A stretch of DNA of 64,000 nucleotides from Lingula anatina (Eukaryota; Animalia; Brachiopoda). This document shows, piece after piece, positions 1 through 64,000 of the stretch; position 1 is the stretch's first letter; the number at the start of each line of letters is the position of its first letter. Under the pieces are notes generated by a model. That model was not told the origin of the DNA, made no database searches, and worked only from the letters and a program-made list of their open reading frames with translations. The stretch covers positions 27,222,848 to 27,286,847 of the forward strand of contig CM120643.1 in NCBI GenBank assembly GCA_051362555.1. Reading direction: 5' to 3'. The translations under genes and the position numbers were made by a program.

Positions 1-5
1 TCCAG

Positions 6-3000
6 GTGTCCACTGCAGTGAAGACTTGGATAGACTGACTGACCACGTGACAGCCCGGTCCAGGCCCCTCGTGATGCCCGTGTCCAGAGATACTGGACGC
101 GTTACGGTCACTGCTCAGATGTACTTAAGCCAGATATTCAATTTAGTAGGTTTATTGTTTACCAAATTTCGTCGGTTAACTTGTTTGTGGACAAGGTATC
201 TCAAAAACGTTCTGCACATATTTTAAAGTAATTTGTATGGCACATGACCTTCCAGGGATAGATTACGGGGTATTTTAAACAGTAAGTGGTAGACACTATT
301 TACTTTAGTAATTATATACAGTAAGCTGTTACGATTTTTCAATTCTAAAGATAAATTCCTCAAAAACACAGCTTCAGTAACGGGGGCTTTCGTATAAATG
401 CGATTAAGTTCTGCTTTAAGCTGAGAGAATGTTTTGGGGGTTGAAACAGTGTACTATGAAATGAATAACGCATTTGCTATTAGTTTTTTTTTTTCGGATA
501 CGTGCTTTCGTAAAGTTGTACGTTGACTGACAGCCAGATCTAGATCAGTTGTCCTCCAGTTACCCCAAGGTCGGGTAACTATTACAAAATCATGGCGAAC
601 ACTTTGCCAAAGTATTTAAGGTAACCAATGTACTCTCTATGATCGTACTCTGTTTCATTTAGGACGAGGTGTACCAGATGTTGTCATTTTCAGCCATCTT
701 CGTAGTGGTAAGTAAATTTGGGTTCTCAGAGAAAATGCTTGCATCTTATGATATTGTTTTATTTTATAATTTTTTTCCTAGACACTTTTTCCAATTTAAT
801 TTGACACTTAATCTAACAATATTGCATGTTCTTGACAATAAGACAACACGACGACAATCACCAAGGTCAAAATGCATGTATTTTTTTATTGAAATAAGAA
901 ACAAATGTGCCTTTCCATTCAAACCTGATTCTAGAAATGGAACGACGGACGCTTGGCATGGAACGCCTCAGAATTTGGAAATATTTCCAGCATTGCTCTG
1001 CCTCTGTCGTCACTGTGGATTCCTGACTTAGACATATCGAACAGGTTAAGCTATTTTGTTATATTTTATTTACATGTAGTCAGTTTATATTTGTTTAGTC
1101 TTATCTTTCACATATTTTTCTGTTACTCTGTGTACTATATATCAGTAATATATATGATATTTGTAAAGAAAAGGGTGTTCTTCTCTAAAGCCACGTACGC
1201 TACACGTAGCCGAGTTCTAAATGTGTATTTATCATTTTCCCACCAGCAGCCAGACATGCCAACACCAAGACATATCATTTTGTCTGCACTCAGTACTAAA
1301 CTGCATTCAGAACGTGAATATCATGATTTTCTGAAATACCTATAAATCATATGCTCTTATCTTAAAACGTGGTATATATATTATAGTAAAAAAATAACTG
1401 ACATGCTTAAACATTACGAATTACAGATAAAATAAGTATTCAAAAATAATCTTATATATATTTTCTAAATTTTATTTCACCGCTTCCAGTGCAGACGAGA
1501 ATGCATTGCTTTACAGTAGCTCTGGTCCGGCTAATTCCGTTAAATGTCGGATATTTTCGGACGGTAACGTGCAGTGGACGCCGCATGGCAGGCTATTGAC
1601 TGTGTGTACAGTAAATGTTTTAACTTATCCATTTGATTACCAAGACTGTAACGTTCAGATTCACTCGTCCACTATGACCGACGACGTCCTTGATCTACAT
1701 TTTAATCTGGCTAATTACACTGTTGATGAGCATTACGATCTGACTCTATCCTCAACATGGAAACTGGTGGCCAGTAATGTCAGCAAAGTCCATCACCATA
1801 CCGGCCCTGACAAGATTACCTTTCTGGTATATTCCATTCGTATTCAGCGCCGGTTCTCGTTTTTCTCTCTGGTAATGCTGCTGCCGTGTGTGCTCCTGGC
1901 GGCGCTTACTCTGACTATATTCTGGTTATCACCGCAGACGACAGACAAGATGTCCATGGGTAGGTTTTCCCTTCTTAACTGTACCAGGTGGCACACATTT
2001 GGAAACCTCGGGTCATTATGCATATGAATCTCGGGAACTTGCTTCTGAGATGCTTTGCTGTCTTAGCATTCAAAATAAAAGTACGTGCCACTTAAATTCA
2101 AATGGCAATTCACTTATTCATCAAATTTTGTTTGCAAATAACGGTAGTCAATATAGACGTGCCTGCAATTTTGAAAATTCATATTACATGTATTAATTGG
2201 AAATAGTGACATTTACATTTCAGACCTTAAAAAGAGTGTTATTATATTTTCTGTTCATTTTAGGAATGGCAATATGGACGTGTTTTTGCGTGATTCTTCT
2301 TATACTCGTTGAGGTTATACCTGGAAATGGAAACGAACATCCAATGATCGGTAGGTATGGATTTACCCCGGTACTTGCACCTTGCACCTTACACAAGAAA
2401 ACGTTTAATCTTTAGATTACATTTGATTATTTGTTTAAATTCAGTTTTATTTGTTTATTTATTTATTTATTTATTATTACCAAGGAGTGGTTGCCCCCAC
2501 AACACAAACCCCACTTACTGACTATACCCAATCTTAACATAGTCATGTTAATTGTATTCACATGAATAAGTGAACACACGTTGTTGTTAATCACCCAGAC
2601 TGAGCTAACAGGATATTTAAATTTGCTTACACCTTTTCCTTTTTTATTCCTCAGGCTTTTTCTTCGTAATCAACCTGGTCCTGGTAACGGTCACAATGAT
2701 CGTCTCAGTGTTCACAAACAGGATACGAGAGGCTGACAGCCCGGTGTCTCCATGGCTTAAAATGGTAGGACTTGTTTCTAGACTTTATCATCGTGGTGAA
2801 TGTTCAATTCAACACCTTAATTTGTTTTCATCGTTGTTGTTTTATTCATTGGTTTTATTTCGTTTTTTTCACCATAGTTTGTGTTTCATTTATAAATAAC
2901 TTCATTAGGTACAGGTCATTTTGGTTAAGTATCGTTTTAACGGTATTAAAACACAATTTTTCATAATCCATATTTGTTTTAATTCAGATTTCTTCAAAGT

Positions 3001-3732
3001 TAAAACTTAATTCCATCCCGTCTGCATGTTTTTGACGTTTTGTCTAGGGTGTTAATGATGCACTTCTTACCCATTTGAGGGGGCTTTTTTTATGGAATCT
3101 CGTTGAAGGCCCTGAAGAGTAATCAGCAATTTGATCCACTTCATTGGAAAGACATAAATAAATCAAATACCATTTGGTACACATATTATCAGGAAAGAGG
3201 CGCGTTTGGTTGTAATATAAATGCATTTCTTTTCTTTCCAAAGCATTTAATTTACTTATATTTACTTATATTTTTTGTATCGGAATGATCTTGTATAATA
3301 AGCCTCCTATCATTCTGCATCAAAGAATCTCATGAATTGGTCATGTATGCATCTTTACAGATAGCCTTTAGTGTGCTTTCGCCACTGCTATGTATGAAGA
3401 TGCCATGTAAGCAGAGAGCCAACCTCATTGGCCCAGCTAAAGGCGGCACTGTCCCTGGGGAATGCCTACCTGACGTGACCTCCGCACCGAACACTGAAGA
3501 CCAAATCTTAAATACAGCACTGAAAACACTGAGTGAAAGTGACCCTTTACTGGCCATCATACGTCACAAGCAACTACTGCGCATGCGTCAGAAAGAAACT
3601 AAAGAGAAAATAGAGGAGGAGCGGCGAAAGGTGGCAGCAGTGTTCGACTATTTATTTTTCTGGCTATTTTTAATTGGGTTGCTGGGAGTTTGCTATTGGA
3701 TTGGCACCGCAATCCGTAACAACACTATCTAA
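6..3732 (+). CDS. Divergent nAChR-like Cys-loop ligand-gated ion channel subunit, non-alpha (signal-peptide exon upstream of window)
   Basis: GT-AG exons 6-145, 663-707, 935-1044, 1490-1959, 2264-2350, 2655-2764 and 3361-3732 join in frame. The 45/110/87/110-bp exon sizes are typical of nAChR genes. Motifs: WNDGRLAWN..WIPDL, Cys-loop C-TVNVLTYPFDYQD-C, M1 (RRFSFFSLVMLLPCVLL), M2 (DKMSMGMAIWTCFCVILL), M3, M4 (VAAVFDYLFFWLF). Confidence 0.93.
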
Positions 3733-5517
3733 CATATAGCAAAAACCATGCAGCGACTGACAGTACATGTACTGTACGCCATAGCTTGGACCCATTAGAA
3801 ACCATGGTCTGAGGACTGCTGCACGATATTTCAAAAGTGACTTTTTGCCAAGTAGTGCAGGTCACTTGGTCTGTTATGGCAATTATGCATTTAATTAATC
3901 TTTGATTTTAACCATAGAACATCTAATGGGTCTAACCATACATCAAAGATAAGACCGTATCATCGGACATGAGAAAAGATAAATTCCTAATTGAGTTATC
4001 CGACTGTTTATTTATTTACTTTATTTTTATTAATTTGCCTTTATTTTCATTTTTATATAATAATTTAAATTTGGTAATCAGATCAGACATTGCACATGCC
4101 AATGTATTCAAAATTTATTTGAGCGCAGGGTGTTTTCTCTGCGAGAAAAGTTATATTTATTATTTATGCCAATGCAACTGTATAATGCATTATTAGACCT
4201 ACCGAAGAATTATATACCGTATATACATACAATAGTGTTGTTGTTATTGAAGGTTACAATAACAATATATACAACATAAAACAAACTCGATTACAATAAA
4301 TTCAATGATGGTACCAAAACACTAGGCGAATTTAGAAGGAAAGTTTAAAGGAAATAATACAAGTTTTCAAGCCCTTTTGTCCTCATGCTCCAAGCTTAAG
4401 GTCAATGTTATCGTCTATTGAAAGCGCAAATATACGTTAAAATACTTGCTACACCCTGTAGTATCACAAGTGTTTAGAATTATCATTATTGTTGTCATAA
4501 ATATTATTATAAAATAAAATGTTTTCATCGTATGAACAATTTAAATCACCATTATTTGTCCTTTCTTTACTGTTTGCAGATTGAAAACAACGTATCTGGT
4601 ATAACGATTTTTGAAACACTGTTTAGTCCACTTTTAAGGTGTTAAAACTCCTGTGTTACAGTAAAAGTAGTATCACAAGTGTAAGCTATTCATTATTATT
4701 ATTATTATTATATGAACATTAAAATCCTAATATGTTCAATATGCTTCTTGATGTCTATGTATTTAGCTAAATAAAACGTTTTCATCGTATCAAATATGTC
4801 ATTAGCAAGGCAGGATTTCATTTTCATTTTTTTTCTTTCTTTTTTTTTTTTTTTTTTTGTGTGTGTTTAATGGTGTAAGTCTAAATGTTCTTTTACGTTT
4901 TGATTCTGAAATACATGTAAAAAACAATAACAATCACGTGTGTGTTTGTTTCTCTACTGTCTGCAGATTAAGAACTATTTAAACAGTTTTTGAAAAACAT
5001 GTTCTTTGAATAGCCTCAAAATCATATGTACATCAGTGATAAACGTTTTCGAATTCGAGACTTTGCTGAGATGAAAATAAAACCATGACATAAAACAGCA
5101 AAACAGACGAAAAACAATATATGGTGGAATTTTTCAGGTTGTTTTATTGAGCCAACATTCACGTCATGTGATCCAGCTTTTTAAGGCACCTGGTACATCA
5201 TTTGGTTATTGGTTGCATTTTAGATGAACTAAAATTGTGGAATAAAGAAATCTCATAACGTGTTATTATTATTATTTATTTATTTATTTTTGCTTTGAAG
5301 TTTCTCGAACTAAAAGTTGCATTTGCATTCGCTACCATCTTCAAATTATTTTGAAAATAATTTGAAAATAGTTTTCAAAAACTAATTACTGGTCAATGGT
5401 GTATATATTCGGTATCATTTTAATTTTAAAAACCTTTAGGTAACAATAAAAATAGGGTGGCTGGTTAATTATTAGCCAATATTAATATTTAGTTTGCGTC
5501 ACATCAGGTTTAGTTTT

Positions 5518-7079
5518 TTAAGAAGCTATCAGATATCCGGAGAAGGTCGACCACAAGTGCCACAAGGTTGGGTTCGGGTCAAGAACATGATAAACACGAA
5601 GGTTTATCTCTTCCCCTTTTTCACACTGAATGATAACGGAGTTGGAGCCGCTGTTGTGATCTCCATGACTCTTGGCAAGAAGAAACATCAAGTCCTTCCC
5701 AGGTACCCTAGGTTCTAGATTCCGGTATTGCCAGCTCGATCTTGATTTCATATATAACCCATATCAACAATACCGGCTCTAGTGACCAGCGGCCATGTTA
5801 CACTTCCATCAATCAAATAGAACTGCTCCGCAGTGAATCTGCAGTTGAATGTCATCAGACCAAAATGAAACGTAAAACAGATTTAATTCTGCTTTATTTA
5901 ATTTTATTTGCTGTATTTAAGATGTAAAGTGAAAAAATAAATAATATTCTTCGAACAGAAAAGATATATCCAAAGTTTTTGTATTTTTTGCTTATCAAAG
6001 AACATTTAGTCCTGAGATGTACACGTGCGCAATACACGTGCTTGCCTTGTGCCAAATTTGACAGCTACACTGTATGCCCGATACCACTATAAGGGCTGCG
6101 CAATGGCTACACCAAATCAGTTTTTAAAGCAGAATGTTGCTTCTATTGTGGCACTGACCTTGGACTGCAAGATATTTTCAATTCAAACTTCGTCAGGCAC
6201 TTTGCTTCTTGTCTCGTCTGCACGAGATAACTTCAGCGCTAGGCGGGAAAGGCAGCTCCAGGCGGCCAAACCTGTGACGTACGAGACTTATCACTTCCAA
6301 ATATGGATCCAGGCGGACACAGCTGTGACGTGTGACTTCCAAATATGGAAGCGCCCCAGGCAAAATTTTGAAGAAGAACGCCCTCAGATTGTCGCTGTTC
6401 GTCAGAGCTAGTAAAAGCGACTCCATCACAAGGTATATATTTACAAGCTAGCTTTTACGTTTCTCTGACACTCAGGGTATTCCCAGGTCTCTTATTGCTG
6501 CGTAACGTAACCTCGACTCTTCCGCCGTTGTATGACGTCAGAATGGTTGCCGTAAAAAAGTAAGTGCCAGAAACGGGACAGGTGAAACGCCCGGATGTTG
6601 GGTCGTACGCGTTTCCAATGTTGGTGATGACGCCAGCAAACACTAGGTTGTCGTTCCTTTTAAGTTGAGGAGAAGTGGTAAGCCGTGCCGAAAATGCGAC
6701 AGTAGGCACACCTGTAAAACAAAACAAGGTTTATGTAATAGAATAGGGTAATACAAGTGAGAACGTGCAGGCACAATGTGTATGGGAGAGAGAAACACAG
6801 AAAAAGAATAAGGGATGAATACAAAAAAGAGAGACAGAAGCAGAGGAAGAGGAAGACGTAGATCTTACCACATTTTGCAGTAGCGTTAATCAACATAATA
6901 TCATTTTGTAGCCTTTCCAACCAGGTAAAGATAACGTTTCTGAAAGCCTCTAGACCCCGGACCCGTTCCTCCATTCCTTCTTCTTGTGAAGTACATGTAG
7001 AAACACAAACTAAAACAAGTAAGGGCACGAGAAAATAGCAACCCCAAGACATAACTGCACACTTGCTCCAATGGTACAT
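5518..7079 (-). pseudogene. Secreted C1q-domain protein A, exon 2 interrupted by a 776-bp DNA transposon derivative
   Basis: Exon 1 (7079-6869) encodes a signal peptide and short coiled coil. Exon 2 starts at 6711 (VAFSARL..NIGNAYDPTSGRFTCPVSGTYFF), breaks at 6480 and resumes below 5704 (DLMFLL..STFSGYLIAS*). Removing 5704-6479 plus one TSD restores KRPGKDLM in frame. Confidence 0.88.
5704..6479. mobile_element. Non-autonomous DNA transposon with TACCCT...AGGGTA ends and 8-bp TSD (copy 1)
   Basis: Flanked by TTCCCAGG at 5696-5703 and 6480-6487. A near-identical inverted copy lies at 27788-28572. Confidence 0.9.
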
Positions 7080-8033
7080 GTGACAGACAGTAACGCAAAA
7101 TTAGAACTGGCGAAACCGAAATCTCTTCTGCTTTAACTCCAGTTGCTCAATGTATTTATCAGCGTATTGCAGCCTATGTTTTTTCCTCTTTGAATAGGAT
7201 GCTATTGCCATTGTTTTAAATTATTGTTTATTTTACATTCGACCCGGAAACAGTCAGTTAACAAAGGGATTATATATAACCTATATGCCTTACTGCCGAC
7301 ATGACCTACTAAGCACTTAAAACCGGAGACTTGAAACGAATGATACAAAATGATGGCACAGGATGTGTAGTTACAGGAACGTGCGCCAGAGCACGAAAAT
7401 GTACATTGGCTGTTCTGTTGTATAGAGAAGAAAGGCAAAATATTCATTGTTGTATGTATACAGCTCAACTGTTTTATAATAAACGCAGAGAAAACGTAGT
7501 TACCACGTGGTCGACACGACCTCTAAACGCCCCGGTAAAGTTGCAGAAACGTGATAGTCACCTTCTCTTATAAACTTTCCGCATAAATGGTCGTCTTTCT
7601 GGACGTAGAGAAGCCACGGATATTGTGTTCTGACCATGCAGTAATGACGGTATATTATTGTGAAAACTAGATTCTTATACAAACTCTCTCAAACAGGTGA
7701 ATTTATAGATATTCCTGTATAATATTCATTTTTCCCGTGCAGTCACTCCAGTAACCACAAAACCGTTTACTGCCAGAGGGTTATTAACAGAAATGTTTAC
7801 ACTTGATACAAAGTCTCGCTAACAAATTATTATTATTATGCCAGTTACGGAGGATTAAGGAAACAAATCCGTCAAAAAATTAAAATCGTGACAATTGAAA
7901 GTCTTAGCTGTTTTTTTCATGTGCAACAAACGAGTGCAAAAAAAACAATCATGTTAACAATCTGTTTCAATGAAGGGATCAAATGCATTTTCGTTTAAAA
8001 AAAATGGCACAAAAGGAAGGCTTCAACTGATTT

Positions 8034-10054
8034 TTATCCAATCAGGTATCCGGAAAATGTAGACCAGGCATTCCAGAGTGTCGGAGTTGGACCGTTCACG
8101 TGTTTCACCTGTAGGTAGACGATCTCCCCTTTCTCACACTTGGTGATTACCGAATTAGACCCTGTGTTATGATCATGGTAACTAGAAGCAAGGAGATACA
8201 TCAGAGCAGTCCCGGGCTGTGTGCTTCTGCGCAGTACTGCCTCGATTCGTTCCCCGGATGTTGACGTTGAAATCGTTGCAGTAAAGAAGTAGATGCCGGT
8301 GTGGCAGGAGTGCACGTCCTCGTAACGCAAGTCCGCCCGGACACTAAGTCCTGGGAATGCAAGTCCTAGGGCATGCATTGCTAGGAATGGAAGTCCTAGG
8401 ACATGCGTTACTAGGATTCAATGTCCGTAGGACGAAGGCTACCAAGTAATGTAAGTCCTACGTGAAGTAATGCACGTCCTAATGGGACGTGCGTGCCTAA
8501 CATTTTAGTAACGCATGTCCTATATAGTTTACACCAAGGAATGACATGAATAAATAGATATAGAGACATACTAGTTTTAAAGATATAATAAACGTTTGCT
8601 TTATTCTATTTATATGACATTTTATCTTTATATTTTACAATGCTTTCCGATAGGCAGTTTATATGCATATTTATGAAGAAACAAAAACAATTCATTTATT
8701 TTATGTGTATTTTTCATCTAGTAAATGCATATTTTTGGCGTACTCCTCCCTCATTGCACAATATGTATGAGCCTGGTTTGCCCGATATTTTTTTAACAAA
8801 ATAAGGCACCATCCAAAGGCATCCCTTATTTTCATCCTTTGAGGTATATATGCACAGTGTACCTGTATATTATTTCATGTCCTTTTCTACTGGGGTGTAC
8901 CTTTTGTGTTTTGCGTCGAAATTCTTATTTTCTCTCCCTCTCTCTCTTTTTCAAAACCTTATTCCTATGAGAAAAATCACTTTACACAAAACACGAGATC
9001 TCCGTTCTTAGATTTATTTTTCGGTTTACACTCGCTGAAATAAAAAAAATCTCAAACTAGATGGAAATTTGCTCTTGGAAAGTATGGGCTAAGATTTAAG
9101 ACAAATCAAGACAGTTTAGAAATTGAAAATTGCAATATATGTATATAATGTTCTGTAATAACCCTTTGCTATTTTGGTGCTTTGACACTTAAAAGACAAA
9201 ACAAAAAAGTTGTAAATGTAATGAGAACGGAATTTCGAACACATATTAACACGTTCCACATATTAACACGTACCATTAAACATTTTGCTACAAGTAATAA
9301 ATAGGGAGCAGGGGGGATAAGGTTATGTCAAAAGTAGGTCTCGAACCCATAGATGCAACAGAAGAATTCATGATTTCTTACCATGTAGTCTTGCACGCTA
9401 ACCACTACACAGTAATGCTTCTTGAATTTGCTAGCACTGTCGAAAACGCAACACGTACAGGATCTGAAATATTAACAAAGATCGGAAAGAATGCTGCTGT
9501 TTTTTGTTGGTTTGAAATAATCGGGAAGATAATTTTAACCGGTTGTGTAATTTAATAATGCATTCCCCAGGTTATCCTTGTGTGTGCAGCAAACGTGTCG
9601 GGAAGCACGCATACTAAAGATCACCGTTGACAACTTATTTCCTGCGTTGCAATTCTCTCAACTAAAGCCATCGGCAGTGTTCACTCCCTTTATGGTAAGA
9701 CATTTAAAATCTTAAGTATCTTTACTTTTCTTTACTTTGGTGAATATCTTATGATCATTTTTAGTTTTTCTCAAATAGCAACGTCAAAAAGTCATCATTT
9801 CTCTTAAAAGTGGACAGGCTCGGGTGAAGTCACAAACCTGGCTTTCCTATAGCAGTGCTAAGTTTACGGACTTCCCCCTCTAACCGCTCCAACAATAAGG
9901 CCACATTGGAATAAGAAGCTGCCAGGACGTTCACACGTTGGTTGATGTCGGCACTAGGTGGACAGCTGATCGGTGGGCAGTCCTGTCCAGTTGTAACAAC
10001 CACAAGCCACGCCACAAAACCCAGACCAAATGCTGAAGATCCCACTGAATACAT
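8034..10054 (-). pseudogene. Secreted C1q-domain protein B, exon 2 partly deleted and replaced by ~1.1 kb of repeat DNA
   Basis: Exon 1 (10054-9838) is nearly identical to that of gene C. Exon 2 begins at 9463 (DPVRVAFSTVLANSR) and homology stops at ~9420. It resumes at ~8300 (GIYFFTATIS..STFSGYLIG*). About 30 codons present in gene C (VVKTS..FTCPF) are missing. Confidence 0.85.
8300..9420. mobile_element. Repeat-derived insertion in C1q gene B (GTCCTAG/CTAGGAC-rich end plus tRNA-like A/B boxes)
   Basis: Repeated gtccta/taggac motifs at 8315-8522. The minus strand at ~9335-9415 has TGTGTAGTGGTTAG and GGTTCGAGACC, resembling pol III boxes. No clean TSD found. Confidence 0.5.
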
Positions 10055-11539
10055 GTTGAGGCACTGTTCAACAAATTTAAGACCGGTTATTATCAATTGT
10101 CTTATCCAAATGATATCTCATTAAATAGTAAACGTACAAAAGTGAGTATGGAATTTTGTGCAACGATAACAGTCGTGTAATATTAATTGTAAAACCTATA
10201 TGCACACAGTGTCTTATAATTTGCAAGGTGCATTGTAACACTGCCGCGTTCATTTTAGTGACCGCTGACAGAAGTCTTGACCACGACCCTGATATCACCT
10301 CGCTATCAGCATCTAACATCGCCACACATTTGTCGTTTCCAACCGGTGATAAAATGAACCGAACCCAAGCTCATCAACCCCCTCACATATTGCAGAACGA
10401 AAGATCTACAGTCATGTAGACGCTGTCGTCCGACTACCATTTAACCCCTTAATTATATTCTGATAATATTGCAATAATTAGTCAGTCTATTCAATGAAAC
10501 GTATACCACTTTATTCCAACATATTATCATGTATCTACAGTACCAGTGATGGCTAAGGGAGAGGTACCATTCAGCAAACATCTCTTGGTCGAATTTTATA
10601 TAGAGTAACTTAACTTACATGGCCACTCCACGGAAAGGTAAATAAATATCTGAATCTCATCGATGACGCGTACATTTGTGTAATATTGTTATTCCCATTT
10701 GCACATCCCTCATTATATCCGCTGTTTTATATACAACACTACCCTTCAGTACGAAAATATGTCAACAGTAAATGAAAGGGGTGAAAATTATACAGATATG
10801 CAAATATGCTAGACAGCAACGTCTGTTAACAGCTCGCTTCTGCAGTTTCCCATATTCAAATGCCTGCTCAAATATTTATTTTTTCATAATGCATTACAAC
10901 CATAAAAATTGAGTAACCTGTCAAATAACACGTACAATGAGAGAGAGACAAGAAAGAGGGAAGGGGAAGAGAAATGGTAGGTAGTCACCGGTCGAATGGT
11001 CATTAAATGTTTGTTCGTTTATTTTTTTAAATCCAATGCTCCATGCAGGTCTTAATGGCTCGCGACACAGATAAGTGTGTAGAGTTCCCTTTAAATATAG
11101 ACAAAATAAGCAAAGACTGATGTTTATACGAATTGCTTTAATACACTGAAGAGCCAACATACACTAAGCGATCCCAAACCAATTTACTTTTCAAACGACA
11201 CCATAAATCAAATAAAAACAAACATGCGGTAAAGATATGCAGGCCTTGTCAATTTCGCCATTTTGTTCATTTAATAAAGCACATTTATTGCGCATGCACA
11301 AACATCTGATTTCTGAGCTGTCCTAGTAGCAATACTGCTAATACGGAGGAGAACTTGAGAGTTCTTCTAAGCAATGAAGGTGAAATAAAAAAGTCTCAGC
11401 TGGCTTTAAAGGTGCAGAAACAGTGAATAGGAAAAATTAATCCAACAATTCTAAATATCTGTTACTGTTTAAGGATTGCAAGCTCATGAATTTTCACATC
11501 AGGCAAAATGAAGTACGAAAGGAAGGCTTCAATATATTT

Positions 11540-12732
11540 TCATCCAATCAGGTATCCGGAAAATGTAGACCAGGCATACCAGAGAGTCGGAGTTGGGCCT
11601 GTCACGTGAATCGCCTGGAGGTGGACAGTCTCCCCTTTCTCACACCTGGTGATTACCGAATTGGACCCAGTGTTATGATCATCGTGGCTCGCAGCAAGGA
11701 CATACATCAGAAAAGCATCGGGCTGTGTGCTTCTGCGCAGTTCGGCCGCAATTCGTTCCCCGGTTGTTGACGTTGAAATCGTTGCCGTAAAGAAGTAGCT
11801 GCCGGAAAACGGGCAAGTGAATCGTCCCGACATTGCGTTGTATGCATTACCAACGTTAGTGATAACCTTTTCAAAATTCAAGACATCGCTTGTTTTAACG
11901 ACCCTTGAATGTTCAAGTGCTGCCGAGAACGCAACACGTGGGGAATCTGAAATGTAAATAAAGATAAAAAAAATCAATTCATCCTGATGTATTTCACTAG
12001 AGTTTATAAGGTTTGCAACAAAAGGAAAGGATGTTTTAAGTTTATCTAATGTAATTATTCATTTCCCCATGCTTGTCTACATATTGAACATATAACTACA
12101 GATCTAAGAGTTGTGCGCTTTTTCTCAATGGTCACATGGCCCCAGGCATTTTAAACACTTATCTTTTGATAAGATGCATTATTTATATATTATATATGTT
12201 CACAATTTAAATGATAAGAAATTTCATAGATGTGGAACCGGTCCAATTGAAGTCTAGTCATAACCTTCAAACCTGTATGCTTAAAAGCTATTGTTGATAT
12301 ATATAGTTTCGTCTATTTCACAAATGTAATTCGTATGAGCTCTCTTTGTAGTGGCATGTTGTTTACATTCAAAGTACGGATCTTAATTTAATGAATATTG
12401 CATTATAAATGCTTACATTTTGTAATATGTTAACACCAAAATACAAGCTTTTTTTTTTATATTATTCGAACATATTAAAAGCGGATGTCAACATTTCACG
12501 GTTAAAGTCACAAACCTGGATTTCCTATAGCGGTGCTCAGTTGACGGACTTCCCTCTCTAACCGCTCCAACAACAAGGCCACGTTGGAATAAGAAGCTGC
12601 AAGGACATTCACACGCTGGTTGATATCGGCACTAGGTGGACAGCTGACCGGTGGGCAGTCCTGTCCAGTTGTTACAACCACAAGCCACGCCACAATACCC
12701 AGACCAAATGCTGAAGATCCCACTGAATACAT
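11540..12732 (-). CDS. Secreted globular C1q-domain protein C (intact; signal peptide + coiled coil + gC1q, no collagen)
   Basis: Exons 12732-12516 and 11946-11540, phase-1 GT-AG intron. Motifs VAFSA, FEKVITNVGNAYNAMSGRFTCPFSGSYFF and STFSGYLI. An alternative in-frame ATG lies at 12744. Confidence 0.92.
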
Positions 12733-12764
12733 TCTGCGGCACATGAGATACGCCTTTGCCTGGT

Positions 12765-12772
12765 TATTTATA
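12765..12772 (-). promoter_or_regulatory. Possible TATA box of C1q gene C
   Basis: TATAAATA on the minus strand ~20-35 bp upstream of the candidate start codons; sequence match only. Confidence 0.35.
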
Positions 12773-13573
12773 TATTAGAATGTTCTTTCATTAAACAGTA
12801 GTATGACCAAAAGTGAATTGACAACTGCGGCACCTGTAACTTGTTTTATAGACCGCTGACGGAAATGTTCACCACGTCCCAGACAAAACAGCATAAACAG
12901 CCGCCGTCCACGCCACCCCGCTATCGGCATCTAAAGGCACACTGCCTCTATCGTTTCCAAGCAGCGGCGCAATGGACCCGAGCAAGCTCACTTGTAGTAA
13001 GTTTGTTGAACAGGAGATACTGGAATTCAGCAGTCATTATAAGAATGATTCACACCAGAGACACGTGGGTTATTGGTAATAGATTGACAATCTTGACAAA
13101 GCTCTCGACAGTCAGAGGGTGTGCTCACATTGAAACTATCACACTAGGTAGTTCTAACTAACTTCGGGGAATTCTCGTTGAATGTAATCAGATTAAAGAT
13201 TATCTTGCCTTCTCTTGTGTCCAAGGTACTTGTAAAATTGCAGCTTTTCTGTATTTTATTTAATGCCAGAATTTTGGGCGTTTTAATGTTTAAACTAAGT
13301 GTATGCAACGGGAGTCCCTGCGGAGCTAGTTAGAACTACCTAGCATGTTAGTTTCACTGTGAACGCAACCTAATATTTCGTTAAGATAAGGCCATAGCTT
13401 GTGTGTTCCACGACTAGAGATACGAAATACCTAGTGTCCCATGCAGGGCTTACTGAATATCGATAAGAATATTTTACATCGCAAATACTTCGCAATACTA
13501 CACAGTGCTGTCATGAAATAAACGGATATGCTGTTATAGGTGCCACTTTTTCAACTTATGAATACCTACATAA

Positions 13574-16500
13574 TTAACTATTCAGAATATACATTGAAAC
13601 CCACGTGGTGAAGAATATGCTCGCAGTAAAAAACAACCAGAAAAAAAGTCGATCAAACACGCTGGCAATACATTGCCATTCTTCTCTGTATTTCTGGCTG
13701 TTCTCTGCACTTGTGGCGCAGATTGCCTCGTTACTGTCAGTGCTGAGATCCTTTACAGCAGATCCTGCCACTGAAGCTTTCCCCAGAGAGCTTTCTTGGG
13801 TTTCAGTGCAACCATCCTGCACTAGATATGTACTGCGCATGCAAAACACGGGCGCCAATACTTTCTTTCCAAACTGAAAGGGTAAAGTATATTCTGAGTA
13901 GGTATATGTAGCTTGGCTTTTAAGGTGCATATAATTACAGGCAAAACTGACTATAGTGACGAACCAGTAGGTTGATACAGTAGGTCACGTGACGTCCTAG
14001 CATATCTGAGTCACCCCCCCCCCTTTATTTTCTGAAATATTTCCTTAATAAAACAGTAGAAAAACGAAATAAGACAAAACACACTATTTTCTTCACATGT
14101 GCCCGCATATATTGTACGACATTAGCTCTGCTTCGCTATACGCAATTCACTTTTTCTATTCACTACTGTATTCCTTGCAACCCCCCTCCCTCAACAAAAT
14201 GTCTAAGATGATACAAGTGCATAGTCAAGTAGATAAGCATTGCAGGTATCTTTTTTAAACCAGCAGCTACAGCTCTATATGAAGGCAATATGACAACGTA
14301 CTAGTAGAACATGTTGACTGCGCATGCGTTGCCACCTCACCTTGCTGAGCCACCGTGGCACGGGGGTGCAGTTCTCCGCCATTCTTGTCGTGCCAATCAT
14401 GACCATCATCGTAACAGTCACGAGAATCAGATTTAAGATGAAGAAAGAAACTGAAAAGCACGAGATAGTCCACTTTCGATACATAAACATAGCACAATTA
14501 GCAGCAGAATGTAGGGCGAGTCAAATAGTGAAATTTCAAAGATTTTGCATGAGCTTACTATGTTTTATTCCTACTTCTACATTAACTGTAATCTCACGTT
14601 TATTTAGATTAGTTATTTTACACATGCAGTTACCTGATTAAACCAAATTGTCGGAATTGTGCCTAATAAATGACAGCAATACTTTGATAAATGTGGGTTT
14701 ACAACATTTTACCATGGGGACTGCTATACAGTTACTCATGTAGATAATGTTTACTATGTAAGCTCACCAACTAAAGGAATTCTTCCACCTCCCCCCGGCA
14801 GGATTCCGACCAAAACCAGTAGGCTCACACAGAGACACGTCCATATGGCCATTCCTAGAACCAAACAAGTAATTGTGTGAATCGCATGTCATACAAGTAC
14901 ATGCGAATAATGTGGAATGAACACGTTTTGTAGTACTATTCTAAGTTGAAAGTGTTAAATAATTTTTCTATGATCACTAAAATGAGGTAAAGACTGATTT
15001 GAGACATTAATAGCTATGTATTCATTGGTAGAAATATATAACACACACAGTCTACATACCCATAGACATTTTATCCGTGAAGCTAGGTGGGATCCAAAAC
15101 ATGGCCAGAGTAAGGAATGTAAGGAGAGCCGAAGGTAGCAAGATTGCAACAGAAAAGAAGGAAAAGTTTCGACGAATGTTTATGTTAAGTGCAAGGACAG
15201 TGGTTGTGGTTTCACTTTCGTTATCATAATAGTTAATGGTGGAGTGATTTAGACTAGTGACGTCCCATTCTGAAGAGGGAAGCAAGCTGTCTTTAGTGTT
15301 ATCTATTGGTGACTTTGGTTTCCAATACATGTACGCGTCTGGCAGTGTAGGAGAGAAGAAATAAAGTGTACATGACTGTGAATCGAATGGATAGGTGTAA
15401 ACATCTACTCCGCATGTAGTGGACACGCGGCGATACGGCATCCATAAGACGGCGCCCCTGGATGATAGTCTGCACGTGGCGGCTTCCCCAGACGAGGCAC
15501 TGTAGAGCAACGGGTTGTCGTCTGCGCTGCACAAGAAAAAAGTGCGGCATTAAACACTGAAATGGCACTCGCATATTAGAATTCTAAATACATGCTTATG
15601 AAATAGTCTCGTCACAATTAAAATATGTAAAACGAGCCTGAGGATCTTGCAAAGTACTTCTTTTTACAACGAAAAAACACTCTATATCTACTATTAACTT
15701 GTTATTCTCCACATTGCTTTCCTTATCCCCCACTGATTCCCAAATGTTGACATTTGTGTTTTTATTATGCCTTAAAATAACAGAATATTCAGCATTTTTT
15801 GAATACCTATATGAAATTGACAGTGCGAAGGTAATGGGTGCAGCACTTACCTGTTCCAGATAAGTATGTCCGGCTTCCAGACCATGTGTAAGGGTAAGGC
15901 TATCATTGTAATATTGCCGAACTCCGCCGGGTTCCACGTGAGTCTATAGTCCGTCCATTGCTGCAGGAGATTACATGCAGACTAGTTATAGTACTATTAA
16001 CACGTGTGTGTGCGTGCGCATTCGTGTGTGTGTGTTTGTAAACACATTTTGAAGTCAACATTTAATTTTTTTCAAGTGACACCTTTAATCACCTATTAGT
16101 ATTTTTATATTAGTGCACTGGTATTTTATTCTTAATTTCACAGATCAACAATGGTTGGCGATTTTACATTTTGCTATATCTTCATGTTTGAATTTGTGAT
16201 ACTGTTTCACTAGACGGATAGGTTATTATTATCAAGTTTCAAAATAACAATTTTAATTTAAAAAAACAGTTTGTGTTTGAACCCCTTGGGCAAGCATGGT
16301 TATTAATTATTGTTAGTAATTTCACAAAATGATACTTTCCAGACCTATATTCCACTTTGAGTGTACACTTTGCCCAGAGTAAACCGACTGTCAGATGAAA
16401 TTAAGCAAACAAGACTATCAAATCTTTCACTGTTAATTGAATCATAGTAATCGTCATGTATTTCAACACTACCGTCTTTAAGCCCTGTTTTATCTGCAGT

Positions 16501-17309
16501 CAAGTTAATTTAATGCTTTTTATATTGGTAATAAAATTACTTTAGCTAATCTTGATCTGAGCTCACCTTTACTTGATATAATTACTGTATGTTAGAGATC
16601 ACTCACCAGAAGAAAAAACATTCTAGATGCAAGGGTCTCATGAACTTCGTCCTTAATTGAAAATTAAAATAAGAAAAAGAAAAAAACTATATCCAATTAT
16701 TAGGATATGTTTATTAAATTCGTGTTCATATGTTCATTTTGATTGACTATTAATGTGTGCCAGGTGCTTTGACAAATATCCAAAATTAGATTAGATTAAT
16801 ACAAGATAAGTGTAAATTTTTTTTTCAAGATTAGTCTGTTATACATGCACCGATGTAAAACGGGGTCAGTAATTACCGTTTACTTTATTAGTACATGCAC
16901 ATACGCGTATGTAATTCTCGCACCACAACATGTGTTACGTGTCACATGAAACAGCGCGAGAAATTGTCTGCATGAACATTAAAACCAGGTAGATACGATA
17001 TTTGTGTTAAGATGTTCGAAGTAACAACAAACCTACACTCACCAAGTAAAATATTGAGCTGACTGTAATTTCAATGCTAATCGCTAGAGGTCCTCCATCC
17101 GCTGGAAGTGGCATAGAGAAGTGGTCTGTCTTGTTCATGACATATTTTACCAGGTCACTCATGTCTGGGTGACCCTGCGTAGCTGACAGAAATAACAAAT
17201 GTACTTATTGTTATGATAACGATTTTGTGGTCAAAATCGATCACTTATTCTAAACTATACTGGATTTCTATGCAAAGTGTAATATGCTCAGGCACACGAG
17301 AGCCTGCAT
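13574..17309 (-). CDS. Second divergent nAChR-like Cys-loop subunit, non-alpha (first exon uncertain)
   Basis: Exons 17182-17043, 16651-16607, 15960-15851, 15526-15060, 14854-14768, 14450-14341 and 13873-13574 have the same phases and near-identical sizes as gene 1. Motifs QWTDYRLTWNP, WKPDI, C-GVDVYTYPFDSQS-C, EEWQCIASVFDRLFFWLF. The putative signal exon from ATG 17309 contains a TAG. Confidence 0.88.
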
Positions 17310-17925
17310 TCGTTTTCGATTGCGGGACCAGTTTTTTGTTGTGATAAACTGACATGTGTCATCTGCGATTTGAACTCGTGACTTGCCGTTACCATGGTTT
17401 GCCGATGGGTTGGTATTTTTTGCCACCAAGCACGCTAGCGACTGCGCCGTGACTGACCCGCACAACCAACGAACGTACGAGTTTCCTCTTATAGTAATCA
17501 ACCGCGATTTTTAGAAATCATTTCAAGCAAGGGTTCGAACACTCATATAAGTGTTAAGGTGTTAAGTGTCCAAGGTGCAGGAGTTACCACGGAGCCAGAG
17601 AAGCTTCGTTAGAAGAGGTCGGATCAAATGGAAACTTTCTACTTTCTCACAGAGAGGTCAAGTTTGGCTGTACATGTATATATCTGCCATAACAATCAAT
17701 AGTTCTGAGTCGTACATAGATATACTTCATCCAGCGCATCGCCAGTCTGCGAACATGGAATTATCATCAACGTTGTTAAAGTTCATCACGTAGGGTACTG
17801 TATATCAGTTCTGGTCAGTAGTGGTCAAAAGACTACAGGCATTGTCCGTGTCACTTTACTACTGTGACGTCATTACATACATATAGTGATATTCTTTTTA
17901 GGCTAGTCTTAGTATGACCATATTA

Positions 17926-18230
17926 AAGAATATTTTTTGCAAAAAAAGGAATCCATATTTCGGCAACGCCAGCAACAGAAGATGTTGACACCCAGAAATA
18001 AGCATAAAATTCCTGCAGTTCAAAAATTATTCACAAAACAAAGTACATATTAAATGTCAATATCGCATGTTCTCAAATGGTGTTACTGTTGCACCGCACA
18101 TATAAAATAACAGTCAAAAGTTAAACTGTCATTTTAATACCTATACGCTTACAGAATATTTTTGCCAAAAAGGAATCCATATTTCGGCAACGCCAGCAGA
18201 GAACATGTTGACATCCGTAAATAAGCATAT
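17926..18230. repeat. Local direct duplication of a ~80-bp unit
   Basis: AGAATATTTTT..AAAAGGAATCCATATTTCGGCAACGCCAGCA..ATGTTGACA..AAATAAGCATA occurs at ~17926-18006 and ~18153-18228. Confidence 0.8.
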
Positions 18231-20692
18231 ATAAAATAACCGTCAAGATTTAAAGTTTCATTTAAATATCTGTAAAATTTGGAGAAAATTGTTAAAATAT
18301 AACAGTTACCTAAACTGAATGTTATGTGAGTATATGAATATTACCTGAGAGTAGATAAATCGCTGTGAGGATTCTTAGCAATCTCATTCTTGGGAACGTC
18401 TATCTCACCGTCGTTTAAAGTCTCAAGGGAAAATCAACATGCAAAGCTTCAAGCTTCTGCGCCGCGGTTATATTGTCAGTGGAGGTTTATTGTACGCAAC
18501 CCTATTCCTTTCCCTCGAAGCTAGATCAAACACTCGTGGCCTATCATTTTATGATGAGTCAAAAGACAATATCATTCAGACTTTGGATTGTTTTTAACGA
18601 AAGATATTAAGTGTATAATCATTTGGAAGGTTATATAATGCGTCACTTTGCGTAAATCGATCAACAAATTATTAACCAAATTAAAGTCGATACCTTCCAT
18701 TAGATATCTCACTATGGTAAATACCTAAGTGATTTACTTCACCGTCTGTCTTGTTCAGAAAAAGTTTACCTTTGGCGCGGTCGATGCTGTTGGTGCCGGA
18801 CGTGCATTTTAATGCCGTTTACACCGGACTTGCCACCGCTCAGAGAACGATTTTGGCCAATTATCGATCTCCATTAGCCGCCTGGACTTACACTGGGGTT
18901 ACCAGGTGGCATCCAAGAAACAGTCTCCAAAGCCATCTCTCTTGGTCTCCATCACGCTTTATCGAAAGGGCTATATTTGTATGGAACCGACCACAACTCT
19001 GTGACCATCGCCAGGGGGCGTCACTGTGGCGTTACAGCGTCTCACAAATCTCAAGACAGTCCCTCTCCACTGGGTGACATAGGTAAAACATGTCACTCAA
19101 GTTGCTCGCAATGAGCCAGTGTCTGGTTGCCCAGCGTTTGAGGAATGTTTTACCCCAGCGCCTTTCCGAGAACTCGAAGTTTGGTGTAAACGCGAATAGG
19201 CGAACAAAACAACCGAGACTTGTAAAATGTGATAATCATGGCTGAGGCGTGGTATATCACTTGTGACATCAATGTAAGCGAATGTTTGGGAAATGGTGAC
19301 CAAGAAGTTATATATGAGAGTTTCAGAGAAAATAATAAAATGCCGTTCTACAACAGCAGGGCTTCAAGTTTCTATAATGTCCTATGTTCCCTATTTTTGA
19401 GATTTTAGATGAAAACTGTACGTACCATGCACTGGCTTTCTAAGGTTGAAGTTTGCTTTTTGATTATTGCTTAATGGACTACTAGAAAACAAAGCCACGT
19501 GTTCACCAGGATGGTTTGAGGGTGTTGAGGGTGAGCCAATTAAGCCTTCTTTATTATTTATAAATTACATTTCTGTTTCTTTTGCTTAGTCACTGAAGCC
19601 GATACCTTGAAATTCTATCAAAACTTCTCACCAAAACCACATGCACGATAGTGTACGTTATCATGTTAATTCCGCACATCATCACAGTGTCTGGGGTCGC
19701 TTCTTGTGTCTGTCTATTGCCATTTCCTATGACATCAAATAACCCATTGAAAGATCAGAGAGAGAGAGGGGGGAGGGGCGTATGCAAATCAACTTCTTGC
19801 GATCGCCACTGTAATGACCTCTCTGCGTGTCTGGTATATGTTACATTTTTATCGGGCACGGCGGTTCAGGAAATTATTAACGTTTATATTTTAATTTTTT
19901 TTTTTTTTTGACAAATCCAAATTTCTCTCCTTATCTGTTACATCTGTGCAACATTATTTTATTTTGTTTTGAATATTATTGTCTTTTTGTTGTTGATGAT
20001 GGTAATATATTTTGAATAAAATGAGTCCAGGGTCCAGCTAAATATGCTGTTTTATTATTTCAATAAACAACTTCTTCACATATGTTTGTATTATAGAAAG
20101 ACCTAGTATACAGCAACAATGCAAAGATGAACCTTTTTTCGTAGTTGCGCTATATGATATTGCTATTAAGTGGTGGGCGTTGACTTAAAACCAGTATGCC
20201 CACATGATGCTTAATGTCACGAAGCTTAGCAACCTGAATAATAAATTGGTACATTAGGTGTATCATATTACGATACTTCATACTGAATACATCAAGTTCT
20301 AGAAAAGGTTCAAGAATGATTTACTTATAAGCACAATCCCTCTCTGTGCAAATTCTTGTATATAAATTATTAGCAACAGGTCTGTGTTGCCTGTGGTCTG
20401 TGGTCTGTGCCGTTTCCACCATTTCCTGACCTGCGTTGCCCTTTCTCCTAAATCAAGTCTGCGCCCTCTCACTTATTCTATTTCGGTTACTAGTACCTGT
20501 ATTCTTAAGTTAGTTTCTTTATTCAGTCATCTTTTAATTCATTTGTTCATTCACTGCATTTTATTTCATTTCATTAAGCATTAATTTAATTATCTTTTTT
20601 ATTTATTAAATAAGTGATTTCCTGCTTCCGTGAATGAAAGGATTGAGTTCATCTGTCTATATAGTGAACGACGACCACACTCTGTATACGAG

Positions 20693-21238
20693 ATGGCGGC
20701 GGAAATACCGGTAATAGACTTCTCTCGCTATTCTCTGGCTGTGGACGCAGACAAGGTCCCAGACAGCGTCTTACTAGAGCTGGGTCAGGAGGTTTACCAG
20801 GCTCTGGCCACTGCCCCCTTCCTCCTGCTGAAGAACTGCGGAATAGAAGAACGACTGGTGAGAGAATTTCGAATTAACGTAAAATAGTTAAACTTGACAA
20901 TTTTAATAAAGAATTCTGGATATGACGGAATTGACCCATTTCAATGAAGTCATATTTGCTCCGTAACCCTAGTCCCGTGACCATGCTGGAAGAACGACGG
21001 GGTAGTAGCGTTAATAGGTGATGCAAATAAATTAAAATAAAATTCATAGGTCTTCACATTGTCGCAATCGAGTACACCAAAGTGAAAAGGATATATATAC
21101 AAGTGAAAGCTTCAGCTGATCAACGGGATTGACGCATATGAACTCAAGACAGTCTAAAGACGTGAAATCCTGCCAAATGTGACTTTTCCCAACATCGTGT
21201 AGTTGTCAGAAGCTATTTCAGTTATCTTGTACTTCATT

Positions 21239-21281
<43 letters not shown>

Positions 21282-24200
21282 TTTTGTTCATTGGAACATA
21301 AAATAGTTATAGTTTGAGAGAGTTTAATGTGTAATCATAAGTTCAACCTTTCATGGAAACAACATTTTTTTCATAAAGGATTGATTTAAGGAGAAACAAA
21401 ATAAATTCATTTTACCTTTTACCTGATGAGTCTTAATTCAAAGCCGCTTCTCTCCACCGTTAATGGTTTTGGTCCTTTCTCCTTGGATTGTTATCACTGC
21501 AGGCAGTCTGTGAACGCTTGTAAAGTTAGTTATCTTCTCTCGATCAAATAACCTGCAGTAATTCATCGTTTTGCTCGGTTAAAAGAATCTTTGATTTGTA
21601 GACATGGTTTAGTCATGCGCAGCAGACGATTCCGGTCTCCCTCCAGCATGGCTGCCGTTTGTTTTGATGACGATCGCTGCAAAGCCTCCCTACCGCCAGA
21701 AAATTGATTTTCCCAATAATAACCTATCTCTACTTTGGTTGTGGTTGTAGGTAAGGGAATCCTTTACCTGCAGCAGACAGTTCTTTGAGCTTCCGGCGGA
21801 AGTGAAACAGAAATACCGGCGACCAGACGACCCCCATGACGACAATTACAATGGCTGGGTGGGGCAGGGTGTAGAGAGGTGAGTTTAAATATTCATGCAA
21901 TGTTATAGTATTTTATGAAATTTGGTAACAATTTTGTGTTATGACCATCAGCTATCGTCTATAACTTATACTCACCAGAGTAGGCTTTTGGGGTATTTGG
22001 GAGCTTCCCGTGGCAAACAAACAAACCCACTTTTATTTACTTCGTAAATGAATCTTCAACCCGAGAAGCAGCGGTGCTTTTTTTTTTTTTGAATGGCCAG
22101 CCCAACCACTTGAAATTAGCTTCCTACGTCCCAGACTCAATAGATCATAGCAATGGGTCTACATGTACCCTGAATTAACTAGAAGAAGAGAAAGACAGAA
22201 ACGCTGTAGCTCCTCATAGTTTTATTATTTTTCATTTTTCATTTTCAGCGTCAACCCAGAAGGGCCGGTCGATTTGAAGGAGTCATTCAGTTACGCTCTA
22301 TGGATGGAGCAGGTATGGATTGATACTATTTAATATTATTATTTTGTAGAAAGACACTAAAAAATAAAACCGCTTGCTGAAAACTACCAACGTTTAGATT
22401 TAAGAAACGCCAAGCATTTAAATAAAAAAATCCCGCTTTCCAAGAAATCAATGTCATTATCATTTTGGTGCGTTGTAGAATGGTAAATAAAATATGAATT
22501 ACAGCAAAAATTGTTCGGTAGATGTCTGTTTAACATGGAATATGTCTTGTGAGCTATTGAATATTAGTTGTTTCTTATTTTAGAAATGGCCACACGAGGT
22601 CGTCTCATTCAAGCCAACCTTGCTCAACTTGAACCGCCAAGCCATGTCACTTGGCAAACGTATCCTGCAGGGACTTGCCCTTGCTATGGGACTGGTGGGT
22701 ATAATCTCAGGCCCCTTACCTCCTGACCAAGCTTTCATCGGTCGTACTCTAAATTGTTTCCCCACTTCAGTCTAGCATTGCGGCAACCCTGTAAGCAATC
22801 CACTGAGGTATTTGATAAATACAAACACTTTCATGAAATCTGATCGCCTTGTGACGTCATTGCAAGTCAGTTGACAACGGACCAGCTCCGTGTTCTCAAC
22901 TTATGTTAGAAAATATTTTTTTAGGATTTTATGTTTTTTTTTCTTCCCCAACGTACCTGACATCGCAGGTGTCAGTGGTTTTTTATCATTTCAATCATTT
23001 AAATCTAACATAAACTTCGAAAAGTACATTGCGACAAAAACTCGGATGATCCTGTGTTAAATTCGGGATAGGCACTGTTGCTTTCACATCGACGACACCA
23101 CGCCTGCTAGATACGTTTGATATTTTGGCTGTTAATCAATAAATTCTCTACTCAGTGATAACTGTTCATGTTCTGGACAGAGTCTAGCTATTATATTTTG
23201 TTAACAGATATATTTTGTTTTTATTTATTTATTTTTTTTTTTATTTATTAATTCTTATGCTAATACTCGGGCAATTTGAATTTGGAGAGATGGCACATCT
23301 GTCGCTTTTTTGACCCTCCAAACAGTTTTGTTTGTGTGTATTCATGCATGTACTCGTATATGTGCAGCGTTTTATTTGTACTAAGATGCCAGTGGGTAAT
23401 GCGCAACTTTCTCTTCTTAACAAAAAAGGATCGACATTTCTTTGATGGACCACACAAAGGTGCAGGAACCCGGAATTCAATGACGGCAACGCGGTGTAAC
23501 TATTATCCGGAAATTACAGACGAAACAGGTAATTACAGTGTAACTTCATTACGCAATAACCTTATGTTTGTTCACATTTCTTTCAGTATGCTATGCAAAG
23601 TACAATAAGCACATTTGCCTGTGAATTCATTTAGAATATCAAAAGGAAATGTGGTCGATTGCGTCATTTTGTATCTCAGAAGAACAAGCTGCAATTATGC
23701 CTAAAAGCGGAAACATCCCTGGAGCCTTGGTTTGCAAAAAAAATTATTTCTATTAGGCTATATCGTTCTTTTGCAGTGATTTTGCCGAATCAGATGCGCA
23801 TTGGAGAGCATGCTGACTATGTGACCTTGACCCTCTTGTTTCAAGATGACCAAGGCGGGCTGGAGGTGAGTGACCTATCATCAGCCCATATCACCCTGGA
23901 GATTTTAATAATGAGAAAGAAGAATAACTATCATGCACAAAGCAAGTAAAAGTGCAATAAATAAAGAAAGAGAAAATTCAATTAAAGATTAGGAATATTT
24001 ATCTATACGCCGATAAGTGCCATTAATAACAACAGAAAGTGTTCCATCACTGGATCTATAAAATGTTTGTCGACTACTTTTTGTAGACAGATGTAATACG
24101 TATTACACAGTGGTAGAAGTCACTGGGTTTAGTTTCATTTTGCTCAATATTCTTTTTTTTTTAATTTTGAGAGGTAGAGGGGGGGAAGAAAGAGGAAAAC

Positions 24201-27200
24201 GAGACGGCAGTACCATTGATAAGTACAGGGTATATACCTGTACTGTATACATGTATATATATACTTCTGTAGTAATTGGTCAAAGGGTTGTCTCACCCCC
24301 CAAATGATCACCTCACGGGTGTAATTTTTTATTAACAGTGCTTTTTATTCCAGATTCCATATCTGGCATGACTTTTGTTTAAGAATATACAAAATAGAGA
24401 CGAAAATATCCTTATTTTATACCATTTATTCACATATAAACCATGCACCCTCTCAAATCCAGTGTTTTACTGTGAATTCAGGTAAAAATGTCCATAAAAT
24501 TGAAATGACAGCACCAAATGTGACCAAAGTTACACAAAATTAACAGTGGTATAAGCTTTTTAAAGGAGAATAGACCCATAAAAATCCATTTCTCGAATTT
24601 TGAATATTCAGCACTCAATCTACACACTAGAGGTATTTTTTAATCGACCCCCGCCATTAAAAATTTATAAAAACAATCTATTAGTAGAAAAAAGGCGTTT
24701 TAGTAAACCTCACCTCAATATGCATAAATGAAGCAACAGATCTGGGTCACGTGGTACTGTGACGACAATGAGGATAAAGGTCTATGAGACTTAACTGAGC
24801 TGCATGGTGCATACAGACAATAGTTTAAGAAAGTTGTGTTGAACGGAGTTGAGCAATTTTCTTTATGCCTCAGTGTGTTGCCGTGGGATTCACCAAAATT
24901 GCAGAACTCCTTGACAATCTTTGTCTGTGACGGTCTTCCGTGACTTACTAACTTCGGTGACAATAGTTGCGATGCTCGCGATCTCGGTCACCTCAGGTGT
25001 TTTACATCATATCAAAAGCTGATAGTCTTTTAGATTTTAATCAGTAAATTAGTAAGCTTGCCAACTGATGACAGTTAAAACTGTCATCAGTTGGCAAGCT
25101 TACTAATTGCTGATGCATTTTAAATGCATTGTAGTTGACCAAGAGCTCGTAAACAATAAAACCTGTTAATTATGCACTGCTACAATTCCCAAGCCAGGTA
25201 ATAACAGGCATCAAACTCGTCTTGGTGGGCTTTCATATTTTTCAATATATCTCATTTATTTCATGGGGTTATTTTATTGGTATTTGTAAATGACGTTTAA
25301 TATCAATATTTAAACAATTAAGATCAAACACGGTCGCGAACATTAATAAAAGAAATTGCTCTCAGGGTATCTTGAAGCATGCGTATGTCCAGGCATTATT
25401 TCCTTGGAAGAAAAAGTGTTGAGGAAAAACAGGAAAAAGAGCGTTATATTAAAGAAAAAATGGGAACTGCTGTAAGAAAATGGTTCGTAATCCTAATACG
25501 TTTATGCTTTGAGGATTTGTTTCTGAAGGTTATTTCTTCTGAAATATTAAATAATTTAAAAGGTTTATCATTTCATAACTTGAAACGCAAGTTCTGCGTC
25601 TGTACGCAAAACTTTTTGCAGATTTGTAAGCTTTGTCAAACCCACAAAACATGTAGCAGATCAAGGTAAAAGAGCATTGTTTGCTACTGGTAGCATGGAA
25701 AAAATCATAAATTTAATGTGTTTACTAAATGTGCAGTTTTACGTACGTTAGTATATTTTAAATTATGCATGGAGATTTAACCTGGTAAGGAATATAAGAA
25801 AGCCACAAACGGATTTTTTAAAAGAATGTTGGATGTAAAAAAAGAGCAGTACTGATAACTTGGTTCATTGTATATAACTTAAATATCCACAAAGAGTAAA
25901 GGGCTATTGCGCCAACATCTTGTTAAAATTTTTACACTGCAATTCTATTTAAATAAGCTATGGAACTAATTGCCAACTTTGGACTTTCATCACATTACAG
26001 GGGCGTAACCAGACCTGCAAAAGTTGTACGCACAGATTAAAAAAAATTACAAGCACGTACAGCAAAATGTAGACTAACGCAAAAAATGAAGGACAGCGTA
26101 ATCACAGCAAATGTACCTCATAAAGTAACTTAATTTCCATTAATAATAAAATCATCATTCAAGTCAAAAATATTATCGCGATTTAATAAATATTCTAATT
26201 TACCCAGAACGGTATATTTATTTAAAAGGAGGCTAACTGAAATATAGTTTTATTATTTGTTTGTGAAAATTGCTCATGTCACCCTGTTAGTTTGGAGGTC
26301 TAAGCTGGATCAAGTCCATGTTAAAATACCTATGAAGCTGTGCAGGAAAAATTCTTCCTTTGTTTCTCTAGCTCCTCGATAAACCTGGTGTTCAGATTTT
26401 ATCTAGTACCCCAGGTCTGCGGGAGCTGCTCTTTGAAACTAACGCACAGGTAGATTTTTACCTGAGATAAATATCGCCAGTGAGAGTTGGATTGGGGAGG
26501 AGAATTGAATGCCATTTAACCCTCTAATTAAGAGGTAAAGGAAGTTCCAGTTAGATGGATGATTAAGATAGGACTTGTAAAGGTAACGGGCATTGTTTAC
26601 CTCAGTTTAATAAATTAAAGTATGCAAGACGGAGTGTCAGCGGTTTAATGAAATTAATTGAATTTCACAAATAACATGGACCTCATATGCAATAATAAAC
26701 AGTACCCTTAACTCATTCAAATGCAGTGTTTTATACAACTTGGGATAATCATAATTTAATGCTTGTTAAAGAATTGACTAGACGGGAAATGGTTTTACAC
26801 AGCTTCACGAGGATTCAGACCCCTCGGGTAAGAGATTTGAATGAGTATAAACTTTTATCAGAAGCCAGAGAAGTCATCTTACAGGTAGACAATGCAGCTC
26901 AGTTTGACAGCTAAGCACGCTCTGTTCTCCGGTGGCACGATTGTCGTCATTGGACCACGTGATCACGTAGCTCATTAACTCCCAGGCCGAGCAAAAAGGA
27001 TGTTTTTTAAAGCCAAAAATGTACAAAATGAGCTTTTAATTTGTGTATTTGGATAAAGATATCGTTAGTTGGGCATGTCTTCTGAAGAATATGTTCCGTT
27101 GAAGCCATTCTGACGGTATGACGCAAATCCTTTAATGTGTCAACCGCACACTGCAATTATGAACGGTAGGCTGCACGACAAGCCTTTAACAAGGGTTACA

Positions 27201-29193
27201 GTTCCGTTTTGTGTGATATTGATCCATTCTTTCTAAAAAGCTTGGCGAAATTGGTCAAGATTATTTGGGGATTAGTACTCTCCTGCATTTAACACTCCAA
27301 TTCATGACACGGGTGCTCATTGGGGTTGATATTATGGCTCAAGGATGTTTGTCCAATCCTCAGAACATTCTGTCTCTGCAACAAATCACTCACCAGACGA
27401 AAGTTGTGAGCAAGTGCGTTGACACGATGAAGCCAGTACCATCCCTGAAGTCACCTCTTGCAAATGGAGTGAGATATCTGTTGAGAGCATTCTGTTCCAG
27501 AGGGAACAATGTACTGATGCTATGGGCTTGGAATGCTCTCCAAATGTGGACTGATCTGACACTCAGGCGATATGATCCTGCATCAACCCTTCCAAGAGGC
27601 ATTGTCTACGGTCTACGGACTTGCAACATGTCTACGGACCATCATTTTGCCATAGATAGGGTACAGGAAATACCTTAATTCTTCAACAAAACCAGTTTCC
27701 TTTTCAGTGATGGCTGACCAGGTTCCGGTACCTCTAGGGTAACTGAACGTAATTTTCTCAACTTATATCTCACTAATCTGCAAGAGCTACCCTGAGTGTC
27801 AGAGCAACGTAAAAGCTAACTAGCTTAAATATACCTTGTGATGGAGTCGCTTTTACTATAGCTCTGACGAACAGCGACAATCTGAGGGCGTTTTTCTTCA
27901 AAATTTTGCCTGGGGCACTTCCATATTTGGAAGTCACACGTCACAGCTGTGTCCGCCTGGATCCATATTTGGAAGTCATAAGTCTCGTGCGTCACAGGTT
28001 TGGCCGCCTGGAGCTGCCTTTCCCGCCTCGCGCTGAAGTTATCTCGTGCAGACGAGACAAGAAGAAAAGTGCCTGACGAAGTTTGAATTGAAAATATCTT
28101 GCAGTCGAAGGTCAGTGCCACAATAGAAGCAACATTCTGCTTTAACAACTGATTTTGGTGTAGCCATTGCGCAGCCCTTATAGTGGTATCGGGCATACAG
28201 TGTAGCTGTCAAATTTGACACACGGCAAGCACGTGTATTGCGCACGTGTACATCTCAGGACTAAATGTTCATTGATAAGCAAAAAATACAAGAACATTGG
28301 ATATATCTTTTCTGTTCAAAGAATATTATTTATTTTTTCACTTTACATCTTAAATACAGCAAACAAAATTAAATAAAGCAGAATTAAAATTGTTTTACGT
28401 TTCATTTTGGTCTGATGACATTCAACTGCAGATTCACTGCGAAGCAGTTCTATTTGATTGACGGAAGTGTAACATGCATATGGCTGCTGTTCACTAGAGC
28501 CGGTATTGTTGATATGGGTTATATATGAAATCAAGATCGAGCTGGCAATACCGGAATCTAGAACCTAGGGTAGCAAGAGCTGACTTCGAGGTTAAATCCA
28601 GGATTCATCATGACAACACACTTGCTCGCAGAGCTTATCGCGCCGCCTACAGGAGATTAGTGCAGTGCGCAGTAGACAAATACACTATTAGGCACGCGAC
28701 CTTTAACGAGCACATCCTAATGCTAATTGTATGTTAATTTGGTGACATTTGGTGCTGGCATTCCAATTTTATGGACATTTCTTTACCTCTGTGGAAGCCC
28801 CAGTGAAACACTGAATTTGAGGGGTAACATGTTTTAAATCTGAATAAATGGTATGGAATATTTTGTATATTCTTAACCATTAATCATGTCATATACGGCA
28901 TCTGAAATTAAAAAAAAAACACTGTTTATGACAATTTACACCTCATTTGTAAATAATTGGGAGTGGGACAACCTTTTTGGCCAATGCTGTATGACTGTTG
29001 TTGCGTTGTTTGGCTATTAGAGTAATGAGTACATGTAATACTTCTACTAAATGTTTATAGTTGTGTTGACAGGTAAAGACAAAGGACGGGACTTGGTGCC
29101 CCGTGTTGCCAGTGCCTGGAACCGTCGGAGTGTTTGTTGATCTGTTGTTACAAAGATGGACGGCTGACAAACTGAAAGCTACGGTAGGTACAG

Positions 29194-29239
<46 letters not shown>

Positions 29240-29959
29240 GTAGACCTGTCTCTATCAGGCACATAAATGCTGTACAAATACACACGCGCGCGCTCGCGCA
29301 CCATGTTCTCACTCTCCATGGAGAAAGTAGCCCATGTACGTGTAGATACGGCACATACACCTCATACAATGTCAGCAGCCTTTGTTTAGTATTACAGATA
29401 CAAAATGAAAGAATTTCGGACCAATATATGACCATGCTACCTTGATTCCATACAGTAGCCCGATGAGTGATATCATATTAGTGGACCTCTACAGTTCGAT
29501 TTTTCTCGAAATGGACCAATATTTGTTGGTAAAATTTGATACAAATTGTCGTTCCAAGCTCTGTTGTGAACCCAGTGTCGTGTGCAAAAGACTCTCCTGT
29601 AATACAGAGTCCACCTCCTGGTGATACATGTATGTACAGGTAAGCCCTTTCTTTGAGTCCAGCCCATTTATGTCAGACCAACCCTTACCTGTATAAACCT
29701 AATGGGGGACGGACTCTGTTCCACGGACCCCCAGTTTACTCACAGTGGACTCATCTGTCACCCTGACCATGTTTTATTTTTTTACTCGCAGGTGCACAGG
29801 GTGATTATGCCAGGGGGCAAGTGCCCAGCCCGCCAGTCCATTATCCAACTTATCGCTCCTGATGACGATGTGGAAGTGAAATGCGTGGACGGATCCGACA
29901 CGTACGAACCCGTCAACGCGAGATCTTTCGTTACTGGGATATTTGACAAGACATATTAA
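20693..29959 (+). CDS. 2-oxoglutarate/Fe(II) dioxygenase, IPNS-like (DIOX_N + 2OG-FeII_Oxy), paralogue A, 311 aa
   Basis: Exons 20693-20857, 21751-21878, 22249-22312, 22584-22694, 23429-23528, 23777-23865, 29073-29183 and 29792-29959 total 936 nt and are open. Motifs IPVIDF, FFELP, DLKESF, RCNYYP, HAD (HxD), VHRV, RQS (RxS). Confidence 0.92.
25047..25108. repeat. Perfect palindrome, 30-bp arms with 2-nt spacer
   Basis: AATTAGTAAGCTTGCCAACTGATGACAGTT-AA-AACTGTCATCAGTTGGCAAGCTTACTAATT. Confidence 0.95.
27788..28572. mobile_element. TACCCT...AGGGTA element copy 2 (inverted relative to copy 1), nested in the 4.7-kb element
   Basis: TSD GCAAGAGC at 27780-27787 and 28573-28580; high identity to 5704-6479. 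Confidence 0.9.
29194..29238. repeat. (CT)n microsatellite
   Basis: Read directly; intron 7 of dioxygenase A. Confidence 0.9.
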
Positions 29960-30929
29960 CATTACAAAGGACTGATCATCTGAAGCCTTATATATAGGTT
30001 TATATCTTTGGGCAGGTGTTGGTATTACGTAAGAACTTACGGCTACAGTAAATGCTTTAACTTCAACATCGAAAATATGGCTGAAGGCCGGACAAAACTT
30101 AAATTGCTTAACGATCAAAGGACCCTTATTTTGAGGACATTCAGATTTTTTGCACCTATGTTTTCTTTATTTTCAAATGGAAAATTTAAAATACATTGGT
30201 ATCGGTTTGTTTAGCGGAAAAAAATTAAAAGGTACCTTTAGATACCTTTAACCGATAACTCACCGGTTGTCGGCACCACGGAACCGTATTTCATAGAAAA
30301 TTAAAGAGTCAGAGTATGCATGATGGTGATGCCAAGAAAGTGCTGAATACATAGTGACCAGTGTGACAGAAACCCTGCCTTTGCAATGGATATAAAGATG
30401 CTTCTGCTAGAAATTTAACCAGGGAATGACCCAGCGCTAGTGGAGATGGGAATGGGCTATCTCCCACTTACTGTAATGTGCCATACATTTTGACTGCTGT
30501 TGAATTTGCTTAATTACTTCTCTCTGAGGAAACTCACATAAAAATTATTACCATGAGTATCTGTGTACACACCAAACACTCTTTTCGTAGTTTGTTTTAT
30601 ATGACTCTCAAATTCCTTGTGGATTCACTTTCCAATATTAAAATCTAGTAGAAAATAACAGTTGTTTATTACTTGTAATTTAGAGCATGCAATTATGTTT
30701 TTCAATGTATCTTTCAAGACTGATTAAATGTTTGAATAGTTGTGTTGTAACATGCGTTCCAATTGGGGTGCAATCATAAGTTTTCCATTCTTACTTCCAC
30801 AAAGCTTGAGGTCATAAGACCTGTTTTATGCAAGTCGTTGAGTAAAAGGATTCTTTTTATTCTACTGTAAGAACGAAAAAACAGCATGTGATGAGAGCCT
30901 AAATAAACTTTTGTACTGAATACCCCACC

Positions 30930-31370
30930 ATCATCCTAATGGCGATTTTTTTATTCCAGACATAACATGGTTAGTGGTACAGATAATACAAACTAGCGGT
31001 GAAGATATCCATATTTAATACCATTTATTCACATTTATTACATGTACCCCTTACATCCGATGTTCCACTGTCATTTCCACAGAGGTAAATGCATGCCCAT
31101 TAAATTGAAAAGACACCACCAAATGTCACCAATTTTACACACATTTAGCATAAGTGTGTTCTCGATAAAGACCGTGTGTGTTTCCCGCGTACTGTAATAA
31201 CCTCCTGTAGACGGCGCCGTTGTCTACCACAAGGGTAACAATTCTGTTTTGTGGGATATTGTCCCATGTTTCCTAAAAGTTTGTCAGGACTATTTGGAGT
31301 TAGGTTTTCCTCTGGATTGCACACTTTAAATTATACCACGGGTGCTCTTTAGGCTTATTATCAGGACTCA
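30930..31370. mobile_element. Fragment related to the TIR and interior of the 4.7-kb element
   Basis: TACCATTTATTCACAT..CACCAAATGTCACCAA matches the TIR. 31230-31350 resembles 27190-27330. Confidence 0.65.
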
Positions 31371-31439
31371 AAGATGGTATCTCCAGCTTCACGGGGTATA
31401 CAAGTCACGGTGCTCGTATATATATATACATTTATATAT

Positions 31440-31915
31440 GGACCATATATATGTAGAAGAGTATGTGCAATAGTCTCTGACAAAAAAATACGGGATACCA
31501 GACTACAGGAAGGGAAAAGAGACTTTGAAAAACAAAATTATCGTACGTTACTTATAAAAAAAGCAAAATTATTAACTATAGGAGAACTGAGAACGCCAAG
31601 AACAGAGGATGGGGAAAACGGCATCCCCTTTATCAACACTCATGATCCAGATGTAACAAACATATTCCATATGGTAGAGACCAATACTCCTCTCCTGATG
31701 GCAAGTGACAACCCAAAATCTAAAAAAAAAAATTAACAAGGGCAAAATTTGACTTTAACAAACAAACAATATTCACAGTTAGTACATGTGGAGAGTCACG
31801 CGACATTTACAGTAAAGACAATTATGATTACCTACAAATAAACAACAGGAAAACTTTCAAAAATGGAAAGGCTTTCAAAGTCAATGCCAACATGACTTGC
31901 AACTCTATAGGAATT
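31440..31915 (+). mobile_element. Penelope-like retroelement remnant (RT C-terminal/linker region)
   Basis: RRVCAIVSDKKIRDTRLQE..QNY..IPFINTHDP..NIFH, followed by degenerate CGESR..FKVNANMTCNS. This resembles the region preceding the GIY-YIG domain in Penelope-like elements. Confidence 0.7.
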
Positions 31916-32102
31916 TATTTTAATACGTCACATCCTCTCACCGACCCATTGTCTTTCTGTTGATTAGTTGCCTACATGTAGTGGCCTTAAATTAAATTTG
32001 GTTGTAATTGACACTTTGAATATATGGGCTAAGGTCAACCCATATTGTTATTTTGCGATTTTGATGGATTTTCATATAATCTGGAATCTGCTTGCCATCC
32101 GC

Positions 32103-33167
32103 TTATGCACTGGCAAATGTCTCATTGATTTTCCTCATGTCAGACAACATCGTGCCCTGCCTTGTGTTGGGATCTGTGACAGTATGCTCACCCGCCTGTC
32201 TCTTCTTGATCTTAGAGACAAATTCTTCATATACCTCTCGATTACAAACCAAAGACCCAAGGACGAAGACACCGTCAAGAGTTGCCAGGACAATAAAGAC
32301 ATACCACAGGGCCTCTGTGTGGAAAAGGGGCGCCAAAAATCCGAACGTCCAGTTTGCACCCAGAACGACAAACAGTTTGACGTATATGCCAATCGGATGC
32401 TCTTGGCTTGTGTTTTTCAGCTTAGATGTCCTGGCAACCGCTTTACGCAACAGCCTCGCACAGTGGATGTAGAGACCAAGATTGGAGACGATGGCGACCC
32501 CGACAGGCGACACCAGGAAGATAATGAATGGGTATTTACGCGATATCCAACACAATCTTATCCCGTAGCCTGGCTGGAATGCTGGATCCATTTCAACATG
32601 GTTGATCACTATGGCGATGGTTACTATGGCTACGGGAACAAGAAAAGCATATGTACAATACAGGGTGAAGAGACGCCTCTTAGCACCGGCAGTGTCAAAC
32701 TTCATAGCGGCCGTGAAATTTAAGGCACGGCACATGTCGATGGCCAATATATTCATCCAGAAAAAGGATGGCCATAACTTTACAAACGCCTTCTGACATC
32801 ACAGCAAAGGGAGCAAGAAGTAAAATAAGTTTTGAAAATAATAACGTCAAACACAGACAAAGCTGTAAACGCGCTGGAAAAGTGGCGTACTTCTTGATAC
32901 AGGGCTGAATAATGATCCGTGTCGAAAGACAGATTATTGAAACACTCAAGCAGACGATAGTTACAAGCCCCATGGTGCCAGATGCATTCGGTATCATAGG
33001 TGGCAGAAATGTCTCCAAGACGCTCTCATTTTGCTGCTGACCATTGTGAGCGCCATCTGTTTCCTCCGAAATAGGGGGAAGACCATCGACAGTAGGTCCT
33101 ACCGGTACTTCTTCCTCGCCTTTCAAAGATGGGTCCTCGAGAGAGTAAACCTTATGAATGATCAAAG

Positions 33168-33206
<39 letters not shown>

Positions 33207-35685
33207 GTTGTTGTTGTTGTTGTTGACTGAGGCTGAGATCGGCTCTTAGCTAAGTATCAACCCGAAGCTGGGATACTTACCGCCGCCGAAAGCGAAGGTC
33301 AGTTAACCTAGCTGAGCGTTGATCCAGTAAAACGTGACCAAAGTACTAACATAATCTACCAGTAAACTACTTTTTTACATAATCACGAGTTTTTAAAATA
33401 TTTAAAAATAAGTCCGTAACTCACTGATGAGGGATCTGACTCATGCAGTTTACGTGTAGATTTAAGATGGTGTAATGCGTTGATTAGGAGGTAAAACACT
33501 ACATGTATAATAATTGACCGCTCGTGATTGCCTCTCAACCAATCGTCAAACATCAAAATACGTGGTCACGTAACAAAATGAAGTAATGAATACATAAGTA
33601 AGTAATTTATGAGTTTTTCAGGGTGCTTCGATAACAACAACGTCAAACCTTTGAAACACAAACTTACAGCCATAAACAGTATAATATAATAACGTTAATT
33701 TTGTCAGGGCAAGTAGGATTGAAAGCCTGTAAATTAAACTAATTTACCTTTTGTATGTTGGTGTTCACTCTCGCTAAAATAAAGGGAAAGAAGTCGTCGT
33801 CGTGCTCTAGGAGAGTACCTGACTGGATATCGTGGACCGCCGTCTTCACACTCTCGGTGATATTCGGTCGTTTTCGTCTTACACGAAGCTTGAAGCTCAG
33901 TGAGCAGTTGACGGTAGCCGCCAGAGGTTGGAAATGAATGTCGTTATGAACAGTGCTTAGATATAAGGTTGACAGATACGTATACCCTAGATTTGCTGCC
34001 CAGTACAAAAGTTCCTCTTCGGTGGTGTTCCAATCTACCTTAGCCCATTCTGATGTAATATTCCACGTAAGGTCGAAATCAACCAGATAGATGTCCCATT
34101 GATAACGACAAGCTCCATCTACCAGCTCGTAATCTGGCAGGCAAGAAATCGGCCGACAATCGCCGAAGCCAACAGCCCCCTCTTTGCACGATAGAGTTTC
34201 CACCTCGCTTTCTACGTCCCTCCGTAAGAGGCCAACGCTGAGCCCTGTAGAGAGATTAAAGCCCATGAGCACCGAGAATGAAAAACCACTCAGACGGGCT
34301 ACATCTTCTTTAACCTTTGAGATATCGAGATCAAGGCATCCTATCTCGATGACTGAGGCGTTGTCACATATGGCGCAGAACTGATTCTTGTACGTGGCGC
34401 CCAAAAAGCGGACAGGGTTGTTGAATTTCCTGCACATGTCCGCCATATGGGTGCTATTGCATGTTTCTGAGCATGTAGATATGTTTATTCCTGTGTCACA
34501 CTTGTGTACTGCTGTGTTTTTAGGCGGATTGACCGTCGGAAGGCAAGCGGAGAGCAAATCAAGATCTGACAAGTTTAGTGTCGTGACGGCATCTGTGCAA
34601 TCGTAGTCATGAGACCAAAAGGTGTAGTTCGTTATGTCATTGCAGATGGCACAGAACACGTTTTTGAAGTGTAGACGTGTGGACAGATCGGTGACGGGGG
34701 TGATGTAGGCTGCCTCTCTTCGCGCACTGAAACAGCCCTCCTCGTATTCACTTCCTGTCCATTTGTCGGCGCACTGCTCCCCTAAAACTCGAACGCCAAT
34801 ATCACTCTTGTCACTCCAGCAGATCGGTTTGCCTGGAACGTCGCCAACCTTTATCTGACTTCCCGATGGATCTTTTTTGCATTCGTAAGGAAAATCAAAA
34901 CAACAATCTCCATATATTTCACAAAAATCGTTGCAAGAGCAAGCCATTGTAACAATTTTGGCGTTGAAACTAGTGCTGTCAAATATGCTGTCATGGAAAG
35001 ACATTCCACAAGCACCGGAACAAGTGTACTTCCACGACGGAATTGCGTTTTCACAAGTCACAATTGCTGAGGTATGTTGCATGAACGTTTCGGTGTTGTT
35101 CGCGTTAGATGCACAAAAGTCTTGTATCTCTCCTTGTGGTACTAAAGTTGGATGTAATTCAGGTATAGCTGAGGGGTGTCCATATGACGACCAGAAGAGT
35201 TCACTGTCTCCTTTATTGAAGTAATACTGATATGAGCCCATATCCTCCAATGACTGGGTTGCAGTTTCGAAAGCATTTGTGGCATGGACATTTCCGTCAT
35301 GAACTTCCAACGCACCTGCAATAGATGCCTCACTTGTATCTGTTTTAGCAGCGTCGATATTACTGGATTTCGTGGAACCACCTCCGTGCCCGTTTGGCTG
35401 TGTCGAAGGGCTGGTTGTTAAGTTGTTAGGGTCTTCTATGGTATTGGCTGTTACGTTACTCTGTGTGTGCATGGACTCCTCCGTAATTTGGTATGGAGTG
35501 ACAGAAGTGAAGTCAACAGTACTAGTATTTTGAAAGGACGCGTTTCTTTCTTGTCTCTCCCTGTCTTCGGCGTGTTTGTTCCTTACGTTGCTAAGTTGTT
35601 TATGGCTTTCTATGGCACCAGTCACGGTAAAATTAATATCTGTCATGGTCATAATGAAAAACAACAAGTTCATCATCCACGCCAT
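32103..35685 (-). pseudogene. SMB-domain class B (adhesion/Methuselah-like) 7TM receptor with a frameshifting deletion in TM3
   Basis: Exon 35685-33748 encodes a signal peptide, S/T-rich stalk, SMB-like CSCNDFCEIYGDCCFDF and two (F/Y)KNxFCAIC repeats. Exon 33150-32103 encodes TM1-7 (WMNILAIDM, PGYGIRLCWIS, YVKLFVVLGANWTFGFL). The frame changes at ~32760-32770. Confidence 0.85.
33169..33225. repeat. (TTA)n(TTG)n compound microsatellite
   Basis: Read directly, in the GPCR intron; it creates the spurious poly-Leu ORF. Confidence 0.9.
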
Positions 35686-36785
35686 GTTGGCTTATAACTC
35701 ACTTGGGCAGCTTGTACTATGTATAAATATTCTTTTTGATGACCTTGATTTTCTTGTGGAACTTCACAAATTCCGAACTCTCCTTATTGTACCGTGTACA
35801 GGCATGAGATGGAATTAGAAAATGTTTTCAGTAATCTAAGGTTACCCCTTGAGGACTTCGATGCTCTTCATCCCCTAATACTGTGTCTGTGTGAATACTA
35901 CTAGTACAGTATTTTAAGTTGGTTTGAGTGTAACGAATTAGAACATACATATGAATATCCTGACTGACGACGTTGAGTTTTCTACGTTTGCACGTAAATG
36001 AATGCTTACTTGGACGAAAATTTAAGTTCGGATTCTTTGACGATCAGTGAACAAGTTGATATTCCTTTACAGGTACCGTGGCAAACGCGGTTAGCACTAA
36101 CAAAAGACAGTCATATTATTACCAGAGTATTCTCTTGCAGCTCCTATGGGACTCTTGGTATTAGTGGCGCATACATCAAGAATTCTCCACGCACAATTTA
36201 ACTAGGAGGTTACAACAGAGATTCTAGTCCATGCCGTAGATAACTGGCCCCTCCTTCTTTACAATGAAAAACAAATGTCTGATTAAACTATGCGTATGTT
36301 GGCGTATTAGACAAATACACTGATGTTATTTAACACTTTAGTAAAAGTTATAAATTCTTGGTTTTTATGGTGTCTTCTGAAATCTTACCAACATGTACAC
36401 TATGCCGTACAAACTGTATATACATATTCTGAGCAGTGTCCGCGTATGTCCTTTAGATTGATGGCAGACAAGTCAATCGCCGACTTGTCAACGTATAGGT
36501 ACGGTCGCATGTGCCCTTCCCTCAACAGCTACATGTAACAACTGACACGACCCTTTTTATAGCGCGCTGTTGCTGCGCTGTCTTTCCTTCGCTCTTTACA
36601 ATCAATTAGCAAATTGACGTTGAATCGTGACTGGTCTTAAGTGTGAAGCATGAATAAAACACTCTTAAAGACCCAACCATGTGTTATCTGAAGGATCGAG
36701 ATGCGTCTTATGATCAGAACCTGCTCCAGTGAACTTATTTCCAGCCGTGCGTGTCTTTTCTTCTTGAAATGGCGGTTGATGCATT

Positions 36786-36827
<42 letters not shown>

Positions 36828-38153
36828 TTTATTGAGCATTAAAATGTGTACAGTTACATTTTACAAGCTCTCTAAACTACAGTTTTACATAAATTGTAAT
36901 TGTATACACTTAAATAAGTATAACTTCTTTAGATCATTCTATTGCCAAAATACATGTAAGCTAACTACTTCATTCATATAGCTGACAATAGTAAGACACA
37001 ATATAATAATACTGAATATAGTATTTTGTACAATATGCATTTGCTACTTAGGCATAACTGACTGTATAAACTTGGCCACTGCTGATGCACTTGCACGACA
37101 CTGTGGGAATACCACATACTTTATATACCACATGTAGAACTAACATCTTGTGATTAGGGCGGTAGTGGGTGCGCCTGTAGAATTGATTTATGGACTTTTA
37201 CAATAAAAATTTAGACAACACTACGTAATATCATATATTATATATATCATATATTAATTGTGATGGATAACTTTCTAAATCATTTTAAATGAAACGCAGG
37301 ACATACGCATCATTTATTTAGACCAAACTCGTCATTCTCATTGTTATCTTTTAGCACTACATTAGTCTCCATGGTGCTGGTACCACATCAAAGCATCTTT
37401 TACCTCAAAGCACCCAGGCAATCGGCGTTGCTTCTATTGTTGGTAATATTTTATCAACGTTCCATTTGTGGGGGTGCGGTTATCACTAATCAAGTCATGT
37501 GCATTAATAGCCCATTAAGGTAGAACATAATATATTGGTGCGTTTACAGGCTGCGTTTTTGATAACATGAATATGTGTTCAGCGATAGTTAATTACCAGC
37601 TACAATTTTATTTACACAGTATTTAAATTATATAATGCCACTGGTCCATTTTTACTAGACCATGACCGTACAATATGCTTTATGACTATGGTTTGAGGCA
37701 ACAAATGAAGTATCAGGGTTTTGCTTCTCTGCATATTGAACCACAAACCAAGGTTTTTTATTGAAATCGGATTTATGTTTAGCCACACAGGCATGTGAAC
37801 ACTCACGAGAACACAAAAACAGCCAACAACAAAGTCATTATAGGGCACAATTCGAATAATGAAAAACTCTCCTAAATCTGGCTTTTTTGGCGGGGATATT
37901 AAGGAAAATTTTAGAAGTATTTTTAGAAGGACCGGACTAGGACAACATGATATGTGGATGTAAAAATGAAATAAAATACATAGTTCATCATTATTGTTCT
38001 GATTCCTCAGGTATCTCCAGTGACCTCTGAAACTCAGTGAAACTCTAGTGGGGAATTAAAAAGTTGGAGAATCAATTAAGGACGGGGATAAAGGTAGATA
38101 TTTTTAAGATCATGAGAGAAGCAGACTTTCAGGATGACGGAAGGCTACAATAA

Positions 38154-38368
38154 GGCTCTGTTCTCACAACTTTTAGATCGATCTATCACCGCGGGGAGTC
38201 TCACTAGATTACTGTCAGATAATCCCCCTTAAGTGTCCGTCCCCGCCTACTACAAGCTTTAAGGGGTAATTAACTTTCGTGTCCGCCCGGCTGACAGCTA
38301 TTTAGCGTGAACCCCCAGGGAGTTAGGTCGATCCAATGTAGGTCGATCTAATCTATGAGAATGGGGTG
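38154..38368. mobile_element. PIF/Harbinger (Tourist-like) MITE, ~215 bp, copy 1
   Basis: TAA flanks at 38151-38153 and 38369-38371; imperfect TIR containing TTAGATCGATCTA; second copy at 57134-57348. Confidence 0.75.
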
Positions 38369-38374
38369 TAAGAA

Positions 38375-40328
38375 ACGAGAGTTCATATTCCGCTATAGGA
38401 CTGTTTTTAACCATTACAGACCTTAACTATAGGTTCAAATACTTTCTTAATACAGTTGTACAATACTATGACATGTCAGATAATGAATCATATGATTTTA
38501 CATGATTACATAATGTTACCGAATTCACATAACAGCGGTACAAGTATGTAGGAATACTTTCCTTTGCATGTAGCTATAGATTTGACCAAAATTAAATTAC
38601 TCAATATCTCCTTAAGACGGAAAAAAAGATTGCCCGCCTTATAGCATTATGTATACAGATGACAGTCTGTTAGGTTCATTAAAATGTATGTCCATTAACG
38701 GATAAGTCTTTATTGAATATAAATGGGGAAGTGTACTTGACAAACAACACAAACCAATCGAGCTAATGGTCGATGAATATTTAAAGACATCGTTGTAGCT
38801 ATAGTAACGTCCATTTGCCAGCTTAATAACACAGGAATTTGTATGGCTAGGGCATCTTTTATTTTATAAAAACCAATTTTATTATTTGATGGAATTTATG
38901 AGTATTTATTTTGTATCAAATGACATTTTCACAATAAAACAAAAAGAAATGTAAAATTGATGGCCAGAAAATAGTATAATATTATCACTTTATTCGTGCC
39001 TCGGCATTTGAAACACTAAAATCGACAATTGTTCTTCATATATTTTGAAATTTCTGTGTTATATTAAATTCAAACATTTGTATGCAGAAAGCATTTGTTG
39101 AACAATATTGTGGAACAATAGTGGATCTAAGCTGTAGAAAAAAGCGTTGAGTCTAAAGAGAATCTCTGCTTTTATGGGCAACAAGTGGTCTTTTTAAAGA
39201 TCACTGTGCTAATTGTAACTGTCACCAGGTGTGCGAGAAAGGTACCACAAATGATGTTTGATTTTAACTATTGCGGATGCCCTTTTTTTCAGTGATAGGC
39301 AAAATAAATAGCCAGCGAATTAAACTGTTACGTGTCTGTATGCCTGTATGTTCCACTTCATGTACAGTGTATGTTGCCCATATACCCGGTATTATTATGT
39401 CCTAATTCTGTCTGATTGGCATAAACCGCAGCAACCATGAACCGTGAAATCGGATTTATGATTGCCCTGCTATGCCCCGTTTTGCAATACAGGCATCGAA
39501 TATTGAAAAACTCTCCTAAACCGTGCGTTTTTTTTTCTTTTTCTTTTTTTTTTCAGCATGACTGAGAGCTCCAACAAGAAACATGAGTTCATATTCCCTT
39601 ATAGAACTGTTTTTATCACTCAATTTCTTTATCCATAGGTTCAAATACTTTCTTAATACAAGACTATGTTGTGTCAGATAATGAATCATATGATTTTACA
39701 TGATAACATAATGTAAAATAATTCACATAACAGCGGTACAAGTATGTAGGAATACTTTCCATTTACATGTAGCTGTAGATTTGACCAAAATTAAATTACT
39801 CAATATCTCCTTAAGACGGAAAAAATCCCGTGCCGTGTACAAGAAATATGATTGCAGCCTTATAGCATTATGTATACAGATGACAGTCTATTAGGTTCAT
39901 TAAAATGTATGTCCATTAACGGATCAGTCTTTATTGAATATAAATGGGGAAATTTACTTGACAAACAACACAAACCAATCGAGCTAATGGTCAATGAATA
40001 TTTAAAGACATCGTTGTAGCTATAGTAACGTCCATTTGCCAGTTTAATAACACAGGCATTTGTATGGCTAGGGTATCTATTATTTTTTATTAAAAAAAAT
40101 TTTTATTCTTTGATGGAATTTATGGATATTTATTTTTTATCAAATGAAAGTATCACAACAAAACTAGAAGAAATGTAAAATTGATGGCCAGAAAATAGTA
40201 TAATATTATCACTTTATTCGTGCCTCGGCATTTGATACACTAAAATCGACAATTGTTTTTCATATATTTTGAAATTTCTGTGTTATATTAATTTCAAATA
40301 TTCGTATGCAGAAAACATTTGTTGAACA
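38375..40328. repeat. Tandem segmental duplication, ~750-bp core (38375-39105 vs 39582-40328)
   Basis: Long near-identical runs, e.g. GTCAGATAATGAATCATATGATTTTACATGAT and CACTTTATTCGTGCCTCGGCATTTGA. Weaker homology extends to ~37762/39445 and ~39190/41400. Confidence 0.9.
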
Positions 40329-40644
40329 TCTTTTTCACAAATGTTCAATTAAAACCTTGGAAATAGATATTGTCATATGTTAAAAAAACAACAAGCAATG
40401 TAGGGGAAGTTCAGGAAGTGCAACCCTCCTTCCCCCTTGTAGACATTTTTAATGCAAAATACCACGTTGGCATTTTTGCAGTTCTCCCCTGGGGGTCCAA
40501 TTACTAGAATCCAAATTTACTATAGAATCTATAACGTAAAATGCAAGCTAACAAAAATGATAATTTGATTTATGTGCGTGTGAAAGCAAACCTCAGGCGA
40601 GGTGCATTAGATGAGAGGAGTTTACGTAGATACAGTGGACCTAA

Positions 40645-41322
40645 GGCCCCTATTTCACACAGACCACGAATCCCACGAATCGCCAGGAATTGACAAATTT
40701 CAGGATTCGAGAGGATTCGTGAGATTTTGCCAATTTTCTGGTCTAATTCGACACGCTCACGATTCAGTTACGATACGGGTACGATAGTGTTACGAATATT
40801 CGTGGAATTCGGCTGGAATCGTGAGATTTTGCCAATTTTCTGGTCTAATTCGACACGCTCACGATTCAGTTACGATACAGGTGCGATAGTGTTACGAATA
40901 TTCGTGGGATTCGGCTGGAATCGCACTAATATTGTCCAGAAATTCACTACAATTTTTTGGAATCGGGAGTTCGTGGCCAAAACTTTGAACAGCTCAAAAT
41001 TTTTGCCACGAAGTCCCGATTGATCAAGAACCGACTACGATTATATCCGAATCTGTTAAGAACTTCACGAACTGATTACGATTCAACCACGAATCCTGAA
41101 ATTTTCAATTCCTGGCGATTCGTGGGATTCGTGGTCTGTGTGAAATAGGGGCATCAAAGTTTTTGCCACCAATTCCTGTTGGTCAAGAAGTGCAAGAACT
41201 GACTACGAATATATAAGAATCTGTTAAGTACTTCACGAGCTGATTACGATTCAACCACGAATCGTGAAATTTGTCAATTCATGGCCATTCGTGGGATTCG
41301 TGGTCTGTGTGAAATAGGGGCA
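40645..41322. mobile_element. PIF/Harbinger-type MITE with TAA TSD and duplicated right end
   Basis: TIR GCCCCTATTTCACACAGACCACGAATCCCACGAAT; right TIR present twice (ending 41153 and 41322); TAA at 40642-40644 and 41323-41325; internal ~103-bp tandem duplication. Confidence 0.88.
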
Positions 41323-42712
41323 TAAGCTGTAAAAAGCACTGAGGCCACAACCCTTGAATATAAAGAGAATCTCTGCTTTTATGGGTAACAAGTGGTCTGT
41401 TATGGGTATCAATTGAAAGGATGTTTTTTTCTGCCCGATTGACATTTCTCATCTTTTGCCTTAAAGTCGAGTTTTACGGGCGATTAAGGGTCATTAAGAT
41501 GTATAACAGCAGAAATTTATCCGAAAACATGAAGTTTTTTTTTCTTTTTTCTCTTACATCACACAAAGTCTTATCACTACAGTGACATTTTATTAGTTTA
41601 TCCATTCAGTCAGCTGCTGCGTGTTCAAACCATCTCACGGCCTTGGGGCAACTGCCGTTAAGTTAACAGTGTGAACAGTTTTGGCTTATCTCAGACTGCC
41701 AATGTCAGGTACGAATAAAATTAAGTCAATGATATTGGTGTAATAGCGCTTTTAGCTATAAAAATGAAGTCATCGTCACCGTCGTGATAAACTAGGTTTC
41801 ATCTTTGCGGTTTATTGTTGAAATTAAATCAAAAGTCATCGAAGTACTGTCTGCAGTAGAGACGTCAGTCGCATTATATCATATGACAAAAAGTATTTAA
41901 ATACTGATTTCGACATATTTTATTGACCTGGCCCTGGATTTAAGATGACGTAATTTCACAGACGTAGGTCAAGATGTTATCTGCTGAGATGAATAACAGC
42001 CGTAGTCGATACTAGAACTTCTCAGACAGGTAACATTTAGAAGAACCGAGCTGCTGTGCGATTTTATATCGACGTTTTATTCCGGTGAGTAGATTTAATG
42101 ATGCTGGTGGCACTTTTACCGGATAATTGGTCTTCGCTTTATACATGTATTTAACCTTTTAATGTTAAAACATTCTCGTCATTTATATGTAAAACATTGA
42201 AATTACACACCGTATTTGTTTTAGGATTATAAAAAGACATTAATGTTTTCTGTTTAATATTAACTATAATTTAGTAGTTAGACCATTCCGGGAATTAATC
42301 AGGAAATGAGTCCAAAGTTTTAGCTTTTGACTTAAGACTGACATTCTGTCTTTAGCTGTTGTGTGAGCCCCGAAGTAGTGGGGGGCAGACGTGTCGCACG
42401 GTAGCTGCAATCTATTGGCGTGTCACTAGTAATATTGGATCTATTGATCTAAATACCGTCCAGTCATCTCAATAAAAAGCCAGTTTAAGGGAACCAATCC
42501 CAGGCCCACTTAGTTAGGACCACTATTTCGGTTACTTGTCCCTTTACTTTTACGTTAGTTTCTTTATTCATTCATTTGTTTATTCATTTGTTCATTGTAT
42601 CGCATTTTATTTTATTAAGGATTAATTAAATTATTTATTATTTTCATTTATTAAATAAGTGATTTATGGCTCCTCGATTGATAGGATTGTGATCATCTGT
42701 GTAAACGACGAG

Positions 42713-45037
42713 ATGGCGGCGGAAATACCTGTAATAGACTTCTCTCGCTATTCTCTGGCTTTGGACGCAGACAAGGTCCCAGACAGTGTCTTACTAGAGC
42801 TGGGTCAGGAGGTTTACCAGGCTCTGTCCACTGCCTCCTTCCTCCTGCTGAAGAACTGCGGAATAGAAGAACGACTGGTGAGAGAATTTGGAATTAACGC
42901 AAAATAGCCATGGGAGCTTTAAACATAGGCTTTGAAAAAGAATTGAGAAAACAAAAATTTAAACAAAAAACGTAGCATAGTAGGTTTATTAAAAAATTCT
43001 AGAATATGAAAGGATTACTGGTATGGGGTTTAAAACATAAGTCCGAATAAAGAATTGTGAAATGAATTGTTAGATGGTTTTAAACAAGATTAAGTACATG
43101 GGTGTGACATTCAGTAAAATATTCTACTGGCATCACAAATTAATATTGTATTTTTTTTTTTTTTTTTTTTTGTCATTTCACTGAAATTACTGCTATAATC
43201 ACACTATTTTAAGTTAAACACAGTTCCCCTGTAAATAGCTGTTTGATGTTATATTCTAATGGTCTTGATTGGCATCGGTCAGCAAATTAAAATCTCTTTT
43301 TCCAAATATTAACCTACCCCTACTTTGGTTGTGGTTGTAGGTGAGGGAAGCCTTTATCTCCAGCAGACAGTTCTTTGAGCTTCGGGCGGAAGTGAAACAG
43401 AAATACCAGCGAGCTGACGACCCCCATGACGACAATTACCACGGTTGGCTGGGGTTGGACGTAGAGAGGTGGGGTTAAGTATTTTATCAAGTTTGTTTTA
43501 TGATCATCAATTATCTTCTATAACTCTCATAGGCGTAAGAGCGTAGGCGTGGGGTCTTTGGGGGCTTCCCCTGCCAACAAACGCACTTTTATTTTACTAC
43601 GTACGCTAATTTTTAACCTGAGAAACAGCTGCGCATTTTCTGAATGTTCAACCACTTGTAAATTGCTTGCCTCTTATTGGCCATAGAAGTGCATTTTCCC
43701 TGTATGATCAAGTACCTGGGCGAGACATCAACGCTGTTGCTATCCTCATATAGTTTAATTTATATGAATTTTTCATTTTCAGCATCAACCCAGAACGGCC
43801 GGTCGATTTGAAGGAGTCCTTCAATTACTCTCTTTGGATGGAGCAGGTTGATATTATGATTATTACTATTTTGTAAAAAGACAAAACCACGTGCTAAAAC
43901 TGATAAACATTTGTCGTTTTAGAGTGAAGAAACGCTAGATACTTTTAAAAATTTAAAAATAAAAAAATCCCCGGTATCCCAGAGATATCAATGTCATGAT
44001 CACTTTGTTGCTTTGTAGAATAGTACATGGAATATGGATTTTAGCTATGAAATTATAAGCGTTTCTTGGTTTCTTTTTTGCAAATGTCCACTAGAGGTCT
44101 GTTTTACATCCAATATGTCCAGTGAGCTACAGAATATTTGTTGTTCCTTATTGCTTTCAGAAATGGCCACAAGAGGTCGCCTCATTCAAGCCAGCCTTGC
44201 TCAACCTGAACCGCAAGGCCACTTCACTGGGCATACGAATCCTGCAGGGACTTGCCCTTGCTATGGGACTGGTGGGTAATCTCATGTGCCTTCACTGCTC
44301 ATCAGGCTTTCATCGGACCTACTCTCATTATTTTATCCACTTCTGCCTACCCGGTGCCATTGTAGAAACACTGTAAGCACTCTTACTGTGGTATATGATA
44401 AACACGAACATTTTCTGGAAATCTGATCGCCTTGTGACGTCATTTGTGACGTCTTGATTATGCCCGGTTTGCGTTAAATTAATTTTAAACGGACCATATG
44501 TCTTTTCTCTTATCTGTCAAGGTGACAGTGGCAGTAAAGGTGAGACAAGGACGCCGGCTTCGTGTTCTCAACTTATCCCAGCAAATAATCTGTTTTTGAC
44601 CTTGACCTAACAAACCCTGAGTACCAGTACCATAGATAAACCCCCTTAATCAGCAGAATACCTCAGCTGAGTATACAAGGAGTGGTTCTCTATGGCACTT
44701 ATGGTTTATATCTTCTCATGTTTTTATCAAACTTTTTTTCTTCCCTTACGTACATGTACTTTACCTATCCTCTTAGTTAACTGTCAATTTCAATCATAAA
44801 ACTTAAGCATGATCTTAGACTTTCGAAACGCGCATAACAACAAGAATGGATGTATCTATCTAAATGCGGGATAGGCACTATAGTGCGTCAACGACACCAT
44901 GTCTGTTAATTGCCTTAGACAACTTCACCGTGAATGAAAAAAAATCTGTACTACAAGTAAATGATATCTGTTCTGGACAGATTCTTGCTATTATCTTTTG
45001 TTTGCGGGTTTTGATTTAAGTTTTTATTTAATTGTTT

Positions 45038-45068
<31 letters not shown>

Positions 45069-47311
45069 TTCTTGTGCAAATACTCGCGCAATTTGAATTT
45101 GAAAAGACGTAACATCTGTCAATTTTCCCCTGACCCTCCAGCAGTGATGACCCAAATAATTTTGTTTTGCGTGCATTTATAAATGTAGTCGTACATGTGA
45201 GCGCTTTATTTGTATTGAGATGTCAATAGATAATGTGCAATATCCTTTTTTTTCTTAACAAAAAAGGATCGGCATTTCTTTGATGGACTACACAAAGGTG
45301 CAGGAACCCGGAAGTCACTGACGTCAACGCGGTGTAACTATTATCCGGAAGTTACAGATGAAACAGGTAAATAAGTTGGATAGCCTAATGGCGTTTCGTG
45401 GAGGGGCCCTTCCCCATTCCAGCTCACTTTGTCAGGATAAAAATGCAGATTCCGCCCCCCCCCCCCCCCTCACAGTTCCCCCCTCCCCTACTGTTCCAAG
45501 AGTAGGGAAAAAACATTCTGGAAAATAGGTAAATATTAATGTCATGATTGTATTTGAAAGACACGTTCGCTTTTTTAATCTGACATCTGTCGACACCGTT
45601 TTATGTGTGCGTGTGTATTTTTTCATTGTTGTCATGATATACTTTGTTCTTGCTTCTCTTAAAGAAAGTATAATTTCATTCCACAGTTACCTTCTTGTTT
45701 TTGTACAAATTCTTTTAATATGCTCTATGCTAAAATAAAGTATGATAAGTCATCGTTTGCCTGTGAAATCAGTTAAAATATCAAAAATTCGTGGTCGCTT
45801 GAGTCATTCTTCTCAGAAGAACTGGCTGTGTTATGCCAATAAACGGAGCCTTGATTTGCGTAAAAAGTAAATTTTATTTCTATTAAGCTATGTCGCTCTT
45901 TTGCAGTGATTGTGCCGAATCAGATTCGCATTGGAGAGCATGCTGACTATGTGACCTTGACCCTCTTGTTTCAAGATGACCAAGGCGGGCTGGAGGTCGG
46001 TGAGCTATCATCAGCCCATATAATCCTTGAAATTTTGTTCATCAGAAAGAAGAATATTTATCATGCACAAATCAAAGAAAAAGTTAAAATAAAGAAAAGA
46101 AGTCAATTTAAAATAAAGAAAATATTTCTATTCGCCAATAAGTACCATTAATAACAACATAAGTTGTGTCATCACTGGTTCTATAAAGTGTTTGTCGAAT
46201 ACTTCATGTAGATAGATGCCACATGTATGACACAGTGGTGGAAATGGTTTAGTTTCATTTTGCTTATTATACTTTTTTGAGAGGGAGAATGGGGATAACG
46301 AGACGGCAATACCTTTGATAAGTCCAGGGTATATACCGTGCATTGTATACATGTATATAGGCCGTACTTTAGTACTGCTAGTATACGTTTATAGTTGTTT
46401 TGACAGGTACAGAGAAAGGACGGGTCTTGGTGCCCCGTGTTGCCAGTGCCTGGAACCATCGGATTGTTTGTTGATCTGTTGTTACAAAGATGGACGGCTG
46501 ATAAACTGAAAGCTACAGTAGGCACAGTTCTCTTCTCTTCGCTCTTTCTCTCTCTCTCTCCAGTAGACTTATCTCTCACAGATACACACATACGCACGCA
46601 CTCACGCACACATATACACGCAAACACAATGTATGCATGATAGTAGCCCATAAACAATGCCAGCAAACATGTGCGGTAACCTTGAATTCATACTGAAGTC
46701 CCAATTTTCATATCGGTGGACTCCTGCTGGTTTTTTTTTTTTTTTTTTTTTTTTTAATGAAATGGACCAATTACTTGTAGAATTTGATACAAAATAAACT
46801 CCTGTGTGAACCCACTGTCACGTATGAGAGGGACCCCTGTAATACAGAGTCCAGTGACCCTTGATTCGTATGCTTTTTGGCCATAGGGTGCGCTAGTAGT
46901 CCGTTACAAAAGAGTTGAAAGCCCAATGTGCGATTTTGTACAATACTATACTGGGCCCCTGATATCAGAAGATAGATTTGTACAGGTGAGATCCTCCCAT
47001 GATTTTTGCCTCACTAACGTCAAGCTCCTTCTAACCTGTATGAATCAAATGGAAGGCTGACTGTCTGTTACACGGACCCTCTGCTCCTAACCACCAGACT
47101 CTGCTCCTACACTGGCCATGTTTTTCTTTCTTTTCTCTGTCAGGTGCACAGGGTGATTGTACCAGAAGGCAAGTGTCCAGCCCGCCAGTCCATTGCCCAC
47201 TTCATCGTCCCTGATGACGATGTGGAAGTGAAATGCTTGGACGGATCCGACACGTACGAACCCGTCAACACGAGATCTTTCGTTACTGGGATATTTGACA
47301 AGACATATTAA
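42713..47311 (+). CDS. 2-oxoglutarate/Fe(II) dioxygenase, IPNS-like, paralogue B, 311 aa
   Basis: Exons 42713-42877, 43341-43468, 43783-43846, 44161-44271, 45267-45366, 45907-45995, 46407-46517 and 47144-47311 have the same sizes as in paralogue A. HAD, VHRV and RQS are intact. Confidence 0.92.
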
Positions 47312-48882
47312 CTTTACAGAGGACTGATCATCTGAAGCCTTATATAGGTTTATATATTTGGGCAGGTGTTGGTACTACTTACGCAAGAACATCCGGCTAC
47401 AGTATATGCTTTAACTTCAACATCGAAAATATGGCTTAAGGACGGACAAAACTTAAGTTGGTTAACGATCGAGGTGGCCCTTATTTTGAGGTCATTCAGA
47501 TTTTTTGGTACCTATATTTTCAAATATTTTCAAATGGAAATACATTGGCATTGGATTGTTAAACTGAAGATTTTTTAAAAAGGTAAAATATAATAATTAT
47601 ACTTATTTAGATACCTTTAACCCATAACTCGTTACTTTTTTTTTAGTAACGCGCAAAACGCGTTGTGTAAGTATTGGTGATTTCTATTCAACAGAGCTTT
47701 ACAGAAAACGGCCAGAAATATATTCATAGATTAATTTTGTCAGCGTATATTCGTTGTCACACATCCTTCGCTTGTGTGTCGTTATTTCTGATCCCCTTAC
47801 TCCACGATATCTCGTTTAAATTTAAAGCTACTCACCGGGCTATCCCAGAAGATTCGCTTACGTACATAAACATCCTACATGCATGTCATTCATAGGCAGT
47901 AACAGACACGTCCTTTACATATACGTGATGAACTGTTTCACGCGATATAAATATTGAGACTAATTAACTCGAAATAGAATTCCATTCGTTCTAGCAGAGC
48001 AAGTGTTAAAATGGAAGCACAGATTTTTTTTCTGCTGGAGAGGGACACGGTATATTGCATCGGTTGTGCTTTTTGTAAGGATTGCGAATAATGGTACGAT
48101 AGAAGGCCATCTGACCAGTTGCGGTAAAACGAAAGGCCGCTACACTACGTTTGTATCTCCCATAGTCCGTTTACCAGGCTTAGTTCGATCCCCTGATATC
48201 ACCATCAAAAAACATGATCACACTTTACAATTTATGCGTTAGGGCGGTTGCACAACAGAGCTTTACCCCGAAAAATGATGGAAACTTTTTTGACTATTTT
48301 GTAGCCTTTTGAGTGTTCTTTTCTTTTAATGTTAACATTATACTATGCCCCTGTTGGTGTTGAGACACCATTCCTGGCAGACACACACATGTTTTCACGG
48401 CTTCCACGCTTTGGATTAAAAAAAATACAAACGAAGTTTCTTTCAAAAATCCAATAACCTTTTAAACTGTTGTGTAGTTCTTATATATTAATAAAAATGA
48501 TAATTCAATATCCTTGGCGGAGGCCCGCCCTTCCTGAGTGCTTTTTCCAGTTAACAGTATGACATACTGATGATATAGTTATGCGAAACATCAGGTCTTA
48601 TGTAACAAAACATTAAACTTCCATTAAAATAAAATTTATTTTCAAAATATTCTGTAAAAAGTTTCGTAATTTATAATACTACAGTTTGAGTAGAACGTGT
48701 TTGTTTAAATGTATAACTAATTTTATAAAATAAGTGATCAATAAAATGTACATTGCTAGAATATTTTATTCTTGACGTATCGCGTACGGTTTTGTGTTAG
48801 GTAAAGTGAGCCACTCAAGAGCAGCTCACTGAAACCTGAAGGGAAGCTGCTGAAGAAAAGAGTCTGCGCTCATTGTCTGCCT

Positions 48883-51800
48883 TTAATCAAGCGATAGATA
48901 TACGCTAGCTTCCTGAGTATTTTGTCCCTTCCATTTTAATGAAGGATTTTCTTGAGCAGCGTCGACCAGTTGCTCATCATTTAGTTTATAGACAAACTTC
49001 TGTCTTTCTCTCTGAAAAGCGGCGGAATTGAAACACTGCTCCATTGCGTGCAACTCGCGCTGACGATGCAGGGACAGGCGATCAAACCAGTCTGAGTTCC
49101 GCGTTTTGAACTTCTCTTGTACGGTCTTATTCCAGCTGGTGGCACTGGCTAAATTCTCCACAAAGCCTGGGAGCATTTCTTGGAACTCGTGTTTGTTCCT
49201 GTGAACGAAAATATATAAGAATCCGAATTGTAAGTAAGCATGAAACTGTCGTAGTAGAAGAAAGTTCACGGTATCTTATAAGACGAATTATATACATATA
49301 TAACACCAAGTTAGATTTCGTTACTTATACAGTATATATATATATATATTTCTTGACCTGCCTTATCGCTAACAGTCATTTCATAGCAAGCTGACGCGAG
49401 ACCACCACACCCGCAGATTTATACAATGTCATATCGCCATCAATATCATTATTATCATTATCACTTTTATTATCACTGAATATACCTCTGATGAGTGGCT
49501 ATCGACAACTACCACGCTACAGATCATTTTATGTAACTTGCCATATTGAACGCACTTTAAACACCATAATAAAATACTTAAAGTAGGGTATATCTCATTC
49601 TGAAAAATTCACTAAACAATCATGCTTATAACAGACTTAGTATTCTAATACTAAAAAACCAATATACGAACACGATCAGCCTCCTTACCTGCCAAGAACG
49701 TGATCTACCAGGCCGAGAGATCTTGCCTCCTCCGCGAGGAGAGGGTCTGGCCGGGCATACATCAGCTCGTACGCCGTGTCCCTGCCGACTCTTCTCGGTA
49801 GAAAGTGAGTCCAGTATTCCGAGCCACACAACCCCATGGAGCGATAAGCAGGAGAAAGTAAAACTCCCTAAAATTTGAAATAAACCACAAATTTGTCATT
49901 TGCATACAGATGCGTCATGATATTTCACAAAGAATTATTCTAGTTTCCAACAGCCCTCTACCCCACCCACCCCATTTCCCTTCTCCTCCCCCACCCCATC
50001 GCCATGCCCTTGAAAAGTTATATGGATGATTTTGTTTTTGAGTTATTTTGTGAAACTGGTATGACAGGAATGGTTATCCGCTTGGCACCATCGTTCGTTT
50101 CCCTTTGCGTTGTAAAGTGACATTCTTCACTTCTGTTGACCGCGTTACTTCCCGCTACCACTCTCTTGCACCAATCAAATGGGACCCAAACTTCCATTCC
50201 TAAGACTACCATTCCTGCCACGCCGGTGTAACAAAACAGAAAGTCCGCCCTCCATTTTGTTATAATGGTTAGGGTTAGCCTGACCTAAGTGGGTCAAAAT
50301 CTAGGGCGAGGCTTAACTGTACAAATAAATGGAAAGTGGATTCTTTATCATGGGGGACTCTCTGTCACCGGCCTCGGTTAAGTCACTTCAGTTTTCTCCC
50401 GGACATAATCGCTTACCTGAGCTGACACCACCACGTCAGCTGCTGCGGCCATCATGGCGCCCCCAGCTCCGGCATTTCCTTCTAGCGCTGCCACCACCAA
50501 CTTGTCTCTCATCTGGCTCATGGCCAATATGACGTCATTTATCTTATTTATGTTGTTGTTTGCTTCTTTGGCTGGATCGCCACTGGCCTCGATCTGACAC
50601 AGGTGGATACCTGGTGAGATAGAATGTTAGTGAGAAAATCTTTCTGTGGGCTATTGATAGTTATTTTCCCATTTCTTTTATTTCAATTTCATTTTATTAT
50701 TTTTTATTATTTTCTGTTTGATTTTCTTATTCATTAAATCATTCGTTAATTCACTTTGATTAATGTACCGTTTTTTTATAATTATTATGTATTGTTCATG
50801 TATTTATAAACTAATTGTAATCTTTTTTTAATTGTCTGCCTTTGGATGGCTATACTGTGATCTTTGTCTATATCTGTGACTTAACTCTCGGATTACATTG
50901 GATATCACGATAAAAGGTATTCAAATCACGAAAGTCATCACAGCCAGTTAAATCTCCCTCCTTCCGGACCCAGTCCAAAATGACATGTGGGGTCGTTGGT
51001 CTTATTTAATATAACGTAGCATCACACCGTACACCTTGGCACGGTACACCTTGGGACTGTACACCTTGGGACCGTACACCTTGGCACGGTACACCTTGGG
51101 ACCGTTCAAAATGACCTACGTCGACGTAGTTAATGCGCACTCCACGGGAACTTTCTCTTAATGCTATCGGATTCATAGACTTACACGTCCTGGGCCCCGT
51201 AACTCGAAAGCATCGCGCATTGCGACCGATCGCAAGCGTCTCGATTCCATGACTCTCCCATACTCGCTCCATATAATACATTGTAGCCTCTATGTAATAT
51301 CGCTATTTGCAACAGGCGATGCTTTCGAGTTACGGGGCCCTGGTGTAATCACCGCGCAGCTTCTCCGTACATATACTCTCCCCAACGGCAGGAAAAGGCG
51401 TGTTAGTCTGTTAATCTGATTGCATTCAGCGAGAGTCCTCCTGTAGTTACTGCGCATTAGGTAGGTTGACAATTCACTCTCAAAAGTTCCCTTTGATTTG
51501 CGGGAAAACAACAACTTACCGGTTGAAAAGAATCGCGAGCCGCCCATGAGGACTACAACCTTGACGTGGCTCATCTTGGCAACTTGCTTCAAGACCATTG
51601 CCAGCTCTGCCCCCTGGCGACTGTCCATGGCACCGTTGTAGAAATCAAAGTGGACATAGCACACTGGACCCTGTTGTTTTAACCAAATCTCGCTGTGGCT
51701 GGAGACATTGGTCAAATCTGGTAAACTGGCCACAGTACTGGCAGGCAAAACTGAGGTAGCAGGTAACTTGATGGACAACCGCTTGTTCCTCTAATAAAGA

Positions 51801-54582
51801 AAAGAAACTTTATGCAGGTCACATCAAGAAGGTCGAACTACTTGGTCACATGTTTTGTAACATCTAATTGACGAAATGAGAGGTCCGTGTATTATGTTTG
51901 CTTGGTTCGACTTCCATGTCTGACATTTTATCTGGAACACTTCTTATTTATTTTGGACGAGAAAAGGCAACTCACTCAACAAACAAATCAAACAACATTT
52001 TTTTTTTTTTTTTTTTGGAAAACAGCGCGTCACTGCGCCTAGAAGTAGTTTGAAAATACAGATTGCTTCTTCATAAGACGGAAAATTGATTACCAATTAC
52101 TGATTAGAAATTGTTGATAAATAATAATTTTAACAATTCATACAGATTTATTCTGAACCCAAGTATCAAATGAGTTGCCAAAAATAGATAAAAAATAATC
52201 AATTATTATTGAAATAATATTAATGCTGTATAAATATTTCACTATGAGAGAAATTTTTTATCGTTCTATGGGTTATTCCAAGTAATCTCCACACGCACTT
52301 CTGGGGAACTATGGTTTTATTTCAAGGTGTTCATACTAACAAGCAATATTGTAGGCCTATACGCACCAACTTAAATTTTGTAATATCTGGATTAAAGTTT
52401 TAAAAGCACGATCTGCCTCGAGAGTGTGCACGTAGGTATCGTATTGTACATAAAGCAGGTGAATGTGAACTTTTTATCACTGCTTCAGTAATAAATATAT
52501 CTACAATTAAGTATTTTTCCCTGATTATAGCCCCTCTTACCTTCATGCAGGTTATCCAGACCCCCTGGCGGTCACCGGTTGAAACTAGCACAGCACCCTG
52601 TTTTTTACCGACCACACTTCCTGGCGTCCCAGCACCCAACACATCCTGGACATCTTTGTGGAGGCCGCTTTCTTGGAATGCACCAAACACCCTGTAGGTC
52701 TCGGCGCGCCTGGTACCGTCCTCAGAAAACGTGAGTGAGGCAATTGCGCCTGGTTGAGTATCAGAACATCGTATTATTCGGCATATTTCTTCGGCGGACA
52801 TGTCCCAATTTATTTTCCTGTCCGAAGATTTCATGGACGGTAATAAGCAGCCCTTTACGTCAGGGTCGGTGTAATCCAGAGGAGTCGGCGGGATCCCAAG
52901 CCGAAATTTCATCAGTCCGTCCACAATGGCATCGGCAGCCACGTCGCTAATCTCGCCACAATACACGCCGGTCTTCGTAGCGTCTGCCTTAAGCGGGAAA
53001 TTAGCAGTACTCCAAATATCCCCGCCGTCCATCACCTCGCTAGCCTGGAGCAGCGTTCCTCCCCACGACTCCGCCTGCTGTCGTATAGCCCAATCGATGG
53101 AACTTGGTCCGCGGTCACCGACAATGCCCGGATGAAAAACCAAACATGGCCGCTCTTCCGATCGCCATATTGTTTCCGGTATATATTTGGTTAGAAACGG
53201 GCAGACGATCACGTCGGGTTGAGAATGCTTTACTGCATTTTCCATTGCACTGCCATTGCCACAGGCTGTCACTGTTGTCCCTACCTGGAAAATAAAACCG
53301 CTACAGTTGAAGCCACTCTCTCTGTTGCAGAGATGTCAATCTCTGAAATCTCAATTCTGGAGATTCTAAAATTTTGCTCATTTCGGGGGGGGAGGGGGAG
53401 TGGTCGCTGCCGTTGTGCTCAGTGGCGGGAGAGAGAAAATTATTACGTTTTCATAACATCATCCAAATATTCTGAAAACAAATTGACTTTTAATAGTTTT
53501 GCGTGTCATACTTATAAAATATCAATACAAAAACGTAGTTAAAAGATTGCTCTTAAACATGCCTCAAAACGCGAGGTGACTTTAAAAAACCGAAATTGTT
53601 TGGATTTGGGTATTTTAGACAGGACGTTAGCTGACATTGGGGCAAATGTTCAAAATCGCTTTTTTTTCGGGAGATTGGGTTACCCGTACTGGAGACCGGG
53701 AGATTCGTTCTGTATTCGGGAGACTTCCGGATTATCCGGGAGAGTTGACATGTATGCTCTTCCCTTCAGTTAAGTTTTAAATGAAAGACACTGATGGATC
53801 AAGAATCGGTCTATTCCAGAAGAGAGAGAAGGGACAAGTATAACCAAAATAAAACAGAGGAAGACGATAAAGCTACTAGTAAATGTGTGGCTCAGAAATA
53901 AGAAAAAAAACGTTTCTTTTTTATTTATTTGCCTCGTCATCATTTTTTTTTGGGGGGGGTGTTCATTAAAGGGGACAGCGTTGCATGACCCTTCTGTTAC
54001 ATCTTACTGTTACATTTGTGCTTTCGGCTATTACGTTAAGTTACGACTACATATGTAGTTCTTTGAACATTGATGAGACACACGTTGTTTCTTTGTCAGC
54101 AAAGTCACGTGAAATAAAGATGAGTTTAATGTATCAAGATGTACTTGTCGGCAGGTAACACGCGACGGGGCAATAACTTGTGTAATGTAAATTAATGAGT
54201 TAAGACACTAGTTGTAGGCATTATACTGTACTATAGGGGATACATACGGGGAGATAAATAGGATATACGCTGAGAGCCATCAATAGAAGGACATGCAGTT
54301 ATCGAGTTTGGAAGTTTGAAAGTAACTACAGAAATAAAACATGGAGCAAATCTTTCCAAGTACATTCAGGCTACCTGTCACAGTTGTTTTGGTGGAATTC
54401 AGCAAAAAAAAAAGGATTACGGCGGGCAGTTCGGATTTGCGACACCAATGTGCCCGGAGTCGTAATCCTGCAAAAACGGAAAACGGTAGTTCGTTCTCTA
54501 TTTTCGTGCACTTGCTATGTACAAGTGCAGAGGTGACATAGTGTGAGACCATAATAACATTTTATTCGTCGTAAGTTTTTTG

Positions 54583-54637
<55 letters not shown>

Positions 54638-55563
54638 GATTTTTTTAGATATAATATTAAAATATACATCCGGTCTAGATCCCAACAATTCAGGTAGCAC
54701 GCCTTGAATGTCATGTAAATGGTTAAAAATTTGAACTTTTCTCTGTAAAAAATGCAAAGATAGAATTTTAAAAAAGGCAATATAAAATAAAGACATACAC
54801 GTTAACTTATTCCATCGCGTTTCTTTTCCCTAATTAGCATACACTGAAAATCACATGGCATCAATTTTAAAACAGTTGCGCTTTTATGCAACCCAAAATT
54901 ATTGCATAACTGTGCTTATGTAAGCTGAAATTGAGCGGCGGCCATTTTGACTTATGTAAAGTGCAATTTTGGAGGCCCAAAATTCTGGCATGCCATTGGT
55001 GATACGTAGAGCCGTCTTCTCACATTTACTCTTTCACCCCACCCCCACCCTCACCCCCACCCCACCCCCACCCTCACCCCCACCCTCTCCCCGGTCTCCA
55101 AATTTAAAACTGATAAACGCACGCGGATATGTCCCACTACTGGTACATGTGTTTGTGTTAGCGCGAGCAATAAACAGGCTATGCATGCCAAACACTGAGC
55201 AACCCGACCCCCCTCACCAAGAACCCTCCCCCCCCCCCCTTCTCCCGGTTTAACGTTTTGAAGAAAATCACAGTACCTATACAGGTAAGTGCCTTCAGCA
55301 TTCACTTTTAACTAGTCCTATTTTCATTGAAAAACCTGTTTAAGAGAATGTGATGAAGCGCCTGCAAAAAACGAAAGCTGAATTCTTTAAGAGCAGATAA
55401 CATATTTAAACGAATGCATTCTACGTACCTTTAACTGTTTTAGCGTCAGGTTGATTCTTTTGGTCAAGTTGTTGATGGCGTCAGAGATAATCAATACCTT
55501 CAGACCCTCCAAAATAGCGGGACTCTGTACTAGCTGGCGCGGCTTCGGTAATATCGCAGACAT
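48883..55563 (-). CDS. hypX: HypX/HoxX-like protein (N10-formyl-THF formyltransferase + enoyl-CoA hydratase/crotonase fusion), 612 aa
   Basis: Exons 55563-55429, 53284-52541, 51790-51520, 50610-50417, 49867-49689 and 49198-48883 total 1839 nt, open, all GT-AG. Motifs PDVIVCPFL, HPGIVGDRGPSSIDWAI, MDGGDIW, SDTQPGA, KLPAT, HFDFYNGAM, FFSTGIHL, GNAGAGG, YRSMGLCGSEYWTHFLPRRVG, R..FVYK. Confidence 0.93.
51028..51102. repeat. 15-bp minisatellite x5 (NGTACACCTTGG(C/G)AC)
   Basis: Read directly; intron 3 of the hypX-like gene. Confidence 0.92.
51193..51339. mobile_element. 147-bp Harbinger-type MITE with CTG TSD
   Basis: Perfect 24-bp TIR GGCCCCGTAACTCGAAAGCATCGC; CTG at 51190-51192 and 51340-51342. 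Confidence 0.88.
53328..53756. mobile_element. Possible hAT-like non-autonomous element in hypX intron 1
   Basis: Ends CAGAGATGTCAA / TTGACATGTATG; subterminal CGGGAGA repeats; TSD only partly matching (CTCT). Confidence 0.4.
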
Positions 55564-55756
55564 GCTTCTGTAGAACTTCACACACTAGCTGTTGAAAGTG
55601 CTACAACTGTATATAACAGCTATACCCATACGTGTAGAAAATGCTTCGTATTAAACGTCTATGGCTTGGCCAAAGTCACGTATTAATGCAAGTTCCGTCC
55701 TGTCATTCCCAATGGACAACACCGCTGTGCAGAGCTACTGGTACATTGTAAATTTT

Positions 55757-55974
55757 CCTCTTTATATACATATACCTGTTTCATAAGAGACAACCAGGAA
55801 ATGACTAGCGACACCTGTGGTCGGCTGAGATTACATACAGTGTACGGTGCCCATCACGTGTTAAAGCACGCCACTTTCTCTCTTTGCAATGTTAATGATC
55901 CTCCTTGTCCTCCTTATATACATATACCTGTTTCGTAAGAGACAACCAGGAAATGACTAGCGACCCCTGTGGTC
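55757..55974. promoter_or_regulatory. Duplicated 66-bp block upstream of the hypX-like gene
   Basis: 55757-55822 is nearly identical to 55909-55974; contains CAGGAAAT, TGACTA and TGTGGTC. The duplication is certain; a regulatory role is inferred. Confidence 0.45.
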
Positions 55975-57133
55975 AGGTAAGAGTTCTTACAATGTGCAGT
56001 CTGTTTTGGACGCTCGTCGAAGCTTAATTATGGACGCAACCGCATTATCTCTTTTATTGTTTAGTAGTAAGAACTATGCCTGGGGTAACGTGTCCCACGG
56101 CTACAATAACAACAAGCGAGATCCAACACTTGGGACTTAAAAAACGCAAGAATATTTTGGTTAACTTGTATCTGTTAGTTTTTTACTTTTATATTACTTT
56201 TTAGTTTATCTATGTAGTATTAGTTTTTATATTCATTTGAACACGCTGAGACGCATGTGAAGTGCTAATTTAAGAAATACATTATTAGTACTGTTATTAA
56301 TATTAATAAGTTCCCAACGGAGCCGTTAGAATGAAAAATATAAGTAGACAACATCGGTAGAGCCGAAAGTTAAGCAGGTTTGGGCTAAGAACAGGACACC
56401 TCGTTTTCGCCCATTTCTAAGGTGGAAAGAAATCCTATAATATTACAAGACCAACATTATTTCAATGAAAACCAGAAAATGTTATTTAACCAGAGTGACT
56501 TTGGAAAGACAACGGTTGCACATCAGTGAAAATGAAATGTCTAAAAATGCAAAAAGAGACGCCGTATAGGTCACAATGGCCATTCCTACTGTACGCCGCA
56601 TTCAGACTATATAACGAAAGGCTTAAGTCTGTGAAAAAAATGGGATTATTTATGAAATGTAGGACAGTTCACAAAGAATTCAAAACGAAATTTCAGAGAA
56701 ATTAAAGAATGTAAAGTAATATCGGGCCAATTTGCAACAGGTAAAAAAGAATGCAGGGGGAAAAGATATGCGGAAAGAACATTATAAAGATCAGAAGAAA
56801 GAGGTTGAAAAAGATAAAAAGAAAACACTATTATCAAGAAGTTATGGAAAAAGAAACCAAAATCTATAAAGCTTTACACAGTTTTTGCTACTTACAAAGA
56901 TTTTAATGAAGAACTTTCATGACTTCTTGTATTCAGGTACTAGTATTTGTACTTTTGGGATTCAAATCACCAAGACAGCGACACACGAAGAGGAAAATAC
57001 ACCCGGCTCAGAATTCATGATCAACGTTTTATCGGTTAAATAAAAAATATAATTTATATCTGAACTAAAAGGCAAGTGAACTGGACACGATATGGGTCAT
57101 TTGGTGTTATCTAGTTAATACACAAAAACCTTA

Positions 57134-57348
57134 GGCTGTATTCCCAGAGCTTTTAGATCGATCTATCCCCGCGGGGAGTCTCACTAGATTACTGTCAGAT
57201 GATCCGGCTTAAATGTCCGTCCCGCCTACTACAAGCTGTAAGGGGGTAATTAGCTTTCGTGTCCGCCCGGCTGACAGCTATTTAGCGTGAACCCCCAGGG
57301 AGTTAGGTCGATCTAAAGTAGATCGATCTAATCTCTGGAAATGGGGTC
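57134..57348. mobile_element. PIF/Harbinger MITE copy 2
   Basis: TTA flanks at 57131-57133 and 57349-57351; same family as 38154-38368. Confidence 0.8.
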
Positions 57349-58240
57349 TTATTGTCTGATTAAGGGGACAATGTACCCAAATATGGCTAAAAATCGTCAT
57401 TTTGGGTTTATTATGTCTAATTATTGATTAAATGTGTATCTAACATTTAACAGAATAAGATTTTTACATTCTGAACAAGAAATATGTTTTTTCTGAGGAT
57501 TTTGAAGCTGCACACATCGGCACCGGTGGCCTGGTCTGTGCCCCGCCTTCGTTATCAAGGGCAGTTGGTATGGGAAAACTCGGTGGGCGGACCTTAGCAG
57601 CATCAGCACGACTAGAGAAACAATAGAACAGGGATGCGCCATACCCCCTTTGTCATAAACAGCGATCGGCAAAGCATTGCCGATTGTTGCGCTTAAGCTG
57701 TTTTGATAGTCGGTCTTGATTGTGATCAGCGCTAAGGAGAATCTTTTCCGACACATTGGATTTGCTTGAAATACGCGTTCTCCCTTGAACTACTTGTTGT
57801 TACACGCGCTCTGTCGATTTACGCAAAAAAAAAACATTTCGTTGCTTGCTACCTGTGACAGCAACCGTCATACTATCGATCCATCTTCGACAACAGCACT
57901 ATGCAGCGGCAGATTTTATAAATCTATTGCAACTTGGGCAATTTGGCCTGGCATCGAGGCGCATGTTAAAATAATTTAAACATGACAACTAGTAATTACT
58001 AGCCTCTAGCCCTCTCTTAATTATTCCTGCTTACCAATGATCATTGGAAAATTTTTACAATGATAATATCTAACCTTTCCAACTGAAACGCAGTTAACGC
58101 AAGTGTCAAGATGACATCAAGCTCTAGTCTTGCTAGCATACCATACTAATTTCGGCTTATCTGCAATTATCAGGTAAGGCATCATTAAAAGTTAACGATC
58201 TGATAATATCTCCCAGTTCCATCTCACGTCCAGTCCACTC

Positions 58241-58379
58241 TACCCTTAAGCTTGGTTCCAGATTCCGGTATTGCCAGCTCGATCTTGATTTCATATATAA
58301 CCCATATCAGCAATACAGCGACTCCATCACAAGGTATATTTAACAATCTAGCTTTTACGCTGCTCTGACACTCAGGGTA
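58241..58379. mobile_element. 139-bp internally deleted derivative of the TACCCT...AGGGTA element (copy 3)
   Basis: Both termini are retained; TSD GTCCACTC/GTCCATTC at 58233-58240 and 58380-58387. Confidence 0.88.
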
Positions 58380-58757
58380 GTCCATTCTTGAAAGTGTGCT
58401 ATATAAATAGCAGCACGTGCAATTGTAACTCATAAGTCTATAACGTCGGTAGGCATACATCGTTGTCGAGATGGGTAAAAGAAAGAGAAAATCAAGAACT
58501 ACATTTCCTGAAGAACGTAAGAGAATATTAAGAGAAAGTCAAAGAGGTGGATGGGGAAGGCCAAAGTATGCGGAGGACGAGCATGAGACCAAAAGGTGCA
58601 AGTGCTAGGAAACTGAAAGCAGACATCGTGTTCGTGAGCGACGACGAAGAAATTGTTACACTTGAGCAGGAGGGATAGCGCATTTGGCACTGCAACCAGT
58701 TGCAAAAAAGCGCCAGTGCCACCTGTGCTTGCCGCACTTGTGGGGGTGAGGTAAGAC

Positions 58758-61700
58758 CTAAGATCTAATAAACGGAAAGATTGGACAGCGGCATTTTCCT
58801 TTTGACCAGACGTTCGTACGGGTAAACATTGCTCTATTGTTCCCCTTAAGTTGTTTTGATAGCCGGGCTTAATTTTAATCCCCATTGTACCTAACCCGTG
58901 TTTAGCGAATAGCGTGATTTCTCGTGCATTCTCGAGGACGCCACATCGTCGTCAAGTAGATCCGCCATATTGGATTAGCACTGGCACACGTGGAGTTTTT
59001 TTATTAAAAAGTGCTAAAGATGTACAGTTTGTTTACATTTCGTAGTTGTCTTAATACTTTATATTCAGAAGAGGCAATACCCAATAGCGTACTTCCTGTA
59101 ACAACAGCTGCCATTTTATAGAAATTGACTCAATGTGGAGATAAAGCCGGAAACGTGACGAGATCATCAACGTAACTGATAGTGATATTCGATGCTGTTT
59201 TGGACAATAAGGCCATGCTAACCTACTGGGAGAAACTGAATGGTGAAGCTACACCAAAACAGAAACTTGATCTATTATGCATGTTTTTAAAACTTTATCA
59301 CTATCAGCGGTCATTCTTTTAGAGCATAATTAATTGAAATTTACCAGAATATTCGTAGCAAATCAGTGAAACAAAAAGGACTGAAAGAATCCATTAAGAA
59401 AAAGTAGTTTTTAATTTCACTTTCACAAACACTTATTTGGGTACCTACTTCATAATAATAGTGAAAGGTAAGACATATCTTTATATTGACAATCAAATAA
59501 AAGTAAACCCGTTTTTTCATATTTATAAAGAACACATGCAATATAATTTTCATTGCGACTTCAAAATCATGCACATATTTTTAAACTCTGCAAAATCAGT
59601 TTTGAAACATCAGTCTTTTGAACATCTTCCACAGAATGTATTGGAAGAATAATATGTGTAACAATTTTGTTTGCCATCTCACTAAAAAATGACTAAATAA
59701 AAGATGATTGCTAAAAATTATCAATATTTCATCAGATTCGGCATTTAAAACTGATCATTCATTTCTGGCTGTTAAAGTAACATAATACAAGTCATATTCT
59801 GTTCATAAGCATTTTATTATAGATTTAATAAGGCACAGAAATTGAAATGCAAATAAAAATGTTAACACCTTTAGATACCACTGACTGTGACACAATCACA
59901 ACAGATAGGTAATTTATTTAGGAGTACTACAGTAGTTTCACATGACAAAGAATTATAACATTTTCCCCTCTATTTTGACTTGTTTCAACATTAATATCTC
60001 ATTCAATAAAAATTATGCACTTGATGATAATATTTATCTATTGCTAAGAGCACTACTGACCAATTCCAACCTAGACTTGACAGTACACTAAACTTCAGAG
60101 TTTACAGAAGGGAGACAATTTATAGTGATATATTTGTTTTTCATGAAGAACAACATATGACTAGTTTCAAGGTGGTCCATTTGCTGAAATATCAATGTGC
60201 CTGTCAGGTTCTTGAGTAGCACCAAGTTAACTTGACAGAGGTACGTCGTCATCAGAATCACTTCCATTGCAACATATATCTGAAAAAATATTATCACACA
60301 GTTAAAAAGATGCCGACATGTGTTAATTGCTCATGTTATGTTAAAGTCCACTGTGCGGACAACACTGACCTAGCTCTTTGTGCACTTGTAAAACTATCGA
60401 GCAAAAATTAAATATTTAATTTCGGGCAGCTTACCATTTTGCTTATTTAATACATCAGTGTGTCTTTCTGATTGTTTACAATCACTTAGCAAACTTGACA
60501 GTGGTGCAACTAAATCATCTGCAACACTTGTATTATTACATTAATCTGAGAAAATAAAATAATATTTTACTGTTAAAAAAGTTGACATGTCATGTGCTAG
60601 TCTCTCATTATTTGTCATTTGTGCAAGTCCACTGTGGTGAGAGCACCTACATGTAGCCTTTGTATTCTATACTGGAAATTATGTTGCTGGGGACAGAATA
60701 ATAGTGCCCATGTATATAAAACATTTTACTTTCAACTCCATAAACTTAAGTTCTAGTTATAGACCAGAAAGCTTACCGATTTTTGCTGCCAGATTTTTCT
60801 ATTTATTTTTTCTCCTGTGAGCCTTTACCCATTTTAATGGCATCTGAAAACAAAACAAAAATAATAATTATAAGGATGTGAGACACATTTTACCGCATTG
60901 TTTTACTTAGGTATAAATCACGGATAAAAATACCATCGTTTGTTGCCCATTGATAACGATAGTCGCCGCCATCTTGTTTTATTGTCATTTTACCAGTGAA
61001 TATTTCTAAGAAACTACGTTAATTTTATCTAAGTTTATCCCTAAGGCCTTCCACTACTTGTTTAGATGGACACAGTTTAACTGTCAACGCAAAGTACAGG
61101 TCCAATTTCGTGTTTGGCATTGCATTTTAAGCCCTTCGATAACGATAGTCCCCGCCATCTTGTTTTATCGTCATCTTTACCGATAAATATTTCTAAGAAA
61201 ACTAGCTAAATCTTAACTAAGTTTATCCCTAGGGCCGTCCACTACTTGTTTAGATGGACACAGTTTAACTGTCAACGCATTGTACAGATCCACTTTCGTG
61301 TTTGGCCTTGCATTTTAAGCCCTTCGATAACGATAGTCCCCGCCATCTTGTTTTATTGTCATCTTTACCGATAAATATTTCTAAGAAAACAAGCTAAATC
61401 TTAACTAAGTTTATCCCTAGGGCCGTCCACTACTTGTTTAGATGGACATAGTAAGACTGTCAACGCATTGTACAGATCCACTTTCGTGTTCGGCTTTGCA
61501 TTTGAACCCCGGCGATTATGATCTGCACCGCCATCTTGCTTTATTGCCCGAATTATTGTTTAAATTTTCATAGAAAACGAAGCTGTTTTAAATTAAATTA
61601 TCAACCAATAAAACCAACGTGTTATTCAGTCATCAATAATATAAAATTCAACGTATAAAAAATCAAATTACCCGTGTTAGACCTTAGGTAACAAGGCATT

Positions 61701-62032
61701 CAGACTCGCTTGTTCGTCGCCATATTGCTAATTAGAATGCAACAACGGATTGAAGGCAATTTTTCACGATGACATTTGCTCCAAAATATTGCAAATTTTA
61801 CACAAGTGTGAACCTTGTTAGTTTTCCCTTCTGCACATACATTTTCAGAGAAACTACAAGACTAAAAGCGGTATTTTACCTACCTTGAAATCGCCCACAT
61901 GCAACAGAGCTCGACCTCCGCACGAACACAACGCGACTGACTACTTCCGCCGTACGAACGTCTTTCCACAGTTAATCGGATTACCCTTTGAAGAATTGCC
62001 GAGTGTCCAATCTTTGGTATACTAGATCTTAG
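58758..62032. mobile_element. 3.3-kb TIR element with 7-bp TSD inserted in the Kolobok-type transposase
   Basis: ~40-bp TIR CTAAGATCTA..AAAGATTGGACA..CGGCA; GTAAGAC at 58751-58757 and 62033-62039. Its removal restores CRTCGGEVRLTEN in frame. Confidence 0.85.
60952..61545. repeat. ~187-bp tandem repeat, 3 full units plus a partial fourth
   Basis: Units start at 60952, 61138, 61326 and 61514 (GATAACGATAGTC.CCGCCATCTTG..). Confidence 0.92.
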
Positions 62033-62635
62033 GTAAGACTGACAGAGAATTCAACGAGGCGTCAGGGGTGGTCAAGTGAAATGAAATGGGAATGTGTGTT
62101 TTGCGGCGGTGTGTCCGAGGAAGGGTGGACATCGACTTCTTGAAGAAGTGGACATTTTTTTTTAAATAAATAGGGCTAGCGTGCGATTGGAAAAGGTCGT
62201 CATGCAGCTACAAGACTGAGTGCATTTTAACCATGCCTCCCCCTCTTCATAGCCATCCCTGGCTGGACCATATCAAACAGTTAGAAGACAGCACGACAGA
62301 CTGCCCAGAAGAGCATGGATAAGGCGGCGCTACGAGTAAAGCAGCTTCTGCACGGCGAGGACGTCGATCCGGGGGAGGTTGTGGACTGCGCTATCACGAT
62401 AGACGGCTCATGGCAAAGCCGCCGCAATTCTAAACACGGGTTCGTTGCGGCGATATCAGTAGATACGGGGGAAGTTTTGGACGTCCACTACATGAGTTCA
62501 GCATGTAGAACGAAACGCCGCATACAACAGCCGAAGAAGTAGATTTCGATCTTTCCCATTTTGAGGAATGCACTAAGAACCACCAGGGCTCGGCGCAGTC
62601 GATGGAAGCAGAAGGTGCATCGGTGCTCTACAGCA

Positions 62636-62637
<2 letters not shown>

Positions 62638-62686
<49 letters not shown>
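62638..62686. repeat. (TAA)n microsatellite at the start of a transposase intron
   Basis: Read directly; similar trinucleotide runs at 36787-36825 and 54584-54631. Confidence 0.9.
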
Positions 62687-62687
<1 letters not shown>

Positions 62688-64000
62688 TCCATTTAGAGTC
62701 ATACCGTCTATACAAATAGGTTCATTAGTCATTTAAAATACAAGGATAAAAGCGACCATCTAAGTGTCAATGTAAAAATATTATAAGTACAGTCGTAATA
62801 TCAATCGTTAATAAAATGTTCTGTAAAGTTTAATTTTTATATTCAGTCATAACATTTTTGTAGGTCTATGGAGCTGTATAGTCTACGTTATGTACAACCC
62901 GTCTGTGGGCGACGGAGACAGCTCTGCATTCCGGCGTGTCCAGCAGGAACAATCCTACGGTTCAGAATTTGAGCTGGTCAAGGAGGAGTGTATTGGACAA
63001 GTGCAGAAACGGATGGGAAGCAGACTCAGGCGGCTCGTAGAGAGAAATAAAGGTATTTTATATTGAAAAACAGGTTCTGCTGTCAAATGTTTATGTTCTT
63101 TATCTGTCACAGTAGCACTGCAATTTAGTACTACACAAAGGCTTTTCTGTAGTACCACTGTATGCACTGTATATACAGAGAAAAAATAAATTTGTTTTGG
63201 GGGGAGAGTGCCAAATAATTTTAATTCACAATTCGCATGACAAATTACGATATTTTTATACTTTGCTAATCTACCGTGGTTAAACTTTTACAGTTTGGTT
63301 TGTCTAATAGCTTCCTCCCTCACTTGAATGATTTCTTTTCAAAATGTTGTAATTATTACTTTCAGGGGTAAAATTGAGTGACGGGAAGGGTCTGGAGGGT
63401 GCAGGGCGTTTAACGCAACAACGCATTGATGCCATGCAAACCTTTTATGGACTGGCCATTAGAAGAAATCAAGGGAATTTGGAGGGCATGGTGAAGGAAA
63501 CTAAGACCATTTCCAGGCACTACACTGATCCACCTGACCATAGTTTCTGTCCAGATGGTAAGACTCCACAGATTTGACTTATTCGATGCGTACATCTCAA
63601 ATCCAAACTTCTTTCAATATTTAAATACCACAGTCCCAATAAATCAACAAATAATGATCTAAACAAAAGAATAAAACTAAGGATGAAAGGGAGCTGCTAT
63701 GGTATTTTTGCACTCCTGGTTAGTTTAATTTAACTTTTTTTAAAATTAAGAAAACATTTGTACCAGTTACATTTAGCAATTGACATAACAAATCTAGATC
63801 ATTAATATGAACACTCGTCAAATGATAAAATTACTCATCACTTACACAAGATAAAAAATAAAAATTTGCCTATATTTACTTGACTTTTAAGTAACTTTTC
63901 GGTTCAATCATTACAGGTGCAGACAGCTGGTGCAAGTATAAAGTGGACCGAGCGTGTGGAACAGACACGTATAAAGAGATAGAAAAACCTTTTCCTCCAG

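Follow-up and report, generated by a model that had tools for sequence, protein, structure and literature searches.

A spliced and expressed HypX/HoxX homologue in an animal genome: a candidate heme-independent source of CO

The presence of a HypX-like gene in a stretch of animal DNA (64 kb, hereafter the window) raises the questions of whether it is a genuine, functional animal gene and what its product might do. HypX, or HoxX, as known from Aquifex aeolicus (PDB 6J0P, 6J1E-6J1J) and Cupriavidus necator, is a 10-formyl-tetrahydrofolate (10-formyl-THF) decarbonylase that furnishes the CO ligand of [NiFe]-hydrogenase. The bacterial enzyme releases CO from 10-formyl-THF with CoA (reviewed in PMC12134894), and ligand supply is its sole proven role (PMC6802093, PMC12134894). 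The gene in the window lies on the minus strand and comprises the following features, given in the direction of transcription:

55564..56200, minus strand: probable 5' UTR, continuous with exon 1, distal limit uncertain
55429..55563, minus strand: exon 1, coding part (aa 1-45), a 20-residue N-terminal extension followed by the onset of the formyltransferase domain
52541..53284, minus strand: exon 2 (aa 46-293), formyltransferase domain with His96, Asp102, Asp131 and Thr221/Gln222
51520..51790, minus strand: exon 3 (aa 294-383), linker and onset of the crotonase domain, with Asn345 (Aquifex Asn306)
50417..50610, minus strand: exon 4 (aa 384-448), GIHL and GNAGAGG loops, with Ala432 (Aquifex Ala392)
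49689..49867, minus strand: exon 5 (aa 449-508), Tyr456 and Glu465 (Aquifex Tyr416 and Glu426), the proposed decarbonylase bases
48883..49198, minus strand: coding part of exon 6 (aa 508-612, then stop), with the final helices and a tail of 33 residues
48640..48882, minus strand: 3' UTR, with AATAAA near 48770 and 48640, where read depth drops off

The six exons sum to 1839 nt, i.e. 612 codons and a stop, with no internal stops, and the five introns (2144, 750, 909, 549 and 490 nt) are all of the GT..AG type, bearing out the open 612-aa frame over 6 exons claimed in a first-pass annotation made from the sequence. The ATG at 55563 has an in-frame stop just upstream, the stop-to-stop frame beginning at 55584. 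Raw RNA reads from seven runs labelled as the same species (three from study P1 and two each from P2 and P3) provided the transcript check which that annotation had proposed, and joined five of five introns on the gene strand with exactly the intron length skipped: intron 1 in 9 (run X1) and 2 reads (X3), intron 2 in 46 (X1) and 75 (X2), intron 3 in 65 (X1), 77 (X2) and 2 (X7), intron 4 in 76 and 92, and intron 5 in 69 and 49. Nearly all exon reads have their first mate on the plus strand, which by the convention of most stranded libraries indicates RNA from the minus strand. Depth reaches 25-129 in exon 2 (X1-X3) and 54-74 in exon 6, and gene-strand reads cover the probable 5' UTR at a depth of 1-7 in X1 and X3, with no listed joint there. 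The gene is real, spliced and expressed.

By study, exon depth is 25-130 in all three P1 runs, nil in both P2 runs and at trace level in both P3 runs. This absent or trace expression in four of the seven runs might suggest contaminating bacterial DNA, a gene acquired recently by transfer or one in decay, as might the tardigrade, fungus-gnat and rotifer copies, which fall outside the main animal clade and indicate that transfers do occur in the HypX family. However, apart from the five spliced introns, the neighboring genes in the window are of animal type (ligand-gated channels, C1q and a 7TM receptor), all four of the listed coding differences between reads and window are synonymous, and the protein is sister to that of Lingula with a support of 100, within a spiralian clade at 99-100. 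The core animal clade unites cnidarians, a placozoan, amphioxus and spiralians (SH-aLRT 99), and membership in it rules out contamination; its topology indicates that the gene is vertically inherited within an old animal clade. Thus, the spliced reads and the tree refute contamination, recent transfer and decay, the probability of which is negligible. A tree uniting all animal sequences in one clade could be rejected (AU p 0.0012, for a group defined after the trees had been seen).

The gene encodes a full-length HypX/HoxX relative, with a formyltransferase module (N and C subdomains) fused to a C-terminal crotonase domain. Exon 2 recovered Pfam PF00551 and PF02911 (Formyl_trans_N and _C) above the cut-off and Aquifex HypX with E 9e-31, and the ECH_1 pieces in exons 3-5 score below the Pfam cut-off, as expected for fragments. 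The spliced protein is 63% identical to its Lingula orthologue over 584 residues without gaps, and that orthologue in turn matches Aquifex HypX over residues 21-577 with E 2.5e-99. A confident model of the Lingula orthologue (pLDDT 93.4), on which the fold comparison was made, the window's own protein being known from sequence, aligns with 6J0P at TM 0.84/0.90 (E 1e-54), the next-best fold scoring 4e-16; sequence and fold thereby agree with the identity first proposed. No NCBIfam HypX model fired. Exon 2 scores 40 against the 201.5 cut-off of the NCBIfam methionyl-tRNA formyltransferase model (fmt), and the Lingula protein at most 62 against the 215-400 cut-offs of the enoyl-CoA hydratase models; both equivalog identities are dismissed by these curated thresholds. 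ALDH1L1/2 (10-formyl-THF dehydrogenase) shares with HypX the kind of transfer, using a His/Asp triad to move formyl from 10-formyl-THF to a phosphopantetheine thiol, and gives a weak sequence match (E 3e-10). However, the second domain of animal HypX is a crotonase, and the carrier and aldehyde dehydrogenase domains that follow the hydrolase domain in ALDH1L are absent, which discounts that identity.

All motifs quoted as retained in the first-pass annotation were found in the 612-aa protein, namely HPGIVGD at 96, MDGGDIW at 130, GIHL at 384, GNAGAGG at 428 and PAYRSMGLCGSEYW at 454. Five catalytic residues have been named in Aquifex HypX, His74, Asp80, Asp109, Tyr416 and Glu426 (PMC6802093), and all five match in the alignment, the formyl-transfer triad as His96/Asp102/Asp131 and the decarbonylase residues as Tyr456/Glu465. 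All 42 named animal sequences and all 14 from other eukaryotes have them, and they lie among the mere 46 of 560 columns that are invariant across animals. The Aquifex contacts with the CoA 3'-phosphate, Ser194/Gln195/Asn306, which matter for CoA binding, correspond to Thr221/Gln222/Asn345 here. Of the four diphosphate contacts, dispensable for binding in an Aquifex mutant, three (Arg9/Gln15/Arg131) are replaced, by Ala29/Lys35/Cys154, and the fourth (Arg542) corresponds to Lys579, where Lys579 is placed by extension beyond the aligned end and the other positions through alignments via the Lingula orthologue. Domain order, the catalytic residues, the 3'-phosphate contacts and Ala392 are thus common to bacterial HypX and the animal protein, and the fold to Aquifex HypX and the Lingula orthologue.

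The surroundings of the decarbonylase site differ from those in Aquifex. Spiralians show substitutions at the Asn413 and His415 positions, with His415, which adjoins the catalytic Tyr, becoming Ala, Ser or Thr, and the Tyr-Glu spacing is 9 here versus 10 in Aquifex and Cupriavidus HypX. The shorter loop occurs in 40 of 42 animals (two could not be parsed), and is also common to 12 of the 47 hyp-linked loci among 80 bacterial hypX loci, the other 33 of which lack any of hypA-F in the flanking sequence fetched. A C-terminal tail motif is present in 35 of those 47 and in 13 of 21 and 3 of 12 of the other bacterial loci, but was not seen in the core animal clade sequences, and the 33-residue tail encoded by exon 6 is different. 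The bacterial tail adjoins the proposed CO exit and CoA swing (PMC6802093), so that with its loss the chemistry or the release of product may differ. As two fungal members retain a similar motif, the notion that the tail is merely a dock for HypCD was dropped. The altered positions, the shorter loop and the lost tail, together with tandem paralogues in bivalves and amphioxus, which would fit a diversifying metabolic enzyme, could point to formyl-CoA itself as the product, or to transfer of the formyl group to some other acceptor in the crotonase domain for biosynthetic formylation. We regard this as improbable, given that none of the 42 named animal sequences has lost either proposed base or the neck residue Ala392, and that no acceptor-type domain was found in the fusions among 37 long relatives scanned.

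Retention of all five catalytic residues instead suggests that CO is probably made from a folate-bound one-carbon unit, as homology to HypX would predict, and this is backed by the FolD fusions and the bacterial MHYT neighborhoods (see below). It also appears reasonably likely that the expressed animal HypX is a stand-alone formyl-tetrahydrofolate decarbonylase, yielding CO without heme or a recipient hydrogenase. By analogy with the bacterial enzyme, the N-terminal domain (His96/Asp102/Asp131) would move the formyl group from 10-formyl-THF onto bound CoA, the CoA arm would swing into the crotonase domain, and Tyr456/Glu465 would decarbonylate formyl-CoA to CO, with regeneration of CoA and THF. 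Without a HypCD scaffold the CO might then diffuse away and, in whichever tissues or stages the gene is expressed, most likely act on heme or copper proteins as a local gas signal or respiratory brake.

The HypX family is wide in eukaryotes, including fungi, mosses, algae and many animals, and is not a one-off in the window's animal. As the first-pass annotation had guessed, NCBI carries 'hydrogenase maturation factor HoxX-like' models for Mercenaria, Mya, Dreissena, Tubulanus, Branchiostoma, Trichoplax, Nematostella, corals and Hydra, and the Lingula relative XP_013397625.1 lacks such a name. These orthologues are 38-63% identical to the spliced protein among the matches listed; their names are automatic, and many bear long presequences, unlike the window copy. 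N-terminal extensions of at least 40 residues occur in 22 of the 42 named animal sequences, and in 21 of these 22 the first 25 residues are, by residue counts, basic and nearly free of acidic residues. The longer basic presequences, seen in about half of the animal relatives, look mitochondrial, whereas the window copy, with an extension of only 20 residues, is probably cytosolic.

A link to the presumptive substrate emerges from domain fusions, with FolD joined to HypX, at either end, in 12 of the 37 long relatives; such fusions are also seen in rotifer, brown-algal and protist members. FolD makes 10-formyl-THF, and serine-derived formyl-THF accumulates in mitochondria. Repeated fusion to this core folate enzyme and the basic extensions, which fit mitochondrial import, might alternatively indicate a one-carbon overflow valve that frees THF from 10-formyl-THF without NADP+, the carbon being wasted as CO or, through hydrolysis of formyl-CoA, as formate; loss of the tail could conceivably open the cavity to water. 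PurU, however, hydrolyses to formate on its own and needs no crotonase domain, and yet animals keep Tyr456 and Glu465 without exception; moreover, the MHYT linkage points to a gas that is sensed, and a valve with CO as waste would have the same chemistry as a CO-producing decarbonylase and differ in purpose alone. Overall, we consider such a valve unlikely, though the most credible of the alternatives. Term searches of the mTHF family paper found no mention of a FolD-HypX fusion, hoxX appears in the Magnaporthe paper solely as a cited reference, and our literature searches found no functional study of an animal HypX/HoxX enzyme.

Searches of the 64-kb window with HypA-F, HycI and hydrogenase subunits from the fetched bacterial loci gave no match at E<0.01, in keeping with the earlier claim that no other hyp gene lies there, and neither an MHYT match nor a second HypX copy was found in it. 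Animals are not known to have [NiFe]-hydrogenases, and the genes for one would be expected to be absent from the rest of this genome as well. The animal gene thus differs from bacterial hypX in being spliced, without a hyp gene in the window and without the bacterial tail motif. Bacteria themselves offer comparable cases: HypD was not found in 12 of the 33 genomes with hyp-less loci, several of the genomes being incomplete bins in which HypD could have been missed, and the [NiFe] large subunit was seen in none of the 12, all of which keep the five catalytic residues. Six of the 33 hyp-less loci, from about four lineages rather than six independent ones, have a gene for an MHYT protein no more than two ORFs away from hypX, and none of the 47 loci with hyp genes does (Fisher p 0.004; ~0.03 expected by chance). 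In the 12 HypD-less genomes, MHYT adjoins hypX in four, lies elsewhere in five and was not seen in three. The MHYT domain of CoxC senses CO via copper (PMC11347149); MHYT domains also bind O2 and are linked to NO. The proven role of HypX in ligand supply might argue that CO serves as a ligand for a metal-carbonyl cofactor of eukaryotes or for the hydrogenases of symbionts, and not as a free gas. This is very improbable, as the window gave no match to hyp or hydrogenase genes and as the organisms that have the family, among them fungi, mosses, algae and numerous animals, are not known to use a carbonyl cofactor. Taken together, the initial reading of this locus stood as regards the HypX homologue, its catalytic residues, its expression and the absence of other hyp genes from the window, and its CO product is a prediction from homology.

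Heme oxygenase is the accepted enzymatic source of CO in animals; it would share its product with animal HypX, but is an unrelated protein acting on heme. The gas glands of Physalia were reportedly the subject of a 1962 study on folate derivatives. CO in these glands derives from L-serine and that of siphonophore floats has been assigned to heme oxygenase (PMC13579702), in a paper with no occurrence of HypX, HoxX or formyl in its main text. Hydrozoans such as Hydra carry a HypX orthologue; none of the family matches was identified as a siphonophore sequence. More tentatively, with the balance tilting against the proposal in its entirety, HypX could be a heme-independent CO synthase fed by serine and folate, analogous to NOS, in many invertebrates, fungi, algae and early land plants, with bacteria pairing it with copper MHYT sensors of CO, and a cnidarian orthologue rather than heme oxygenase might fill siphonophore floats with serine-derived CO. 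HoxX-like labels on many family members were already known from NCBI; what is new is the RNA proof for an animal gene, and a test case in the serine-derived CO of siphonophore floats. If true, cnidarians, placozoans, amphioxus and spiralians would possess a second, serine-tied route to CO, and the old question of siphonophore CO would become directly testable.

The HypX/HoxX homologue is an intact spliced gene, as the first-pass annotation had proposed, with six minus-strand exons running from 55563 to 48883 of the window, encoding 612 codons and a stop, and with GT..AG boundaries at all five introns. Raw RNA reads confirm the joints, with exact skips of 2144, 750, 909, 549 and 490 bases on the gene's strand; all four listed coding differences between reads and window are synonymous third-position changes. 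Exon depth was 25-130 across most of the gene, and less in exon 1, in three runs of one study (X1, X2 and X3 of P1; roughly 6% of each was read), in contrast to zero depth in X4 and X5 of P2 and trace depth in X7 and X8 of P3. This pattern suggests expression limited to certain tissues, stages or conditions, the runs being matched to the window by species label only. Two X1 reads in which the junction of exons 1 and 2 (53289-55429) carries 32 other letters and faint coverage of intron 1 on the gene's strand (53903-54570) are possible minor splice forms. Short interspersed repeats (50190-50340, 51190-51450 and 57130-57350; two within the gene's introns) attracted many partial read matches in every run. 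An 11-bp tandem repeat occupies about 51030-51105.

The closest named protein is a Lingula anatina database entry (the Lingula orthologue), 63% identical over 584 gap-free residues. Its residues 21-577 align with Aquifex HypX (E 2.5e-99), and its predicted model matches 6J0P with TM 0.84/0.90. Alignments through this orthologue bear out the earlier reading that the motif residues are retained: the catalytic His74, Asp80, Asp109, Tyr416 and Glu426 of Aquifex HypX (available passages of PMC6802093) correspond to His96, Asp102, Asp131, Tyr456 and Glu465 of the window protein. Every one of the 42 named animal sequences and of the 14 from other eukaryotes retains all five, whose positions are among the 46 invariant columns of the 560 in the animal alignment. 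Ten hyp-linked Bacteroidota enzymes (L013, L017, L033, L041, L043, L046, L047, L049, L063 and L077) have Thr in place of Tyr416, along with a different tail; this Tyr is thus not invariant, even in enzymes encoded next to hydrogenase genes.

Several departures from the studied bacterial enzymes were observed. The Tyr-Glu loop of animal HypX is one residue shorter, His415 is replaced in spiralian proteins, and three CoA diphosphate contacts of the Aquifex enzyme are replaced in the window protein, a change of contacts that an Aquifex mutant tolerated according to passages of PMC6802093. A C-terminal tail motif present in 35 of 47 hyp-linked bacterial enzymes is missing in the core animals (cnidarians, placozoan, amphioxus and spiralians), most of whose proteins end straight after the last helix, whereas the window protein has an unrelated 33-residue tail. 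Because the bacterial tail is placed beside the proposed CO exit in the same structure paper (in the part available), its loss could ease gas release or alter the product.

Named animal relatives come from bivalves, a nemertean, an annelid, amphioxus, Trichoplax, Nematostella, a tardigrade, rotifers, corals, Hydra and a fungus gnat, and other eukaryotic ones from moss, liverwort, Chara, a brown alga, Plasmodiophora, fungi, Chlamydomonas and a protist transcriptome; no vertebrate was among the matches listed (best 120-150 per search). An unrooted FastTree phylogeny of 269 of 422 full-length rows, with near-duplicates removed at 62% identity, separates all named eukaryotes from all 80 bacterial loci (support 99). 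An unrooted IQ-TREE analysis of 80 rows (LG+G4, quick) unites the window protein with the Lingula orthologue (100), the spiralians (99) and the core animals (99), and groups the bacteria with three unnamed rows (94). The gene was thus passed down within animals from an ancestor no younger than the last one shared by cnidarians, placozoans and bilaterians. A single clade of all animal copies was rejected (AU p 0.0012; group named post hoc from the trees, with long branches present), the tardigrade, gnat and rotifer copies falling outside the core.

Extensions of at least 40 residues precede the conserved region at the N-terminus in 22 of the 42 named animal sequences, and 21 of the 22 are basic and almost acid-free at the start; these look mitochondrial. 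The window copy is probably cytosolic, because its extension is 20 residues long with an in-frame stop directly upstream, and no splice joint upstream of exon 1 appears in the thin RNA coverage there.

Comparison of hyp and hydrogenase proteins with the window gave no match, upholding the claim that the window has no other hyp gene. A domain scan of 20 of the 73 listed ORFs recovered pieces of adjoining animal genes:

Ligand-gated ion channel, C1q, 7TM and 2OG-Fe(II) oxygenase genes in the window
663-3732 and 13574-15549, opposite strands: two ligand-gated ion channel genes flanking the C1q run
6455-12058: tandem run of C1q-domain genes between these channel genes
23635-30166 and 45864-47374: two spliced genes resembling 2OG-Fe(II) oxygenases and each other, flanking the receptor gene
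32103-35691: somatomedin-B and secretin-family 7TM receptor gene between these oxygenase-like genes

Two segments on opposite strands, 6016-6411 and 27825-28208, have nearly the same sequence.

At least 601 bacterial hypX loci were matched; of the best 80, 47 have flanking hypA-F-like genes and 33 have none, although short contigs may hide some. No HypD was seen in 12 of these 33 genomes, nor was a hydrogenase large subunit found in any of the 12. A Pfam scan of 103 ORFs out of the 124 lying nearest found MHYT domains next to hypX in six loci; a profile built from these and run over all 1284 ORFs recovered the same six, representing about four lineages, and none in the 47 hyp loci (Fisher p 0.004). 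In each of these six loci, which lack hyp genes, the MHYT gene is no more than two ORFs from hypX, in stand-alone, GGDEF-EAL or histidine kinase forms, and in five of the six genomes this neighbour is the sole MHYT gene seen.

MHYT gas-sensor genes beside bacterial hypX
L002: 11736-14156
L005: 8749-9513
L015: 9091-9867
L034: 7908-8672 (SCO1/SenC copper chaperone also present)
L035: 12687-14621
L040: 8032-9975

An MHYT domain senses CO via copper according to PMC11347149, whose available passages do not mention HypX; the pairing, seen in bacterial loci, fits a CO-producing enzyme with a CO sensor as its neighbour. Three methanotroph enzymes carry a fused C-terminal hemerythrin domain (L024: 11696-12160; L030: 11756-12220; L079: 10841-11311), possibly for O2-gated CO synthesis, and a DJ-1/AraC regulator lies upstream of hypX in five Methylococcales loci.

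By analogy with bacterial HypX, the formyl group would first be transferred to bound CoA and then be decarbonylated; the bacterial enzyme releases CO in vitro, according to passages of the review PMC12134894. Two comparative lines favour this chemistry outside a hydrogenase context, namely the MHYT neighbours for the product and fusions to FolD for the substrate. The latter occur in 12 of 37 long relatives, with FolD N-terminal in two and C-terminal in ten. Individual FolD fusions are listed below:

FolD-HypX fusion proteins
P0462 (Ascophyllum); P0450, P0466, P0381 (rotifers); P0008; P0188

Their hosts include a brown alga with bladders, bdelloid rotifers, protists and Chloroflexi; a further relative, P0290, has a response-regulator receiver domain N-terminal to HypX. 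Kelp floats, including those of bull kelp, contain CO.

No siphonophore HypX was found among the matches, the nearest named hydrozoan being Hydra. The source of float CO is serine carbon 3. Passages of the Physalia genome paper (PMC13579702) derive its float CO from L-serine and credit heme oxygenase on expression grounds; HypX, HoxX and formyl do not occur in the available main text. Likewise, HoxX, HypX and monoxide had no matches in passages of 10.64898/2026.08.01.742136, 10.1101/2021.07.30.454354 and PMC8844502. Gas-gland CO is confirmed in the available parts of 10.1101/645465, PMC6820529 and PMC3916360, which list a 1962 folate paper by title. No study of an animal HypX was among the literature matches listed, which were the top 25-40 where a list ran longer; Bürstel 2016 and Schulz 2020 may mention eukaryotic homologues. 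The first-pass annotation had anticipated that HoxX-like names might already exist and that the novelty would be mainly functional; indeed an automatic name exists, and the function is unstudied in the literature searched.

Thus, in conclusion, the window gene is real and expressed, was inherited vertically within animals and belongs to the HypX family; its product is probably no hydrogenase maturation factor of the usual kind. Judged by its bacterial counterparts, the protein most likely makes CO from formyl-THF.
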